A stretch of 64,000 nt of DNA from Patescibacteria group bacterium (GTDB lineage: Bacteria > Patescibacteriota > Microgenomatia > Levybacterales > UBA12049), in contig JBBTXS010000001.1 in the NCBI GenBank assembly GCA_038062115.1, forward strand, positions 10,607 to 74,606, given 5' to 3'. Of the stretch, positions 1 to 64,000 are shown one piece after another. Every line of letters begins with the position of its first letter. Position 1 is the first letter of the stretch. A program made the translations under genes and the position numbers. Under the pieces are notes generated by a model. That model ran no database searches. It worked only from the letters and a program-made list of their open reading frames with translations, and was not told the DNA's origin.

Positions 1-701
1 GGCAAATGATACTGCGCACGATTGATCTTTTGGAGAACTTGAAGATTAGTCCTATAATTGTAGTAGTGGGGTTTGCGAAGAAATCAGTGACTGATCTTTT
101 GGGACAAAGAGTTGTCTTTGTGGATCAAAAGAAAAGGTTGGGTACTGCCCACGCTGTAAAATGTGCGTTAAAATATTTGCCTAGACATGTAACCGATGTT
201 CTAGTTTTAAATGGAGACGATTCGGCTTTTTACGAGGGGGAAACAATTATAAATCTGATTAAAGTTCACCAAAAGAAAAATACAGAGGTTACATTTCTAA
301 CTATTGAACTTGATAATCCATCCGGACTTGGTAGGATAATAAGGGACGATAAAGAACAACTTCTTGCGATTATCGAGGATAAAGATGCGTCTTTACAGCA
401 GAAAAAAATAGAGGAAATTAACCCAGGATGTTATTTGTTCAAGGTATCTTTTTTACGTAAATATTTAAGAAAAATTAAGAAGAGTAAAACAACAGACGAA
501 TACTATCTTACAAGACTTGTAGATATTGCTGCAGCAAATAATGAAAAGATAGAAACTTTAAGGGGAGGAAAAATCCCGTGGAGAGGGATAAATACGCCTT
601 TGGAATTAAAAGAAGCAGAAAGATTCTATTTTCAGCACTCCACCTCCGAGGAGTCGCTTCGCAACACCTCGGAGGTGACCGAATGGGCTCCTCCGAGGTG
701 A
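1..701 (+). CDS. Sugar-1-phosphate nucleotidylyltransferase domain protein (GlmU N-terminal-domain-like), probably 5'-partial at window edge
   Basis: ORF 6..701 has no in-frame stop before the window edge. It lacks the N-terminal glycine-rich loop expected for this fold and starts in the region equivalent to the first beta-alpha unit. LGTAHA and VLNGDD motifs are typical of NTP-transferase domains. The last ~21 codons (HSTSEESLRNTSEVTEWAPPR) are encoded by a palindromic repeat. Confidence 0.7.
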   Translation, partial: QMILRTIDLLENLKISPIIVVVGFAKKSVTDLLGQRVVFVDQKKRLGTAHAVKCALKYLPRHVTDVLVLNGDDSAFYEGETIINLIKVHQKKNTEVTFLTIELDNPSGLGRIIRDDKEQLLAIIEDKDASLQQKKIEEINPGCYLFKVSFLRKYLRKIKKSKTTDEYYLTRLVDIAAANNEKIETLRGGKIPWRGINTPLELKEAERFYFQHSTSEESLRNTSEVTEWAPPR

Positions 702-712
702 ACATCGGAGGA
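641..712. repeat. GC-rich double-hairpin palindromic element (MITE/REP-like)
   Basis: CACCTCCGAGG (641-651) pairs perfectly with CCTCGGAGGTG (667-677). TCCTCCG (689-695) pairs with CGGAGGA (706-712). The element is GC-rich in AT-rich DNA and sits between two ORFs. Confidence 0.6.
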
Positions 713-1374
713 TGATACTTAGAGTTAATTGTATGTACAGACAGTTTGAAAAAGAAAATTTCTTTGATTTATCAAATTTTGAGTTTAGGGACATTTTCGA
801 TAATGTAAATTTTGTCTGGGAAGCAATACCAAAGATTGAGAACTACATAAATTCCCTTTTTCAAAAAAGAATTCTTGTTGGGAATTATAAAGATAAAAAA
901 AATGTTTTCGTTGGGGAGGGTTCAATTGTTATGAGTGAGGCTCTAATCGATGGTCCTGCGATAATTGGGAAAAATTGTGTGATTGGACATGCTAGTTATT
1001 TAAGGCAAAATTGTTTATTTGGAGATAATGTGCAAATAGGTCATGGGTCGGAGATCAAAAATTCAATATTTTTAAATAACGCTAGGGCAGCGCACCTTAA
1101 TTATATTGGAGATAGCATTATTGGTAATAATGTCAACATTTCAGGAGGAGCAATGGTAGCAAATTACAGGTTGGATAAACAGCCGGTTGGTGTTCACGCT
1201 GGAAATCAATGGATTGAAACTGGTCTTCAAAAATTCGGCGCAATCATTGGAGATAGCTCAAATATTGGAGCAAACGCAGTTCTTAATCCAGGGACAATTT
1301 TAGAAAAAAAAACGATTGTTTATCCTTTAACTTCTGTAAAAGGAGTACACAAAAATAATGATACCATCAGATAA
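712..1374 (+). CDS. Left-handed beta-helix (hexapeptide-repeat) acyltransferase, GlmU C-terminal-domain-like
   Basis: The ORF shows repeated hexapeptide pattern (IGKNCVIGHASYL, GDNVQIGHGSEI, IGDSIIGNNVNISGG, IGDSSNIGANAVL). A GAGGTG SD-like sequence lies 11 nt upstream of ATG 712. ATG 733 is an alternative start. Confidence 0.75.
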   Translation: MILRVNCMYRQFEKENFFDLSNFEFRDIFDNVNFVWEAIPKIENYINSLFQKRILVGNYKDKKNVFVGEGSIVMSEALIDGPAIIGKNCVIGHASYLRQNCLFGDNVQIGHGSEIKNSIFLNNARAAHLNYIGDSIIGNNVNISGGAMVANYRLDKQPVGVHAGNQWIETGLQKFGAIIGDSSNIGANAVLNPGTILEKKTIVYPLTSVKGVHKNNDTIR

Positions 1375-2050
1375 TAATTTTTCAGCCGTTATTCTCTTTG
1401 ATATTGATTATACCTTGTTTGCTGCAAACAAATTTAGAAGAAAAATATTTAAGGCAATAAAAAAAAATATAGCATACAATAAAATCAACAATATAGACAG
1501 GGTGTTAAAAAATGCATATATTGCTTCTAGAGAAGATACTGGTTATTTTAGGCTTAGGCCATTTTTAGAAAATCTTTCGACAAAATTAAAAACAAAAGTT
1601 TCCTCCGACGCTTTGGAAAAAACAATCCTTAAAGAAAACATTATTACAGGGAATCTTTACGAAGGAGCAAAGAAAGTTTTGCATACGCTTTCAAAAAATA
1701 AGCTACTTAGAATTGGTATATTCTCTGGAGGAGAGTATGCGTTTCAAAGGAAAAAAATTAGACAAATTGAAGACTTTCTGCACAAGGAACATATTCACAT
1801 TTTTACTTCTAGAAAACGTAAAGAATTACCTTACATTGTTGATAAATATAAAAAATACAAGTTATACATTGTCGATGACGTTCTTGAAGTATTGCATACA
1901 GCTAAATCACTTAATAAAAATATATTTACCATCTGGATTAAGAGAAGAAGATTTGCAAAAGAAAAGGAAATAATCCCTGGTTTTACGCCAGAGGCAATAA
2001 TAAAAAATTTAAGAGAGGTTATTGATATTGTAGGGAGGAATTTTCAATGA
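1358..2050 (+). CDS. HAD-superfamily hydrolase (putative)
   Basis: The N-terminal motif ILFDIDYTLF (DxDxT) and the C-terminal VDD motif fit a HAD hydrolase. It overlaps the upstream gene by 17 nt. Confidence 0.55.
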   Translation: MIPSDNNFSAVILFDIDYTLFAANKFRRKIFKAIKKNIAYNKINNIDRVLKNAYIASREDTGYFRLRPFLENLSTKLKTKVSSDALEKTILKENIITGNLYEGAKKVLHTLSKNKLLRIGIFSGGEYAFQRKKIRQIEDFLHKEHIHIFTSRKRKELPYIVDKYKKYKLYIVDDVLEVLHTAKSLNKNIFTIWIKRRRFAKEKEIIPGFTPEAIIKNLREVIDIVGRNFQ

Positions 2051-2060
2051 TCAAATTATT

Positions 2061-2085
2061 CTACAAATCCACCCCAAGGGTGGAC
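2061..2085. repeat. 25-nt repeat containing a 7-bp hairpin (copy 1 of 2)
   Basis: CTACAAATCCACCCCAAGGGTGGAC is identical to 10604-10628. The stem is TCCACCC/GGGTGGA at 2068-2084. It lies 11 nt after a stop codon. Confidence 0.7.
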
Positions 2086-2159
2086 GTTATTCACTTTGCT
2101 GAGTCTGCTTCTTGACTGATTGGTTGTTTTGTGATTAGCTTAAATAGGGTCAGCAATTT

Positions 2160-2588
2160 ATGTTTGATTCGTTTGCTATCAAATACCAAAAATTTGCTCC
2201 AGTTTTTTTACGTATAGGTTTAGCTTTATTATTTGTTCTATTTGGACTTCAAAAGTTATTGCATCCTAGTCAAACTACTGCTGAGATACAGTTGCTCACA
2301 AATTTCGAATTGGTAGATGCTGCGGCTTTAAATTTTTATTTGGGACTCCTTGAGCTTTTCGTTGCAGCATCTTTTTTACTTGGTTTCAAAGTAAGATTAT
2401 TTGCTCTAATTTCTTTTTTACTAGTTGCCATGTTCTTCCTTTCGTTTCTGAGTCGGTATGGCGTATCACTAAATCCAGATTTGTATCGCGATGTAGGATT
2501 GGTAGGGGCATCAATAGCATTATTCTTACTAGGAGCAGGACCTCTAAGCCTTGATAACCCTTCCAATAAAAAAGAAAGTAATGAATAA
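2160..2588 (+). CDS. DoxX-family membrane protein
   Basis: A small protein of four predicted TM helices. The N-terminal pattern FLRIGLALLFVLFGLQKL resembles DoxX/DoxD-like proteins. Confidence 0.55.
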   Translation: MFDSFAIKYQKFAPVFLRIGLALLFVLFGLQKLLHPSQTTAEIQLLTNFELVDAAALNFYLGLLELFVAASFLLGFKVRLFALISFLLVAMFFLSFLSRYGVSLNPDLYRDVGLVGASIALFLLGAGPLSLDNPSNKKESNE

Positions 2589-3060
2589 ATATCTTGGTTT
2601 AGCTTTGTTTAGTGTATTCTTACTGGCAAGTGGATTTATCTATCAGGCATACTATCGTCCCGCTAGTATTGAAAGGATTAAGTCTACGGGTAAAGCAGTA
2701 TTTATTAACATGCGGGTCATAAAGAATCATTGGAAGTGGGATCCTGATACAATAAAAGTTAAACCTGGAGATAAGATAGTCCTAAACATTTATAACGAAG
2801 ACACATATGACCATGGGTTTGCAATAGATGTATTCGGGGTTAATCGCAGGTTATTTCCCCAAACTACAACTGTGGTTGAATTTACGCCTTCTTTGGTTGG
2901 CAAATTTAATTTTTATTGTTCAGTGCCCTGCGGAGAGGGTCATTATGACCAAATTGGTACTCTTATTGTGGGAGACGGACATGTTAGATCAGGTATATAT
3001 CCTAATAAGAACTTTGCATGTAGTACGACTAATAAAATGGTGCATTCTATGTCATTCTGA
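2581..3060 (+). CDS. Membrane-anchored cupredoxin-like copper-binding domain protein
   Basis: An N-terminal TM anchor is followed by a pattern typical of cupredoxin_1-type domains found next to Cu-ATPases: WDPDTIKVKPGDKIVLNIYNEDTYDHGF ... FYCSVPCGEGHYDQIGTLIV. The preferred start is ATG 2581 (the ORF track gives 2551). The C-terminal tail runs into a repeat element. Confidence 0.65.
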   Translation: MNKYLGLALFSVFLLASGFIYQAYYRPASIERIKSTGKAVFINMRVIKNHWKWDPDTIKVKPGDKIVLNIYNEDTYDHGFAIDVFGVNRRLFPQTTTVVEFTPSLVGKFNFYCSVPCGEGHYDQIGTLIVGDGHVRSGIYPNKNFACSTTNKMVHSMSF

Positions 3061-3101
3061 ACTTGATTCAGAATCTAGATTCCCGCTTTTGCGGGAATGA
3101 C
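3051..3101. repeat. GTCAT...ATGAC palindromic MITE-like element (short, two hairpins)
   Basis: Sequence: GTCATTCTGAA-CTTGA-TTCAGAATC-TAG-ATTCCCGC-TTTT-GCGGGAATGAC. The termini GTCATTC and GAATGAC are inverted. It sits between the cupredoxin gene and copA and supplies a spurious ATG at 3097. Confidence 0.65.
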
Positions 3102-3114
3102 GAAGGGTGTTTTT

Positions 3115-5571
3115 ATGAAAGAAAAGCCCCAATTTACTCAAAAACTCTATAGAATTCAGGGAATGCACTGCGCTTCCTGTGCTGTTTTAATTAACACAGT
3201 TCTACAAAAACAAAAAGGAGTAGAGTCTGTAAATGCAAGTTTTGGAGCTGAAAAACTTTCTATTTCATTTGATCCAAATGTTATACCCGAGGAAAAAGTA
3301 TTGGGTTTTGGTAAATCTTTGGGATACTCTTTTGTGTCGGAGGAGTCAAGAACTGAGGATGAATTTAAAAAAGAAAGGGATGCTCATATCAGAGAGCTTA
3401 GAAATAGAACTATTGTAAGTTTTCTTCTTTCAAGCCCTATTATTGCATATTATATGGCAGTTCACATGTTTAATCTTAAGCATGTCCACGCAATAATGGT
3501 TGGAAGTTTATTTATAGATTTAAACTGGATTTATTTACTAATGACAATTCCAGTTCAATTTTGGGTGGGATGGATTTTTTATAGAAGCGCCTGGACGGCA
3601 TTTAAGGTTGGTTCAACCTCGATGGACACGCTTGTAGTTTTGGGAACGAGTGCTGCATTTTTTTATAGTCTTATTGGCTTTCTGTTTTCAACTACCTATG
3701 GAAAGCTACAAACACTCTGGATAGGACTTGATCATCCTTTTTGGGAGTCATCTGCTGCTTTAATGTCGTTTTTAATTATGGGCCGCTTCCTTGAAGCTGT
3801 GTCTCGTGGAAAAGTTTCTGAGGCAGTAAGTAAATTGTTGCAGCTTGCACCAGAAAAAGCAATTTTACTTAAAAACGGTGAGGAAAAAGAAATTCTGGCG
3901 AGCGACTTAAAAAAAGACGATATATTTATTGTTAAGCCTGGAAGTAAAATTCCAACAGATGGAATAATTATTAAAGGCGAATCGGCATTGGACGAAAAAA
4001 TAGTAACAGGAGAATCAATGCCAGTCAATAAAAAAGTAAACGACGAAGTAATTGGGGGTACAGTAAATTCGTATGGATTGCTTCACTGTAAAGCAACTAA
4101 AGTTGGAAGCGAGACTTTACTACACCAAATAGTTAGAATGGTTCGCGAGGCTCAAGCAACAAGAGCACCGCTTCAACGCGTTGCAGACTGGATATCCGAA
4201 CGATTTGTGCCAACAGTTATAGTTTTAAGCCTTATCTCCTTTAACTATTGGTATTTTATAAAAGCAGACGGTTTTACTCCATCGCTTCTTTTTATGGTTG
4301 CAGCACTTATTATTTCTTGTCCATGTGCTTTGGGATTAGCAACTCCTATTGCTACTATGGTTGGTACAGCAAAAGGCGCTGAGTCTGGAATATTAATTAA
4401 AGGCGGAGAGGCTTTAGAAAAAGCGCATAAGATTACAGCGGTTGCGTTCGATAAGACAGGAACTTTAACAAAGGGAGAACCAGCTGTGACAGACGTCATT
4501 GCAATTAATTCCTCTGTCATTGCGAGGAGCGAAGCGACGAAGCAATCTCACGAGATTGCCACGGGTTCTTCGAGCCCTCGCAATGACATATTGAGGCTTG
4601 CTGCAGTTGCCGAGAGAGGTTCGGAACACCCCCTCGCTCAAGCTGTAGTTAAAAAAGCAAAAGAACTAAATTTAGAAGTTCCGGAGCCTGAAAACTTTAA
4701 AACAATTTCAGGGATGGGAGTTTCATCAGACTATAAAGGGAAACAAATTATGGTTGGGAATCAGCTTTTTATGGAGAAAGAAAGCATCAATATAAACGAG
4801 ATTGCTTCTGAGGTAAATAGACTTAGAGCTGAGGCAAAAACTGTGGTCTATGTTGCGTATGATAAAAAAGTTATTGGATGTGTTGCCCTTGCCGATACGC
4901 TCAAGAAACATTCTATTGCTGCGATAAATGCTCTAAAGAAGAGAAAAAAAGAAATAATTATGATTACTGGCGATAACGAACAGACTGCTCATGCAATTGG
5001 AAAGCAGTTGGGAATAGACAAGGTTTATGCCAATGTGTTGCCTGAGAAAAAAGAAGAACTTATTGAGTCTATTAAGAAAGAGGGTAAGGTAGTTGCTTTT
5101 GTTGGGGATGGGATAAATGATTCGCCAGCACTGGCCAAGAGTGACTTGGGTATTGCTGTTGGGTCTGGTACTGATGTTGCAATAGAGACTGGAGAAATAA
5201 TTCTTGTTCGCGATGATCTTCGAGATGTGGTTACAGCGATTGATCTTTCACAAAAGACAATCTATAAAATCTGGCAAAACTTTTTCTGGGCTTTTGTTTA
5301 TAATATAGTTGCGATTCCTATTGCTGCAGGACTGCATCTGGTATTTACTCGACACAGTGGGATTCCGGCGGGCTGGGTAACTTACCTCGGAGATGTTTAT
5401 TCTCTGATTCCAGTTATTGGCAATGAGGTTTCTTCTATTTGGCTAAATTTGTCCCAATCTGCTTTAAGGCCGGAAATCGCCGGATTTGCCATGGCATTTT
5501 CATCAGTCTCGGTTGTCCTCAACTCCCTTCTCCTTCGCCTCTACAAAAAACCAAAATTCGCGGATTCTTGA
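3115..5571 (+). CDS. copA: Copper-translocating P1B-type ATPase
   Basis: The protein carries an N-terminal HMA domain (GMHCASCA), the CPC motif (SCPCALGLATP), DKTGTLT, the HP motif (SEHPLA), TGDN and GDGINDSPAL. An SD-like AAGGG precedes ATG 3115. The ORF-track start at 3097 lies inside the repeat. Confidence 0.95.
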   Translation: MKEKPQFTQKLYRIQGMHCASCAVLINTVLQKQKGVESVNASFGAEKLSISFDPNVIPEEKVLGFGKSLGYSFVSEESRTEDEFKKERDAHIRELRNRTIVSFLLSSPIIAYYMAVHMFNLKHVHAIMVGSLFIDLNWIYLLMTIPVQFWVGWIFYRSAWTAFKVGSTSMDTLVVLGTSAAFFYSLIGFLFSTTYGKLQTLWIGLDHPFWESSAALMSFLIMGRFLEAVSRGKVSEAVSKLLQLAPEKAILLKNGEEKEILASDLKKDDIFIVKPGSKIPTDGIIIKGESALDEKIVTGESMPVNKKVNDEVIGGTVNSYGLLHCKATKVGSETLLHQIVRMVREAQATRAPLQRVADWISERFVPTVIVLSLISFNYWYFIKADGFTPSLLFMVAALIISCPCALGLATPIATMVGTAKGAESGILIKGGEALEKAHKITAVAFDKTGTLTKGEPAVTDVIAINSSVIARSEATKQSHEIATGSSSPRNDILRLAAVAERGSEHPLAQAVVKKAKELNLEVPEPENFKTISGMGVSSDYKGKQIMVGNQLFMEKESININEIASEVNRLRAEAKTVVYVAYDKKVIGCVALADTLKKHSIAAINALKKRKKEIIMITGDNEQTAHAIGKQLGIDKVYANVLPEKKEELIESIKKEGKVVAFVGDGINDSPALAKSDLGIAVGSGTDVAIETGEIILVRDDLRDVVTAIDLSQKTIYKIWQNFFWAFVYNIVAIPIAAGLHLVFTRHSGIPAGWVTYLGDVYSLIPVIGNEVSSIWLNLSQSALRPEIAGFAMAFSSVSVVLNSLLLRLYKKPKFADS
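4516..4587. repeat. GTCAT...ATGAC palindromic MITE-like element inserted in frame in copA
   Basis: The element is 72 nt (24 codons) with perfect 12-bp terminal inverted repeats GTCATTGCGAGG / CCTCGCAATGAC. An internal hairpin is GCAATCTC-AC-GAGATTGC. It encodes VIARSEATKQSHEIATGSSSPRND. Confidence 0.8.
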
Positions 5572-5611
5572 CAACCATGAGTCACGCCGTGTAGGTTAAC
5601 TGTTTTGTAAC

Positions 5612-5986
5612 ATGATTTTAAAGTCTAAAGACCGAGGAAAGTTTTTATCGCTTTTGCTAGCATTAAGCTTCTTTGGAATATTAGCAAGCGCGCCACAAGC
5701 AGTCGACCCTGATGTGATGTCGAGATTCCATGGTATGTTACCTGTATGGTATAGGTTATGGGTGACAATATACCTAGTTTCACAAATTGTAGTTCTTATC
5801 GGAATATGGAAGCGGAAAAGGTTTGCCGTATACGCATTTTTCCTTTTGAGCGGGATTCAGGTAGTGCTTATTAGTACCGCATTGAAACCAATTTACGATT
5901 CACATATCATTGCTATTGCTGTCTTTGCAATGTGGCAGGGTCTTTGGGTATGGGCAATCAAGCGTAAATGGCATATCTTTATTTAA
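5612..5986 (+). CDS. Hypothetical small membrane protein
   Basis: The ORF has four predicted hydrophobic helices and no motif I recognise. Confidence 0.4.
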   Translation: MILKSKDRGKFLSLLLALSFFGILASAPQAVDPDVMSRFHGMLPVWYRLWVTIYLVSQIVVLIGIWKRKRFAVYAFFLLSGIQVVLISTALKPIYDSHIIAIAVFAMWQGLWVWAIKRKWHIFI

Positions 5987-6174
5987 TAATTATGCATCTT
6001 TTAATAGCTCCTAGGTTTTGGGTTCACTATAGAACTAAAATTAATTTTAGTAAACATAATATGAATTATAGATGTTGTGTTTAAATATCAAAAAGGGTTT
6101 CGCGCAGATTTTGCTGGAGCAAAAATTGTGATGTTGTGTAAAGTTCTATATCATTTGAAAGGAATTTAAAAAAT

Positions 6175-6621
6175 ATGAGTAGTGAAAAATTTACATTATT
6201 ACACGCAGCGGTTTACTTTATGCTTATTAAAGATGGCAAAATACTTCTTGTTAGACGTTTTAATACTGGTTGGCAAGATGGAAAATATAGCCTTATCGCA
6301 GGACATCTTGAGAGGAATGAGACAGTTAAACAGGCAATGATAAGAGAAGCAAAAGAAGAAGCAGGAATTAATCTTAACCCAAAGGATTTACATATTGTAC
6401 ATACCATGCATAGGAAGTCTAAGGATGACCTTGAATATATTGATTTTTTCCTAAGTTGCGATACATGGCAAGGGAAGCCTAGGATAACAGAGCATGATAA
6501 ATGTGACGACATGCAATGGTTTTCTCTTAAAAACCTTCCTGAAGATACATTACGACACATAAGAAAAGCAATAGAAAGCTATTCAAATAAGATTTCATTT
6601 TCCGAGTTGGGTTTTGAATAA
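6175..6621 (+). CDS. NUDIX hydrolase
   Basis: The Nudix box is GHLERNETVKQAMIREAKEEAGI (GX5EX7REUXEEXGU). Confidence 0.85.
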   Translation: MSSEKFTLLHAAVYFMLIKDGKILLVRRFNTGWQDGKYSLIAGHLERNETVKQAMIREAKEEAGINLNPKDLHIVHTMHRKSKDDLEYIDFFLSCDTWQGKPRITEHDKCDDMQWFSLKNLPEDTLRHIRKAIESYSNKISFSELGFE

Positions 6622-6626
6622 TTAAT

Positions 6627-7109
6627 ATGCAAAGAAATATAGCTGTAGCGCTTGAGTGTTTTGTTAAAAAGGATGGAAAATACTTAATGCTTCATAGGAG
6701 TAAGAATAAGAAAATAATGCCAGATGTCTGGATGGCGCCTGGAGGAAAGAGAGAATTTAATGAAAGTTTGTTTGAGGCTGCTAGACGAGAGATTAAAGAG
6801 GAGACAGGACTTGAAATTAAAAATCTTCGAATCAAAGCAACGGGTAATGCGTATCTTAAAGATTTAGATCAAGAACTATATTTTCATTTTATAGTTGGTG
6901 ATTACGCTGGGGGAAAGCTCAAACAAAACTCTGAAGACGGAGAATTTATGTGGTTAACGCCTAAAGAAATATCAAAACTTAACAATCTACTTTCGGAAAT
7001 TCGTGAAGTTATGCCTTATATTTTTACTAATGATGACAAGGTCATTTCTTACAAGGCAGTATACGAAAAAGGAAATAAAATGGTCGACTTCCAAATTGAA
7101 AAACCTTAA
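6627..7109 (+). CDS. NUDIX hydrolase (second, tandem)
   Basis: The Nudix box is PGGKREFNESLFEAARREIKEETGL. Confidence 0.85.
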   Translation: MQRNIAVALECFVKKDGKYLMLHRSKNKKIMPDVWMAPGGKREFNESLFEAARREIKEETGLEIKNLRIKATGNAYLKDLDQELYFHFIVGDYAGGKLKQNSEDGEFMWLTPKEISKLNNLLSEIREVMPYIFTNDDKVISYKAVYEKGNKMVDFQIEKP

Positions 7110-7321
7110 AACCTGAGTCGTGAAATCTTCTCAAACACACTTGCCTTTATATGTTTCATAAATGTCAATTGCGACAACAGCCATACGCAACCTATTCCTA
7201 ATCCGAGGGTTATCGTTTGTAAAACATTTTGGAAAAAGTAACAGTTATTCATGGTTCTAAAACAGATATTAGCAATCTTTAAATAGTTTATCAAGTATCA
7301 ATTTTTTTTATTTTTTGAGGG

Positions 7322-7354
7322 TTGACAAAGAGGATAAAAGAGTTCTACTATAAT
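7322..7354 (+). promoter_or_regulatory. Sigma70-like promoter candidate for copZ operon
   Basis: TTGACA lies at 7322-7327. The -10 candidates are TACTAT (7346-7351, 18-nt spacer) and TATAAT (7349-7354, 21-nt spacer). A T-rich tract lies upstream. The ATG at 7363 has no SD, so the transcript may be leaderless. Confidence 0.4.
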
Positions 7355-7362
7355 TATGTAAG

Positions 7363-7584
7363 ATGCCAATAATTACAAAAAAAGCTCTTAATATAGAAGG
7401 CATGCATTGCAATTCCTGCGCATCGGGGATTCAGCTGGTTTTGCAAAACACAGACGGCGTTTTGAATGCAACTGCCAGTTATGATTCCAAAAAAGGCGAA
7501 GTTGAGTTTGACGAGGAAAAAACGAATTTGGAGAACATTGTTAAGTCAATCGAGCAACTGGGATATAAGGCGACGCCGCAGTAA
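7363..7584 (+). CDS. copZ: Heavy-metal-associated (HMA) copper chaperone
   Basis: A 73-aa protein with the GMHCNSCA metal-binding motif and ferredoxin-like HMA length. Confidence 0.85.
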   Translation: MPIITKKALNIEGMHCNSCASGIQLVLQNTDGVLNATASYDSKKGEVEFDEEKTNLENIVKSIEQLGYKATPQ

Positions 7585-7593
7585 ATGCGCGTT

Positions 7594-7669
7594 GTCATGC
7601 TGAATTTATTTCAGCATCTTGAAATAAGTAAAGGACTGCATCTAGACTCTGAAACAAGTTCAGGGTGAC
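7594..7669. repeat. GTCAT...GTGAC palindromic MITE-like element
   Basis: The termini are GTCATGCTGAA (left) and TTCAGGGTGAC (right), matching 9 of 11 as inverted repeats. Hairpins are ATGCTGAA-TTTA-TTCAGCAT and CTGAA-ACAAG-TTCAG. It is intergenic. Confidence 0.65.
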
Positions 7670-7685
7670 ACAAAGAGGATAAGTT

Positions 7686-8000
7686 ATGAAGTCTTTATTA
7701 AGTTTTTTCTCAACCACTAGTTTGTTGTTATTAACGCTTGCGGAGCCTGCTTTTGCAAATGGAGACAGTCACCCACCAGGAACTCCACACACAGAGGAAG
7801 CAACAAGTATAGATCCCGTAATAGTTGTTGGTATTGCAATAGTTTTGGTAATTGGCGGTTTTATACTTTGGAAATTTGTTCTTCATGGTCCTAAATCATC
7901 TTTACCTAATCAATTATCCTCGTCTGAAAAAACGCCACCTGTTCAGGAAAAAAATGTTTCTCAGAGCAATCTGGGTGATAATCCTCCAAAGAATGGATAG
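7686..8000 (+). CDS. Signal-peptide plus single-TM anchored protein with short His/Pro-rich ectodomain
   Basis: The ORF has a signal-like N-terminus ending AFA-NG, then GDSHPPGTPHTEE, a TM helix and a low-complexity tail. An SD (AGAGGA) lies 7 nt upstream. Confidence 0.5.
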   Translation: MKSLLSFFSTTSLLLLTLAEPAFANGDSHPPGTPHTEEATSIDPVIVVGIAIVLVIGGFILWKFVLHGPKSSLPNQLSSSEKTPPVQEKNVSQSNLGDNPPKNG

Positions 8001-8002
8001 AT

Positions 8003-10072
8003 ATGGATGAGACAACTGCCAATGTCCCTGCGCAAGCTCCTGTAGAGAATAAAGTTCCTGTTGTTCCTGGAAAAAAACATCCACCTTTGTTGTTTCTTAT
8101 TCTGCTTTTCGGTTTAATAGGTATATTTATTTATGGGTTGAGGTTTGTATTTTCTTTAGGTAGCGGGGATGTAGGCTCTGTTCCTTTTCTTCTTTTTGAC
8201 TATACGGTTGGACTTACAATGATTTTTCTTCCCTGCACTCTGCCGCTTGCCTTTGTTATCGTGCCACTTGTGATGGGTAAGTCGTACCAGAAAGGAATTG
8301 GCATGGCTTTGGCATTTGGATTGGGGGTAACTATTACTCTTAGTTTCTATGGGGTGCTTATTGGATTGTTGGGTCAGGCGCTTGGAATCCACCAAGTTGA
8401 GACTGCAAAAAATATTTTGTATGCGGTAGCAGGTCTATTTGCAATTCTTTTTGCTCTGGGAGAGCTTAAGCTTATTCGTTTTGCAGCTCCTGTTTATGGG
8501 GGTGCTGTTCCACAATTTATCATGAAACAAAAAGATATTGCAAAAGCGTTATTTCTTGGTCTTTTTTTGGGAAATGTAGGAGTAGGCTGTCCGAATCCTC
8601 TTTTTAACGCAGTAATTATTCCTCAGATCATTGCTACAGGCGATGCTTTCCAAGGGTGGCTCATTATGTTTGTGCAGGCGCTTGGACGTATCACTCCACT
8701 TTTTATCCTTGCGTTTCTTGCAATTTTGGGGATCAATGCGACTCGATTTCTTGTTCTTCACAAAGATGCGGTTAGTAGGATTACAGCTTGGTCTACAATT
8801 TATATTGGTGGATTTTTGCTTACCCTTGGACTTTTTGGACACGATTGGTGGGTCATCTCGGGAATGCATACTTTTGTAGAGTTTGTGACTCAAGAAAACT
8901 TTGTCACAAATCTTCTTGGGAGCAAGGTCCAAGAACTTGGACATACTCACGGGATTCCAACTGGAGCAGGATTATTCGGCATGCCTATTGCTTTGGGAAC
9001 CCCATTTATCCTTTTTATCTGGATCTTTCCAATGGTTTGGTACTATCTGTTCAAAAAAAAGAGCATCATTACACTTCCTCCCGAGCAGCAAGCGTTTGAG
9101 AAAAGATATACACGTCTTATTGGCTGGTTTTTTGTAGTCGTGTCGCTTTGGCTCATAACGGTTTTTGGATATTTTCTTCCCCATATGTTTGCAGATCATT
9201 GGTCCAAAATGGGGCATGAGGGGGAGGAAATAGATCATATGATGAAAGAGAAGACAGTAGAAAAGCAAGATTTTCATGCAACACTTTCAAGCACTCCATC
9301 GGCAATTCAAGCTGCTAAACCATTTACACTTAAGGTTGTTCTGCATGATAAACGCGGCAGACCAGTTAACGATTTACAGATATCTCATGAAAGAATTTTG
9401 CACGTAATTTTGGTAAGCGAAGACATGGAAGAGTTTAAGCATGTTCATCCAGAAGATGCAAAAAATTATGTAGCAAAAACTGGACAGACTGAATTTGAAA
9501 TTCCTATAACTCTTTCAAAAGCCGGGCGTTACAGAGTTCTGGTTGATGGATCTAGAAAAGGAGTAGGGGAGGTATCCGATCTTGGGTGGCTTGAGGTTGG
9601 AATTGTCGGAGATAGCGTGGGAGAACCAGTTCTTATAAAGAAAGATCGTCGTCTAAATCGAATATTTGGAGAATATGATGTTTCACTAGTGCCGACTCCT
9701 CACAATGCTCTTAGATCAGGAGAGAAAACACAATTAAGCTATTTTATTAGAGATAGAGAAACTGGCAACCCAATCTTTGATATAGAACAATATCTTGGCG
9801 CTGACATGCATCTTGCGATTATGTCTATTGATTTATCTACTATTCTTCATACTCATGGAGCAAGATGGGAGCCAAAGTTGGGGCCAAATCAAGGTGTCGC
9901 GTTTCCAGAGATCCGAGCAAACTACACTTTTCCCTATCCAGGGCTTTGGAAAATCTACGGACAATTCCAGCATAAAGGCAAAGTTGTGACGACTGAGTTT
10001 ATGGTGGAGGTTGCGCCGGGCATAATGGATGCTCAAAACATGGCTCCGCATATGGATGACAATGGGCATTAG
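8003..10072 (+). CDS. Fusion protein: CcdA/DsbD-like thiol-disulfide transporter core plus two tandem His-motif beta-sandwich-like domains
   Basis: The CcdA-like signatures are FLPCTLPL and GVGCPNPLF in TM helices. The C-terminal ~270 aa contain two repeats of the pattern HxxLxS.D...F.H.H (ILHVILVSEDMEEFKHVHPED and MHLAIMSIDLSTILHTHG). Confidence 0.6.
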   Translation: MDETTANVPAQAPVENKVPVVPGKKHPPLLFLILLFGLIGIFIYGLRFVFSLGSGDVGSVPFLLFDYTVGLTMIFLPCTLPLAFVIVPLVMGKSYQKGIGMALAFGLGVTITLSFYGVLIGLLGQALGIHQVETAKNILYAVAGLFAILFALGELKLIRFAAPVYGGAVPQFIMKQKDIAKALFLGLFLGNVGVGCPNPLFNAVIIPQIIATGDAFQGWLIMFVQALGRITPLFILAFLAILGINATRFLVLHKDAVSRITAWSTIYIGGFLLTLGLFGHDWWVISGMHTFVEFVTQENFVTNLLGSKVQELGHTHGIPTGAGLFGMPIALGTPFILFIWIFPMVWYYLFKKKSIITLPPEQQAFEKRYTRLIGWFFVVVSLWLITVFGYFLPHMFADHWSKMGHEGEEIDHMMKEKTVEKQDFHATLSSTPSAIQAAKPFTLKVVLHDKRGRPVNDLQISHERILHVILVSEDMEEFKHVHPEDAKNYVAKTGQTEFEIPITLSKAGRYRVLVDGSRKGVGEVSDLGWLEVGIVGDSVGEPVLIKKDRRLNRIFGEYDVSLVPTPHNALRSGEKTQLSYFIRDRETGNPIFDIEQYLGADMHLAIMSIDLSTILHTHGARWEPKLGPNQGVAFPEIRANYTFPYPGLWKIYGQFQHKGKVVTTEFMVEVAPGIMDAQNMAPHMDDNGH

Positions 10073-10090
10073 TAACGTACCTTACGCACT

Positions 10091-10188
10091 GTCATCCCGA
10101 GCGAAGCCAGGTACCGTCTGGCACCTGGCGAAGCGAGGGATCTCCCGCAACTAGGGTGAGAGAGATTTCTCGACAAGCTCGAAATGAC
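10091..10188. repeat. GTCAT...ATGAC palindromic MITE-like element
   Basis: The element is 98 nt, running GTCATCCCGAGCGAAGC ... CTCGAAATGAC, with an internal stem CCAGGT/ACCTGG. It is GC-rich and intergenic. Confidence 0.65.
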
Positions 10189-10219
10189 AAAGGTTGCGTA
10201 ACATGAGTTAGTAATTATG

Positions 10220-10305
10220 TTATTCTTCGAGCGAGGCTGAAAGCCGAGTCGAGAAGTTCTACCTTCAAGATAGTTCTCGACTCACTTCGTTCGCTCGAAC
10301 AATAA
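10220..10305. repeat. Second-type palindromic MITE-like element
   Basis: The ~17-nt near-perfect terminal inverted repeats are TTATTCTTCGAGCGAGG and (as reverse complement) TTATTGTTCGAGCGAAC. An internal 10-bp stem pairs GAGTCGAGAA (10246-10255) with TTCTCGACTC (10274-10283). Confidence 0.65.
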
Positions 10306-10312
10306 AACTTAT

Positions 10313-10579
10313 ATGGGTAAGAATATTACTATTCAGCTTGTATCCACTCCAGGTTGTACTCATTGCGAGGAGGTACGAAAAGTACTGCATGAAGTGAAAT
10401 CGCAGTATCCGCAAATGCAGATACAAGAACTCGATGCAACAAATCCGGACGGATTAGAACTTGTCGCCAAGCATGGTATTTTGGCAAGCCCTGGAGTTAT
10501 CATTAACGGAGAGCTTTTCGCAACAGGAGGGCTTAATAAAGACAGTTTTATTAAAAAATTAGCCTCTCTAAAAAATTAA
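10313..10579 (+). CDS. Small thioredoxin/glutaredoxin-like protein (CxxC)
   Basis: An 88-aa protein with a PGCTHCEE active-site-like motif near the N-terminus, in the size class of single-domain thioredoxin-fold proteins. Confidence 0.7.
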   Translation: MGKNITIQLVSTPGCTHCEEVRKVLHEVKSQYPQMQIQELDATNPDGLELVAKHGILASPGVIINGELFATGGLNKDSFIKKLASLKN

Positions 10580-10603
10580 CCGCTCATTTCTCCGCAGGTG
10601 TAG

Positions 10604-10645
10604 CTACAAATCCACCCCAAGGGTGGACCGTCCCAAGTGGGGACG
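10604..10645. repeat. 25-nt repeat (copy 2 of 2) plus an adjacent second hairpin
   Basis: 10604-10628 is identical to 2061-2085. Hairpin 1 is at 10611-10627. Hairpin 2 is CGTCCC-AAGTG-GGGACG at 10629-10645. Confidence 0.7.
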
Positions 10646-10677
10646 TTCGTACGACAGAGTTTGTATTTGTATATGGC

Positions 10678-11712
10678 TTGTTTGAGGAGTATAATAAACT
10701 TATGGCAATTCTGCTGGGGCTAACACTTCTTTCTTGTTTTATTACTGCTATTCTTATTATTCCCTTTATAGACTTTTTATACAAAATACGGCTTAGACGT
10801 CAAAAGCAAAAGACAGTTGATATGTTTAATAAGCCAACACCAGTGTTTGATAAGCACAATAACTGGAAAGTTGGTACACCTTTTGGTGGAGGAATACTTA
10901 TTGTAAGCGTTGTATCCATATTAACTCTTTGGGCTTATGGAATATTAAGCATAGATGTTAAAATATGGCAGGTATTTGTAATTTTGTTTACATTTGTGGG
11001 CTTTGGGCTTTTAGGTCTTTACGATGATGCAAAGAAGTTAGTCAATGGAAAAAAATCTTCGTTTTTTGGCTTAAGATTTAGGCACAAATTTATACTTCAG
11101 TGGATTTTGGCATTTATTGTAGCAATTATTTTATATACACAGCTTGGATACGATTTTGTGTTTATCCGTGGATTTGGCTTAGCCGACCTTGGGTTTTTAT
11201 TTGTTCCATTCGCAACGTTCGTAATTGTTGCTTTTGCTAACGCCTTTAATATTGCAGATGGACTAGATGGATTAGCATCAGGACTACTTTTAATTTGCCT
11301 GGTTGCATTTTTGGTGATTACCGCAAACCAATTAGATCAGCCCCTTGGCATTTTTATAGCTATTCTTATGGGAAGTATTTCTGCTTTCTTGTATTTCAAC
11401 ATTTACAAGGCAAGAATTTGGCTTGGTGACGTTGGAGCACTTTCTCTTGGGGCGGTTTTAGGGTTAATAGGGCTTTTGACTGGTAAAACTGTTGCCCTTG
11501 CATTTATTGGAGGTGTGTTTGTGTTGGAAGTTGCTTCGTCCTTAATTCAGATTTGCTCCAAGAAATTTTTAGGCAAAAAGGTATTTCCGGCTTCTCCTTT
11601 GCACTTGCTTTTGCTGCGTATTGGTTGGGATGAGCCAAAAATAGTAATGAGAGCGTGGATACTTGGTTTTTTATTTGCAGTTTTAGGACTTTACATAGCC
11701 TTCATCAGATAA
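10678..11712 (+). CDS. mraY: Phospho-N-acetylmuramoyl-pentapeptide transferase
   Basis: The NAFNIADGLDGLA motif, a polytopic profile and dcw context support the call. 10678 is a TTG codon. ATG 10702, with GAGGAG upstream, is the more likely start. Confidence 0.9.
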   Translation: MFEEYNKLMAILLGLTLLSCFITAILIIPFIDFLYKIRLRRQKQKTVDMFNKPTPVFDKHNNWKVGTPFGGGILIVSVVSILTLWAYGILSIDVKIWQVFVILFTFVGFGLLGLYDDAKKLVNGKKSSFFGLRFRHKFILQWILAFIVAIILYTQLGYDFVFIRGFGLADLGFLFVPFATFVIVAFANAFNIADGLDGLASGLLLICLVAFLVITANQLDQPLGIFIAILMGSISAFLYFNIYKARIWLGDVGALSLGAVLGLIGLLTGKTVALAFIGGVFVLEVASSLIQICSKKFLGKKVFPASPLHLLLLRIGWDEPKIVMRAWILGFLFAVLGLYIAFIR

Positions 11713-11737
11713 TAAACCCTTCATAACTCAAAACAGT

Positions 11738-12805
11738 ATGAAAAAAGTAGATTTTATTCTTTTAGCAACAGTTGTTTTTCTAACTCTTTTTGGGTTTTTC
11801 ATGATATACGATGCTTCTTCGTATGTTGCCTTTCGCGATTTTTCCGATAAATATCATTACGTTAAAGATCAATTTGTTTGGGTAGTGCTTGGTTTTACAG
11901 GACTGATTTTCTTTTCTTATTTTAATTACCATAGGCTTTATAACCTTTCTTTGCCTCTACTTTTTATAGCCATAGTTTTGTTAGTTTTAGTATTTGTTCC
12001 GGGAATTGGTGTCTATTTGTTAGGCGCACGTCGTTGGGTGGACTTTAAAATATTTTTATTGCAGCCCGCGGAGTTTGTAAAATTGGCTCTTGCTATCTAT
12101 CTTTCTGCTTGGTTTGCCAACAAAGAGAAAGGAAGGCTCATGGCATTTCTCATGCTTCTAGGCTTAGTCCTTTTTTTAATAGTTATTCAGCCTGATATGG
12201 GAACTGCTGTTGTTATACTTTGTGAAGCCATGTTAATATATTTTTTGTCGGGCGGTAATGTATTATATTTTGCAATTTTAATGCCGATAATATCAATACT
12301 TGGGATGTTTTTAATTAAACTATCGCCCTATAGAGCAAAAAGGCTTGAAGCATTTTTGAATGTCAATCAATCTATAGAGAGTAGCTCCTATCATGTTAAA
12401 CAGATACTAATTGCATTAGGATCCGGAGGAATTACAGGGGTCGGGCTTGGGAACAGTTTGCAAAAATACGCTTACCTTCCCGAAACGACAACTGATTCAA
12501 TATTTGCCATTATTGCGGAGGAACTTGGTTTTGTAGGCGCAACCTGCATTATAATTTTGTTTATTATAATAGTCTGGAGGGGTTTTAATATAGCAAGTCT
12601 TGCAAAAGATGACTTTGGCAAGCTTTTGGCAACAGGCATCACAACGTTTTTAGCAGTCCAAACAATTATTAATTTAGGAGCTCTTGTCTCTCTTTTCCCC
12701 CTAACTGGAATTCCTCTTCCTTTTATTTCGTACGGAGGATCAGCTCTTATTATTGACCTTTGTTCTATTGGGATACTTTTGAATATTTCTAAGAATAGTT
12801 CATAG
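11738..12805 (+). CDS. ftsW: SEDS-family cell-division peptidoglycan polymerase
   Basis: The protein shows SEDS hallmarks (QPAEFVKLAL, PDMGTA, LPETTTDSIFA, PLPFISYGGS) and lies between mraY and murG. Confidence 0.85.
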   Translation: MKKVDFILLATVVFLTLFGFFMIYDASSYVAFRDFSDKYHYVKDQFVWVVLGFTGLIFFSYFNYHRLYNLSLPLLFIAIVLLVLVFVPGIGVYLLGARRWVDFKIFLLQPAEFVKLALAIYLSAWFANKEKGRLMAFLMLLGLVLFLIVIQPDMGTAVVILCEAMLIYFLSGGNVLYFAILMPIISILGMFLIKLSPYRAKRLEAFLNVNQSIESSSYHVKQILIALGSGGITGVGLGNSLQKYAYLPETTTDSIFAIIAEELGFVGATCIIILFIIIVWRGFNIASLAKDDFGKLLATGITTFLAVQTIINLGALVSLFPLTGIPLPFISYGGSALIIDLCSIGILLNISKNSS

Positions 12806-12812
12806 AGTTTAT

Positions 12813-12892
12813 GTCATTGCGAGCGTGAGCGAAGCAATCCCCTTCTTTTTGAGATTGCTTCGTCTCAGGCTTCGCCTGATCCTCGCAATGAC
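12813..12892. repeat. GTCAT...ATGAC palindromic MITE-like element
   Basis: The element is 80 nt with 11-bp perfect terminal inverted repeats GTCATTGCGAG / CTCGCAATGAC. It lies in the ftsW-murG spacer and is read through by the GTG-initiated ORF-track extension. Confidence 0.75.
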
Positions 12893-12914
12893 AATAGAAC
12901 AGTTTAGAGTTTAT

Positions 12915-14069
12915 ATGAAAATAGTAATTGTTGGTGGTCATTTGGCTCCAGCGTTAGCGGCAATAGACAATTTACCTAAAGATACAAAACTTCTGTTTAT
13001 TGGAAGAAAATATACTTTTGAAGGAGACAAAGCTTTGTCTTTGGAGTATAGAGAGATTACTAAACGCAAGGTCCCGTTTACAAATGTCATAAGCGGAAGG
13101 CTTCAGAGAAGGCTCACTCGCCATACAATCCCTTCACTTATAAAAGTTCCATATGGATTCATTCAGTCTTTTTTTATCTTGCAAAAGTTTAAGCCAGATG
13201 TGTTTTTAGGTTTTGGTGGGTATTTATCTTTACCTCTTGGTTTAGCAGCTTTTATTTTAAGAATCCCGATTGTTATTCACGAGCAAACATTAGAAGCAGG
13301 TATTGCGAATAAGATTCTTTCGTTTTTTGCTAAAAAGATCTGTATTTCATGGGAATCATCAAGAAAATTTTTTCCAAAAAATAAAACTGTTCTTATTGGA
13401 AACCCGATACGAAAATTTTCTCTGTCATCCCGACCAAGCCCGAAGGGCGCGTGGAGGAATCTCGGAGATTCCTCGACTCCGTTTCACTTCGCTCGGAATG
13501 ACACCCCTATTATTTACATCACTGGTGGGAGTTCTGGCTCGCACTTTATAAATACACTGGTTGAGGGCTGTATCAAAGAGCTATTGGAAAAGTTCGTCAT
13601 TATTCACCAAACAGGAGATGCGCAAGAATACCGTGACTTTGACCGACTTAACAATCTTAGAGATAGTCTACCATCAAAATTAAAAGCAAGATACTTTCTG
13701 ATAAAATTTGTTGAACCGAAAGACGTTGGATCATGTTTACAAAAAGCGCATTTAGTAGTTTCACGCGCTGGTATAAATACTATAACAGAGCTTATTTTTT
13801 TAAAAAAGCCATCTTTGTTGATTCCTCTGCGTTATTCCCAAAATAACGAACAAATAAAGAATGCCCTTTTTTTAAAAAGCCTAGGGCTTGGGGAAGTTTT
13901 GGAACAAGGCCATTTAAGCTCGCAAAAGTTTTTGCAAAAAGTAATAGAGATGGTTAATAATATAAATAAGTATAAGATTAAAGATAAATCTAATGCTTTA
14001 ATCAATAAAAATGCTGCCCAAAAGATAATTGAAGTCATTCAATATGCTACAAAGAGCAAGAAAAACTAA
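12915..14069 (+). CDS. murG: UDP-GlcNAc:lipid I N-acetylglucosaminyltransferase
   Basis: MKIVIVGGHLAP, HEQT, GNPIR and TGGSSGS motifs of the GT28 MurG fold, plus dcw position, support the call. The start moves to ATG 12915 because the 12825 extension is repeat-encoded. Confidence 0.9.
   Translation: MKIVIVGGHLAPALAAIDNLPKDTKLLFIGRKYTFEGDKALSLEYREITKRKVPFTNVISGRLQRRLTRHTIPSLIKVPYGFIQSFFILQKFKPDVFLGFGGYLSLPLGLAAFILRIPIVIHEQTLEAGIANKILSFFAKKICISWESSRKFFPKNKTVLIGNPIRKFSLSSRPSPKGAWRNLGDSSTPFHFARNDTPIIYITGGSSGSHFINTLVEGCIKELLEKFVIIHQTGDAQEYRDFDRLNNLRDSLPSKLKARYFLIKFVEPKDVGSCLQKAHLVVSRAGINTITELIFLKKPSLLIPLRYSQNNEQIKNALFLKSLGLGEVLEQGHLSSQKFLQKVIEMVNNINKYKIKDKSNALINKNAAQKIIEVIQYATKSKKN
13424..13502. 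repeat. GTCAT...ATGAC palindromic MITE-like element embedded in frame in murG
   Basis: The element runs GTCATCCCGACC ... CTCGGAATGAC with an internal 10-bp palindrome GAGGAATCTC/GAGATTCCTC. It encodes roughly SSRPSPKGAWRNLGDSSTPFHFARND in the interdomain linker. Confidence 0.7.
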
Positions 14070-14451
14070 TTCTTTTTTAAAAACCGCATTTTATATTTTT
14101 CTCTCATCCGTTTTATTTTTGTTACTTTTAAATATACTCTTTCCTAAAGCCTCGTGGTTTAAAAAGCCAATGGTTATTGATCCAGTAGTAAGAAATGCGA
14201 AGACAGACACCTCAAAAATTGAAAAATTGCTTTCAGATTCTAATATTCCATTTTCTTCAATTAGCTTCGCTCGAAGTTATTTCGATATAGAGCTTAAGGA
14301 TAATGGGAGGGTATATATATCTTCTAAAAAAGATATTGTTATTCAAATCTCCTCTTTACAAGCGATACTAAAACAGCTTACAATAAATGGAAAGAGGTTT
14401 CAACTTATAGATTTTAGATTCGATAAACCAGTAATTGTTTTTGAAAAATAA
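14029..14451 (+). CDS. FtsQ/DivIB-like cell-division protein (short form, putative)
   Basis: It has an N-terminal TM anchor and a small extracytoplasmic domain. The call rests mainly on its position between murG and ftsA. ATG 14044 is an alternative start. Confidence 0.45.
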   Translation: MKSFNMLQRARKTNSFLKTAFYIFLSSVLFLLLLNILFPKASWFKKPMVIDPVVRNAKTDTSKIEKLLSDSNIPFSSISFARSYFDIELKDNGRVYISSKKDIVIQISSLQAILKQLTINGKRFQLIDFRFDKPVIVFEK

Positions 14452-14459
14452 GAGTTAAT

Positions 14460-15767
14460 ATGAGTGAAGGAAAAATTGTCGCGGGGATAGATGTAGGAAC
14501 TTCAAAAATTGTTTCTATTATTGCAAAAATAGATGAGGGCGCGTCTAACGCCAAAACAGTAAATGTTCTTGGCGTTTCCGAGGTCCCATCGGTTGGAATA
14601 AAAAAAGGTCAGATAGTCGATATAAAAGAGGCGGTCGAGTGTATAAATAACTCTCTTGATGGGGCAGAACGTATGGCTGGTTACTCGGTATCCCATGCTA
14701 TAGCATCAATTGGTGGAAGTCACATTGAATCACAGAACTCAAGAGGGGTAGTTGCGGTTGCAACGCGTCTTGGAGAAATCTCACAGAATGATTTAGACAG
14801 AGTAATTGATGCTGCTCGGGCAGTTTCTCTTCCATCAAGCCGCCAAATTATTCATGTTCTAGCTCGAAATTACACAGTAGATGGCCAAGAAGGCATAAAG
14901 GATCCAATTGGCATGACTGGCATTAGGCTTGAGGTAGATACCCATATTATATCTTGTGGTGTAACATCACTTTCTAATTTAGAAAAGGCTTTTTCTCAAG
15001 TTGGAATAGACATAGACGCTGTTGTTTTTAATGGATATGCAAGTAGTCTTGCAGTATTGTCTGATACAGAAAAGGAATTGGGTGTTGTTTTGGTTGATAT
15101 AGGCGCTGGGACTTGCGATATATCTATTTATATAGAGGGTGCTGTTGCTTATTCTTCGGTTTTGCCAGTTGGTGCAAGACACATAACCAATGATTTGGCT
15201 ATTGGACTTAGAATTTCCTTGGAGTCTTCGGAGAAAATAAAACTGTTTTTGTCCGGTTCAACAAAAAAGCAAAAGCTCGCAGAATTCGAAGAACATAAAG
15301 CGCGAGAAAACAGGAATATAGACGAAATAGACTTAAGTCCACTAAGCCTCCCAGAGGAGATTCGTAAAGTCTCCCAAAAGACTTTAATAGAGGGCATTAT
15401 AAGACCAAGGCTTAACGAGATTTTTACGATGATTGGCTTAGAAATAAAAAGAAGCGGATTTGGAGGCCAAACGCCATCAGGATTGGTGGTAACTGGGGGG
15501 GGAGCACAAACAATTGGCATTGTAAATGCTGCAAAACGAGTGCTTGCTATGCCAGTAAGGGTTGGATACCCAACTAACATAAAAGGAATTATTGATGAAA
15601 TTCAAGATACTCCTTTTGCAACGGTTGTTGGCTTGTGTGTGTATGGTGGAACAATTGAGACCCCATCGTCTTTGCCTTTTGGCATTTCTTTACCAAAGCT
15701 TCCAGGGCTTTTCTTAAATAAAATATTTTCAAAAATAATAGGTATCGCCAAATCCTTCCTGCCCTAG
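14460..15767 (+). CDS. ftsA: Cell-division protein FtsA (actin-like ATPase)
   Basis: GIDVGTSKI and VDIGAGTCD phosphate motifs, VVTGGGAQ, and its position upstream of ftsZ support the call. Confidence 0.9.
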   Translation: MSEGKIVAGIDVGTSKIVSIIAKIDEGASNAKTVNVLGVSEVPSVGIKKGQIVDIKEAVECINNSLDGAERMAGYSVSHAIASIGGSHIESQNSRGVVAVATRLGEISQNDLDRVIDAARAVSLPSSRQIIHVLARNYTVDGQEGIKDPIGMTGIRLEVDTHIISCGVTSLSNLEKAFSQVGIDIDAVVFNGYASSLAVLSDTEKELGVVLVDIGAGTCDISIYIEGAVAYSSVLPVGARHITNDLAIGLRISLESSEKIKLFLSGSTKKQKLAEFEEHKARENRNIDEIDLSPLSLPEEIRKVSQKTLIEGIIRPRLNEIFTMIGLEIKRSGFGGQTPSGLVVTGGGAQTIGIVNAAKRVLAMPVRVGYPTNIKGIIDEIQDTPFATVVGLCVYGGTIETPSSLPFGISLPKLPGLFLNKIFSKIIGIAKSFLP

Positions 15768-15818
15768 TTTGAGTGGGTTGCAAAACTAGATTTTGTGTGT
15801 TAGGATGAGCTCGCGGCT

Positions 15819-16934
15819 ATGTTAATAAAACCTCAGACAACCAATTTTGCCAAAATTCGAGTCATGGGGATAGGAGGTGGAGGTAACAATGCAGTTAACT
15901 CCATGATTGTTCAGAGCGAGGTAAAAGGAGTAGACTTTATTTCGGTAAATACCGATGCACAAGCTCTTCTTTTATGCCAATCTCCAACAAAACTTCAAAT
16001 AGGAGAAAATCTTACTAAGGGATTAGGGTCTGGCGGCAACCCCGAAATTGGCAGGCAAGCAGCAGAAGAATCTTACGAGAAAATAAAAGATATTATAGAG
16101 GCTTCAGACATGATTTTTTTAACAGCGGGAATGGGCGGAGGAACTGGAACTGGCGCAACGCCAATAATTGCAAAGGCAGCCAAAGAGGTTGGGGCTCTAA
16201 CTGTTGCTGTTGTTACAAAGCCTTTTACATTTGAGGGGACTCGTCGCATGGTAGCGGCAGAGGAGGGTATAGATACGTTGAGGGATAAGGTAGATACGCT
16301 TATTGTTATCCCAAATCAAAGGATTCTTGATGTTGTGGATAAAAAGATGTCGCTTCTTGAGGCATTTAGAGTTGCAGATTCTGTGCTTAGCCAAGGCGTC
16401 CAAGGAATCTCAGATATCATAACAGTTCCGGGGCTTATTAATGTTGACTTTGCCGATGTTAAAACTATTATGAGTAATTCTGGCTCGGCTCTAATGGGAG
16501 TAGGTACTGGAGTTGGTGAAAACAGGGCACAAACTGCCGCACGGATGGCTATCGCATCGCCTCTCCTTGAGATTTCTATGGAAGGAGCTCGAGGATTATT
16601 ATTAAATATTACAGGCGGATCTGATCTTACAATGAGCGAGGTTGATGAGGCGGCAAAAATTATTGCCCAATCTGCAGACCCTGATGCAAATATTATTTTT
16701 GGAGCAACAATAGATGAGGCTATGCGTGATCAGATAAAAATAACAGTTATTGCTACCGGATTTGATCAAACAAGGCAAACTCTTAAGGAGTTTATATCTC
16801 CACCTGTCAGTACAGCTAATCCAGATGGGCAAAATATTGAAGAGGATTTAGAAAAACCAAAGTCCAAAGAGATACCCAAGGAAGATAAAGACGAAATCTG
16901 GGACATCCCCGCATTCTTGAGGCAGAAGAACTAA
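15819..16934 (+). CDS. ftsZ: Cell-division GTPase FtsZ
   Basis: [11 protein letters not shown] and the tubulin signature [12 protein letters not shown] are present, with a C-terminal conserved peptide DIPAFLR. Confidence 0.97.
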
Positions 16935-16960
16935 TCTTGTTGGCATGTATCATTTAATTT

Positions 16961-17815
16961 TTACTGCGATGATGGTTTAGGAAGGTATTCAGGAGGAACT
17001 GTTGCTTGCATTTCCCCTCGAATAATTTTACTAAGTTTTATATAATTTCCACCTGCTTCTTTAATAAGTTCGTCAACTGTTAAGCACTTTCCATCATGGA
17101 ATCGGTATCTTCGGAAGAGATTATAATTCTTGATTTTTTCATCAGCATAATTTTGAACACCTTTTATATCATATCCCACAAACAACACAGCGATATTATG
17201 AATTTTTTGCTGTAGCGCTCTTTTTACAATTGATTCGATGGCAGTAGTCATGGTGGTAAAAGCTTCCTCTCTGTGTCCTTGTGGAGCAACAATCTCTATT
17301 CCAGCTCTTTGTAATAGTGGAATTGCATGATCTGTATATTGCTTTGTATAGCCTGCAATTACTTTTAAGAGCTGGGGATCTGTCATATCTATCCCATATT
17401 CGTCTATTAACTTCCGAGCCAAAACAGTATCCTCGTTGGCTAATCTTCCTGTTTCTTTAGTAAAAATTGGGAAAACTTGTACATGGATTGGAGTTCCTAC
17501 AGGTTTATACCAACCTTTATGCTGATGTATACCGTTGGGTATAAAAACTTCTCTTCGACTAAAAGTCGAACTTCGAAATGTTCTTCCGATAACACGTGCC
17601 GAATCTCCTTTGTTTGCGTGCATGTGAGCGATTATGATTCCGTAACCCTCTTTATTAAGTTCCTCTGCTCTTTGCCACCCTTCTGATTTTGGTTTTGACG
17701 CTTCGGTAGGTAATGGTAGTAAAGCTGCTGTTCCAACTACGCGTCGAATGGCTTGTGCTGTTATAGGAACTCTTGTCTCTTGTGCTTCAGGTGATCGTGC
17801 CATAGCGATTTGCAT
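16961..17815 (-). CDS. Hypothetical protein with acyltransferase-like HX4D and PxG motifs (LPLAT/PlsC-like, tentative)
   Basis: HANKGD (HX4D) lies near residue 66 and IVAPQGHRE resembles the FPEGTR block. It is the only minus-strand gene between 0 and 23 kb. Confidence 0.35.
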   Translation of the reverse strand: MQIAMARSPEAQETRVPITAQAIRRVVGTAALLPLPTEASKPKSEGWQRAEELNKEGYGIIIAHMHANKGDSARVIGRTFRSSTFSRREVFIPNGIHQHKGWYKPVGTPIHVQVFPIFTKETGRLANEDTVLARKLIDEYGIDMTDPQLLKVIAGYTKQYTDHAIPLLQRAGIEIVAPQGHREEAFTTMTTAIESIVKRALQQKIHNIAVLFVGYDIKGVQNYADEKIKNYNLFRRYRFHDGKCLTVDELIKEAGGNYIKLSKIIRGEMQATVPPEYLPKPSSQ

Positions 17816-17863
17816 TATAGCAACTTCTTGAACAAATTGTTCGATTAGACTACAATATAAAAC

Positions 17864-20692
17864 ATGTTCAAACCAGTTTCCCCAAAAGTTGATTTCCCAA
17901 AGCTTGAAGAGGAGATTTTAAAGTTCTGGAAAAAAAACAAAATTTTTGAAAAGTCTCTCAAGAAAGAATCACCAAAAGGCGACTGGACATTTTTGGACGG
18001 TCCGCCATTTATAACTGGTCTTCCTCATTACGGAAGCCTTCTCTCAAGTATCCCCAAAGATGTTTTTCCACGATTTAAAACAATGCAAGGGTATAGGGTT
18101 CGCCGTGTTTGGGGGTGGGACTGCCATGGTCTGCCTGCAGAAAATAAAGTGGAAGAGAAGCTTAAAATTCAAAGAAAGAAAGATATAGAAGAGAAAATTG
18201 GTGTTAAGCGCTTCATTGATGAGTGTAAACTGTATGTCTCACAAGTTTCTTTAGAATGGGAGTGGTATGTGGATCATATTGGTAGGTGGGTGGATTTAAA
18301 AAATGCCTACAGAACCATGGATATTGCTTATATGGAAAGCGTTTTGTGGGTGTTTAGAAACATGTATGATAAAGGGCTAATTTATAGGGGACTTCGCGTT
18401 TCACTTTATTGTCCTCATTGTGCAACGCCAATCTCTAATTTTGAAGTCGCGATGGATGTGGATAACTATAAAGAAGTTTTGGACTCGGCAACTACCTATA
18501 AATATCAATTAAAAGACGAAAAGAACACTTATGTTCTCGCGTGGTCGACAACTCCATGGAATAAAATTGTTACGCCCGCTTTGGCTGTTAACCCAAAACT
18601 AACTTATATAAAAATTGCTCAAGGCAAGGAAAAATATATTTTAGCTAAATCAACTGCAAAAATGATTGTTGGTGAATACAAAATAGAGGATGAATTTAAA
18701 GGCGAAAAATTAGTAGGAAAAAAATTTGTTCCTCATTATGACTACTATTCAGTTTTAAAAGGAGAGAAAGCGTTTGAAATTATAGGAGGAGATTTTGTAA
18801 CAGATGAGGAGGGGACGGGGGTTGTGACAATCGCTTCCTATGGGGAAGAAGATTTAAAGGTAATGGTTTCTCAAAACATACATATAGAAATGCACCTAGA
18901 TGGGGAAGGAATCATAAAAAAAGATGTGCCTCTTTTTGGCGGGATGTATTATCTTAAAGCCAATAAAGCTGTAAATGAAGATTTAAGAAAACGGCGTCTT
19001 ATTTATAAGGATCAAGAACTTCCGCATAGCGTCCCTCTTTGCTGGAGGTGTTCAACAAGACTTTATTATGCTCCTCAGGACGCTTGGTATGTAAATGTCC
19101 AAAAATTAAAAGACAAAATGAAAAAAACAAACGATCTTGTCAATTGGTTTCCCTCTCATTTTAAGCATGGAAGATTTTTAAAAAGTTTGGAAAGTGCTCC
19201 TGATTGGAATATTTCAAGAAGCAGATACTGGGGATCGCCGGTTCCAGTGTGGGAATGCGAATGCAATGAGCGGTTTGTTCCGGGATCGATTAAAGAGCTT
19301 GAGAAACGATCAGGAAGCAAAATTACTGATTTACACAAACCAGAAATAGATAAAGTTACGATAATATGCGACAAGTGCGGTAAGAGCGCTCATCGCGTTT
19401 CGGAAGTTTTGGATAGCTGGATTGAGGCGGGAAGCGCTTCATTTGGGGAACGCCATTATCCTTTTGATCCGCCAGCCGGCGGACAAAATATAAAAGATTT
19501 TTACCCTCCGGATTTTATAGGTGAGTATACTGGTCAAATACGAGCGTGGTTTTATGTGCTTCATGTAATCGCTAATGCATTAAATCTTCGAGATGACGGC
19601 CTAAATGTGCTATCAAAAAATGTTTTAGTTGAAGGAATAATTTTAGGGACAGATGGTAGGAAGATGAGCAAAAATTATGGTAATTATCCAGATCCAAGAG
19701 AAATGCTTGGAAAATATGGAGGAGATGCGTTACGTCTCTATTTGCTTTCTTCACCTGTTATGAATGGTGAAGATATTTTAATTTCGGAAGAGCAATACAG
19801 AAATCAAGTTAAAGGCATGATGTTAATTTTATGGAATGTTTACAATTTTTTTGTAACATATTCTAATCTTGTAAATTGGAATTGTGATTTAAAAACAGGA
19901 GAGTTGACCGTGTTAGACAGATGGATACTTGCAAGACTTACGCAGTTGGTTATAGAGACAAACGAAAATTTAGAAAAATATAATACTATAGCGGCTACAA
20001 GAGCAATTGAAAATTTTGTTATTAATGATTTTTCGACTTGGTATATTAGGCGATCACGAAATCGAGTAGGTTTTAGTGCTGACAAAAAAGACAGAGACAC
20101 GGCGTTATCAGTAATGTATGGGGTTTTAGTAGCTTTGAGTAAGCTAATAGCTCCAATTACTCCTTTTATTGCTGAGGAGATATTTCGGAACCTAACTCAG
20201 GAAGAATCAGTACATCTACAAGACTTTCCAAAAGGAGATAGAAGTTTACTAAATAAAGAATTAATAAAAGATATGGATTTAGTTAGGAAAATTGTAGAAC
20301 TTGGTCATGCATTTAGAAAAGAGAAAAATATAAAGGTTAGACAACCGCTTTCTAAATTTTCAATTTTCAATTTTCAATTTTCAATCGATAGAGAATTGGT
20401 TGACTTAATAAAAGACGAACTAAATGTTAAGGAAGTCTCATTTATAAAGGGGAAAGGAGAATTAAGAGTTGAGTTCGATACTTTTCTAACTCAAGAGTTA
20501 AAAGATGAAGGATTGGCACGGGATATTGTTAGGCAAATCCAGGATGCACGAAAAAAGACTAGGACGAGATTCGATGAATGGGTAAATGTTATTTTTCCAG
20601 ACTGGCCTTATGAATTCGAAGAATACATAAAACAGAGGGCCTTAGTTAAAAAACTAGAAAAAGGAAATAAGTTTTTGGTTGCACCCGCATGA
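17864..20692 (+). CDS. ileS: Isoleucyl-tRNA synthetase (type 2 / eukaryote-like form)
   Basis: DGPPFITGLPHYGS (the HIGH region), GWDCHGLPAE and KMSKNYGNYPDP (KMSKS) match the class Ia IleRS pattern rather than ValRS. Confidence 0.9.
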   Translation: MFKPVSPKVDFPKLEEEILKFWKKNKIFEKSLKKESPKGDWTFLDGPPFITGLPHYGSLLSSIPKDVFPRFKTMQGYRVRRVWGWDCHGLPAENKVEEKLKIQRKKDIEEKIGVKRFIDECKLYVSQVSLEWEWYVDHIGRWVDLKNAYRTMDIAYMESVLWVFRNMYDKGLIYRGLRVSLYCPHCATPISNFEVAMDVDNYKEVLDSATTYKYQLKDEKNTYVLAWSTTPWNKIVTPALAVNPKLTYIKIAQGKEKYILAKSTAKMIVGEYKIEDEFKGEKLVGKKFVPHYDYYSVLKGEKAFEIIGGDFVTDEEGTGVVTIASYGEEDLKVMVSQNIHIEMHLDGEGIIKKDVPLFGGMYYLKANKAVNEDLRKRRLIYKDQELPHSVPLCWRCSTRLYYAPQDAWYVNVQKLKDKMKKTNDLVNWFPSHFKHGRFLKSLESAPDWNISRSRYWGSPVPVWECECNERFVPGSIKELEKRSGSKITDLHKPEIDKVTIICDKCGKSAHRVSEVLDSWIEAGSASFGERHYPFDPPAGGQNIKDFYPPDFIGEYTGQIRAWFYVLHVIANALNLRDDGLNVLSKNVLVEGIILGTDGRKMSKNYGNYPDPREMLGKYGGDALRLYLLSSPVMNGEDILISEEQYRNQVKGMMLILWNVYNFFVTYSNLVNWNCDLKTGELTVLDRWILARLTQLVIETNENLEKYNTIAATRAIENFVINDFSTWYIRRSRNRVGFSADKKDRDTALSVMYGVLVALSKLIAPITPFIAEEIFRNLTQEESVHLQDFPKGDRSLLNKELIKDMDLVRKIVELGHAFRKEKNIKVRQPLSKFSIFNFQFSIDRELVDLIKDELNVKEVSFIKGKGELRVEFDTFLTQELKDEGLARDIVRQIQDARKKTRTRFDEWVNVIFPDWPYEFEEYIKQRALVKKLEKGNKFLVAPA
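20357..20384. repeat. Heptanucleotide tandem repeat (TTTTCAA)x4 inside ileS
   Basis: Four perfect 7-nt units read directly from the sequence. They encode FSIFNFQFSI. Confidence 0.9.
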
Positions 20693-21768
20693 ATAAGAGG
20701 TTTCTTTTTAGTCTTGACTATGGTTTAATCGTTCCCGCAATTGTTTTGGTGACTTTAAGCTTAACTACTCTTTTTTCCATAAATATTGCATTATTTAAGA
20801 ATCAATTAATTTTTTTTATTATATCAATTTTGGCTTTAATATTTTTCTCTCAAGTTAATTATAAAATTCTTAAAAAATATTGTGGGTTAATCTATGTTAC
20901 ATCAATTGTTCTTTTTATTTTGGTTTTAGTAATTGGGGTTGAAAGTAGAGGTTCTGTTAGGTGGTTTGAGATTATGGGGTTTAGAATCCAGTTTTCAGAG
21001 ATTCTTAAACCTTTTCTTGCTATATCTTTTTCAGCATATCTTGCAAATAGAGAAAATCATTCTTACAAAACATTTTTTTTAATAATTTGTTTTTTAGCCC
21101 CAATTGCTGTTTTAATTTTAGTTCAACCAGATCTCGGAAACGCGTTAATATACATATTGGTAACTGTACTTACCTTATTTATTTACGGGTTTCCATTGCC
21201 TTTATTTTTGCTAAGTTCTATTTTAGTAAGTATCGTTGCGCCTTTTCTTTGGCAATTTATGCATCAATACCAAAAACAGCGTATTATTACCTTTTTTCAT
21301 CCGACCGACCCTTTAGGTTTTTCTTATAACGCTATTCAATCAATAATAACAATTGGTTCGGGAATGATTGTAGGTAAGGGTCTAGGACAAGGCACTCAAT
21401 CAGGGCTTCAATTTCTACCAGAGCGTCATACTGATTTTATTTTTGCCACTCTATCTGAAGGGTTGGGGTTTATTGGCGGAGTTATTGTTTTATTGTCTTT
21501 TTCTTTTCTTTTGTACAGAATTATTATAATTTTTTCAAATGCTCAAGACTCTTTTTTTAAACTTTTTGCAATAACCGTTTTTTCTCTTATACTTTTACAA
21601 TTTTTTATAAATATAGGCATGAATATAGGCGTCATTCCTGTTGTTGGCGTTACATTGCCTTTTATTTCTTATGGAGGAAGCTCTCTTTTATCTAACTTTA
21701 TAATACTTGGCATTCTTTCTGCTATTAGCCAAGATCCAACCAAAAGAAAAGTTCTGGAAATTAATTAG
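20689..21768 (+). CDS. rodA: SEDS-family elongation peptidoglycan polymerase RodA
   Basis: This second SEDS paralogue carries QPDLGNA, LPERHTDFIFA and LPFISYGGSS. Its ATGA overlaps the ileS stop. Confidence 0.8.
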   Translation: MNKRFLFSLDYGLIVPAIVLVTLSLTTLFSINIALFKNQLIFFIISILALIFFSQVNYKILKKYCGLIYVTSIVLFILVLVIGVESRGSVRWFEIMGFRIQFSEILKPFLAISFSAYLANRENHSYKTFFLIICFLAPIAVLILVQPDLGNALIYILVTVLTLFIYGFPLPLFLLSSILVSIVAPFLWQFMHQYQKQRIITFFHPTDPLGFSYNAIQSIITIGSGMIVGKGLGQGTQSGLQFLPERHTDFIFATLSEGLGFIGGVIVLLSFSFLLYRIIIIFSNAQDSFFKLFAITVFSLILLQFFINIGMNIGVIPVVGVTLPFISYGGSSLLSNFIILGILSAISQDPTKRKVLEIN

Positions 21769-21789
21769 AAGGTCTGATATAATAACTTT

Positions 21790-22116
21790 ATGGAATATGC
21801 AATTTTTAGATCGGGTGGCAAACAATACAAAGTTTCTAAAGGTAGCATAATTGAAGTTGATAGACTTCCTTTGGTTGAAGGCAAAGAGACAATGCTAGAT
21901 GATGTGCTCCTGTGGGTTGCAAATGGAGAGTCCAAGATTGGAACACCAAAGCTTGCAAATGTTAAAGTAAGGGCCAAGATTTTAGGACAAATAAAGGGAG
22001 ATAAAATAAGAGTTGCTAAATTTAAGGCAAAAGTTAGATACAGAAGAGTTATGGGCTTTCGACCCTCTTTAACTCGATTACAGATTGAAGATATTGAATC
22101 ATTGTCAACTACTTGA
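21790..22116 (+). CDS. rplU: 50S ribosomal protein L21
   Basis: MEYAIFRSGGKQYKV is the canonical L21 N-terminus. Confidence 0.95.
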   Translation: MEYAIFRSGGKQYKVSKGSIIEVDRLPLVEGKETMLDDVLLWVANGESKIGTPKLANVKVRAKILGQIKGDKIRVAKFKAKVRYRRVMGFRPSLTRLQIEDIESLSTT

Positions 22117-22190
22117 TCTACTTTGATCTGCTTGACTTCTGTGAAAAATGCATATAAAATATTTTTGTTTTCACAAAGAAGGTCATATTT

Positions 22191-22442
22191 ATGGCACATA
22201 CAAAAGCTCAAGGTTCGGTAAAAGGAAATAGAGATTCTATTTCAAAACGACTAGGAATTAAGCTTTATGCAGGGCAGAAAGCTTTTACTGGCAATATTAT
22301 TGCTCGACAAAAAGGTAGTAAGTTTTTTCCAGGAATAGGTGTTTCTATAGGTCGCGATTTTACGCTTTTTGCTACACGTAATGGGGTTGTTAATTTTAGA
22401 ATCTTGAAAGGCAAGAAGATCGCCGAAGTAAGAAATAATTAG
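22191..22442 (+). CDS. rpmA: 50S ribosomal protein L27
   Basis: MAHTKAQGS...GNIIARQKGSKFFPG is the canonical L27 pattern. Confidence 0.95.
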   Translation: MAHTKAQGSVKGNRDSISKRLGIKLYAGQKAFTGNIIARQKGSKFFPGIGVSIGRDFTLFATRNGVVNFRILKGKKIAEVRNN

Positions 22443-22465
22443 TTAATCAAATAGTTGCCCTTTAT

Positions 22466-23311
22466 ATGGATAATATAGACGAAAGAATATTTGAATTGGA
22501 TGTCAATTTACTTCAGTCGAATCCCCTTCAGCCGCGAGGAATTATACCGCCTCAATCTCTAAACGAGCTTGTTGATTCTATAAGAGAGCAGGGAATTTTA
22601 GAGCCATTAGTTATTGCTAGAACTCCAGCAGGATACCAAATAGTTGCAGGGGAAAGGCGCTGGCGTGCTGCTAAGATACTTGGGATTCAAAAAGTACCAG
22701 TGGTAATTAAGGAAACAACACCTCAGGGGATGCTTGAAATGTCTATTGTGGAAAATGTTCAGCGAGAAGACTTAAACCCAATAGAAAGAGCGCAAGCTTA
22801 TAAAAGATTAATAGACGACTTTGGTCTTGCAACAAACGAAGTAGCAAAAAGAGTTGGCAAAAGCTCCCCAACAATATCAAATACAATAAGACTCTTGTCT
22901 CTTCCCGATGCAATTAAAGACGCATTGGTTGCTGGAGTCATTACAGAAGGGCATGTTCGTCCTCTCATATCTTTAGGCGACACGCAATTGATGCTTGATC
23001 TATTTAAAAAGATTTTGCGAGATAATTTTACAGTGAGAGCAACAGAAGATAAAGCTCGCGAAATTAAAGGCGAAGTTCAAAAAAAAGAGCCTCATGCTAT
23101 ACATGATAGACTTTGGATTCCCGAACTTGACGAAATGGCTAAAAATTTAGAGAAAAAGCATAATTTGGGTAAAGTAACTATATATCAATCCAGAAGTTTA
23201 GGAAGAATAGTTATTGTAGTTAGGGGAAGCGTTGAGGAAAGTGGGTCTAAAATTAAAGAAATTTATAATGTCCTTATGCAAGAATCTACAGCTCGCGGAT
23301 CCTCAGGATGA
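22466..23311 (+). CDS. parB: ParB/Spo0J chromosome-partitioning protein
   Basis: The GERRWRAAKILG arginine patch, an HTH segment and the NP..PR N-terminal box are present. No parA is adjacent. Confidence 0.9.
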   Translation: MDNIDERIFELDVNLLQSNPLQPRGIIPPQSLNELVDSIREQGILEPLVIARTPAGYQIVAGERRWRAAKILGIQKVPVVIKETTPQGMLEMSIVENVQREDLNPIERAQAYKRLIDDFGLATNEVAKRVGKSSPTISNTIRLLSLPDAIKDALVAGVITEGHVRPLISLGDTQLMLDLFKKILRDNFTVRATEDKAREIKGEVQKKEPHAIHDRLWIPELDEMAKNLEKKHNLGKVTIYQSRSLGRIVIVVRGSVEESGSKIKEIYNVLMQESTARGSSG

Positions 23312-23335
23312 AAATGGTTTATAACCCAGATTCAG

Positions 23336-23896
23336 TTATTTATAAGGATTTTTAATAAGACTCATAGAATCTAGCGGCCAGTAGGCAAAAAATGACTCTC
23401 CTATTATATTTTTTCTAGGAACAAAACCCCATTCTCTTGAATCCGAGCTATAAAGCCTGTTATCTCCTAAAACAAAATAATTTTCATCTGTTACAGTTAT
23501 TTCTTGCGATTCTTTAAGAAATGATCCTGCGTTAGTTTCAATTTCTCGTTTTATGTAAGAGATTTCATCAAGCTTTTTGCCATTAAGATAGATATTTCCG
23601 TCTTTAATAAGCACTCTATCCCCAGGGACGCCGATAACTCTTTTTATATAGTCTTTTTCTGGATCTTGAGGGGATTTGAATACAATTACAACGCCTAGTT
23701 TTGGGTCGTGGAAATGAAGACTAATTATATTGGTAAGAATATATTGATTATCACGAAAATTAGGATACATAGACTCTCCCTTTACCTGAAAAGGACGAAA
23801 GAAAAAAATATATATGACAAGAAATACACTAGCAGCCAATAAAAGGCTTTGAATTGTGTCGATTAAGAAGTTGTAAATTTTGCGTATTATAAACAT
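23336..23896 (-). CDS. lepB: Signal peptidase I
   Basis: GESMYPNF (the catalytic Ser box), KRVIGVPGD and GDNRLYSSDSREWG are present. Confidence 0.9.
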   Translation of the reverse strand: MFIIRKIYNFLIDTIQSLLLAASVFLVIYIFFFRPFQVKGESMYPNFRDNQYILTNIISLHFHDPKLGVVIVFKSPQDPEKDYIKRVIGVPGDRVLIKDGNIYLNGKKLDEISYIKREIETNAGSFLKESQEITVTDENYFVLGDNRLYSSDSREWGFVPRKNIIGESFFAYWPLDSMSLIKNPYK

Positions 23897-23925
23897 CTAA
23901 TTTATTGTCGTAGATTTAGCACCTT

Positions 23926-23954
23926 TTGTCAATGAGGGCTATTTATGATAAGAT
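23926..23954 (+). promoter_or_regulatory. Sigma70-like promoter candidate for tRNA-Val
   Basis: TTGTCA (23926-23931), a 17-nt spacer and TAAGAT (23949-23954). The mature tRNA 5' end lies 11 nt downstream. Confidence 0.4.
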
Positions 23955-23965
23955 GAGCTAAATTT

Positions 23966-24037
23966 GGACTCGTAGCTCAGCGGTAGAGCGCTTCATTCAC
24001 ATTGAAGAAGTCAGAGGTTCGAATCCTCTCGGGTCCA
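23966..24037 (+). tRNA. tRNA-Val (anticodon CAC)
   Basis: I folded the cloverleaf by hand. The acceptor stem is GGACTCG/CGGGTCC (one G-U pair). The D arm is GCTC-AGCGGTA-GAGC. The anticodon stem CTTCA/TGAAG carries loop TTCACAT. The T arm is AGAGG-TTCGAAT-CCTCT. The discriminator is A and CCA is not encoded. Confidence 0.9.
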
Positions 24038-24059
24038 CAAATCTAAAATTCTGAACAAA

Positions 24060-24083
24060 CTTTAATACTGGAAAGTATTAAAG
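24060..24083 (+). terminator. AT-rich hairpin after tRNA (weak terminator candidate)
   Basis: CTTTAATACT-GGAA-AGTATTAAAG forms a 10-bp stem, and a T-rich stretch lies ~15 nt downstream. Confidence 0.3.
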
Positions 24084-24295
24084 AAATGTTTCATTCTTTT
24101 TATATACAACGACCTACGAGGTAGCGAAGCTGCCACTTCATAGATCTAACTACCGTAACCCCCAATCCCTCGAACCATATCGCTAATTTTGTAATGCAAG
24201 ATGTCCCAAACACAAAAGTAGTGAAAAAAAGTACTAAAGAGATTATAATAAGAATGTAAATAGATCTAGAAATAGATTGATACTAAGATAAAGTT

Positions 24296-24433
24296 ATGCA
24301 TACGCCGAAAAAATCAATTATTGCCAAGCAGGCAAAAGCCTACCTATATGAAAAGCAACTCGACCATATAGTTTATAAACTCTACGGCATTACGCCGGAG
24401 GAAATTGAAGTTGTGGATAGTAATAATGAATAA
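24296..24433 (+). pseudogene. C-terminal remnant (45 codons) of an R-M / N6-adenine methyltransferase-type enzyme
   Basis: It translates to MHTPKKSIIAKQAKAYLYEKQLDHIVYKLYGITPEEIEVVDSNNE. The LD..VY.LYG(L/I)T.EEI..(V/I) ending is the characteristic C-terminus of type IIG/Eco57I-like and related methyltransferase-containing restriction enzymes. Stops lie immediately upstream, so only the stump remains. Confidence 0.55.
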
Positions 24434-24689
24434 AGACAATAAGTATACAGCCTTCAGCCATAATGAAATTGATAGATTCTTCAGGTTTTTAGAATATATA
24501 TTAATTGTATCAGCACTTTACTATCTAAGCGAGCTAAGTGGGCATATGTTGTTAAAGGTTGTTTTTTACGTTGGTTATTTCTTTTTATATGTGGAGTTAT
24601 TAAACCTATCCAGTGCACTAATAGATCCTTACTCAGAAATTAGACTTATAAAGAAGCATCGATTAATGTTTAGAATGGTAGTTTTTTAA
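24426..24689 (+). CDS. Hypothetical small membrane protein
   Basis: An 87-aa ORF with two hydrophobic helices and no recognisable motif. Its start overlaps the remnant stop. Confidence 0.3.
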   Translation: MNKDNKYTAFSHNEIDRFFRFLEYILIVSALYYLSELSGHMLLKVVFYVGYFFLYVELLNLSSALIDPYSEIRLIKKHRLMFRMVVF

Positions 24690-24888
24690 TTTCAGCTATC
24701 TTTACTGCAGGACTACAGGTTGGCATTAATATTATAATTTATGAACATCTTCTAATAAAATAGTTTTGTATTTTTATCGCCAAAGAAATTACAATTGTGG
24801 AAGGTAAAAATGACACACTTTGATTTATCACCGGCGGAGAAAATTACGAAATGATAATGGGGACAGGTAGAGTACAATTAAATTAACT

Positions 24889-25902
24889 ATGAAAAAAATA
24901 CCAGACAATCAAATCTCTTTCTATCAATCGACGGATGGATCGGTGAATATTGAGGTACTGTATGCCGAAGAGAACATTTGGCTTACCCAAAAGAAGATGG
25001 CAGAGCTTTTTGATTGCTCATCCGATAATATTTCACTTCATCTAAAAAATATCTATAACGAAAAAGAATTAGATCAAAGTTCAACTACCGAGGATTTCTC
25101 GGTAGTTCAAAAAGAAGGCAGCAGGGAGGTTTCAAGAAGGATTACTTTTTTTAGCTTGGAAGCCATAATTGCTGTTGGCTATCGGGTTAATTCGGAAAGA
25201 GGCACACAGTTTCGTCAATGGGCAACGGGGATTTTGAAAAACTATATCCATAAAGGATATGCTCTGGATAGTAACCGTATGAAATATGGCTCCCGTTTTA
25301 GCACCAGGTATTTTGATGAACTGTACGAAGAAATCAAAGACATTCGTACGAGCGAACGGATGATCTATCAGAAAATTACCGATATTTACGCAACAGCTAT
25401 CGACTACTCACCAAAAGCATACGAGAGCAAACAGTTTTTCGCTACTGTCCAAAACAAGCTTCATTTTGCGATCACAGGAGAAACCGCCGCAGAAATAATT
25501 ACCAACAGGGTAAGCAGTAAGAAAGACAAAATGGGGCTCACTTCGTGGCGAAAGTCTCCGCAGGGTAAAATTATGCCAAGTGATGCGACAATTGCCAAAA
25601 ATTATTTGGACAAAAAAGAACTCACTCGTCTTAATCGTATCGGCAATATGTATTTAGATTATGCGGAAATGCAGGCGGCGAGAGGAAAGGCAATGACGAT
25701 GAAAGATTGGACAGAAAAATTGAACGCTTTTTTGAAGTTTAGCGAATATGAGATTTTGACCAACGCCGGCAGGATCAGCCACATTGTGGCAGAAACTCTT
25801 GCCCTTGCTGAGTACGAAAAATATAAAAAAGTACAGGACAAAAACTACATCTCCGATTTTGATCAGGAGATTAAAAAACTTTTGAAGAAAGCTAAGAAGT
25901 AA
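24889..25902 (+). CDS. RhuM-family protein
   Basis: The N-terminal pattern ISFYQSTDGSVNIEVLYAEENIWLTQKKMAELF ... AVGYRVNSERGTQFRQWATGILKNY matches the conserved core of RhuM-family proteins. Confidence 0.8.
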   Translation: MKKIPDNQISFYQSTDGSVNIEVLYAEENIWLTQKKMAELFDCSSDNISLHLKNIYNEKELDQSSTTEDFSVVQKEGSREVSRRITFFSLEAIIAVGYRVNSERGTQFRQWATGILKNYIHKGYALDSNRMKYGSRFSTRYFDELYEEIKDIRTSERMIYQKITDIYATAIDYSPKAYESKQFFATVQNKLHFAITGETAAEIITNRVSSKKDKMGLTSWRKSPQGKIMPSDATIAKNYLDKKELTRLNRIGNMYLDYAEMQAARGKAMTMKDWTEKLNAFLKFSEYEILTNAGRISHIVAETLALAEYEKYKKVQDKNYISDFDQEIKKLLKKAKK

Positions 25903-26606
25903 TGCCTAAATATTACAACCCAAACCGAAAACGAAATCTTTATGATCCAAGCTCAAAAGAGCCATATAGATTAAGTCGGACAAAGATAGATCTTTTTATT
26001 GAATGTCCACTGTGTTTTTGTTTGGATAGAAGATTAGGTGTTGCACAACCTTCTGGTCCATCTTTTGCTCTTAACACTGCTGTAGATAAACTTCTTAAAA
26101 AAGAATTTGATATTCATAGAGCAAAAGGAAGTTCTCACCCACTGATGAAAAAGTATGGAGTCGGTGCTATTCCTCTTGCTCACCAAAAAATCGATCAATG
26201 GAGAGATGCTTTGGGCGGTGGCATTACTTATCTTCATAGTCCCACAAACTTTATGATTACAGGCGGAATTGATGATATATGGATAAATTCAAAAGGAGAA
26301 CATTTTATAGTTGATTACAAAAGTACTTCAAAAGCTGGAGAAGTAACTTTAGATGATGAGTGGAAAATTTCTTACAAAAGACAGACCGAGATTTACCAAT
26401 GGTTGTTTCGTCAAAACGGATTCAAAGTTTCAAACATAGGTTATTTTGTTTATTGCAATGGAGATACAGATAAAGAAGCTTTCGATGCAAAATTGGAGTT
26501 TAAAATAAAAATTATTTTATACGAAGGAAATGATAGCTGGGTTGAGAAAACAATTTTAAGAGCACACGAATGTTTACAAAGCAATTTGCCCTCTGATTTC
26601 TGGTAA
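25902..26606 (+). CDS. Cas4-like PD-(D/E)XK nuclease (C-terminus apparently frameshifted)
   Basis: It has an N-terminal Cys (ECPLCF), the GGIDD...VDYKS (D...(D/E)xK) core and the QTEIYQW motif. The ATG overlaps the RhuM stop (TAATG). The expected terminal CxxC (GKDCDFCKY) lies in the +1 frame at 26602-26652. Confidence 0.65.
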   Translation: MPKYYNPNRKRNLYDPSSKEPYRLSRTKIDLFIECPLCFCLDRRLGVAQPSGPSFALNTAVDKLLKKEFDIHRAKGSSHPLMKKYGVGAIPLAHQKIDQWRDALGGGITYLHSPTNFMITGGIDDIWINSKGEHFIVDYKSTSKAGEVTLDDEWKISYKRQTEIYQWLFRQNGFKVSNIGYFVYCNGDTDKEAFDAKLEFKIKIILYEGNDSWVEKTILRAHECLQSNLPSDFW

Positions 26607-26766
26607 AGATTGCGATTTTTGTAAATATAGAGAGGCAGTCTCAAATATGTAAAATGAGACAGTTTGATCCCGATTAAATCGGTACAGGTTTATCATCATC
26701 AACAATAGGGCTATTCATCCTCCTTCTCCGTCAGTTGGCGGATTCGGTGGGGTTGAATATTTATAT

Positions 26767-27822
26767 ATGACCATTATTTTTTTCACTCGGCTTTTTTATC
26801 CCCATATTGGCGGCGTTGAGAAACATGTTTTGGAAATTAGTAAAATTATTATAAAAAAAGGTTATAAAGTTACAGTTATTGCCGAACAGCACGATCAAAA
26901 ATTAAAACTTAAAGACAGTATTCAGGGTATAGAAATCTATAGAATTCCAGTTGGAAAAGACGATTGGTTCAAAAAATTTAGAATATGGTTTAAATTATGG
27001 AAATATAAAAATCTGATTAAAACAGGAGATATTATCCATTGCCACGATGTTTTTTTCTGGTATCTCCCTTTTAGATTCTTATATCGAAATAAACCTATTT
27101 ACACCACGTTTCACGGATACGAAGGAAATAACTTGCCATCAAAAAAAGCCATTTTCATGCACAAGATTGCAGAGAAACTATCAAAGGGCAATATATGTAT
27201 TGGCGATTATCTAAAGAAATGGTATGGGACTAAGCCAGATTTTGTGACATATGGCGGCGTAGAAGTATTAAGTATTAAGTATAAAGTATTAAGTATAAAT
27301 AAGGAGAAAAAAATAAAGATTGTATTTGTTGGTCGGCTAGAACAGGAAACGGGAATAATGGAATATCTTAAAGCGCTAAAAATTCTTAAAGAAAAAGGAT
27401 ACGAGCTTCATATGGATATCTTAGGAGATGGATCACGGCGCGGACAAGCTGAGAAGTTTTGCAATGCAAATAAATTAGATGTTTGTTTTAAGGGATTTGT
27501 AGATAATATTGCTGGTTATTTACTTGAATCAGACTTTGTTTTTACGTCTAGATACCTTGGGATATTAGAGGCGTTTGCTAATAAAAAATTAGTTTTTGCA
27601 TTATATAATAACGAAATAAAAGAAGATTATCTTAAGATGTCCTCTTTTGCAAAACACATGATAATAAGTAAAGATGACGACAGCCTTGCATTGACGTTTG
27701 TCAATTTTATAAAGGATCAGCAAGTAAAGAATAGAATATTAGAACGTGCTTTTGAATGGGTAAAGAGTCAGTCTTGGGATAAAGTAAGTCGGTTATACAT
27801 AGATCTTTGGAGAAGAAAGTAA
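26767..27822 (+). CDS. Glycosyltransferase, GT-B fold (GT4-like)
   Basis: The N-terminal FYPHIGGVEKHV and the VFVGRLEQETG start of the C-terminal Rossmann domain fit GT4. Confidence 0.75.
   Translation: MTIIFFTRLFYPHIGGVEKHVLEISKIIIKKGYKVTVIAEQHDQKLKLKDSIQGIEIYRIPVGKDDWFKKFRIWFKLWKYKNLIKTGDIIHCHDVFFWYLPFRFLYRNKPIYTTFHGYEGNNLPSKKAIFMHKIAEKLSKGNICIGDYLKKWYGTKPDFVTYGGVEVLSIKYKVLSINKEKKIKIVFVGRLEQETGIMEYLKALKILKEKGYELHMDILGDGSRRGQAEKFCNANKLDVCFKGFVDNIAGYLLESDFVFTSRYLGILEAFANKKLVFALYNNEIKEDYLKMSSFAKHMIISKDDDSLALTFVNFIKDQQVKNRILERAFEWVKSQSWDKVSRLYIDLWRRK
27264..27298. repeat. Heptanucleotide tandem repeat (AGTATWA)x5 inside the GT4 gene
   Basis: AGTATTA AGTATTA AGTATAA AGTATTA AGTATAA, read directly from the sequence. 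It encodes LSIKYKVLSI at the interdomain linker. Confidence 0.9.
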
Positions 27823-28616
27823 TGAAATCAAAATCAGAATTTTTTTTCAGACGATATTTGCATATTGCTCCTTTAGGTTTGGCTCTTTGGCGATCGGTTG
27901 AGGCTAGGCATTTATCAACAGTTAACTTAAAACGTCCTATCCTTGACATAGGGTGCGGTTGGGGAGAGTTTGCCGAGGCGTTTGGAGAAAAAATTGATAT
28001 GGGGGTTGATATTGCACCTCGCGATTTATATGTTGCGGCAAAAGGAGGCATGTATAAAAATCTTACGCTTGCCGATGCTCGCGATCTACCATTTGCAGAG
28101 AATAGCTACTCATCGATTATCTCAATTAGCACATTTGAACATATTTCAAACGCTGAAAAACTTTTGAAAGAGATGTATCGCGTGCTCAAGCCTAATGGGG
28201 TTCTTGCTATTACAATGGAAACAGAAGAAGTTGATAAGAATACCTTTTACCGTCCATTGCTAAAAAAGATGGGTTTTGGTTTTTTAAGCGATTGGCTAAC
28301 TTATGCTTATAACACAAACTTTAGTCGTCTTAACCTGCCATCAAAAGAAAAATGGATACGAGATATTGAAAAAGCAGGATTCAAAATTGTAATGAAAAAA
28401 GATATCATCTCTCCCGCAATTACAAAGCTTTATGACTTTTTTATTGCGACCTCATGGCCTGCGCAGCTTTTTAGACCAATTATTGGGAGAAGAAAAGTGT
28501 TTAGGCCAAAATTTGCTGAAGACCTTCTTGTTAAGATATTCTTAAAGTACGTTGAAGAGGATGAAAAAATTGGCACAAATCTTTTTATAGTTGCAGAAAA
28601 AGGTATTCGTAGATAA
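27822..28616 (+). CDS. Class I SAM-dependent methyltransferase
   Basis: ILDIGCGWGEF is motif I, and the central region resembles Methyltransf_11. There is a TAATG overlap with the upstream gene. Confidence 0.75.
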   Translation: MKSKSEFFFRRYLHIAPLGLALWRSVEARHLSTVNLKRPILDIGCGWGEFAEAFGEKIDMGVDIAPRDLYVAAKGGMYKNLTLADARDLPFAENSYSSIISISTFEHISNAEKLLKEMYRVLKPNGVLAITMETEEVDKNTFYRPLLKKMGFGFLSDWLTYAYNTNFSRLNLPSKEKWIRDIEKAGFKIVMKKDIISPAITKLYDFFIATSWPAQLFRPIIGRRKVFRPKFAEDLLVKIFLKYVEEDEKIGTNLFIVAEKGIRR

Positions 28617-28636
28617 CCTATTGGTATCATTATAGT

Positions 28637-29101
28637 ATGGATAGCTACATTGATGTAAGTTTTCATGTGATAGTTAGCTTGCTTTTGGGTTATATTATCT
28701 TTAGACTTTTTGGCTTAAGCGATAGAAAAAGTCTTTTGATATCCTTTCTTTTTACCTTTTTGGGGGGTGTATTAATTGACGTAGATCATTTTATTGATCA
28801 TTTCTTGAGTTTTGGCATTAATTTTAATTACGATTACTTTATAAAAGGAGAGTACTTTTTAAAAAGTAATAAGGCATATATAGTTTTTCATGCGGTTGAA
28901 TACATAATTCTTTCAGGCTTACTGGCTATTCTCCTAGGAGATAGAAAAAAGAAAATGATCTTTACCGCGTTGGCATTAGGGATGCTTTTTCATATTCTGA
29001 TTGATATTTTGTTATTCCCCAATCCTATAAAGGGTTATTTTATCCTTTATAGAATGTTGAATGGTTTTAATGTCGATATGAGTAAAGGAATTTTAGAATA
29101 A
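28637..29101 (+). CDS. Small polytopic membrane protein, YdjM/DUF457-like metal-dependent hydrolase (tentative)
   Basis: It has four to five TM helices with a DVDHFIDH motif and conserved His residues. Confidence 0.35.
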   Translation: MDSYIDVSFHVIVSLLLGYIIFRLFGLSDRKSLLISFLFTFLGGVLIDVDHFIDHFLSFGINFNYDYFIKGEYFLKSNKAYIVFHAVEYIILSGLLAILLGDRKKKMIFTALALGMLFHILIDILLFPNPIKGYFILYRMLNGFNVDMSKGILE

Positions 29102-30800
29102 TAAAGATAGAAACTCCAACTAGACTAAGTAGGCTTACAAATTTTAACAGCTTGTAAATAGGAATATCTTCATAGACTACTTTTAATTCGTACAAGCCTT
29201 GAGGAGCTGAAAGGTGAATGATCCCTTTATCTGAAGGTTTAAGAGGAATTACCTTTTCGTTTACGAACGCTTTCCACCCTGGGAAATAGAGAGTATTTTC
29301 TTGAAGCAAAAGAGGGGTTTTTGCAGAAACGCTATAAATATGTTTTGTTGATGCTCTAATAAGATTTTTTATTTCTCCCTCTCCTTTTATTATTTCTATG
29401 TTGCTTTTTGGGCGTTTAGAAAACCATGGATGTTTTATGTCAATCCATTTTGAATTTGCATAAAAATGTCCTTCGCCCTCGGAAGTACTTTTCCAAAGGT
29501 TTGCTTTCAAAATGCTGTCATTAATCTCTGGAATGACTCTTCTATGGCCCCAATTTAGAATAGTATATCCAATAGTGGCAACGATTAGTACATATACAAG
29601 AACATTTCTCTTTACTAAAATTAAACTAAGAAATCCAGCTAGGATTGCAATAGAAAAAGTCAGTAACAACAAAAGACGATGAGATCCCGCTGCTTTAACA
29701 AAAGAAAAATTCTCCCATAAAAATTTTGAATAAGGAGAAATAAGAAAAAGTATTATAAAACTTATAATTAACCAAAACCTTTGATCGTTTAAGTATTTTT
29801 TAGCCGTTTTTTTTAAAAAAAACAAAATAAAACTTGCTATAACAACAAAAATTTGTGTATAACCGATCAAAAAAGATATTTGTCCGATTGGTCCTTGAAA
29901 TAAAAATCCCGCTCTCCATGGAGAATAGAATAATTCAAAAACTTGCGGAAAATATACTGTTGTCACCGGAGCTTTTTGAATGTAAAGATAGGAGTTAAAT
30001 ATAAAAGGAGCAAGCCAAATATAAAGAGAAAGAATTGTAGTAATCATAAAGACATAGATATTTTGCATGAGTCCATTTTTAGCACGATGTTTGTTCAAAA
30101 AAAATATATATGGGGCTATAATGCTTATGGCAAAAAAACCGATTATTGCATGGGACATAATTAGAAGAGAAAGAAAAGTTCCAGCCCACAATAAAAAGGT
30201 AAAATCTTTTTTTTCATAATACTTTTGAATAAAAAAAAATATTAGCGGGAGAATTGTAAATGCCAATATTTCTCCAATTGCTATCTTAAAATGAATGTCA
30301 ATTAAGTGATAGGGGGTAAAGATATAAAATATAGAAGCAGTAAAAGCGGCTAAACTATTTTTTAATAATTTTTGAGAGAATATATACATAAAAATTCCAG
30401 ACAAAATAATATTAAGAGCTAAGAATATTTTCATACTTTCGATAAAACCTAGTCCCAAAAAATGCAAAAAAGATAAAAGATAATAGGGCAATGGGTAGTT
30501 GAAAATAAAAAGCGGATAGCCGTAGGTTGCGTTTAAATCTTTTGCCCAGGATGGCATTATATTTCTATCTATCAAAGAGTCATAGAATGCCATACTTCTA
30601 TAAATATGTATATTAAAATCCCCACTTTCATAGTCGCCATTTCTAAAAATACTTATGATTGGCAATATCGAAATTAGTATCAATAAAAAAAATAAATTAA
30701 TTTTCTGTTTTGGGAAAATGAACTTATAAATTAATAAGCCACTAATTAATATAAGTGAAGAAGCAATATTAACTACAATCATTCTATACGGATCAAGCAT
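29067..30800 (-). CDS. Large polytopic membrane protein, PTPS-related / GT-C-like
   Basis: The protein has more than 12 TM helices. The first-loop pattern GDYESGDFNIHIYRSMAF...PSWAKDLNATYGYPLFIFNYPLPYY resembles the membrane PTPS-related family (COG5617-type). Confidence 0.55.
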   Translation of the reverse strand: MLDPYRMIVVNIASSLILISGLLIYKFIFPKQKINLFFLLILISILPIISIFRNGDYESGDFNIHIYRSMAFYDSLIDRNIMPSWAKDLNATYGYPLFIFNYPLPYYLLSFLHFLGLGFIESMKIFLALNIILSGIFMYIFSQKLLKNSLAAFTASIFYIFTPYHLIDIHFKIAIGEILAFTILPLIFFFIQKYYEKKDFTFLLWAGTFLSLLIMSHAIIGFFAISIIAPYIFFLNKHRAKNGLMQNIYVFMITTILSLYIWLAPFIFNSYLYIQKAPVTTVYFPQVFELFYSPWRAGFLFQGPIGQISFLIGYTQIFVVIASFILFFLKKTAKKYLNDQRFWLIISFIILFLISPYSKFLWENFSFVKAAGSHRLLLLLTFSIAILAGFLSLILVKRNVLVYVLIVATIGYTILNWGHRRVIPEINDSILKANLWKSTSEGEGHFYANSKWIDIKHPWFSKRPKSNIEIIKGEGEIKNLIRASTKHIYSVSAKTPLLLQENTLYFPGWKAFVNEKVIPLKPSDKGIIHLSAPQGLYELKVVYEDIPIYKLLKFVSLLSLVGVSIFIILKFLYSYRH

Positions 30801-30838
30801 GATGGTATAATATAATTTACGAAGTAAAAGAACAAGTT

Positions 30839-33397
30839 ATGAAGGTATCTTTTATAGCAACAGTTTTAAATGAAGAAAAGACAATCGATGACTTTCTAAA
30901 GTCTATTTTTTACCAATCACGAATTCCAGATGAAGTAATTGTTGTGGATGGAGGAAGTACCGATGCTACGGCATCGGTAATCTCAAATCTCAAATCTCAA
31001 ATCTCAAATAAACGAATAAAGTTTAAATTTATCATAAAGAAGGGAAATAGATCGGTAGGGAGGAATGAGGCGATCAGAAAGGCTAACAACGAAATTATTG
31101 TTTGTTCTGATGCTGGATGCGTTTTGGACAAGAATTGGGTAAAAAATGTAATCGAACCATTTTTTGACTCAGGAGTAGATGTTGTGGCAGGGTATTATAA
31201 AGGAAAAGCAAATTCTATATTTCAGAAATGTTTGATCCCCTATGTCTTAGTGATGCCAGATAAAATTAATCCTCAGAGTTTTCTGCCAGCAACGCGCTCC
31301 ATGGCTTTTAGAAAATCTGTATGGGAAAAAATTGGAGGATTTCCAGAAGAATTTTCCTATAATGAAGACTATGTTTTTGCTCAAAAATTAAAAAAAGCTG
31401 ACGCTAAAATAGTTTTTGCTAGAAATGCTATCGTTTACTGGATACCAAGAAAAAACTTTAAAGAAGCATTTATTATGTTTTTCTGCTTTTCCCTTGGAGA
31501 TACAGGGGCTGGAATTTATAGATCAAAAGTTTTGCTTTTATTTGCAAGATACTTAGTCTTGCCTTATTTGTTATTTTTGGCAGTTGTTTATAAATCTACT
31601 ATTCTATCATTTTTTATAACGCTGTCCTTACCTATTTATGTAATATGGGCGATAGTTAAAAATTATAAATATGTAAAAGACAAAAAGGGTTTATTTTTTC
31701 TTCCTTTAATACAATTTACATCAGATTTAGCTATAATTTTAGGAACATTTGGCGGTTTCATAAAATATGTAAGTGTTAACTCGCTATTTAATGTGATTAG
31801 AAAAAATAAGACTGTAAGTATTATTATTGGAATATATATTCTTACAATGTTATCAGTTTTAAACTGGGGCATCCCAAATCCTAATCACCCTTTTTCGTAT
31901 CATATGGATGAATGGCATCAATTGCAGGCAGTGCGCGCAGTTTTTAAATACGGAACGCCAAATGTTGAGGGCGCAGCTAATGGAACAATGTTTCATTTTT
32001 TTCTCTCGGGTGTTTATCTTCTGCCATTTATTATGTTAGACATAGTAAACCCTTTTGCAATAAAGTCAGCTATTGGAGCACTTTTAGTGCAGGAAAGATT
32101 ATTCCAGATCATGAGGCTAAATACCCTCTTATTTGGTATAGCATCGATTATACTAATTGCAAAAATTGCAAAAAATTACTTTAAAATTAATCCATTTATT
32201 GCAGCATTTATTTTTACAGTAACACCTATTTGGCTAATTCTTAGCAATTACTTCAAATACGATATTGCGCTCATTTTTTGGATATTACTTTCTATGCTTT
32301 TTACTCTTCGATTTTGTCAAAAACCAACCCTGGGAAATTTAATAATGGCCTCAGTATTAAGCGCATTTGCCTTGTCTTCGAAAATTAGCGCTTTGCCAAT
32401 TGTATTAGTTTTAGTTTTTTCATTTATGCTATTTACTCCAAAGGCTCACAAAAGTTACAAAAATTTGTTCATTGCCTTATTAGTCTTCTCCTTTACCTTC
32501 GCATTGTTTGGAATACCTGATTTAGTTTTTGGAAAAGGAAACCTATTTGGGTATTTTTATTCCAATGTTTTTACGGTTCCCAAGCTTAGTAGTAATTACA
32601 TTTATGGCAATTGGCTTTATTTATTTTTCTACTCGTTTATATTGGAATTTGGTCACACGCTATCTATTTTATTTGGGTTAAGCTTAATCTTTTGGCTTAT
32701 AAATTTTATAAGAGCCATAAAGAATAAAACATTGAGTCATAAGAAATATGAATTGTTTATTTTTATTGCTTTTGTCATTTATCTTATTAGCCTTCTTCCT
32801 CTTAAAATATATGCGACAGGCAATAGGGCACTTGTACTACTTCCTTTTATGGCTATAATGACTGGATCTTTTTTACAAGTGTTTCTTAAACGGAGAAAAA
32901 AAGTTAGTATTCTTATATTAGCATTGCTTTTTATTCTGCAATCATTCGAATCCTTCTCTTGGGTTTATATGAAATGGGCGAAAAGTCCACAAGAAGAAGC
33001 ATCCATTTGGATTGCGAAGCATACTACACAAGGTACAACAATTGGAATAGAAAACATTCCCATTTATCAATCGCTGCCCGATATTATTGTTAAAGAATTT
33101 TATTTTAAAGAATATAATCAGGATAAAAATAATTTATTTAAATATGAAGTAATCGATAGTAAAACAAAAAATTTGCCAAGTGTAATTGTTGTTTCAAATG
33201 GCAATGGTTCTTTGCATTACGAAAGAAATTCTTCTAAAAAAAACCTGGTAGTTCGTATCCAAAAGGAAAACTATAAACGTGCCGCTGTGTTTATGCCAGA
33301 TTTTACTTTTTTTAGATTTTTTGGTACAGAACAAGGATTTTATTTTTTGCCATTGGTTGCTTCTCCGCTAAGCATTGAGGTGTACAGAAAAATCTAG
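30839..33397 (+). CDS. Fusion protein: GT2 (GT-A) glycosyltransferase domain plus GT-C-like polytopic membrane domain
   Basis: The N-terminal ~230 aa carry VSFIATVLNEEKTI, VIVVDGGSTDAT and CSDAGC. They are followed by ~600 aa with many TM helices and an MDEWHQ loop motif resembling the PMT/ArnT DE motif. Confidence 0.75.
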   Translation: MKVSFIATVLNEEKTIDDFLKSIFYQSRIPDEVIVVDGGSTDATASVISNLKSQISNKRIKFKFIIKKGNRSVGRNEAIRKANNEIIVCSDAGCVLDKNWVKNVIEPFFDSGVDVVAGYYKGKANSIFQKCLIPYVLVMPDKINPQSFLPATRSMAFRKSVWEKIGGFPEEFSYNEDYVFAQKLKKADAKIVFARNAIVYWIPRKNFKEAFIMFFCFSLGDTGAGIYRSKVLLLFARYLVLPYLLFLAVVYKSTILSFFITLSLPIYVIWAIVKNYKYVKDKKGLFFLPLIQFTSDLAIILGTFGGFIKYVSVNSLFNVIRKNKTVSIIIGIYILTMLSVLNWGIPNPNHPFSYHMDEWHQLQAVRAVFKYGTPNVEGAANGTMFHFFLSGVYLLPFIMLDIVNPFAIKSAIGALLVQERLFQIMRLNTLLFGIASIILIAKIAKNYFKINPFIAAFIFTVTPIWLILSNYFKYDIALIFWILLSMLFTLRFCQKPTLGNLIMASVLSAFALSSKISALPIVLVLVFSFMLFTPKAHKSYKNLFIALLVFSFTFALFGIPDLVFGKGNLFGYFYSNVFTVPKLSSNYIYGNWLYLFFYSFILEFGHTLSILFGLSLIFWLINFIRAIKNKTLSHKKYELFIFIAFVIYLISLLPLKIYATGNRALVLLPFMAIMTGSFLQVFLKRRKKVSILILALLFILQSFESFSWVYMKWAKSPQEEASIWIAKHTTQGTTIGIENIPIYQSLPDIIVKEFYFKEYNQDKNNLFKYEVIDSKTKNLPSVIVVSNGNGSLHYERNSSKKNLVVRIQKENYKRAAVFMPDFTFFRFFGTEQGFYFLPLVASPLSIEVYRKI
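30980..31007. repeat. Heptanucleotide tandem repeat (ATCTCAA)x4 inside the GT2 domain
   Basis: Four perfect 7-nt units read directly from the sequence. They encode ISNLKSQISN at about codons 47-56. Confidence 0.9.
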
Positions 33398-33413
33398 TAA
33401 AATGTAAACCTGC

Positions 33414-34295
33414 ATGGAGAAAGTATTAATTATAGGTGGTTGTGGGTATATTGGCAGTAGGTTATTCCAATACTTAAGTGAAAAAAAATATAGCGTAGAT
33501 ACAGTTGACACAGAATGGTTTGGAAATTTTGTCAATCCTAAAAATATAAAATGTAATTATAATACATTGAGTAAAAAATTTTTAAATTCTTATGGCGTTA
33601 TAATTCTTCTCGCAGGCCATTCTAGTGTACAGATGTGTAAAGATAATATGTTTGCATCATTTAAGAATAACGTTAACAACTTTATAAATTTACTAAGTAA
33701 GTTATCAGACCAGCTATTTATTTATGCAAGCTCCTCAAGTGTTTACGGCAACACCAAAAATATTAGCGCTAAAGAAGATTACGAGAGATACATACCAACA
33801 AATTATTATGACCTAACAAAAAAAACGATCGATTATTATGCGCATCTTAGCAAAATTTCTTATTATGGGTTAAGACTTGGTACAGTTAATGGTTTTTCTC
33901 CAAATTTAAGAGTAGATTTGATGATTAACAAAATGTATGAAGCCGCTCGGAATACAGGAAAGATTAAAATTATTAATGCTAATACTCACAGGCCAATTTT
34001 AGGAATGATTGATCTTTGTCGGGCAATCTCTCAAATTATTCGCATGAAAGATAAACCCGGAATATATAACCTTGCAAGCTTTAATATGACTGTTAAAGAA
34101 ATTAGTTACTATGTAAAAAAAACTGTTGGGAAAGTAGGGATAATTGAAGGGAAAGGGCAAGCAGGCTATAATTTCTCAATTAACACAAATAAATTTAAAA
34201 ACACTTTTAATTTTAAGTTTCTAGATGATGTAGAAAGTATAATTGCTTCTCTTAAAATAGGGTATAAAAAAGCATACAAGTCGATACGCTTCTAA
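33414..34295 (+). CDS. NAD-dependent sugar epimerase/dehydratase (extended SDR)
   Basis: IIGGCGYIGS is the Rossmann motif, and ASSSSVYG and YYDLTKK (YxxxK) are present. Confidence 0.75.
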   Translation: MEKVLIIGGCGYIGSRLFQYLSEKKYSVDTVDTEWFGNFVNPKNIKCNYNTLSKKFLNSYGVIILLAGHSSVQMCKDNMFASFKNNVNNFINLLSKLSDQLFIYASSSSVYGNTKNISAKEDYERYIPTNYYDLTKKTIDYYAHLSKISYYGLRLGTVNGFSPNLRVDLMINKMYEAARNTGKIKIINANTHRPILGMIDLCRAISQIIRMKDKPGIYNLASFNMTVKEISYYVKKTVGKVGIIEGKGQAGYNFSINTNKFKNTFNFKFLDDVESIIASLKIGYKKAYKSIRF

Positions 34296-34298
34296 GTT

Positions 34299-35510
34299 AT
34301 GAAGAATAGAGAAACCTGCAGATGTTGTAACGAAAACAATTTATTTCCTTATCTTAATTTAGGCTTGCAACCTCTTGCTAATAGTTATCATAAAGGTGAG
34401 AACTTAAAAAAATATCAACTAAAAGTAATGCTATGTGAAAATTGTTTCCATAGTCAATTAAGCGTTGTAGTTGAAAGAGACTTAATGTTTAAAAACTACC
34501 TATATGTTAGCGGTACTACAGAAACTTTTCGAAATCACTTAAAGCAGTTAGCCGAAGATGCTGTATCAAGAGTTGGTGAGAAATTAAACTTAGATGTATT
34601 AGATATTGCATGTAATGACGCAACTTTACTTGAGTATTTTAAAAAGCTAGGTTGTTATATACAAGGTGTTGATCCAGCAGAGAATTTACAGCTAATTACA
34701 AAAAAAAAGAAAATTCCGGTTGAGGTTAATTACTGGACTCAAAATCTTGCGAGAAAACTAAGAAAAAAGTTCGATATCATTACTGGTACCAATGTATTTG
34801 CACACGTTGACGACTTAGACGAATTCTTAAAGGCGTGTAAAATTGCCTTAAAACCCAATGGATTGCTGATATTGGAATTTCCTTATTGTAATATGATGAT
34901 TGAAAATAATGAATTTGACACGGTTTATCATGAGCATCTTTCGTATTTTCTAGTGAATTCATTCAAAACTCTTATAGAAAGAATGAACTTTCATATTATA
35001 GATTTATTACAAACACCCATTCACGGGGGAAGCATTCGTTTTTTTCTAAAAGATGGAAATGGCGAGCATTCTAATAAGGTTTATAGGATTATCAAACTAG
35101 AAAAAGCTAAAGATCTTTTAGATAAAGCAGCATATAAAATTTTTTCAAACCGTATTCATAGAAATAAAAAAGATTTAAAAAATTTAGTTAAAAAATTAAA
35201 AGAAAAAAAGCAAAAAATGATTGGGTATGGAGCGTCTGCAAAGGGAAATACTATGCTTAACTACTTCAAACTAGACCTAGATTATGTAGTAGATGATAAT
35301 CCATTGAAATGGGGGTATTTTACTCCGGGAAGAAATATACCTATTCGAAACCCAAATGATATGAAATTGGAAAAAAATGGATTGAATATTGTAATTTTAT
35401 CATGGAATTTTTCCAAAGAAATATTAACAAAAATAGCTAACATTCGGGGGGAAAATAGAAGTGACAGATATATTTTGTATATTCCAACTGTGCAGATTAA
35501 ATCAGTATGA
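34299..35510 (+). CDS. NDP-sugar C-methyltransferase, TcaB9/TylCIII-like (paralogue 1)
   Basis: The N-terminal 4-Cys motif is CRCC...CENC, with SAM motif VLDIACNDATLL. The ~400 aa three-domain layout includes YGASAKGNT in the C-terminal domain. Confidence 0.7.
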   Translation: MKNRETCRCCNENNLFPYLNLGLQPLANSYHKGENLKKYQLKVMLCENCFHSQLSVVVERDLMFKNYLYVSGTTETFRNHLKQLAEDAVSRVGEKLNLDVLDIACNDATLLEYFKKLGCYIQGVDPAENLQLITKKKKIPVEVNYWTQNLARKLRKKFDIITGTNVFAHVDDLDEFLKACKIALKPNGLLILEFPYCNMMIENNEFDTVYHEHLSYFLVNSFKTLIERMNFHIIDLLQTPIHGGSIRFFLKDGNGEHSNKVYRIIKLEKAKDLLDKAAYKIFSNRIHRNKKDLKNLVKKLKEKKQKMIGYGASAKGNTMLNYFKLDLDYVVDDNPLKWGYFTPGRNIPIRNPNDMKLEKNGLNIVILSWNFSKEILTKIANIRGENRSDRYILYIPTVQIKSV

Positions 35511-36367
35511 TATACGATTGTTTTAATTTTTTTGACGAGTTTGACTTACTTGATATTCGACTTAATACTCTTGATAAAGTAGTTGACGCATTCGTTTTAG
35601 TAGAAGCAACAGTTACTTTTACTAATAAAAAAAAGCCTTTATATTATAGGGAAAATAAAGACAGATTTAAAAAATTCAATAGTAAAATTATTCATGTTGT
35701 AATAGAGGATAGTCCAAATGTATGGAATCCGTGGATTATCGAAAACCATCAATTAAGCTGTGTAACAAGAGGGTTAAAGCGAGCAAAACCTACTGATACA
35801 ATTCTTATATCATGCGTAGACGAAATTCCAAAACCTGAAAAAATTCTTGAGTGGAGAAAGAAACATGGAAAATATAAAGTTTTCTTAGAGCGCATGAGTT
35901 ATTATTATCTTAATTTCGTAAATTACAATGGAGAGCCGTGGCTTGGAACGCAAATGTATACATATAAAGATTTATTAACCTACAAAAGTCCTTATATAGC
36001 GCGCTTCACGCCTCCAGACGTAAGAATACGAGATGGAGGATGGCATTTTTCTTATATGGGGGGCATAAAGCAGATTCAAAAAAAATTGGCCTCTTTTTCT
36101 CATCAAGAATATAATAACAAAAATTATAATACGGAAGATAAAATTCTTAAGGCAATTTTGGAGAGAAGGGATTTTTTACCGACAAAATTACGTTTTAAGG
36201 TTATGGACGATCATTTACTACCTTCGTATGTTGTAGAAAATAAAGAAAAATTTTCTAAGATGCTTATAAATCCATCAAAGCTTTACTCTTATAGAAATTT
36301 ACAAATGTTAAATTTTTACAGAATAAAAAATCTTCTAAGGACAGTAAAGCACAAAATTTACCACTAA
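35507..36367 (+). CDS. Glycosyltransferase family 17-like (GnT-III-like)
   Basis: MIYDCFNFFDEFDLLDIRLNTLDKVVDAFVLVEATVTFTNKKKPLYY matches the conserved N-terminus of bacterial GT17 homologues. Confidence 0.7.
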   Translation: MIYDCFNFFDEFDLLDIRLNTLDKVVDAFVLVEATVTFTNKKKPLYYRENKDRFKKFNSKIIHVVIEDSPNVWNPWIIENHQLSCVTRGLKRAKPTDTILISCVDEIPKPEKILEWRKKHGKYKVFLERMSYYYLNFVNYNGEPWLGTQMYTYKDLLTYKSPYIARFTPPDVRIRDGGWHFSYMGGIKQIQKKLASFSHQEYNNKNYNTEDKILKAILERRDFLPTKLRFKVMDDHLLPSYVVENKEKFSKMLINPSKLYSYRNLQMLNFYRIKNLLRTVKHKIYH

Positions 36368-36391
36368 ATATCCATAGCGATAAATTATATT

Positions 36392-37867
36392 ATGCATGAA
36401 AAGTATAAAACAGACATCTTCTCACTTAAATTAAAAACATTTCGTGGAATAAGCCTACTTATTGCAAGAGAATTCTTTATAAAGGCATTAGCAACCATTG
36501 GACAGATTATTTTGGTTCGATTTCTTGCTCCTGAGTATTTTGGAATATTTGCTATCATAACTTTTATTATAAGTTTTTTTGAGCTATTTACGGATATTAG
36601 TTTTAATCAAGCAATAATTCGGAAAAAGGATAAACCTGATTATCTTGCGCTTTCCACAATTTTTTTTGTTAGAGAGATACTTACTATACTATCGGTAGTA
36701 ATTTTATTTATATTTGCATCGTATATAGTTAGTTTTTTTTCTAGTTTTTCTACAAATGAAGTTTTAATGATTCGTGTATTTTCTCTTACCTTACTCTTAA
36801 AGCCTCTTCGCAGTATTATTATTTCTATTCTTGAGAGAGAGCTTAGATACGATATAATCCCAAGAATCGATATAATAGGAGTTTTGGTTTACTATATAGC
36901 TGTTATCTTTTTTTCAATTAATCATTTTTATGCATGGAGTTTTATATGGGCAGTATTTATTAAAGAAGTTGTTGAGTCTGCTGTTGCCTTTTGTTATCAT
37001 CCTTGGTTTCCAAGGTTTAGTTTTAGATTTTCAAGCATTAAGGATATGATCAAATATGGTTCGTATCTTCAGCTAGGAACAGTTATTAGTTTTATTCACA
37101 AATCAATAATTCCAGTCATCGCTGGAAATCGTACTAGTCCTTATGAGGTAGGACTTCTTGATTGGAGTATGAATATTGCTTCGATTCCACGGTCAATTAC
37201 TGATAATTATGGAAGAGTTTCTTTTGCTGCGTTCTCAAGGATTCAAAGCAATAGGAGATTATTGTCGATGGCAATTGAGAAGTCTTTTGGCATAATAAGC
37301 GTTATATGCATATTTTTTAGTCTAATAACATTGGGGTTTGGACGAGAACTTATTCAATATATTTTGACTAATAAGTGGTTGCCAGCTCTTCCTGCACTAA
37401 ATTGGTTTATTGGAAGTATTATTTTTATTGGAGGAACTGCGTCGTTTGGACAAGCACTTATTGCTATAGGAAAGACGAAAGAAATACTTATTGTATCAAC
37501 TATCGTCGTAATTGCTGAATGGTTTCTTTCATACACATTCCTTAGTATTTGGAATTTTACAGGCATTGCAATGGCCTCTTTTATTGGGTCTTTGGCGCTT
37601 TTTGTGTTATATATATTTCTGGGAAGAAAGAATGGATTGTCTGTAAATCTTAAAAACACTTTTATATATAAAAGTGTTCTATTTTGCTTAATGATATTAT
37701 TAATTACTTTAATAAATTATTTATTACACGGTTCCCTTTTATTTTTGATATTAAAATTAATTTTAGTAAGTACAGCTTATCTTTTATTTTCTTACCTTCT
37801 TTGTAGAAATGAAGTAATAGAGATTTTTATTTTAATCAAACAAACCCTAAAATTTATAAAGAAATGA
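36392..37867 (+). CDS. Wzx-like polysaccharide flippase (MOP superfamily)
   Basis: The protein has ~12-14 TM helices and an N-terminal pattern typical of polysaccharide biosynthesis (PST) proteins, and it lies in a glycan locus. Confidence 0.65.
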   Translation: MHEKYKTDIFSLKLKTFRGISLLIAREFFIKALATIGQIILVRFLAPEYFGIFAIITFIISFFELFTDISFNQAIIRKKDKPDYLALSTIFFVREILTILSVVILFIFASYIVSFFSSFSTNEVLMIRVFSLTLLLKPLRSIIISILERELRYDIIPRIDIIGVLVYYIAVIFFSINHFYAWSFIWAVFIKEVVESAVAFCYHPWFPRFSFRFSSIKDMIKYGSYLQLGTVISFIHKSIIPVIAGNRTSPYEVGLLDWSMNIASIPRSITDNYGRVSFAAFSRIQSNRRLLSMAIEKSFGIISVICIFFSLITLGFGRELIQYILTNKWLPALPALNWFIGSIIFIGGTASFGQALIAIGKTKEILIVSTIVVIAEWFLSYTFLSIWNFTGIAMASFIGSLALFVLYIFLGRKNGLSVNLKNTFIYKSVLFCLMILLITLINYLLHGSLLFLILKLILVSTAYLLFSYLLCRNEVIEIFILIKQTLKFIKK

Positions 37868-37885
37868 GCTTAAATATTAAAAAAT

Positions 37886-38800
37886 ATGGGATATGCTGTT
37901 TTTAAAAAAATAAAATTGTCAACAATTATACTTAATTGGAATGGAAAGGATAGGACGCTAAAATGTTTAAATTCATTAATGTCAATAAAAAAGGATAGTT
38001 TTGAGAACTATATAATGGTTGTTGATAATAACTCTTTCGATGGTTCTGTTAAAGTATTTAAAAAGTTTTATCCATCAATTAATCTGATTAGAAATGAAAA
38101 AAATTTAGGTTGGGCTGGAGGAAATAACGTTGGAGTTAGGTATGCGCTCAAAAGTGGAGCTGATTGCATTTTTATTTTAAATAACGATGCTGTAGTTAAA
38201 AAAGATTCAATCGAAAAATTGTTAGACGTGCTTTACTCAAAAAAAGAAATTGGAATAGTAGGGCCCAAAATGTACTATTCTCCAAATAAAAAAATAATTG
38301 CTGATGCTGGTGGGATAATTAAACAACATAGATTTTTTGGTATAAATAGAGGAAATGGAGAGACAGATGAGGGTCAATACGATGTTATTGAGAAGGTAGG
38401 TTTTGTTTCGGGAGCAGCAATGTTGGTAAAAAATCAAGTTTTTAAAAAAATTGGTTTATTTGATGAAAGTTATTTTCTATATTATGAAGATGTAGATTTT
38501 TGTTTTAGAGGCAGAAAGGCGGGTTATTTGTCGGTTTTTGTTCCTAATTCTATTGTGTATCATAAATTTGGAGCAACAAGCAAGATTGGATCCCCCCTGC
38601 ATAATTATTACACTACCCGCAATCACTATATCTTTGTTGAAAAATATGCACCATTAAAAGAAAAAATGAGAGAACTGTTTAGGACGCCTAAGACCATTAC
38701 AGAATTTTTTTTGTCCAAAGATGAAGTCAGAAAAAAATATTCTATACTGGGCGTTAGAGATTACTTTCTGAGGAGATTCGGTGAAAAAAGATATTGGTAA
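37886..38800 (+). CDS. Glycosyltransferase family 2
   Basis: STIILNWNG, VVDNNSFDGS, NLGWAGGNN, LNNDA and YYEDVDFCFR are present. Confidence 0.85.
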   Translation: MGYAVFKKIKLSTIILNWNGKDRTLKCLNSLMSIKKDSFENYIMVVDNNSFDGSVKVFKKFYPSINLIRNEKNLGWAGGNNVGVRYALKSGADCIFILNNDAVVKKDSIEKLLDVLYSKKEIGIVGPKMYYSPNKKIIADAGGIIKQHRFFGINRGNGETDEGQYDVIEKVGFVSGAAMLVKNQVFKKIGLFDESYFLYYEDVDFCFRGRKAGYLSVFVPNSIVYHKFGATSKIGSPLHNYYTTRNHYIFVEKYAPLKEKMRELFRTPKTITEFFLSKDEVRKKYSILGVRDYFLRRFGEKRYW

Positions 38801-38814
38801 TTTAGATAAGATAT

Positions 38815-39897
38815 ATGAAAATTGCAGTTTTTCATGAATTAAATCAAGGAGGAGCTAGACGTACAGTAAATGAGTTTACAAAAAGATTAAGAGAAAAGCA
38901 TATTGTTGATCTTTATATAGTTGATTCAGAAAAAAATCTTGAAGAATTACCTTTTTTTACTAACATTTTCTTCTATAAATTTGTTCCGAAAAAATGGCAC
39001 GGCGGAGATTGGAAGATCAGGTTATACAAGGATACTGTTGAAGTTCTTAAGCTCTATATTCTGCATAGAAAAATTGCTAGGATAATTAATAATAATAAAT
39101 ACGAAGTTGCGTTTATTCATCCATCAAAGTATACCCAGTCACCTTTTGTTCTACAATTTTTAAAGCCTTTTTCGATCTACTACTGTCAAGAACCACTTAG
39201 AATAGCATATGAGGATATCTTTAAACAAAAAAAAACAGATATTTTCCGTTATTGGTATGAAAAAGCTAATCGATCGCTTAGGATGAAGATTGATGCTTTT
39301 AATATAAGAGGCGTAGATAAAATTCTTGTTAACTCAGAGTTTTCCAAAAGAAATATTGCAAATGCCTATGAAAAAGAAAGCGAGGTTTGTTATCTTGGAG
39401 TAGATACCGGCTTTTTTAAACCATGTATGGGTAAAAAGGATACAGATATTCTTTTTGTGGGCAGCGATGATGATATTGATGGATATCCACTTCTTGAAAA
39501 AGTCGTAAAGCATATGAACTTAAAACCTAAAATTAAAGTCATTAATAGTAAAGCTTGGGCTTCGGAAGCTGCTCTTTTAGATGCATATCAAAGAGCAAGA
39601 ATTGTCGTCTGTTTTGCGCATAATGAGCCGTTTGGTTTGATTCCGCTTGAGGCAGCTTCATGCGGGTCTGTAGCAGTTGTAGTTGATGAGGGAGGGTATA
39701 AAGAATCAATAATTGACGGAAAAACAGGATTTTTGGTTTCCCGTAACCCAATAGAGATTGCTAAAAAACTGGACTGGTTACTTTCAAATTTAGACAAAGT
39801 TTCTACAATTAGTAAAATTGCAAGAGAAAATGTTGTTAAAAATTGGACATGGGACAAAAGCGTACAAACACTATGGGATATCTTAAGCAAACAGTAA
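38815..39897 (+). CDS. Glycosyltransferase, GT-B fold (GT4-like)
   Basis: The C-terminal EX7E-type block is EPFGLIPLEAASCGSVAVVVDEGG. Confidence 0.8.
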   Translation: MKIAVFHELNQGGARRTVNEFTKRLREKHIVDLYIVDSEKNLEELPFFTNIFFYKFVPKKWHGGDWKIRLYKDTVEVLKLYILHRKIARIINNNKYEVAFIHPSKYTQSPFVLQFLKPFSIYYCQEPLRIAYEDIFKQKKTDIFRYWYEKANRSLRMKIDAFNIRGVDKILVNSEFSKRNIANAYEKESEVCYLGVDTGFFKPCMGKKDTDILFVGSDDDIDGYPLLEKVVKHMNLKPKIKVINSKAWASEAALLDAYQRARIVVCFAHNEPFGLIPLEAASCGSVAVVVDEGGYKESIIDGKTGFLVSRNPIEIAKKLDWLLSNLDKVSTISKIARENVVKNWTWDKSVQTLWDILSKQ

Positions 39898-41108
39898 TTA
39901 ATGTTTCATGGGCGGGCATACTCAGAGCAAGTACAAGGATAATTACTTTTATTAGAATCATTGTTCTTGCAAGAATTCTTACCCCATCGCAGTTTGGAGT
40001 ATTTGGTATTGCCTCACTTGTCTTATCTTTCCTTGAGATTTTAACAGAGACTGGAATTAATGTTTTTTTAATACAGGAAAAAAAAGCTATTAAATATTAT
40101 ATTAATGACGCATGGCTTGTCTCTATTTTAAGAGGTATACTTATTTCTGTTTTTATTATTGGATCATCCCCTTTTATTATTAAGTTTTTTAATTCTGCCG
40201 ATGCGCAAAGATTGCTATTGTTGATTAGCGTTGTTCCCTTGGTAAGAGGTTTTATAAATCCAGCGATCGTAAGATATCAAAAAGAACTACTTTTTAATAA
40301 AGACTTTTTTTTAAGATTGGCAGTTTTTGGATTTGATTCTATAGTTGCTGTTATTCTTGCTATTGTTACAAGGGACGCGTCAAGTTTTGTATGGGGATTA
40401 ATAGCTGGAGCTTTCCTTGAAGTTTCGATTTCTTTTGTATTTATAAAACCTACGCCAGCAATTTCTTTTCAAAAAAATAATATCAAAAAAATAATAAGCC
40501 GGGGAAAGTGGGTAACACTTTTTGTGATCTTTAATTACATCGCCCAAGAAGGAGACAATGTTGTTGTTGGCAAAATTTTAGGAACTGGCTCTTTAGGGAT
40601 ATATCAGATGGGTTATAAGATATCAACGTTGCCGATTAGTGAAATTTCCGATGTCGTAAACAAAGTTATCTTTCCAGTATATTCTAAAATTGCTTCGGAC
40701 AAGATTAGATTAAGAAAAGCATTCTTAAAGACTATGCTTATAGTTATTCTTTTAGTTTTATTACTTGGATTCTTAATATTTTTATTGCCAAATAGTTTAA
40801 TGATTTATGTTTTAGGTGCAAATTGGGTTGACGTTGCTTCAATTTTGAAAATTCTTGTATTTTACGGAATTTTTAGGGCGATTGTAGGGACAACAGCGTC
40901 TTTATTTTTGGCTTTGGGAAAGCAAAATTACTTTGCAACAATGACTTTTTTAAGACTGCTTGTTTTAGCAATTACAATTATCCCATTAACACTATTATAT
41001 GGAATTGTGGGAGCGAGTTTTTCGGCACTACTATCTGTAATTATTGAATTGCCGTTGACAGTGTACTTGCTTTTTCTTGTTTTTGGTAAGAAAAGTAATT
41101 TTAAATGA
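39873..41108 (+). CDS. Wzx-like polysaccharide flippase (second copy)
   Basis: A polytopic protein with a PST-family-like N-terminus (VINVSWAGILRASTRIITFIRIIVLARIL). The start is set at ATG 39873 (the ORF track gives 39843). Confidence 0.65.
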   Translation: MGYLKQTVINVSWAGILRASTRIITFIRIIVLARILTPSQFGVFGIASLVLSFLEILTETGINVFLIQEKKAIKYYINDAWLVSILRGILISVFIIGSSPFIIKFFNSADAQRLLLLISVVPLVRGFINPAIVRYQKELLFNKDFFLRLAVFGFDSIVAVILAIVTRDASSFVWGLIAGAFLEVSISFVFIKPTPAISFQKNNIKKIISRGKWVTLFVIFNYIAQEGDNVVVGKILGTGSLGIYQMGYKISTLPISEISDVVNKVIFPVYSKIASDKIRLRKAFLKTMLIVILLVLLLGFLIFLLPNSLMIYVLGANWVDVASILKILVFYGIFRAIVGTTASLFLALGKQNYFATMTFLRLLVLAITIIPLTLLYGIVGASFSALLSVIIELPLTVYLLFLVFGKKSNFK

Positions 41109-43366
41109 AGCTGAAGAATTCAGAAAAAATAAAACTTTCTATAATTATTGTTCATTATAGAGTTAAAAATGATTTATTTAATTGCATTGACTCTATAAAT
41201 AAATCGAATCCCAATGTTTCCTACGAAGTGATTGTAGTAGATAATGATGAGCAAAAGACCATTGAAAAAGAATTAAAGAAAAAATTTCCTAAAGTTAAAT
41301 ATATAAAAAGTCCTGGAAATATTGGATTTGGAGCAGGAAATAATTTGGGAGCAAGATATGCAGAGGGCTCATGCTTCTTCTTTTTAAATCCCGATACAAT
41401 AGTTTCTACTAAAGCAATAGATGCATTATTCAAGTTCATTCATAATAAAAAAAATGTAGGCGTAGTTGCTCCTTTACTATATGATATGGGTAACAAAGTT
41501 TATTCGCAACAAGGGTCAAGATCATTAGGGGTTTTAGAGGGAATCGTTGTGTTATCTTTTTTAAATAAGCTATTTCCAAATAACTATATTTCTAAAAAAT
41601 ATTTACTAGCTTCCTGGAATAAGATAAATACGCAAGAGGTAGATGTAGTTCCTGGTACAGCCTTTATGATAAAAAAGAGAATTTTTGAAAAGGTTGGGGG
41701 ATTTGAAGAAAAATTATTTCTTTATTTTGAAGAATTTGATATTTGCAACAGAGTCAAAAATCTTGGATACAATATATATATCGTGACAGATGCAAAGGTA
41801 AAACATTTATGGGGGGTAAGTACAAAGAAAGCTAATTTTGATATAAAAAAGATTTTTGAAAAGAGCAGATTTTATTATTTTAGGAAACATTATGGATTAG
41901 TTTCAGCTTATCTTGTAGAAGTCTTTACTCGTTTAAATAAAACACATTTATTATTGGGTTTTATATTAACATTTGGGGCTTTTTTACGACTCTATAGATT
42001 ACAAGAACTTATGCCTTTTATTGGAGATCAGGGATGGTTTTATCTGTCTGCACGCGACATGATTTTAACAGGCAATATACCACTTGTTGGAATTACGTCA
42101 AGTCATGTGTGGCTCCATCAAGGTCCTTTATGGACATACATACTGAGCCTAATGCTTAGTCTATTTAATTTTAATCCAATAAGCGGAGTATATCTCACGG
42201 TATTTTTAGGAATAATTACAATTTTAGTTATCTATATATCTTGTTCTGACATGTTTTCAAAAAAAGTAGGTATTATTGCGGCAAGTTTTTATGCAATGTC
42301 ACCTTTAACTATTATGCACTCACGCTTTGCTTATCATACAAGTCCTATTCCTCTATTTACTATTTTGTTTATTTTATTTTTATATAAGTGGGTAAGCGGA
42401 AAAAGTATTTATTTTCCATTAATTATTTTTACCTTAGCAATTCTTTACAATTTAGAGCTTGCTACAGCTTCATTGTGGTTTGTGCTGATAAGTATTTTAA
42501 TCTATGGTTTTTGGAAAAAAAAACCGTGGTTAAAAAATACATACAAAAAAAACATAATTCTTCTTTCAATTGTTAGTTTTATTATTCCTATGCTTCCAGT
42601 AATTGTATATGATATTAACCATAGATTTCCTCAAACAGTAGGTTTTGCGGTATGGATTGTTTATAAAGTCTTTAAATTTGTAATTCATTTCGGACAATTA
42701 TCTGTTTTAAACAACAATGGTAGTTTACTCCTATCGTTTTTTTATAACAATATTCAAAGACTGTTATTTTTACCAGACGGAAGAGTCGCTGTGTTATTAT
42801 TTATAACTTCGTTGTCTTATTTTTTTTACTCTTTATATCAGATGCATAAGAACAAAAAATATAATATTGGCCACATAATCATAGCAAACATTTTTATAAT
42901 TTCTGGAATTGGTTTATTTATTAATCAAACACCATCAGAGGCATATTTACCAATGTTCTTTCCTTTAGTAATAATTATACAAGCTTTATTAATGTTCAAC
43001 GTATTAAACAAGAAGCATTTTTCATATGCAGGTATTTTGCTATTTATACTTATTGCGTTTATTAACAGTTATTCAATAATTAACAATGGATATAGCTATA
43101 TAAGAAAGGAGAAAAATATAACATTTACCGATAGATTGAACGCTTCACATGAGATAATTAGTTATTCTAAGGGTAATAAGTATAACTTAATAGGCAAAGG
43201 GTGGTTAAGCGAGTTTGATAGTTATACTATGAATTACCAATACTTGACTTGGTGGATGGGAAACGCGCCAGCAAAAGAGAATAGCGAGATTAAAATTTTT
43301 GTTACAGAAGAAAAAGGTAAGATAATAATCGAGAAGAAAACAATAAAAGTAAATAATTTTTTATGA
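41105..43366 (+). CDS. Fusion protein: GT2 (GT-A) domain plus ArnT/PMT-like polytopic membrane domain
   Basis: LSIIIVHYRVKN, VVDNDE, NIGFGAGNN, LNPDT and YFEEFDICNR are followed by ~470 aa of TM helices. Confidence 0.75.
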   Translation: MKLKNSEKIKLSIIIVHYRVKNDLFNCIDSINKSNPNVSYEVIVVDNDEQKTIEKELKKKFPKVKYIKSPGNIGFGAGNNLGARYAEGSCFFFLNPDTIVSTKAIDALFKFIHNKKNVGVVAPLLYDMGNKVYSQQGSRSLGVLEGIVVLSFLNKLFPNNYISKKYLLASWNKINTQEVDVVPGTAFMIKKRIFEKVGGFEEKLFLYFEEFDICNRVKNLGYNIYIVTDAKVKHLWGVSTKKANFDIKKIFEKSRFYYFRKHYGLVSAYLVEVFTRLNKTHLLLGFILTFGAFLRLYRLQELMPFIGDQGWFYLSARDMILTGNIPLVGITSSHVWLHQGPLWTYILSLMLSLFNFNPISGVYLTVFLGIITILVIYISCSDMFSKKVGIIAASFYAMSPLTIMHSRFAYHTSPIPLFTILFILFLYKWVSGKSIYFPLIIFTLAILYNLELATASLWFVLISILIYGFWKKKPWLKNTYKKNIILLSIVSFIIPMLPVIVYDINHRFPQTVGFAVWIVYKVFKFVIHFGQLSVLNNNGSLLLSFFYNNIQRLLFLPDGRVAVLLFITSLSYFFYSLYQMHKNKKYNIGHIIIANIFIISGIGLFINQTPSEAYLPMFFPLVIIIQALLMFNVLNKKHFSYAGILLFILIAFINSYSIINNGYSYIRKEKNITFTDRLNASHEIISYSKGNKYNLIGKGWLSEFDSYTMNYQYLTWWMGNAPAKENSEIKIFVTEEKGKIIIEKKTIKVNNFL

Positions 43367-44121
43367 TAAGCGCCATAATATTGACTAAAAATGAAGAAAA
43401 AAATATTGTTGATTGTTTAGAATCACTTAAGTGGTGCGATGAGATTGTTATAATTGATGATAATTCAGAAGATAGAACTGTCGAAATTGCTCAAAAGTTT
43501 GGGGCGAAAATTTTTAAACATTCCCTTGATGATGATTTTTCCAAACAGAGAAACTTTGGTCTTAAAAAAGCAAAAGGAGATTGGATTTTATTTATCGATG
43601 CCGATGAAAGAATAGCAGAAGAATTAAAAAACGAAATAGAGAACGTGATTTCATCACAAATTCTGCTCCAGCAAAATCTGCGCGGTTTTTATATACGAAG
43701 AACTGACATTTTGTGGGGGAAAAAATTGAAACATGGAGAGACTGGAAACATAAAATTATTAAGACTGGCGAAAAAGAATTTTGGAAAGTGGGAAGATAAG
43801 GTTCATGAGAGATGGAGAGTAAAAGGTCCTGTTGGTGAACTAAAAAATCCGCTAATTCATTGTCCACATCAAACCATAAGTGAATATCTTACAGAAATTA
43901 ATTTTTATACAGATATAAGAGCAAATGAATTGCACAAAGAAGGTGTACGTATATATTGGATGTCAATAATTTTGTATCCAGCAGGAAAATTTATGTTAAA
44001 TTATTTCATCAAAAAGGGGGTTCTTGATGGGCTCCCTGGTCTAATTGTTGCAATACTTATGTCGTTTCATTCGTTTCTAGTAAGAGGTAAATTATGGTTT
44101 ATGAATAGTAAAAATGAATAA
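43363..44121 (+). CDS. Glycosyltransferase family 2 with C-terminal membrane anchor
   Basis: ISAIILTKNEEKNIVDCLESL, IIDDNSEDRT and IDADE are present, with two C-terminal hydrophobic helices. An ATGA overlap joins it to the upstream gene. Confidence 0.8.
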   Translation: MISAIILTKNEEKNIVDCLESLKWCDEIVIIDDNSEDRTVEIAQKFGAKIFKHSLDDDFSKQRNFGLKKAKGDWILFIDADERIAEELKNEIENVISSQILLQQNLRGFYIRRTDILWGKKLKHGETGNIKLLRLAKKNFGKWEDKVHERWRVKGPVGELKNPLIHCPHQTISEYLTEINFYTDIRANELHKEGVRIYWMSIILYPAGKFMLNYFIKKGVLDGLPGLIVAILMSFHSFLVRGKLWFMNSKNE

Positions 44122-45604
44122 GTGGTTTATCGTTCTTTTGATTTTTCTTTTTTCAACTATATTAAGATTATGGAATCTTAATCAAATGGGAAGAACATGG
44201 GACGAGGGCGCATATGTAGAGATGGGTTATCGATTTGTTCAACTTATTCAAAAAGGTGATTTTACAAATAGTTATTGGTACAAAACTTCAGATGCCCCTC
44301 CTTTTGCAAGATATGTATATGGTTTAGTTGGGCAGCTTGATATTTCCCATTATGACTATACTTTTAGTAGATTGGTGTCAGTTCTTCTTTCCTCACTTTC
44401 AACTGCGATAGTAACTTTAATCGGTTGGAAATATGTGTCTTCCTTCGTGGGAATAACAGCAGGTTTAATCTTTGCGACGTTGCCATTTTTTTTAGGTTTT
44501 TCGCAACTTGCTACTCTAGAAAGCTTTATTATGTTTTTCTTCACAGCATCCGTATATTATTTCCTCGATTTTCTTGAAAACCTTTCACTTAAAAAGATGA
44601 TTATAACAGGAGTATTAATAGGGTTTTCATTGTTAACAAAATATACCAATATATTACTTTTACCCCTTTTTATCTTGATCTATTTACTTTGGTATTTCCA
44701 TGTAGGGAGGAATAGAGGTTATAAAAGACTCAACTATAAATTGGTCGGGATATTTATCACCGCGTTAATTACTTTCTTTCTTCTATGGCCTATGCCATGG
44801 CTCCATTTAAAAGAAGTGATAAATTTTAATTATGAATGGCGGATTATTGGATCAAAACATTCAGTTCCTGAAGTTTTTTTTGGAAGATTAATGTTAACAC
44901 CTAAAATTTATTATATTGTGCATTTTTTAATTACTACGCCCCTGATTATATTAGGACTATTTTTTGTAGGTTTAAAAAACATCTCAGATAAAAAAAAGTG
45001 GGTTTTATATGCTTTAGTTGCTTGGTTTGTATTACCGTTTGCTCAATCATTATATAATTTTCGCCAACACGGAATTCGCTATATCATCGAAATTTATGCT
45101 CCTTTTTCGCTAATTGCAGCTATTGGTTTTGATTATCTTGTAAGTAAATTCACAAAAAGTATAAAGACAAAAGTTTTGTATCTTATTCCAGTTGTTATCT
45201 ATATGTTGATAATACTTATTAAAATTACCCCCTACTATCTTGATTATTTTAATATCTTGGTCGGAGGAGCAAAAGGAGTTTATGAAAAACGGTTGTTTCA
45301 ACTAGGATGGTGGGGTCAGGGAATAAAAGAGGCAGTGTTATATGTTGCTAAAAATGCTCGTACTAACGCAAGAGTTGGCCTTGCAGTAGAACCATTAACA
45401 AGTGTTCCGCCAATAAAACATCTTAAGATGTATAGTTTTGAGAAAGATAAAGCATACGATTATGTATTGGTTAGTTATTTTATGATAGTTAGGGAAGGAT
45501 TCGATGATAGTTCAATAAAGAAAAACTATAATCTTGTTCACTCAGTTTCTGCGGATGGAGCCTCCCTTATAGATGTATACAAACGTAAGGTAGGCAACAT
45601 GTGA
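44114..45604 (+). CDS. GT-C fold glycosyltransferase (PMT/ArnT-like, GT39/GT83-type)
   Basis: A polytopic protein whose first extracytoplasmic loop carries WDEGAY (a DE motif). Confidence 0.7.
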   Translation: MNKWFIVLLIFLFSTILRLWNLNQMGRTWDEGAYVEMGYRFVQLIQKGDFTNSYWYKTSDAPPFARYVYGLVGQLDISHYDYTFSRLVSVLLSSLSTAIVTLIGWKYVSSFVGITAGLIFATLPFFLGFSQLATLESFIMFFFTASVYYFLDFLENLSLKKMIITGVLIGFSLLTKYTNILLLPLFILIYLLWYFHVGRNRGYKRLNYKLVGIFITALITFFLLWPMPWLHLKEVINFNYEWRIIGSKHSVPEVFFGRLMLTPKIYYIVHFLITTPLIILGLFFVGLKNISDKKKWVLYALVAWFVLPFAQSLYNFRQHGIRYIIEIYAPFSLIAAIGFDYLVSKFTKSIKTKVLYLIPVVIYMLIILIKITPYYLDYFNILVGGAKGVYEKRLFQLGWWGQGIKEAVLYVAKNARTNARVGLAVEPLTSVPPIKHLKMYSFEKDKAYDYVLVSYFMIVREGFDDSSIKKNYNLVHSVSADGASLIDVYKRKVGNM

Positions 45605-45651
45605 TTCTTTAGTTGTATAAAGTTCAGTTTTAATGATATCATACTAGCTAA

Positions 45652-46698
45652 ATGAAAATTGAGTACAAAAAAGTTATCGAGAGAAAAACTCTACTCATAA
45701 CTGGTGGAACTGGGTCTTTTGGCAATAGCGTTGTTGGAAAACTTCTGGAATACAATCCTAAAAAGATCATAATTTTTAGCAGGGACGAAAAGAAACAACT
45801 TGATATGAGGAATAAATACGCGAGTCAGTTACTAAAATTTGTAATTGGTGATGTCCGAGATAAAGAAAGTATTGAAAAGGCTATAGACGGAGTAGATTAC
45901 GTATTTCATGCTGCAGCCCTGAAACAAGTCCCAACCTGTGAGTTTTTTCCACTTGAAGCAATAAAAACGAATGTTTTGGGTACTTATAATGTTATTAACT
46001 TAGCAATGCATCACAAAGTTAAGAAAGTTGTAATACTTAGTACAGATAAAGCAGTGTATCCAATAAATGTGGTTGGTATGACAAAGGCACTAGTGGAAAA
46101 AGTCATGATAGCAGAGTCAAAAAACTACACTGATTTAGGCAAGACTGATACGGTAGTATGTTGTGTTAGATATGGAAATGTTCTCTATACCAGGGGATCA
46201 GTTTTGCCATATTTCGTGTCTATTTTTAAGGAAAATAAAAAGTTGCCAGTTACACATCCGAATATGACTCGTTTTTTGCTACCGTTAATAGACGCTGTTG
46301 ATTTAGTGCTCTATGTTCTTTCAAATGGAGAAAATGGGCATATTTATGTGAGAAAGTCCCCAGCGTGCACCTTAAAAACTCTGGCTGAGTCTGTCTGTAA
46401 GATTTTTAATTATAAAAAAGGGTACGAAGAAGTTGGAGTACGAGCAGGTGAAAAAATGCATGAGACTTTAGTAACAAAGGAAGAGCTATTAAGAACGGGA
46501 GAATCTTCACGCTACTTTAAAATACCTCCTGAAAGTCAAGGGCTTGATTATAACAAATACTTTTATAGAGGAGACATAGATATAGAGAGTATTAAGCCCT
46601 ATACCTCTGAAAACACAAAAAGACTCAACGTTTTAGAAACTGTTAGGATTTTATTAAAACTTCCTGAGATACAGCACGAGTTGAAATTAAGGAAGTAA
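45652..46698 (+). CDS. UDP-GlcNAc 4,6-dehydratase, CapE/FnlA-like
   Basis: LLITGGTGSFGN, STDKAV, YGNV..TRGSV and MTRFLLPLIDAVDLVLYVL resemble the CapD/FnlA/PseB family, closest by motif to FnlA/CapE. Confidence 0.75.
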   Translation: MKIEYKKVIERKTLLITGGTGSFGNSVVGKLLEYNPKKIIIFSRDEKKQLDMRNKYASQLLKFVIGDVRDKESIEKAIDGVDYVFHAAALKQVPTCEFFPLEAIKTNVLGTYNVINLAMHHKVKKVVILSTDKAVYPINVVGMTKALVEKVMIAESKNYTDLGKTDTVVCCVRYGNVLYTRGSVLPYFVSIFKENKKLPVTHPNMTRFLLPLIDAVDLVLYVLSNGENGHIYVRKSPACTLKTLAESVCKIFNYKKGYEEVGVRAGEKMHETLVTKEELLRTGESSRYFKIPPESQGLDYNKYFYRGDIDIESIKPYTSENTKRLNVLETVRILLKLPEIQHELKLRK

Positions 46699-47421
46699 AA
46701 AGGCTTTGAATGCGTACTTAAAGTAATCGCGGAAAATTCTAAAATTATACTTGAAATGGGATTTAGAATTAGTTCTTGGGGTTAATGTATATGGTATTTC
46801 TTTAAAACGAGAGTGTTTTTTTTTAAGATAGTACAATTCCTCCAAGATTATAGAAAAACTTTTTTCTTTAAATTTAATTCCTTTCAAGAGTTCTAACCTG
46901 ACCATTCTAAATCCATTGGTACAATCTTTTATTCCAACATTAAAAAGTAGTGATGCTATGTAATTGCCGATTATAGAAATTAATTGTCTAAAATAGGGGA
47001 CGTTAACGACTTTTCCTCCTTTAATGTAGCGCGATGCTTTAACACAGTCTATATCCTCTGACATAACTTTTATAAAGTCAACTATATATTTAGGTGGGTT
47101 AGTAAGGTCAGAATCCATTGTGAGATAAAATTTGTATCTCTCTTTAATAGCATACGAAATTCCTGTCTGAAGAGCTGCACCATATCCATTATTCTTTTTA
47201 TGACTTAGAATAACTAATTGATTTTTATATTGTTTTTTTTTATTTTTAAGTAGATCGGCGGTTTTATCTATACTTCCGTCATCAACAATTATTAATTTTA
47301 TTTGATTTTTGATCTTGGTTATTTCTTTGATAACCTTATCGATACATGAAGAAGCAGTATTTTCTTCATTAAACATGGGGATTATTATACAAAGTAATTT
47401 ATTTTTAAATTTTGATACCAT
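46687..47421 (-). CDS. GT2 polyprenol-phosphate glycosyltransferase (DPM1/GtrB/CsbB-like)
   Basis: LCIIIPMFNEE, IIVDDGSIDKT and MDSDL are present. The start is set at Met42 of the ORF-track ORF (47421), because the extension overlaps the upstream epimerase gene. Confidence 0.75.
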   Translation of the reverse strand: MVSKFKNKLLCIIIPMFNEENTASSCIDKVIKEITKIKNQIKLIIVDDGSIDKTADLLKNKKKQYKNQLVILSHKKNNGYGAALQTGISYAIKERYKFYLTMDSDLTNPPKYIVDFIKVMSEDIDCVKASRYIKGGKVVNVPYFRQLISIIGNYIASLLFNVGIKDCTNGFRMVRLELLKGIKFKEKSFSIILEELYYLKKKHSRFKEIPYTLTPRTNSKSHFKYNFRIFRDYFKYAFKAFLLP

Positions 47422-48595
47422 CTTCCATAAAAGAATGCTGTATAGGCAAATGATTATCTTCTGGTAGGTGACCACGAAGCCGATTCTCTCGCAGCCGCTT
47501 AACAATATCCTCGGCAATTTCTTGTGTTCCATTTCTGCTCCCAAATGGCTGGTGCCACTTGGTCACTGTTATTTTCTCAAGCTTTTTAAAAATAATTTCA
47601 GGCGTGTATTTTTCCGATTTGTCTGGGTCAAATTTTACTGCAGAACGGATATCATAAACCTGTGGCCGTTCCGTTGCTTTTCTAATATTGATACAGGGAA
47701 TATTGAGAATGCAGGCTTCTTCATTAACTGTTCCAGAATCAGTAATAATTGCTTTAGCATGGGTCATAAGAATAAGAATTTTTTCGTATCCTATTGGGTC
47801 GGTCATGATGAGGTTTTTTGGAAGCTTTTGTTTCATTTCTTTTATGACAGCTTGTGTTCGGTAACTTGCAGCAAAATAAACAGTATGCTTGGCGTGTTCA
47901 ATTAGATTCAAAATAGCCAGGAATGACTTTTGTATATGGACATTTTCTCTTCTATGGCAGGTCATAAAATAATAATTGTTTTTTTGTAGTCCTCTTTTGG
48001 CAAAAAATTCTTCAGTTGCCATTTTCTCCAATTTTACTTTTTTACTAAAATAAAATCTTTCCAAGATATCAATGCCAGGATGTCCGGTAACCACAATATA
48101 TTTGGGATTAAGTCCTTCTGCGATACCTTGGTCTTTATACCCTTGCGCATATGTATAGATTACATCAGCAAGATGGTCAGCAAGCGTTCTATATTTTTCC
48201 TCAGGTAACCGCCAATCATACGAGTGCCAGCATCCTTCGATATGAAGAATTGGGATATTCAATTGAGCTGCAGCAATGCAACCAACTACAGTATTGGTAT
48301 CTCCCAAAAATACTACAGCATCGGGTTTGATTTTATGTAACACTGGGTACAATGAAGCAATAGCTTTTGATGCAACTTCTGCATCTGTCTCTCCTTTGCA
48401 ATCAAGCTCTATGTCTGGCTTTTTGACATGAAGTTCTTTAAAAAATACGCCTTTTAAATTATCTGAGTAATGCTGACCAGACCAAATAAGAATCAAATCA
48501 ACATCTTTTGCTTTTTGAAGATGCTCCAATATGAGTACTGCGCGAATAAGTTCTGCTCGTGTTCCCAAAACAAATGCTAATTTATGTTTTTTCAT
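47405..48595 (-). CDS. UDP-N-acetylglucosamine 2-epimerase (non-hydrolysing type, WecB/FnlC-like)
   Basis: VLGTRAELIR, ILHIEGC...LPEEKYR and VTGHPGIDIL blocks match the epimerase_2 family. Confidence 0.8.
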   Translation of the reverse strand: MKKHKLAFVLGTRAELIRAVLILEHLQKAKDVDLILIWSGQHYSDNLKGVFFKELHVKKPDIELDCKGETDAEVASKAIASLYPVLHKIKPDAVVFLGDTNTVVGCIAAAQLNIPILHIEGCWHSYDWRLPEEKYRTLADHLADVIYTYAQGYKDQGIAEGLNPKYIVVTGHPGIDILERFYFSKKVKLEKMATEEFFAKRGLQKNNYYFMTCHRRENVHIQKSFLAILNLIEHAKHTVYFAASYRTQAVIKEMKQKLPKNLIMTDPIGYEKILILMTHAKAIITDSGTVNEEACILNIPCINIRKATERPQVYDIRSAVKFDPDKSEKYTPEIIFKKLEKITVTKWHQPFGSRNGTQEIAEDIVKRLRENRLRGHLPEDNHLPIQHSFMEDGIKI

Positions 48596-49461
48596 ATAAG
48601 TTCTTTCTCAAAATCAAGTAATTCTTTGAGCGCTTGGGGCAATGATCTAGTATATTTATTTAGAGTTGATGAGTCAAGATAATAACTACTAAGTGCTCGA
48701 GAAATTTTTTTACCGTGTGATTTTTCAACAACTTTTGAGGAGCGAATAAGTTGTAAAAATTCTTTAATGATTCTGAATTTCGTAACAGGCCCAACAGGTG
48801 CAAAATGATAAATGTTAGATTGTTTTGATAATTCAGAAAATCTGTTGTTTTGAATAATATACTTGCATAGGGTGGCAAACTGGCAAGTTGTGCAACCTGT
48901 CCAGATTTGATTTGTAAATCCACGTAATTTTTTCTGCTTTGCTCTTTTTGCCCATTCCAATATTCCTTTATGTTTTATTGGATCAAGTCCGATGATTGAT
49001 GTTCGAATATTCAAGGCATTAGGAACGCGTAATTCCCCAAGCAATTTACTTATTCCGTAATTACTATCAGCAGATGCAGGAGATATCTCATCTACTTTTC
49101 CAGCTAAAGAGGAAAATACCGCATCAGATGAAACGTGAATAATTTTAAAGTTATGCTTTTTTGATAATTCGAGTAAAATGTGAGGGAAAAGAGAGTTAAT
49201 ATGAATTAATTTGCTTGTAGGTGCATTTTGCTCAACAATTCCTATACAATTTATAACAAAATCAATCTTTTTTAATTTTTTTTGAATAATTTCAAAATCT
49301 TTTTTAGTAAATTGTGCACGGAATAAAAACAAGTTTTTTTTTATTTCACTTTTGTTTCTTGTTGTACCAAAAATCGAATTTGGAAAATAATTTTTTAAAA
49401 ATCTAAAGACTATTCTTCCGGTCATTCCTTTTGCTCCAAGCACAACGACTTTATCTTTCAT
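48592..49461 (-). CDS. RmlD-like NAD(P)-dependent sugar reductase (SDR)
   Basis: VVVLGAKGMTGRIV is the Rossmann motif, with SSDAVF and YGISK (YxxxK). It is 289 aa. Confidence 0.65.
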   Translation of the reverse strand: MKDKVVVLGAKGMTGRIVFRFLKNYFPNSIFGTTRNKSEIKKNLFLFRAQFTKKDFEIIQKKLKKIDFVINCIGIVEQNAPTSKLIHINSLFPHILLELSKKHNFKIIHVSSDAVFSSLAGKVDEISPASADSNYGISKLLGELRVPNALNIRTSIIGLDPIKHKGILEWAKRAKQKKLRGFTNQIWTGCTTCQFATLCKYIIQNNRFSELSKQSNIYHFAPVGPVTKFRIIKEFLQLIRSSKVVEKSHGKKISRALSSYYLDSSTLNKYTRSLPQALKELLDFEKELI

Positions 49462-50729
49462 AAGCTAATTATTTTTACCTTTGGTAATGGGATAATAAAT
49501 TTTAGTTTATTTTTTAGATTAATGTTTCTTTTTTTTATTTCATTAATAAATGACCAAGCAAACAACAAGATATAGTTAGGTTTACTCTTATGAAGTTTTT
49601 TTAATGAAGGATAAATTTTTAAATGTGTTCCGGGAGTAAAAGCATATTGCTTTGCTGGTGAGTCATCCACTATATAATCAAGATATTTTTTATCAATTCC
49701 ACAATAATTCATAATAATTGTAGCTCTTCCAGATGCCCCATATCCTACAATTTTCATTTTTTTTTGTTTTAGATTATTAAGAATTTTGAGAAGACCGTTT
49801 TTTTGTTTGGTTATTTTTTTTGCTAACTTTGCGAAAGTTTCAGCTTTGTGTAGGCATTGTTCCTTTTCTTTTCTAATAAGCTTATTAATTTTTTCTGAGA
49901 CAGCATTTTTTCCAGTCCTTTTATTTTGCAGATAATACATTATTGACCCTCCATGTAATTTTGCAAATTTTATATCAAATATTTCCATCTTATGCATTTC
50001 AAAGAACTTTTGCAGAGTAAGTAAAGAATAGTAATATTGATGCTCATGATATATCATGTCATATTGTGTTTTTCTAGCAAGATTTGCTAAGTAATGTACT
50101 TGAAAAGCTAAAATTCCATCTTTTTTTAGAAGTAGTTTTATTCCGCGGACTATATCATGCATGTCTTGGATATGTGCAAAAGTGTTAAAGCTATAAATTG
50201 CATCTACCTTGCCATATTTACCATTGATTTCTTTTGCAAGTTTTTGGGTAAAGTACGCATTAATTATTGGTAGACCTTTTTCAATTAATGGTTTTACAAT
50301 ATTTGTTGCGGGATCAACTCCTAAAGCTTTGTAGCCATTTTTTATTAAAGATTTAATAAAAGATCCATCATTGCATCCGATCTCAACTATAAAGGTTTTT
50401 GAAGCATTAGGATAAAGTTTTTTAATATACTTGACGTTTTCATCGAAATAATCAACAAGAGTTTTTATAGCTGACGAATGGTAAAAATAATCTTTAAAAA
50501 TTAAATCCTTATTAATAACTGCATTAGCTTGAAGTAGATAACATTTTTTGCAAAAAATAAGTTCCAATGGATAAAATTTTTCATTCTCTAGGGTTTTTTT
50601 ACTAAGATTTTTAAGGAATTCCCCGGCAAGAGGCATTAATCCCAAATTTATAACTGGTTCAACTTGGTTACTAAAACAGAAGCGACAATAGTCGTAATAC
50701 CTATATTCGCCAATATTTTTAGGAGTCAT
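49458..50729 (-). CDS. NDP-sugar C-methyltransferase, TcaB9/TylCIII-like (paralogue 2)
   Basis: The 4-Cys motif is CRFC...CKKC, with SAM motif IVEIGCNDGS and YGASGRATI in the C-terminal domain. Confidence 0.7.
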   Translation of the reverse strand: MTPKNIGEYRYYDYCRFCFSNQVEPVINLGLMPLAGEFLKNLSKKTLENEKFYPLELIFCKKCYLLQANAVINKDLIFKDYFYHSSAIKTLVDYFDENVKYIKKLYPNASKTFIVEIGCNDGSFIKSLIKNGYKALGVDPATNIVKPLIEKGLPIINAYFTQKLAKEINGKYGKVDAIYSFNTFAHIQDMHDIVRGIKLLLKKDGILAFQVHYLANLARKTQYDMIYHEHQYYYSLLTLQKFFEMHKMEIFDIKFAKLHGGSIMYYLQNKRTGKNAVSEKINKLIRKEKEQCLHKAETFAKLAKKITKQKNGLLKILNNLKQKKMKIVGYGASGRATIIMNYCGIDKKYLDYIVDDSPAKQYAFTPGTHLKIYPSLKKLHKSKPNYILLFAWSFINEIKKRNINLKNKLKFIIPLPKVKIISL

Positions 50730-50777
50730 ACAATAATAATGTAGTATAATATAGTTTACACTTGATAATAAATCAAC

Positions 50778-51923
50778 ATGTATATAGTAGATATTAAGCG
50801 AACTCCAGTCGGAAAATTTTTGGGATCTTTATCAAATTTATCTGCACCAGAACTATCAAAGCCATTGTTCTTTTATTTTTTAAATAAATATCCATATCTT
50901 AAGAAAGGAACAGATGAAGTGATTATGGGAAATGTGCTATCTTCTGGTATTGGTTTGAATCCTGCCAGAATAGCCGCTTTTAAAAGCGGCATTAGTGAAA
51001 CCGTACCATCATATACTATAAATCATGCGTGCGCATCGGGAATGAATGCTGTAATACAAGGATTTCGTTTGATCAAAACAAATGATGCGAATCTTATTTT
51101 GGCAGGAGGAATGGAAAGTATGTCCCAGGCTCCATATCTTGTAAAAAGAGCCAGACAGGGAGCTAAAGCTGGTTCAACTGAATTGATAGATTCGCTTCAG
51201 AATGACGCATTATGCTGCAGCATAAGCAATCAAATGATGGGGAAAACAGCTGAGAATATTGCGCGAAAATATTCTATAAGCCGTGAAGAACAAGATATCT
51301 TCTCTTTGAATAGCCATAAGAAAGCATTGAAAGCGCAGAAAAAGAAAATTTTCTCTAAAGAAATTATAGAAATGAAAGAACTGCAAGCTGATGAGGAGCC
51401 GCGAAAGGATACTTCCCTTGGAAAATTGGCAAAACTTAAACCGGTTTTTAAAACTAATGGAACTGTCACAGCAGGAAATTCAAGTAGTATTAATGATGGA
51501 GCAGCTCTTGTATTATTGTCTTCGGAAAAAGGTTTAAAGAAATACAGCTTATTGCCTATTGCTCAGATTTTGGACGCAGTGTTCGTGGGATTAAAGCCGG
51601 AACTGATGGGTATGGGCCCAAAATACGCGATAGAAGAAGTACTAAAAAGAAATTCTTTAAAAATTAGGGATATTGATCTTTTTGAGATTAATGAAGCATT
51701 TGCAGCACAAGTATTGGCTGTTATGAAAGAGTTGAAAATAGATTCAAGAATTGTAAATATTTATGGAGGCGCTATCGCTCTTGGACACCCTTTAGCAATG
51801 AGTGGAGTACGGATAATTGGCAGCCTAATTGCAGGACTAAAACAAGCCAGTGGTAAGTTAGGTATTGCTAGTGTTTGCGTTGGGGGAGGGCAAGGAGCGG
51901 CAATACTTATAAAAAACATATGA
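50778..51923 (+). CDS. Acetyl-CoA C-acetyltransferase (biosynthetic thiolase)
   Basis: NHACASGMNAV (the catalytic Cys), GNSSSINDGAA, GGAIALGHPLAMSG and CVGGGQGAA are present. Confidence 0.9.
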   Translation: MYIVDIKRTPVGKFLGSLSNLSAPELSKPLFFYFLNKYPYLKKGTDEVIMGNVLSSGIGLNPARIAAFKSGISETVPSYTINHACASGMNAVIQGFRLIKTNDANLILAGGMESMSQAPYLVKRARQGAKAGSTELIDSLQNDALCCSISNQMMGKTAENIARKYSISREEQDIFSLNSHKKALKAQKKKIFSKEIIEMKELQADEEPRKDTSLGKLAKLKPVFKTNGTVTAGNSSSINDGAALVLLSSEKGLKKYSLLPIAQILDAVFVGLKPELMGMGPKYAIEEVLKRNSLKIRDIDLFEINEAFAAQVLAVMKELKIDSRIVNIYGGAIALGHPLAMSGVRIIGSLIAGLKQASGKLGIASVCVGGGQGAAILIKNI

Positions 51924-52648
51924 GACAAACAGCATTAGTAACTGGATCAAGTCGGGGAATCGGAAAAGCCATTGCTATTCGACTAGCTAAGGAAGGATAC
52001 CAGATTATATTACATGGTTTTCATTCGAGTAAAGAATTGAAAGCTACCGAAAAAGAATTGAGAACGCTCAACGCTTTGGCAATGACAATATGCTTTGATG
52101 TTTCAAAAAAAGCTGAGGTGGAGTCTAATTGCAAGTTGGTCTTGAAAAAAGTTGGGGTCGTTGATGTGTTGGTGAATAACGCCGGAATTGTCAGAGACAG
52201 AACTTTTCTCAAAATGTCAGGACAAGAATGGAATGAGGTTCTCAAAACAAATCTGTATGGCCCTTTTTATGTAACTCAACAGTTATTGCCAAAAATGCAG
52301 GAACGTGCATATGGCAGAATTATCAATATGTCCTCGATCGCGGCGAAAGGAGCATATGGAAAAACAAGCTACTCTGCCTCAAAAGCAGGCCTTATTGGTA
52401 TGACCAAGTCATTAGCTCTTGAGGTGGCAAAATACAATATTACTGTCAACGCAGTCTGTCCTGGTTACATCGATACGCATATGTCTGGTAGCATTCCTGC
52501 TAAATATCGGAAACAGTTTCTACCTCAAATTGCCTTAGGTAGGATAGGTACGCCTGAAGAAGTGGCAAGTCTTGTTGCCTATTTAGCTGGGAACGAAAGT
52601 TCATATATAACAGCTGCTGTAATTGACATTAACGGCGGATGGTTATAA
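51920..52648 (+). CDS. 3-oxoacyl reductase, FabG/PhaB-like classical SDR
   Basis: ALVTGSSRGIGKAIA, NNAG and YSASKAG are present. The start is set at ATG 51920, which overlaps the thiolase stop as ATGA (the ORF track gives 51875). Confidence 0.85.
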   Translation: MRQTALVTGSSRGIGKAIAIRLAKEGYQIILHGFHSSKELKATEKELRTLNALAMTICFDVSKKAEVESNCKLVLKKVGVVDVLVNNAGIVRDRTFLKMSGQEWNEVLKTNLYGPFYVTQQLLPKMQERAYGRIINMSSIAAKGAYGKTSYSASKAGLIGMTKSLALEVAKYNITVNAVCPGYIDTHMSGSIPAKYRKQFLPQIALGRIGTPEEVASLVAYLAGNESSYITAAVIDINGGWL

Positions 52649-53524
52649 ATTGTTAATGCTATCTCGTGAAGTTTTTAACGGCCCATTATCTACTTGAACT
52701 AAAAGATCTAAAATCTTCTGAATAAAACTTATCCTTTCACCAAAAGTATATCGTAGTGGAATGACAGGATGATTATAATGTCCTTTAAGATCAACAAAAT
52801 CAATCGCGTGAAATAAATACAGAAGATATTTATGCCTAGTTTTTAAAAAGGCTAAGATTAGTTTGCGATACCAATCACCTAAAAAATAGGCAAAGGTAGT
52901 GTGTATTGGGAGGCGAAAAAAAGGCATTACGGAAATTGGTAATTCTAACAGCTCATTGTTTCGATGCATACCTTTAGCAATAAATGGATGCTGTTGACTT
53001 AGGAGGTAACTCAAACGGCCAAAAGTTTTATATCTGTTTTTACCTCCTTTTATATTAGCATAAATACTCATTAAAATTTGAGAAAATCCTGGAATAAGAC
53101 TGGCATCGTATTTATAATTAAGTTTTTGTAAAATCGTGATTATTTCTTTGTCTTGATAATAACCCGGACCTCTAAAACCAACAGGTTCTTTTCCGCAAAT
53201 TTTTATAATCTGTTGATGGGTCTTAATGATTTGTTGCTTTTTCTGTTGATAGGACATAGTGCCGAATGAGATTGGATGATCAAAGCTGTGGTTAGCGATT
53301 TCATGTCCGATGGATAATGCTTTTTTACAAAAAGCTTGGCAAGCTTTTAATTTAAGATCTTGACCAATAACCATAAACGTTGCTTTTGATTGGGATTTTT
53401 TTAATAGATTAAGAAGTACAGGTAAAGCCTGAGAATAAATATATTCCTGATCTTTGTTGATTTTGATATTAAATTCCTTTTCATAAACCCAAAAATTGTC
53501 AACGTCAACATGAAGATTAATCAT
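52643..53524 (-). CDS. Polysaccharide deacetylase family protein (CE4-like)
   Basis: The N-terminal LHVDVDN and the HEIANHSFDHP metal-binding block support the call. Confidence 0.65.
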   Translation of the reverse strand: MINLHVDVDNFWVYEKEFNIKINKDQEYIYSQALPVLLNLLKKSQSKATFMVIGQDLKLKACQAFCKKALSIGHEIANHSFDHPISFGTMSYQQKKQQIIKTHQQIIKICGKEPVGFRGPGYYQDKEIITILQKLNYKYDASLIPGFSQILMSIYANIKGGKNRYKTFGRLSYLLSQQHPFIAKGMHRNNELLELPISVMPFFRLPIHTTFAYFLGDWYRKLILAFLKTRHKYLLYLFHAIDFVDLKGHYNHPVIPLRYTFGERISFIQKILDLLVQVDNGPLKTSRDSINNL

Positions 53525-54216
53525 AAGTCGGGAACGATTACTTTATCTCGTTTTCCAATAATGCGAGGGGGTAATCCGGCCACGATATTGTAGGGCTCAA
53601 TTTTATTTTTAATAACAGTATTAGCACCAACTATCGCACCTTCTCCAATGTATGCTCCGGGAAGTAAAACAGCTCCTGTGCCGACACAGGAATCTTTTTC
53701 AAGTACAATTTCTTTAGAATAGAATGCTTTGTATTCTTCTGGAATCATAGGACCGCTCATACGTTTTCCACCATATGGCCGTTCGCTATTGGCATAGATT
53801 TTAGCTGAAGCTCCAATACCTACATAATCATGTATTATCACCTTTTCTCGTGCAGCAATAATAGCATAGGGCGCAATATGAACTCTTTTTCCTATTTGTA
53901 TTTCCCCTAACATTGCTTCAATACGGCATCCCATATCTATCCAAGTATAATCATCGATTGAAATATTTTTAGTTCCATTCAAAAAAACTCCAACATCAAT
54001 AAGCACATTTTTACCCATTCTTTTGAGCATTGTTTTATAGTACAAATACCGCAAGCTGTATCCAAAACCTCCAGGAATATAGCGAATAAACATCTCAAAA
54101 ATAGAAAGGAAGGATTTTAAAATAAGTATTACTATGTATCGGATCGGAATTTTTTCGCCTTTAATAAATTTAGCAAAGGCTTGGTATTCTATATCGTACG
54201 GAGACTTATTCTTCAT
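53521..54216 (-). CDS. Hexapeptide-repeat (LbH) O-acetyltransferase with N-terminal membrane segment
   Basis: Hexapeptide repeats (IGKRVHIAPYAII, VGIGASAKI, VGTGAVLLPGAYIGEGAIVGANTVI) follow one hydrophobic helix. Confidence 0.75.
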   Translation of the reverse strand: MKNKSPYDIEYQAFAKFIKGEKIPIRYIVILILKSFLSIFEMFIRYIPGGFGYSLRYLYYKTMLKRMGKNVLIDVGVFLNGTKNISIDDYTWIDMGCRIEAMLGEIQIGKRVHIAPYAIIAAREKVIIHDYVGIGASAKIYANSERPYGGKRMSGPMIPEEYKAFYSKEIVLEKDSCVGTGAVLLPGAYIGEGAIVGANTVIKNKIEPYNIVAGLPPRIIGKRDKVIVPDL

Positions 54217-54317
54217 AAGTGTGCTATCTCCAAGGTAATTTTACCAGAAAACGGAGATTATAGACAGAAAGGAATTATCTTACGGTTTTGGTTCAGGAGG
54301 TAGAATTTTACTTTGGT

Positions 54318-55292
54318 TCATTTTTCAACTGACACATATATCCATTCTGCTGTAAATGATCTAGCAGTTGCTAGAGGATTTTGCTTTTTAAGTTTCCTAA
54401 AAAACTCATGAGATGCCTTTGTTATTATAGTGTCTCTGTCTTGTTCTTCTTTTCTTGGTGCATCCTTGCCTCCAATCTCTGGCAAAATGCCCGCCTGTAA
54501 ACGTTTAATTCTTACAAATCTTAGCCAATCTTTATATTTTACTTTTATCTGTTTATATGTTACTTTCTCGTTTTTAAAACCGACAGATTTTAAGATCTTT
54601 AAATAATATTCAATTGGTCGGGGAGTGGGAAAAATAAATATGCGTTGCTGAATTTGTTTTTCGATTCGTTTATCAAGACTATTTTTATATTTATTGAATT
54701 TTTTATCAGTACGTATAATTTCAATGGCAATATCATGGATTTTATTTACTGAATCATCAATCATTAAAACCCCACGATTTCTTGGAGCGCGGATAATGTT
54801 GCCGCTTTGAAAAGTAAAAGTTCCGTGATTTTTTAAGGCTGCATAAATACCCTTAAATGCCTCTTTTATATTTGGTATGAGATGAACAGTATTTGCGGAT
54901 ACCACATGGTCCACAGAATTTTTTCCAATTGTTTCATCAAGTGCCGTATATCCATCAACTTTTTTTTCCAAAAGAAAAAAAGAAACATTTTTATTTAAGT
55001 GAAATATTTCGTATGCTTTTGTTAACCAAGAGGGTGAGTTGTCTACAAGTAATAATTTGAAATTTGTTTTTAAATATTTTAATAAATATATGCTTGATGT
55101 GCCGGTTCCAGCTCCATAATCAACCACAATATCGCTATTTTTTATTTTTTTCCCCACAATTTTTATTAATTCCTTGATATTTTCTTTATGCCAAGAGGCA
55201 TTTACAACAGCATTATGATAGGCGATTGCGCCGTTGGATAGAGGTCGACTTGGTTTCCATGTTGAATATCGCACTAAATTTTTTTGGGTCAT
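54318..55292 (-). CDS. Class I SAM-dependent methyltransferase
   Basis: VVDYGAGTGTSS is motif I and LLVDNSP is the acidic motif II. Confidence 0.7.
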   Translation of the reverse strand: MTQKNLVRYSTWKPSRPLSNGAIAYHNAVVNASWHKENIKELIKIVGKKIKNSDIVVDYGAGTGTSSIYLLKYLKTNFKLLLVDNSPSWLTKAYEIFHLNKNVSFFLLEKKVDGYTALDETIGKNSVDHVVSANTVHLIPNIKEAFKGIYAALKNHGTFTFQSGNIIRAPRNRGVLMIDDSVNKIHDIAIEIIRTDKKFNKYKNSLDKRIEKQIQQRIFIFPTPRPIEYYLKILKSVGFKNEKVTYKQIKVKYKDWLRFVRIKRLQAGILPEIGGKDAPRKEEQDRDTIITKASHEFFRKLKKQNPLATARSFTAEWIYVSVEK

Positions 55293-55315
55293 TTTGGGTT
55301 ATAATACTATAGTTT

Positions 55316-55585
55316 ATGCGTTTTAATAAATCAACACATATAAAGATTCTGATTGAAGCGCTTTTCTACTTTTCTATAGAAGTCTTATTAACCCTTTTTT
55401 TCAGGAAAATTAGAAACCTATTTCCTATTCCTACAATAGGAGAAAATAAAATAGTTGGATACGCGCAGTACTTTGGCTATCCCTTTTATTTCGATAACTT
55501 CGTATTTTTTCTATTTATTATTTCTCCTTTACTTTTATTATCCATAGTCACGGTAAGAAGAAAAATTTTCAAAATAAAAACATGA
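55316..55585 (+). CDS. Hypothetical small membrane protein
   Basis: An 89-aa ORF with two hydrophobic helices. An ATGA overlap joins it to the next gene. Confidence 0.35.
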   Translation: MRFNKSTHIKILIEALFYFSIEVLLTLFFRKIRNLFPIPTIGENKIVGYAQYFGYPFYFDNFVFFLFIISPLLLLSIVTVRRKIFKIKT

Positions 55586-57561
55586 TTATTAAAAATAAAT
55601 CTTTATTCTTTCAAGCAATTATAATTTTTTTATTTTTCTGTGTTTTAGCGATTGTTACCTTTAAAGGGTATTGTAAGGTATATAAAAATTATAATTTTGA
55701 TACCCAAGCGCTTTTAACATGGGATTATTCTTCATATAAAGGTCTTCTTCCATATAAAGACACATTTTATCCTTATGGACTTCTTCCGTACTACGAAAAT
55801 ACCCTCCCTTTTTTTCAATTGATTTCTTTTTTTATTGGGCCAATTTTATATACTTTATTTTTTATCGTCATTATGAAAGTCTGGCAAGACAAGCTGTATG
55901 CTCTATTAATTTTTATACTTTTTTATTTTTTTATCGAAAAATTTATAGGACATGACGTGTTTAATCGGTATGGGATAATTACTATTTTAGCATGTATAAC
56001 AGCATATTTATTTTTAAGAAACAGCTATTTGCCATCTAAAATTACCCTTGTACTTGGAGTAGCTACAGGACTAATATTTTCTTTGGTGAATGATCAGGGA
56101 ACGTACGGGGTTTTAATAGTTACTCTATTTATACTTTTTAATCCGATAATAAAGTACGGCTTTAGAAACATATTCTCAAGAAATTATTACAAAAATACAG
56201 GTAAATCAATAATTGTTTTCTCTTTGGGTATAATAATAGGACTAATTCCTTTTGCAGTATATTTAACTTATAACAATATTTTATATGATTTTTATGTCTC
56301 ATTTATAAGATTATCAGATAGCGCTTTATATGCTAAAACTCCATTTTTTCCTTATTCACGATCTCCTGAAAATTTATTTACATTTGTATCAATTTTTCTG
56401 ACAATTTTTTACATCACTTACAATAAGTTTTTTAGAAAAATTGATTTTAATTTTATATTTTACTTACAGTTAGGCTTAATATCTGTTTTGATACTTCTTG
56501 AACAGAAAAGTTTAATTCGTTCAATTTCAGAACAAATTACTTTTATATCATTTCTTCTTTTTATGCTGCTTTTTTACGATTTTAGAAAGTTTTTAGAAAA
56601 ACTGAAGGTACCAAGTCTATCTATTTTAATTTGTTCTTCGATACTTGGAATATTTATTCTTTACAGAATACCATTTAAGCACTTTAATACTGAATATAAT
56701 TTAGCCAATCTAGATCCGAAAGCGTGTCTTAATAAAAACGTAAATAATTTATTAAGTAGTAAAAATGAATATGGTTTAGTTAAACAAAGAATTGAGAAAG
56801 ACTTAAATTATAAAGGAAAGATATTTAGCTTTCCTGGCGATCCAATTTTTTATATACTTAATAAGCAAAAGCCGCCCTATTATTCTAATGTCTATGATTC
56901 TTCTTCTCTTATTGCTCAAGAGAAACAGGTTAGGTATATAAAAGAAAGAGGCATACAATACATTATATATAATAAAAAAGTATTGGCTGTACAAGATGGT
57001 GTTCCGGATTTTATTAGGGGAAATTTTGAATTAAGATTTATACTAAATAATTTTACTCCAGTTAATAAAATTGGTGATTTCCTGTTGCTTAAAAAAGATT
57101 CAGGAAAAGATTTTTTTAAAGAAAGGTTTCTCGATACAGTTCCTAAATTTAAAAAGTATTTATTACAAGTTGATTTTGCTTTTATTCCAAAATCAGAAGG
57201 CTTGTATAAGAAACGTTTTTTAAATAATATTAATAATCTAGTTTTACAAAAAAGTACAGTACGAAATATTAATTCATTTTTAACCAACAAATCTGTAGGC
57301 TCAGACAATACTGTTCTTGTTGTGTGGGGAAGTAATGTTGGTCAAAAAGGTGACAGGGCATGGATTACTTTGAAAACTAAAGATAATTTAGAGACAACAA
57401 TATATTTCTATAAATGCACTAACAGAAAGCCGTGTATTATAAATTTGTCACGTTTACCTTTATTTTACAAAAATAGGATAATAGAAAAGATTATAGTAAA
57501 TTCAAGCTTTAATGATTTAATAGAGATGAGAAACAGCTCTAATGATAATACATTATGGTAA
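55582..57561 (+). CDS. Hypothetical polytopic membrane protein with C-terminal soluble domain
   Basis: About 350 aa of TM helices are followed by ~280 aa of hydrophilic sequence. The coding sequence is extremely AT-rich. I recognise no family. Confidence 0.5.
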   Translation: MIIKNKSLFFQAIIIFLFFCVLAIVTFKGYCKVYKNYNFDTQALLTWDYSSYKGLLPYKDTFYPYGLLPYYENTLPFFQLISFFIGPILYTLFFIVIMKVWQDKLYALLIFILFYFFIEKFIGHDVFNRYGIITILACITAYLFLRNSYLPSKITLVLGVATGLIFSLVNDQGTYGVLIVTLFILFNPIIKYGFRNIFSRNYYKNTGKSIIVFSLGIIIGLIPFAVYLTYNNILYDFYVSFIRLSDSALYAKTPFFPYSRSPENLFTFVSIFLTIFYITYNKFFRKIDFNFIFYLQLGLISVLILLEQKSLIRSISEQITFISFLLFMLLFYDFRKFLEKLKVPSLSILICSSILGIFILYRIPFKHFNTEYNLANLDPKACLNKNVNNLLSSKNEYGLVKQRIEKDLNYKGKIFSFPGDPIFYILNKQKPPYYSNVYDSSSLIAQEKQVRYIKERGIQYIIYNKKVLAVQDGVPDFIRGNFELRFILNNFTPVNKIGDFLLLKKDSGKDFFKERFLDTVPKFKKYLLQVDFAFIPKSEGLYKKRFLNNINNLVLQKSTVRNINSFLTNKSVGSDNTVLVVWGSNVGQKGDRAWITLKTKDNLETTIYFYKCTNRKPCIINLSRLPLFYKNRIIEKIIVNSSFNDLIEMRNSSNDNTLW

Positions 57562-57570
57562 GGATTCAAA

Positions 57571-59424
57571 ATGTATAGTATTGACAGACTTTTTTTAAAT
57601 ATTGTTGATAATTACAAATTTCTTAGAGCAGATTACGTAAGCATTACGTTTAATATTATTGGGATAATGCATGTTATAGTAAATTTTTTGTTAGCAATAA
57701 GTCTTATTCTAATCTTTTATTTAATTGGTAAAAAAATAAGGTTATTAATTATTAAAGAAAACTTTGGCAATCTAGAACATTTTATAAATATTGCGTTGGG
57801 TTACATTTTGGTTGGAACTGGTATCGCAATATTAGGCGCGTTATCTCTGTTACATGCTCGAATCCTATTTACGTATATAGTAATCTTAGTAATTATTGCA
57901 TTACACCCTCTTAGCAAACTCAAAGACACTCTAAAAGATCTTTTTGATGTAATTAATAAATCGAATGTATATTTTAATAGAGATAAATGGATTTATATTG
58001 GAATTTTTGTTTTTATTCTGATTTCTTTTTTACGATTAATTCCTCCAGAGATAGGTGAAGACGCAGTGGGCTATCATACAGATTTACCTCTTATTTATCT
58101 AAAATCCCATACCATGATGTTAGACTCTAAGGAGATACAACGGGTTCTTCCCATTCCTCAGCTAGGCGAAATGGTTTATGTGATTACACAATTTCTAGGA
58201 GTTAAAGATGCCTCAAGATATGTTCACTTTATGTTTTATGTTCTTGTAGTTATGCTTCTTTGCTACATAGGAAGCAATAAAAAAACTAATTTTTTGGGGA
58301 TGTATGCTCCAGTATTATTTGTGTCTGCTCCAGTTATTATCCGCCACGCATCAATTGCAAACGTTGATTTTCAGGCGCTGTTTTTATGGCTGCTATCTGT
58401 TTTTTTAATTGTTAGTGAAAAAAAATATACAATGCGTAGCGTAATGCTTTCTGGATTTTTTTTTGGTGGAGGATTGTCAACTAAACTGTGGGAAGTAGCT
58501 TTCTCTCCAATATTTTTCTTATATTTTTTCTTTACCAAGAAACACAAATTGTACTACTTTAAACTAGGTATGGTATTCTTATTTTTTGCCTTCCTAGTTT
58601 CCTGTATTTGGTACATAAGAGCTTACATAATTACTGGCAATCCAGTATTTCCAGCTTTTTCTTATGTTTCAGACGACAAAGCCATAGACAAGATTACGTT
58701 GTTTAACTATATAGGTATCAATAGGTTGTTGTTTTCTTATTCTAATTTAGTAGTCTTTAGTCCATTATTTTTTTTAGGAATCATTTTTTTGTTGTGTCGT
58801 ATATCCTATGTTATAAAACGATTAAAACGTTCGGGGGTTTTTTTATTTTTTATTTTACTTAGTATTGAACACCTTTTTATTTATTATTATTTGCCGAGGT
58901 ATTTGTTAAATTTGTACTCAGTTTCTATGCTCATTGTTTCAAGTGGAATACATCAATTTATTGTATATAGCAAAATGGGAAAATATATCTTCTGCATCGT
59001 ATTTTTGACTCTATTTTTTTACTATTTTCTAAATACACTTTTTATATTGCCGTATGGTTTTGGTTGGGCAGATAAAAATAAGTATCTTACGAGAATCTTT
59101 GCAAAGGATAGCTCTAGTTATTATGATTTTGATGGATTATTTGATAAGCATCTCTCAAAAAAAGATCTCGTTGCTGTATACAGGCTTGCCGGATTTTATT
59201 ATGCAAATTTTGAATATATAGACATAGGTTACATTTTCGATAAGAACCATAGATCTTTTGATTTATTAAGAAAAAAAGGGGTAACAAAATTGATTGTATT
59301 TGGTGGAGACACAGAATGGTTTTGTAAACAATTAAAACTAACAGGATGCGATCCAAGCAAGTACAGTCTTCTTGCAAGTTATCTACCAGGACTTAGGTAT
59401 TTATATTCCATAAATGAAAAATAA
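57571..59424 (+). CDS. Polytopic membrane protein, GT-C-like (tentative)
   Basis: The protein has more than 12 TM helices. An acidic first-loop motif PPEIGEDAVGYH is reminiscent of GT-C catalytic loops. A C-terminal soluble domain follows. Confidence 0.5.
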   Translation: MYSIDRLFLNIVDNYKFLRADYVSITFNIIGIMHVIVNFLLAISLILIFYLIGKKIRLLIIKENFGNLEHFINIALGYILVGTGIAILGALSLLHARILFTYIVILVIIALHPLSKLKDTLKDLFDVINKSNVYFNRDKWIYIGIFVFILISFLRLIPPEIGEDAVGYHTDLPLIYLKSHTMMLDSKEIQRVLPIPQLGEMVYVITQFLGVKDASRYVHFMFYVLVVMLLCYIGSNKKTNFLGMYAPVLFVSAPVIIRHASIANVDFQALFLWLLSVFLIVSEKKYTMRSVMLSGFFFGGGLSTKLWEVAFSPIFFLYFFFTKKHKLYYFKLGMVFLFFAFLVSCIWYIRAYIITGNPVFPAFSYVSDDKAIDKITLFNYIGINRLLFSYSNLVVFSPLFFLGIIFLLCRISYVIKRLKRSGVFLFFILLSIEHLFIYYYLPRYLLNLYSVSMLIVSSGIHQFIVYSKMGKYIFCIVFLTLFFYYFLNTLFILPYGFGWADKNKYLTRIFAKDSSSYYDFDGLFDKHLSKKDLVAVYRLAGFYYANFEYIDIGYIFDKNHRSFDLLRKKGVTKLIVFGGDTEWFCKQLKLTGCDPSKYSLLASYLPGLRYLYSINEK

Positions 59425-59447
59425 TGTAAAATTATTACTAATTACAC

Positions 59448-60719
59448 ATGAGGTATAAAAACTTAAAGACTAAAGTTAAACGATTAAAGAATGATCATTA
59501 TAGGACCGTAAGAGCGTGCAGATCTTGTAAGTCTAATAAGCTTGTCGATATTTTGTCTTTAGGTGATCATTATTTATCCGATTTTACAAAGACTAACAAA
59601 GAACCTAAAAAATATCCCCTTTGCTTAATACTTTGCGAAACATGTAATTTACTCCAGCTTAAACACACAGCTCCGCAATCATCTCTTTATACAGAAAGAT
59701 ACGGTTATAAATCTGGAATCAATAATACTATGAAAAAAGAATTAAAAGAAATTGTAGAAAAGTCACTTAAAAAAGTTAAGGATCAAGGGTTTAAAGCATT
59801 AATCGCAGTTGATATAGGCGCAAACGATGGAACATTGTTAAGTTATTATCCAAAGCATATAGTAAGAGTTGGGGTTGAGCCAATTAGAAAATTTGCAAAG
59901 GAATGCGAACAACATGCAGATTTTGTTATAAATAATTTTTTTAATTATAGATCATATATACAAAAAGTAAAGAATAAAAAAGCTCATATAATAACTGCCA
60001 TATCTTGTTTTTACGATATTGACAATCCCAATCAATTTGTTTCTGATGTAAAAAAAATTTTGCATAAACGTGGAGTTTTTGTTGTTCAGCAAAATTATCT
60101 TGTAGAAATGCTAAGACAAAATGCTTTTGATAATATCTTACACGAACATCTTGGTTATTATTCTCTAAAATCGCTTGAAAATTTACTAAATAGACATAAC
60201 TTAGCCGTCTTTGACGTAGAGAAAAGCCCAATAAATGGAGGAAGCTTTAGAACCTATATCTCTCATAAAAATAGTAGACTCGTTGAGGAATCCGTTAAGC
60301 GATTAAGAGAGCATGAAAAGAGCTTTAAGCTTAATGAAATTAAAATATATAAAAATTTTGCCAATAGAATAAAAAAGAACAGGAACAATTTATATAAATT
60401 TATAGTAAATCTTGTGAAAAAGAATAAAAAAGTATATATTTATGGAGCATCTACGCGGGGTAATACGCTATTGCAATTTTGTAATTTAGATAAAAGCCTA
60501 ATTAGCGCCGCAGTTGAGAGAAATTCAGAAAAATGGGGCAAAAAAATTGCCTCTGTTGCTATACCAATTATATCTGAAGAACAAGCGCGGTTAGAAAACC
60601 CTGATTATATGTTAGTTTTACCATGGTTTTTTAAGGAAGAATTTTTAAAAAGAGAACAAGATTATCTTAAAAAAGGAGGACATTTTATCTTTCCATTACC
60701 CACTCTAGAAATTATTTAA
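59448..60719 (+). CDS. NDP-sugar C-methyltransferase, TcaB9/TylCIII-like (paralogue 3)
   Basis: The 4-Cys motif is CRSC...CETC, with SAM motif AVDIGANDGT and YGASTRGNT in the C-terminal domain. Confidence 0.7.
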   Translation: MRYKNLKTKVKRLKNDHYRTVRACRSCKSNKLVDILSLGDHYLSDFTKTNKEPKKYPLCLILCETCNLLQLKHTAPQSSLYTERYGYKSGINNTMKKELKEIVEKSLKKVKDQGFKALIAVDIGANDGTLLSYYPKHIVRVGVEPIRKFAKECEQHADFVINNFFNYRSYIQKVKNKKAHIITAISCFYDIDNPNQFVSDVKKILHKRGVFVVQQNYLVEMLRQNAFDNILHEHLGYYSLKSLENLLNRHNLAVFDVEKSPINGGSFRTYISHKNSRLVEESVKRLREHEKSFKLNEIKIYKNFANRIKKNRNNLYKFIVNLVKKNKKVYIYGASTRGNTLLQFCNLDKSLISAAVERNSEKWGKKIASVAIPIISEEQARLENPDYMLVLPWFFKEEFLKREQDYLKKGGHFIFPLPTLEII

Positions 60720-61451
60720 TAAGTGCATTTTTATATTAGTTATTTTTAACCTTAAAACTGTAAAAAACGCTTCTTTTAACTCTTTTAAGTTTAGATTTGA
60801 ACGATTTATGTCAACTGGTATAAAATCTATTGGAATCTCCGCAAAACTAAAACCTTTTTTATAAATTTGGTTTGCAATTTCCGTAAGAACAATAAAACCA
60901 TTGGATGCAACTAAATTAAAGTCGATTGTTTCAAGAACGTATCTTCTGTAGCACCTAAAACCGCTTGTATTATCGGTTAATGAAATACCTAACATAAATT
61001 TAATCCATAGATTGGCAAAGCGGCTTATTAGTCTTCTTTTTAAGCTCCATTTGATTATTTGTGAAGAGACCATATACCTAGAAGCAACTACCACGTCATA
61101 TTTTTTTGCTTTTTCTATTAATCTTGGTAGGTCATTTGGATTATGAACTAAATCAGCATCCATTTCTATAAATAAAGCTGCCTTTTTATCCTTGAGAGCT
61201 TCTTTGAACCCTCTAACAACAGCCGATCCTCTTCCGCCTTTTGATTTTCTAACAATAACATTTATTCTTTTGTTTCCTAGAAAATTTTTATTTATTATTT
61301 GCGCTGTTTTATCGGGAGAGTTGTCGTCAACTACTAAGATTTTTGCATTTGGTACATTATTTAATGTTCCCAATAGAACCTTTATTATCGAACCTTTTGC
61401 ATTATAAGTTGGTACTACTATGATAATATTTTTGTCCTTCGATTTTATCAT
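60705..61451 (-). CDS. GT2 polyprenol-phosphate glycosyltransferase (DPM1/CsbB-like)
   Basis: IIVVPTYNAKGS, VVDDNSPDKT, GRGSA and MDADL are present. It overlaps the YfhO-like gene upstream by 4 nt. Confidence 0.8.
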   Translation of the reverse strand: MIKSKDKNIIIVVPTYNAKGSIIKVLLGTLNNVPNAKILVVDDNSPDKTAQIINKNFLGNKRINVIVRKSKGGRGSAVVRGFKEALKDKKAALFIEMDADLVHNPNDLPRLIEKAKKYDVVVASRYMVSSQIIKWSLKRRLISRFANLWIKFMLGISLTDNTSGFRCYRRYVLETIDFNLVASNGFIVLTEIANQIYKKGFSFAEIPIDFIPVDINRSNLNLKELKEAFFTVLRLKITNIKMHLLNNF

Positions 61452-63841
61452 GCCCAGAAAGTTTGTATAGAGCGCACGTGACTATATAAATATTTTCTAT
61501 TGCGATGTATAAATAATATTGCTACAAAAAGAGTTAATATAGAAATTGCTTTGCCAATTTTATAAGAAATTGGGTCATAAACAAAAGTTATATCGTGCAT
61601 TCCTTTTTTAAGATAGATTGATCTAAACATGTAATTTGTTTTAAGAATTTCTGTTTCGCGCCCATTGTCGTACGCTTTCCAACCAGGATACCAGATTTCG
61701 CTTAAGACGAGAAAACCAGACGAATAAACACTAGTTTTTAACTTAATTTCATTTGGCTTGTATGAAGTAATCTTAACAGATCTAAATTTTTCTTTGTTTT
61801 TAAGAGTAACTCTTGAGGCTTTTTCTAATAAAATATATTCTTTAGGATTATAATTCTTACTTTGCAGTATTCTAAAAGTCTCTTTTTTGTCTTGTATTAC
61901 ATTTGCATTGCCAACAATATATGCCCTAGGAAGGATATCGATATCTTGGTAAAGATAGTAATTTTTGTTATATATGTTTGCATATTCTTTATTAGGTAAA
62001 GCACCTTTAGAAATTACATATTTGACATTTAGCATTTTTAGAATTTTTGGGTTTTTAATATTGTAGAAATCAAGAAAATTCTCATAAGGAGTTTTTAAAT
62101 GATCTCCAATTAACCAAACAAATTCTTGATAGTGTTTAAGATAGCTGGAATTTATACCCGTTACGCTTTCTATTCTTTCTGCACTTAAGGGGGTAATAAA
62201 TTTTCCAGACAAATCAAATACTCTAAATTTACTTTTATCGTACTTAATTTTTCTGATTATTTCAGGGATTGTAAATACCTCGTTAATGTTTCTTGTTTCG
62301 TAGAACTTCATTCCAAAAGAACCAAGGTCGAATGTGATTAATGCAATTATTATTACTTTTATAATGAAAGATAGACCGTATCTTTTTAGCAGTCTTAGAA
62401 TGATAACTGAAAAAATAATAAAAATTGACAAAATAATAAGATCATTTTGTATTTGAAAATATAAAGTTGAATGGTTTATTCCAAGTGCGTAACTATTTTT
62501 CAATATAAATTTTTCCAGTAATACAATCTTGTCTTGACGAAAATTTAACGACAAAACAAAAATTATGATAGTTAAGAAAATTCCTAGAAGAAGAACTTCA
62601 AATTTTTTAACTTTTATTATACTCGCGTATTTATTTTTAATAAAAAAATTTATTCCAATACCAGCAAGAATTGATATGGAAAATCCATAAATATACAAAA
62701 ATCTCGCTGGTACGCGAAACATATTAAAACCCGGAACGTATTTATAAAAGATTGGAAAGATGAAAAAATGAGAGCCAAAAGAAAATAAAAGCGCAAAAAG
62801 AGCCAACAAAACAAATATTAAGACATATTTATTTCTATTATATATGACTGCTATTCCAGCAAAAATCAGAGGTAAAATTCCAGCGTAGCCGCAAAGCGAC
62901 CAGAAATTTCCTTTTCCCCAATATGTTTGGTTTAAAGGAGATCCAAAGAAATGTGGAAGTAGAAATGATACAAGCTGTTTTGGTGGCAGCGCGAAGTCCG
63001 AGGCAAATTCGTATGATAAACCCGCACTCCTAATAGACAGTCTTGATAGTTGTAGGCTTGGTAAAATCTGAATAGATGAAAGCAAGAAAGCAACAATAAA
63101 AGCAATAATAGGAACAAACATTATAGGTAATATATGTTTCTTGTATGTTTTGTAATCCATAATGATACGAAGTGCAAAATATCCCAAAGAAGCAAGAGAG
63201 CCAAAAACTGCTGGTTGAGTATGCCCAGCCAATACCATAAAAGACAAAGGAATTCCAGATATAATTCCAAAAATAATTTGCTTTTTAATAAGTGCAAGTT
63301 CGAATAAGAAAAGGATGAGTGGAAACCATATAATAGCATCCGCAACAAATAAATGTCCTTCGTAGATAAGGAGGGTGAAGGTTCCACTCAGCATCATAGA
63401 TATACCAGAAACTAATGAGCTGAATTTTTCTAAACCTATTCTTCTTGCAAAAAGATACGTAAAAAGTCCTATTAAGAAAAAATCTAGTATAAACGCATAC
63501 CCAAATACTAAATTTATTGGGAAAAGATAAAAGAGTAATGTAAATGGATAAAACATCCCCGATTGAGCATCGCCTAAGAAGGGTATGCCACTGAACATAT
63601 ATGGATCCCAAAGCGGAAAGGTATGATATTTTAAAACAGACTCTACTAGAAACGATCTCCAAAATGAATACATGCTTATTACATCGGATGCGGGATAGAT
63701 CATCCGATTATGATTAATGATTAACTTGTAAAAGAAGCTTACTGAAATAAGAAGAATAATAAAAATTTCTTTATATTCCAGAGCAAATTTTTTAATAATT
63801 TGAAGAAAGTATTTTGTAGATTTTGTGACGCATGAAATCAT
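61448..63841 (-). CDS. YfhO-family polytopic membrane glycosyltransferase (GT-C-like)
   Basis: The N-terminal conserved pattern FPLWDPYMFSGIPFLGDAQSGMFYPF, many TM helices and a ~250-aa C-terminal soluble domain fit the family. Confidence 0.75.
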   Translation of the reverse strand: MISCVTKSTKYFLQIIKKFALEYKEIFIILLISVSFFYKLIINHNRMIYPASDVISMYSFWRSFLVESVLKYHTFPLWDPYMFSGIPFLGDAQSGMFYPFTLLFYLFPINLVFGYAFILDFFLIGLFTYLFARRIGLEKFSSLVSGISMMLSGTFTLLIYEGHLFVADAIIWFPLILFLFELALIKKQIIFGIISGIPLSFMVLAGHTQPAVFGSLASLGYFALRIIMDYKTYKKHILPIMFVPIIAFIVAFLLSSIQILPSLQLSRLSIRSAGLSYEFASDFALPPKQLVSFLLPHFFGSPLNQTYWGKGNFWSLCGYAGILPLIFAGIAVIYNRNKYVLIFVLLALFALLFSFGSHFFIFPIFYKYVPGFNMFRVPARFLYIYGFSISILAGIGINFFIKNKYASIIKVKKFEVLLLGIFLTIIIFVLSLNFRQDKIVLLEKFILKNSYALGINHSTLYFQIQNDLIILSIFIIFSVIILRLLKRYGLSFIIKVIIIALITFDLGSFGMKFYETRNINEVFTIPEIIRKIKYDKSKFRVFDLSGKFITPLSAERIESVTGINSSYLKHYQEFVWLIGDHLKTPYENFLDFYNIKNPKILKMLNVKYVISKGALPNKEYANIYNKNYYLYQDIDILPRAYIVGNANVIQDKKETFRILQSKNYNPKEYILLEKASRVTLKNKEKFRSVKITSYKPNEIKLKTSVYSSGFLVLSEIWYPGWKAYDNGRETEILKTNYMFRSIYLKKGMHDITFVYDPISYKIGKAISILTLFVAILFIHRNRKYLYSHVRSIQTFWA

Positions 63842-63880
63842 GTATTATTTTATGTATTGTACCATTCTAATCACATTTAC

Positions 63881-63915
63881 CTCGAGCGAGCGCTTCTGAC
63901 ACGGGAGTCGATAAG
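63881..63915. repeat. Possible half-copy of the second-type palindromic element
   Basis: CTCGAGCGAGCGCTTCTGACACGGGAGTCGATAAG resembles the left half of element 10220-10305 (CTTCGAGCGAGGCTGAAAGCCGAGTCGAGAAG). They share the blocks TCGAGCGAG, CTGA and GAGTCGA. Confidence 0.3.
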
Positions 63916-64000
63916 CCCAGTCCAGTCTATGTTAGAATAAGAATGATTTGTGTGCGTAACCGTTATGGCACAAAAAATAGTGTTTATTGCTTTTATACTT

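What the first reader, a model, noticed from the sequence alone, without database searches (positions are those of the whole stretch)
34299..35510. Three paralogous TcaB9/TylCIII-type sugar C-methyltransferases in one locus (34299, 49458 and 59448)
All three proteins are about 400-423 aa. They share the diagnostic layout: an N-terminal CxxC...CxxC zinc module, a class I SAM domain and a C-terminal YGAS(A/G/T)(K/R)G domain.

Characterised members methylate carbon atoms of NDP-4-keto-6-deoxyhexoses to make branched-chain sugars, as in macrolide and aminocoumarin deoxysugars and a few unusual LPS sugars. Three copies, each beside different partner genes, predict several C-branched or otherwise unusual methylated deoxysugars in this organism's envelope glycans.

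The partners are:
- An SDR and GT17 (paralogue 1).
- An RmlD-like reductase and a 2-epimerase (paralogue 2).
- The CsbB/YfhO-like pair (paralogue 3).
Basis: partly seen in the sequence, partly recalled or inferred. Interest (0 to 1): 0.55.

Follow-up and report, generated by a model that had tools for sequence, protein, structure and literature searches.

The report
Three sugar C-methyltransferase paralogues, CPR bacterium
A glycan-synthesis locus of an uncultured Patescibacteria (CPR) bacterium does carry three old, diverged copies of the TylCIII/TcaB9 sugar C-methyltransferase family; each sits in its own sugar-donor module, one in a conserved UDP-GlcNAc-derived deoxy-amino-sugar cassette and one in an uncharacterised subfamily with a changed active site.

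Summary
ORFs 34299-35510 (+), 49458-50729 (-) and 59448-60719 (+) each have the zinc domain (PF08421), a class I SAM domain and PF08484. Their best PDB matches are MtmC, TcaB9 and KijD1 (E 1e-37 to 1e-64).

- **Relationship:** They are only 30-32% identical. Each heads its own conserved clade (NJ bootstrap 100), mostly in Levybacteria-like Patescibacteria.
- **P1 and P2:** Both keep all five TcaB9 active-site residues and group with the solved C3-methyltransferases.
- **P2 context:** It lies in a conserved five-gene cassette: methyltransferase, RmlD-like reductase, 2-epimerase, small GT2 and an FnlA/CapE-like UDP-GlcNAc 4,6-dehydratase. The dehydratase is therefore inside the window. The predicted product is a C-methyl-branched 2-acetamido-2,6-dideoxy-L-hexose.
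- **P1 context:** It has a dedicated, co-conserved non-dehydratase SDR.
- **P3:** It belongs to a separate deep subfamily in bacteria and archaea. His181 is Asp and Tyr222 is Val/Cys/Leu in all members examined. In distant lineages this subfamily sits next to GDP-mannose 4,6-dehydratase. In this window and in Levybacteria it sits only among polyprenyl-phosphate GT2 and GT-C-type membrane transferases.

C-methylation is well founded for P1 and P2 and only inferred for P3. Interest is moderate.

The parts
34299..35510 (+). P1: TylCIII/TcaB9-family methyltransferase, 403 aa. It keeps all five TcaB9 active-site residues. It has a unique G108A change in SAM motif I.
   Evidence: Best PDB hit is MtmC 4rv9, E 5e-63. 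Its clade of 120 homologues is 53-68% identical.
33414..34295 (+). SDR1: extended SDR, 293 aa, ending 4 nt before P1. Motifs are SSSSVYG and YYDLTK, with no TDE dehydratase motif. Probably a C4 ketoreductase or C4 oxidoreductase partner of P1.
   Evidence: Orthologues 55-58% identical sit directly upstream of P1 orthologues in L008 and L009.
35507..36367 (+). GT17-family glycosyltransferase whose start overlaps the P1 stop. It is not conserved beside P1 orthologues.
   Evidence: PF04724, E 4e-29.
30839..33397 (+). GT2 plus PMT_2 (GT-C-like) fusion protein, 852 aa, about 14 predicted TM segments, heading the P1 operon.
29067..30800 (-). PTPS_related polytopic membrane protein, 577 aa, 11 predicted TM segments. 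It recurs near P1-type and P3-type genes in related loci.
49458..50729 (-). P2: TylCIII/TcaB9-family methyltransferase, 423 aa. All five active-site residues are kept. It is the first gene of a minus-strand operon.
   Evidence: Best PDB hit is KijD1 5t64, E 7e-64. Clade.
48592..49461 (-). RmlD-like reductase, 289 aa, overlapping P2 by 4 nt. Probably the 4-ketoreductase of the cassette.
   Evidence: Orthologues 40-45% identical sit next to P2 orthologues in L004-L006.
47405..48595 (-). Non-hydrolysing UDP-GlcNAc 2-epimerase-like protein, 396 aa (WecB/FnlC/WbvD type).
   Evidence: PF02350, E 4e-71; wecB, 195 bits.
46687..47544 (-). Small GT2 resembling polyprenyl-phosphate glycosyltransferases (PpgS, ArnC, PgfS). 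The true start is probably downstream of the listed TTG.
   Evidence: Conserved in the cassette.
45652..46698 (+). FnlA/CapE-type UDP-GlcNAc 4,6-dehydratase/5-epimerase, 348 aa, convergent with the P2 operon. It is the supplier of the 4-keto-6-deoxy substrate.
   Evidence: Polysacc_synt_2 plus 2C; TIGR04130 FnlA 400 bits against PseB 319; 4j2o E 4e-110, CapE E 5e-103; TDKAVYPINVVGMTK, no Tyr.
59448..60719 (+). P3: member of a distinct 'FYD' subfamily of the TylCIII/TcaB9 family, 423 aa. The His181 equivalent is Asp190, the Tyr222 equivalent is Leu231 and the residue-180 equivalent is Tyr189. Tyr76, Glu224, His225 and the four zinc cysteines are kept.
57571..59424 (+). U617: polytopic membrane protein, 617 aa, 9 predicted TM segments, with no Pfam, NCBIfam or PDB match. 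It is the conserved upstream neighbour of P3 in several related loci.
60705..61451 (-). Small GT2, 248 aa (PpgS, ArnC, AglJ-like polyprenyl-phosphate glycosyltransferase). It is convergent with P3 and overlaps its 3' end. The pairing is conserved.
61448..63841 (-). YfhO-family GT-C-type membrane protein, 797 aa, 12 predicted TM segments.

Best explanation
The window comes from a Patescibacteria (CPR) genome whose closest relatives for these three genes are Levybacteria. From about 26.7 kb to its right end it carries a large envelope-glycan locus. The three genes are ancient paralogues of the zinc-containing TylCIII/TcaB9 family of SAM-dependent nucleotide-sugar C-methyltransferases. Each serves a different sugar-donor module.

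**Module 2 (best supported).**
1. The FnlA/CapE-like enzyme converts UDP-GlcNAc to a UDP-2-acetamido-2,6-dideoxy-L-hex-4-ulose.
2. P2 deprotonates the carbon next to the 4-keto group (C3 or C5). It uses the conserved Glu-His pair and transfers a methyl group from SAM.
3. The RmlD-like enzyme reduces C4.
4. The 2-epimerase inverts C2.
5. The small GT2 probably loads the branched HexNAc onto polyprenyl phosphate, for transfer outside the membrane by a GT-C-type enzyme.

**Module 1.** P1 works with its dedicated SDR1, a non-dehydratase that is either a 4-ketoreductase or a C4 oxidoreductase. The nucleotide-sugar substrate is not identified.

**Module 3.** P3 belongs to a separate subfamily with Asp in place of His181 and Val/Leu/Cys in place of Tyr222. 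It most likely methylates a GDP-4-keto-6-deoxymannose-type substrate made elsewhere in the genome. The neighbouring small GT2 and the YfhO and U617 membrane proteins would then pass the product on.

**Shown and inferred.**
- Shown: family membership, residue conservation, synteny.
- Inferred: substrates, position of methylation, order of steps, lipid-carrier route.
For: **Source organism.** The 100% database hits are named 'Patescibacteria group bacterium' and lie on a 374,945-bp contig.

**Family membership.**

**Residue conservation.**
- The four Cys, Tyr76, Glu224 and His225 are invariant in 115-120 sequences of each clade.
- His181 and Tyr222 are invariant in the P1 and P2 clades.
- In the P3 clade they are replaced: Asp in 120/120, Val in 118 and Leu in 2.
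- The same signature is seen in 74 of the 80 genome loci, down to 45% identity, across bacteria and archaea; the remaining six lacked a hit for one of the two motif patterns.
- That His181 was a mutagenesis target is visible in PDB 4e2w ('lcnipy' against wild-type 'lchipy').

**Tree.** Each clade has 100% bootstrap. The split P3 clade | (TcaB9, KijD1, MtmC, P1 clade, P2 clade) also has 100%.

**P2 cassette.**
- The set methyltransferase, RmlD-like, Epimerase_2, small GT2 and Polysacc_synt_2 is found in the window and in L004, L005 and L006; L020 has these genes except that no small GT2 was detected; L031 has the full set. The methyltransferase is 47-58% identical in these loci.
- L024 and L029 carry partial cassettes.
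- L064 has the cassette without the methyltransferase, which fits an add-on step.
- FnlA/CapE identity of the dehydratase.
- Genes overlap by 4 nt, which suggests translational coupling.

**P1 and SDR1.** The pairing is seen in L008 and L009. RmlC-like, FdtA-like and DegT genes lie nearby in P1-type loci.

**P3-type and GMD.**
- A gmd-type dehydratase lies within 200 bp in 8 loci, and within 7 kb in 13 of about 27 distant loci.
- TIGR01472 gmd scores are 336-556 bits against 82-118 bits for RmlB in five of them; the L065, L074 and L082 enzymes score only 172-190 bits for gmd against 134-142 for RmlB and are less clearly GMD.
- L083 has a GDP-fucose-synthase-like neighbour.

**Small GT2s.** They resemble polyprenyl-phosphate glycosyltransferases. 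Many GT-C-type polytopic proteins are present in the locus.
Against: - No enzyme of any of the three clades has been assayed.
- No GMD, or any other dehydratase or reductase, lies near P3 in this window, in 10 kb downstream, or in about 55 Levybacteria-type loci. The P3 substrate here is therefore unknown.
- P3 lacks two residues that are invariant in the solved C3-methyltransferases, so a different chemistry cannot be excluded.
- For P1 no 4-keto-forming enzyme is identified, unless SDR1 or the shared FnlA-like enzyme provides it.
- P1 has a unique G108A change in SAM motif I. Ala occurs at that position in 11 of 118 P2-clade members, so it is probably tolerated.
- The tree is neighbour-joining, with only three characterised references, all C3-specific actinomycete enzymes.
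- The roles assigned to the TcaB9 residues rest on my recollection of Bruender & Holden 2012, which could not be read here.
Confidence: 0.6

Rival explanations
1. All three are equivalent TylCIII-like C3-methyltransferases acting on dTDP- or UDP-4-keto-6-deoxyhexoses, supplied by a 4,6-dehydratase elsewhere in the genome. They differ only in downstream tailoring.
For: - All three share the same three-domain architecture and have strong matches to dTDP-sugar C3-methyltransferases.
- The zinc site, Tyr76, Glu224 and His225 are conserved in all three.
Against: - P2 is tied to a UDP-GlcNAc-specific FnlA/CapE-type dehydratase inside the window.
- P3 is a separate subfamily with two active-site replacements. 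In other lineages it is linked to GDP-mannose dehydratase, not RmlB.
- Identity is only 30-32%.
Confidence: 0.12
2. P3 and its 'FYD' subfamily are not C-methyltransferases. They would be O- or N-methyltransferases that keep the fold. Alternatively they act on a sugar already bound to polyprenyl phosphate, within the conserved GT2/GT-C glycosylation block.
For: - His181 is Asp and Tyr222 is Val/Cys/Leu throughout the subfamily. From memory, these residues sit at the keto/enolate end of the TcaB9 substrate.
- In about 55 Levybacteria-type loci, P3 is surrounded only by GT2, GT-C-type and flippase genes, with no keto-sugar-forming enzyme.
- The convergent overlap with a polyprenyl-phosphate-type GT2 is conserved.
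Against: - The Glu224-His225 pair and Tyr76 are invariant.
- The same subfamily lies directly next to gmd-type 4,6-dehydratases in Thaumarchaeota, DPANN archaea, Chloroflexota and Parcubacteria. These enzymes produce exactly the kind of 4-keto sugar a C-methyltransferase needs.
- P3 is predicted soluble, with no TM segment.
- No O- or N-methyltransferase with this architecture was found in the literature searched.
Confidence: 0.2
3. P1 and SDR1 form a self-contained pair. SDR1 oxidises C4 of an ordinary NDP-hexose, as the Cj1427-type C4-dehydrogenase does. P1 methylates C3 or C5. C4 is then reduced again. The product would be a C-methyl hexose that is not 6-deoxy.
For: - SDR1 lacks the dehydratase TDE motif and has GalE-like SSSSVYG and YxxxK motifs.
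- Its best PDB hit is 6vo6, E 2e-14. I recall this entry as Cj1427. Cj1427 is a GDP-heptose C4-dehydrogenase (PMC10680097).
- SDR1-P1 adjacency is conserved, with no dehydratase beside it, in the window, L008 and L009.
Against: - The PDB match is weak and typical of any pair of extended SDRs.
- The identity of 6vo6 could not be verified.
- L007 shows a P1 orthologue in a classical deoxysugar context, with an RmlC-like gene and several SDRs.
- A plain 4-ketoreductase role explains the data equally well.
Confidence: 0.15

Closest known systems
TcaB9 (Micromonospora chalcea, PDB 3ndi) and KijD1 (PDB 5t64): dTDP-sugar C3-methyltransferases
   Same: - Same three-domain layout, four-Cys zinc site and SAM domain.
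- P1 and P2 keep Tyr76, His181, Tyr222, Glu224 and His225.
- E-values are 1e-49 to 1e-64.
   Different: - Only about 30% identical.
- From a CPR bacterium, in an envelope-glycan locus rather than an antibiotic cluster.
- The P2 substrate is predicted to be a UDP-HexNAc-derived ketosugar, not a dTDP-2,3,6-trideoxy amino sugar.
- P3 lacks His181 and Tyr222.
MtmC (Streptomyces argillaceus, PDB 4rv9): D-mycarose 3-C-methyltransferase, also reported to have 4-ketoreductase activity
   Same: - Best PDB hit of P1 (E 5e-63) and P3 (E 5e-52).
- The HEH motif is shared.
   Different: - Bifunctionality is reported for MtmC (cited in PMC3539893).
- Nothing here tests it for P1 or P3.
- P1 and P2 have separate reductase genes next to them.
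TylCIII / EryBIII / AviG1 and Coxiella burnetii CBU_0691 (proposed virenose C3-methyltransferase in LPS)
   Same: CBU_0691 is a precedent for this family working in cell-surface glycan synthesis, possibly on a GDP-4-keto-6-deoxymannose substrate (PMC3539893).
   Different: - CBU_0691 is reported as 42-44% identical to TylCIII, EryBIII and AviG1 (the same paper elsewhere gives 30% for a TylCIII sequence), so it is a TylCIII-type enzyme.
- Its function is also only predicted.
UDP-L-RhaNAc/L-QuiNAc pathway (WbvB, WbvR, WbvD) and UDP-L-FucNAc pathway (FnlA/B/C, CapE/F/G). Named from my own knowledge.
   Same: The window has an FnlA/CapE-type dehydratase, an RmlD-like reductase and a non-hydrolysing 2-epimerase. 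This is the WbvB/WbvR/WbvD enzyme set.
   Different: - A TylCIII-family methyltransferase and a small polyprenyl-phosphate-type GT2 are inserted into the cassette and conserved with it.
- No such C-methylated HexNAc pathway was found in the literature searched.
NovU / CloU / CouU: C5-methyltransferases of noviose biosynthesis (same family, from my own knowledge)
   Same: Same family. They show that methylation can occur at C5 next to the 4-keto group.
   Different: Their sequences could not be obtained, so no comparison was made. C3 against C5 regiochemistry of P1-P3 remains open.

Membership tests
TylCIII/TcaB9-type nucleotide-sugar C-methyltransferases | Three-domain architecture: N-terminal zinc domain (PF08421), class I SAM domain, C-terminal PF08484 domain | tested here: met
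   All three proteins score above the Pfam cut-offs. Full-length alignments to 3ndi, 4rv9 and 5t64.
TylCIII/TcaB9-type nucleotide-sugar C-methyltransferases | Four-cysteine zinc site (CxxC...CxxC) | tested here: met
   Present in P1, P2 and P3. Invariant in all three clades and in the three PDB references.
TylCIII/TcaB9-type nucleotide-sugar C-methyltransferases | Active-site residues Tyr76, His181, Tyr222, Glu224 and His225 (TcaB9 numbering): P1 and P2 | tested here: met
   All five are invariant in 115 (P1 clade) and 118 (P2 clade) sequences and in the window proteins.
TylCIII/TcaB9-type nucleotide-sugar C-methyltransferases | Active-site residues Tyr76, His181, Tyr222, Glu224 and His225: P3 | tested here: not met
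   Tyr76, Glu224 and His225 are kept. His181 is Asp in 120/120. Tyr222 is Val in 118 and Leu in 2, with Leu in the window protein. The same holds in loci from bacteria and archaea.
TylCIII/TcaB9-type nucleotide-sugar C-methyltransferases | Genomic link to an enzyme that makes an NDP-4-ketosugar and to a 4-ketoreductase | tested here: inconclusive
   - P2: met, with a conserved FnlA-like dehydratase and RmlD-like reductase.
- P1: only an SDR partner.
- P3: not met in the window or in Levybacteria-type loci; met only in distant lineages, where it sits next to gmd.
TylCIII/TcaB9-type nucleotide-sugar C-methyltransferases | Grouping with biochemically characterised C-methyltransferases in a phylogeny | tested here: inconclusive
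   In the NJ tree, the P1 and P2 clades fall with TcaB9, KijD1 and MtmC against the P3 clade (100% bootstrap). The order among references, P1 and P2 is unresolved (40-53%). No C5-, O- or N-methyltransferase outgroups were available.
TylCIII/TcaB9-type nucleotide-sugar C-methyltransferases | SAM-dependent methyl transfer to a carbon next to the 4-keto group | not testable with these tools
   Needs an enzyme assay and NMR of the product.
UDP-2-acetamido-2,6-dideoxy-L-hexose pathway (WbvB/R/D, FnlA/B/C type) | FnlA/CapE-type UDP-GlcNAc 4,6-dehydratase/5-epimerase | tested here: met
   TIGR04130 FnlA scores 400 bits, below the 730-bit equivalog cut-off but above PseB at 319. PDB 4j2o E 4e-110 and CapE E 5e-103. 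No Tyr at the YxxxK position.
UDP-2-acetamido-2,6-dideoxy-L-hexose pathway (WbvB/R/D, FnlA/B/C type) | C4 reductase and non-hydrolysing 2-epimerase encoded alongside | tested here: met
   RmlD_sub_bind protein 48592-49461 and Epimerase_2 protein 47405-48595 (wecB model 195 bits, just under the 210 cut-off). Conserved in L004-L006, L020 and L031.
Polyprenyl-phosphate sugar / GT-C extracytoplasmic glycosylation (GtrB/CsbB-YfhO, ArnC-ArnT, PpgS type) | Small GT2 polyprenyl-phosphate glycosyltransferase together with a polytopic GT-C-type transferase | tested here: inconclusive
   - The small GT2s match PpgS, ArnC and AglJ models only weakly: 64-68 bits against cut-offs of 325-529.
- YfhO, PMT_2 and PTPS_related proteins are present and have 7-14 predicted TM segments.
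- No GtrA-type flippase was looked for.

The most novel reading that the evidence does not exclude
Two untested possibilities remain open.

1. The conserved P2 cassette makes a sugar class not yet described: a C-methyl-branched 2-acetamido-2,6-dideoxy-L-hexose. It would be delivered through a polyprenyl-phosphate carrier onto the cell envelope of CPR bacteria.
2. The P3 'FYD' subfamily has Asp for His181 and Val/Cys/Leu for Tyr222. It is spread over CPR bacteria, Chloroflexota, Thaumarchaeota and DPANN archaea. It would be a mechanistically distinct branch of the family, with a new substrate class (GDP-sugars) or a new regiochemistry or chemistry.
Probability: 0.35. Interest if true: 0.6.

Novelty: new variant of a known kind. 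Interest (0 to 1): 0.42.

Why it matters
Nothing is known experimentally about the surface glycans of CPR/Patescibacteria, which live attached to other cells. This locus suggests that their envelopes carry several C-branched sugars made by three separate modules.

Two parts of the result are directly testable in vitro with purified enzymes.
- The P2 cassette gives a concrete route from UDP-GlcNAc to a branched deoxy-amino sugar.
- The P3 subfamily is a large, cross-domain group of TylCIII-like enzymes with a changed active site, and none has been studied.

For annotation, the result shows that the label 'TylCIII-like C3-methyltransferase' should not be transferred uniformly across this family.

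Tried and rejected
- **TcaB9 and KijD1 papers.** Reading attempts by DOI and PubMed id failed; the papers are not held. The residue roles therefore rest on memory, plus the H181N mutant sequence visible in PDB 4e2w.
- **Literature searches.** Searches for TcaB9, tetronitrose, PF08484, TylCIII with O-antigen, C-methyltransferase with Patescibacteria, and CPR envelope deoxysugars were run. They gave only the Coxiella virenose in-silico paper and a general review. One search failed on syntax.
- **6vo6 identity.** Verification that 6vo6 is Cj1427 failed; the paper is not held.
- **Plasmid search.** tblastn of P3 against plasmids found at best 38.6% identity, with only generic 'class I SAM-dependent methyltransferase' names. 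The Azospirillum context was uninformative.
- **NCBIfam.** No specific model exists for the three methyltransferases; only sub-threshold UbiG and BioC hits appeared.
- **U617 and U659.** No Pfam, NCBIfam or PDB match, even at E up to 10.
- **SDR1 as the missing 4,6-dehydratase.** Considered and rejected: it has no TDE motif, and the dTDP-glucose dehydratase model scores only 30 bits.
- **Recent tandem duplication.** Rejected: identity is 30-32% and the three clades are separately conserved.
- **Pseudogenes.** Rejected: the ORFs are full length, and each window protein deviates from residues that are at least 95% conserved in its clade at only 2-4 positions.
- **Left part of the window.** Positions 8003-21768 were scanned for RmlA, RmlB or GMD. 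They hold a DsbD-like membrane protein and cell-division and cell-wall genes. ORFs below 8003 were not annotated.
- **Not run.** Structure prediction and fold search, because sequence matches to the only solved members are already unambiguous and no coordinates can be inspected.
Full report
**Observation**

The three ORFs are present exactly as stated: P1 34299-35510 (+, 403 aa), P2 49458-50729 (-, 423 aa) and P3 59448-60719 (+, 423 aa).
- Each matches Pfam Methyltransf_13 (zinc domain), class I SAM methyltransferase models and Methyltransf_14 (C-methyltransferase C-terminal domain), all above the curated thresholds.
- The only strong matches among solved structures are MtmC (4rv9), TcaB9 (3ndi and its mutants) and KijD1 (5t64). 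E-values run from 1e-37 to 1e-64 over the full length.
- The CxxC pairs are at 7/10 and 46/49 in P1, 15/18 and 60/63 in P2, and 24/27 and 63/66 in P3.
- The YGAS motif reads YGASAKG in P1, YGASGRA in P2 and YGASTRG in P3.
- The three proteins are 30-33% identical to each other.
- NCBIfam has no specific model for them.

**Source and setting**

The identical database entries are annotated as a Patescibacteria group MAG, on a 374,945-bp groundwater contig.

The left part of the window holds cell-division and cell-wall genes: MraY, FtsW, MurG, FtsA, FtsZ, IleRS and RodA.

From about 26.7 kb to the right end there is a low-GC (about 30%) glycan locus. It contains:
- two flippases;
- GT4, GT2 and GT17 enzymes;
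- two GT2-PMT_2 fusion proteins;
- PMT_2, PTPS_related and YfhO membrane proteins.

It continues about 4 kb beyond the window with PMT_2 and Wzy_C genes, followed by a type I restriction-modification system.

**Three separate clades**

Each paralogue retrieves its own set of 120 homologues: 53-68% identity for P1, 52-75% for P2 and 62-78% for P3. Where named, these are mostly Levybacteria or Patescibacteria.

I built a neighbour-joining tree with 100 bootstraps. It used representatives of the three clades, distant P3-type sequences, and TcaB9, KijD1 and MtmC transcribed from the HMMER alignments.
- Each clade has 100% support.
- The split between the P3 clade and everything else (references, P1 clade, P2 clade) has 100% support.
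- The order among references, P1 and P2 is unresolved (40-53%).

**Active site**

I aligned 353 clade members with the three PDB sequences. TcaB9 literature numbering equals chain index minus 2.
- The four zinc cysteines, Tyr76, Glu224 and His225 are invariant in all three clades.
- His181 and Tyr222 are invariant in the P1 and P2 clades.
- In the P3 clade His181 is Asp in 120/120 sequences. Tyr222 is Val in 118 and Leu in 2, with Leu231 in the window protein. Residue 180 is Tyr in 120/120.

That these positions are catalytically relevant is my recollection of Bruender & Holden (Protein Sci 2012), which I could not read. Independent support for His181 is that PDB 4e2w is a TcaB9 variant with Asn at that position (compare).

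P1 has a unique G108A change in SAM motif I. Ala at that position occurs in 11 of 118 P2-clade members, so it is probably tolerated.

**P2 module**

In three unrelated contigs (L004-L006) the P2 orthologue, 56-58% identical, is followed by four genes: an RmlD-like SDR, an Epimerase_2 protein, a small GT2 and a convergent or adjacent Polysacc_synt_2 protein. This is the arrangement of window 45652-50729.
- The same set recurs in L031; L020 has it without a detected small GT2.
- It recurs in part in L024 and L029.
- L064 has the cassette without the methyltransferase.

The Polysacc_synt_2 protein is of the FnlA/CapE type.
- TIGR04130 scores 400 bits against PseB at 319.
- PDB 4j2o gives E 4e-110 and CapE gives E 5e-103.
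- The active-site stretch is TDKAVYPINVVGMTK, without the Tyr of PseB-type enzymes. The CapE comparison here is from memory.

The enzyme set of dehydratase/5-epimerase, RmlD-like reductase and 2-epimerase equals the known UDP-L-RhaNAc/L-QuiNAc route (WbvB/WbvR/WbvD, from my own knowledge).

The most economical reading is that P2 methylates the UDP-4-keto-6-deoxy-L-HexNAc intermediate at C3 or C5 before C4 reduction. This gives a branched N-acetyl-6-deoxy-L-hexosamine.

The small GT2 resembles polyprenyl-phosphate glycosyltransferases such as PpgS, ArnC and PgfS, all below cut-off. This suggests a lipid-carrier route to a GT-C transferase.

**P1 module**

SDR1 (33414-34295) ends 4 nt before P1. 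Orthologues 55-58% identical occupy the same position in L008 and L009. L007 has an RmlC-like gene upstream and another SDR downstream.

SDR1 has the motifs SSSSVYG and YYDLTK and lacks the TDE motif of 4,6-dehydratases. The dTDP-glucose dehydratase model scores only 30 bits. It is therefore a reductase or C4 oxidoreductase, not the dehydratase.

Its best PDB match is 6vo6 (E 2e-14), which is weak. I recall 6vo6 as Cj1427. Cj1427 is a GDP-heptose C4-dehydrogenase (PMC10680097), but the link between the PDB code and Cj1427 could not be verified.

The GT17 gene is not conserved next to P1 orthologues. The P1 substrate remains unidentified.

**P3 module**

In L001 and L003, and in about 55 Levybacteria-type loci from a scan of species genomes, P3 lies among GT4, flippase, GT2-PMT_2, PMT_2, small GT2, U617 and PTPS_related genes. 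No dehydratase or reductase is nearby.

The convergent, overlapping small GT2 and the upstream 9-TM protein U617 recur in these loci. U617 has no Pfam, NCBIfam or PDB match.

The scan found 439 relatives. The 80 loci retained include Chloroflexota, Nitrososphaera, Nitrosarchaeum, Nitrosopelagicus, DPANN archaea, Saccharibacteria and Parcubacteria at 45-58% identity. Seventy-four of the 80 show both signature motifs, (S/A)(C/M)FYD and DN(I/V/M)(V/C/S)HEH; the other six lacked a hit for one pattern.

In these distant lineages a 4,6-dehydratase lies within 200 bp in 8 loci and within 7 kb in 13 of about 27.
- These dehydratases are GMD-like: five score 336-556 bits for TIGR01472 gmd against 82-118 bits for RmlB, while three (L065, L074, L082) score only 172-190 against 134-142.
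- L083 has a GDP-fucose-synthase-like neighbour.

By association, the subfamily probably acts on GDP-4-keto-6-deoxymannose. For the window genome this requires a GMD elsewhere, which I could not check.

The alternative is that the subfamily has a different chemistry, in line with the two active-site replacements. This cannot be excluded.

**Comparison with known systems**

P1 and P2 pass every sequence-level test for TylCIII/TcaB9-type C-methyltransferases. P3 passes the architecture and zinc-site tests but fails two of the five active-site positions.

A role of the family in surface glycans has a precedent only as a prediction, for Coxiella CBU_0691 and virenose (PMC3539893).

I found no description of a C-methyltransferase embedded in an FnlA/WbvR/WbvD-type cassette, none of the 'FYD' subfamily, and nothing on these genes in CPR bacteria.

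Multi-copy presence is a lineage trait. About 19 of 55 Levybacteria-type loci carry two or more family members within 17 kb. These include a further clade about 33% identical to P2.

**Verdict**

The genes are new members of a known family. Two aspects go beyond plain membership: the P2 cassette and the P3 subfamily.

No enzyme chemistry is shown. Substrates and regiochemistry are inferences from synteny and residue conservation. Interest is moderate (0.42).

Noticed in passing
window 50778-55292: Between P2 and P3 lie a thiolase (50778-51923), a FabG-like SDR (51875-52648), a polysaccharide deacetylase (52643-53524, -), a hexapeptide acyltransferase (53521-54216, -) and a class I methyltransferase (54318-55292, -). 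This looks like a supply of a 3-hydroxybutyryl-type acyl-CoA, with re-acylation of a de-N-acetylated amino sugar.
   Followed up: no
window 55582-57561 and 57571-59424: Two adjacent polytopic membrane proteins, of 659 and 617 aa with 8-9 predicted TM segments, have no Pfam, NCBIfam or PDB match and no detectable similarity to each other. Homologues recur next to P2-type and P3-type genes in related loci. They may be unrecognised GT-C-type transferases or polymerases.
   Followed up: partly
window 30839-33397 and 41105-43366: Two proteins fuse a GT2 domain to a PMT_2 (GT-C-like) membrane domain, at 852 and 753 aa. The fusion is conserved across Levybacteria-type loci.
   Followed up: partly
L064 about 9200-17200: A related genome carries the RmlD-like, 2-epimerase, small GT2 and FnlA-like cassette without any TylCIII-family methyltransferase. 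Its reductase is more distant (35%). This looks like the unmethylated version of the P2 pathway.
   Followed up: no
L015, L023, L032, L053 (upstream of the P3 homologue): A further family member, only about 33% identical to P2, sits next to a small GT2 and a U659-like protein beside P3. The family therefore has at least four clades in these CPR genomes. L053 carries four family members within 17 kb.
   Followed up: no
window 22466-26606: A ParB-like protein (22466-23311), a RhuM-family protein (24889-25902) and a PD-(D/E)XK nuclease (25902-26606) separate the cell-division genes from the glycan locus. GC falls from 35-41% on the left to about 30% in the glycan locus.
   Followed up: no
window 34299-35510 (P1 residue 108): P1 has Ala where 114 of 115 clade members have Gly in SAM-binding motif I (DIACNDA against DIACNDG). 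Ala occurs at this position in 11 of 118 P2-clade members.
   Followed up: partly
L090 1-5300 (about 5-10 kb beyond the right end of the window): A type I restriction-modification system (HsdM, HsdS), two NYN-domain proteins and a Bro-N protein follow the glycan locus.
   Followed up: no
window 36392-37867 and 39843-41108: One locus holds two Polysacc_synt_3 flippases, only 24% identical to each other. This fits more than one lipid-linked glycan being exported.
   Followed up: no
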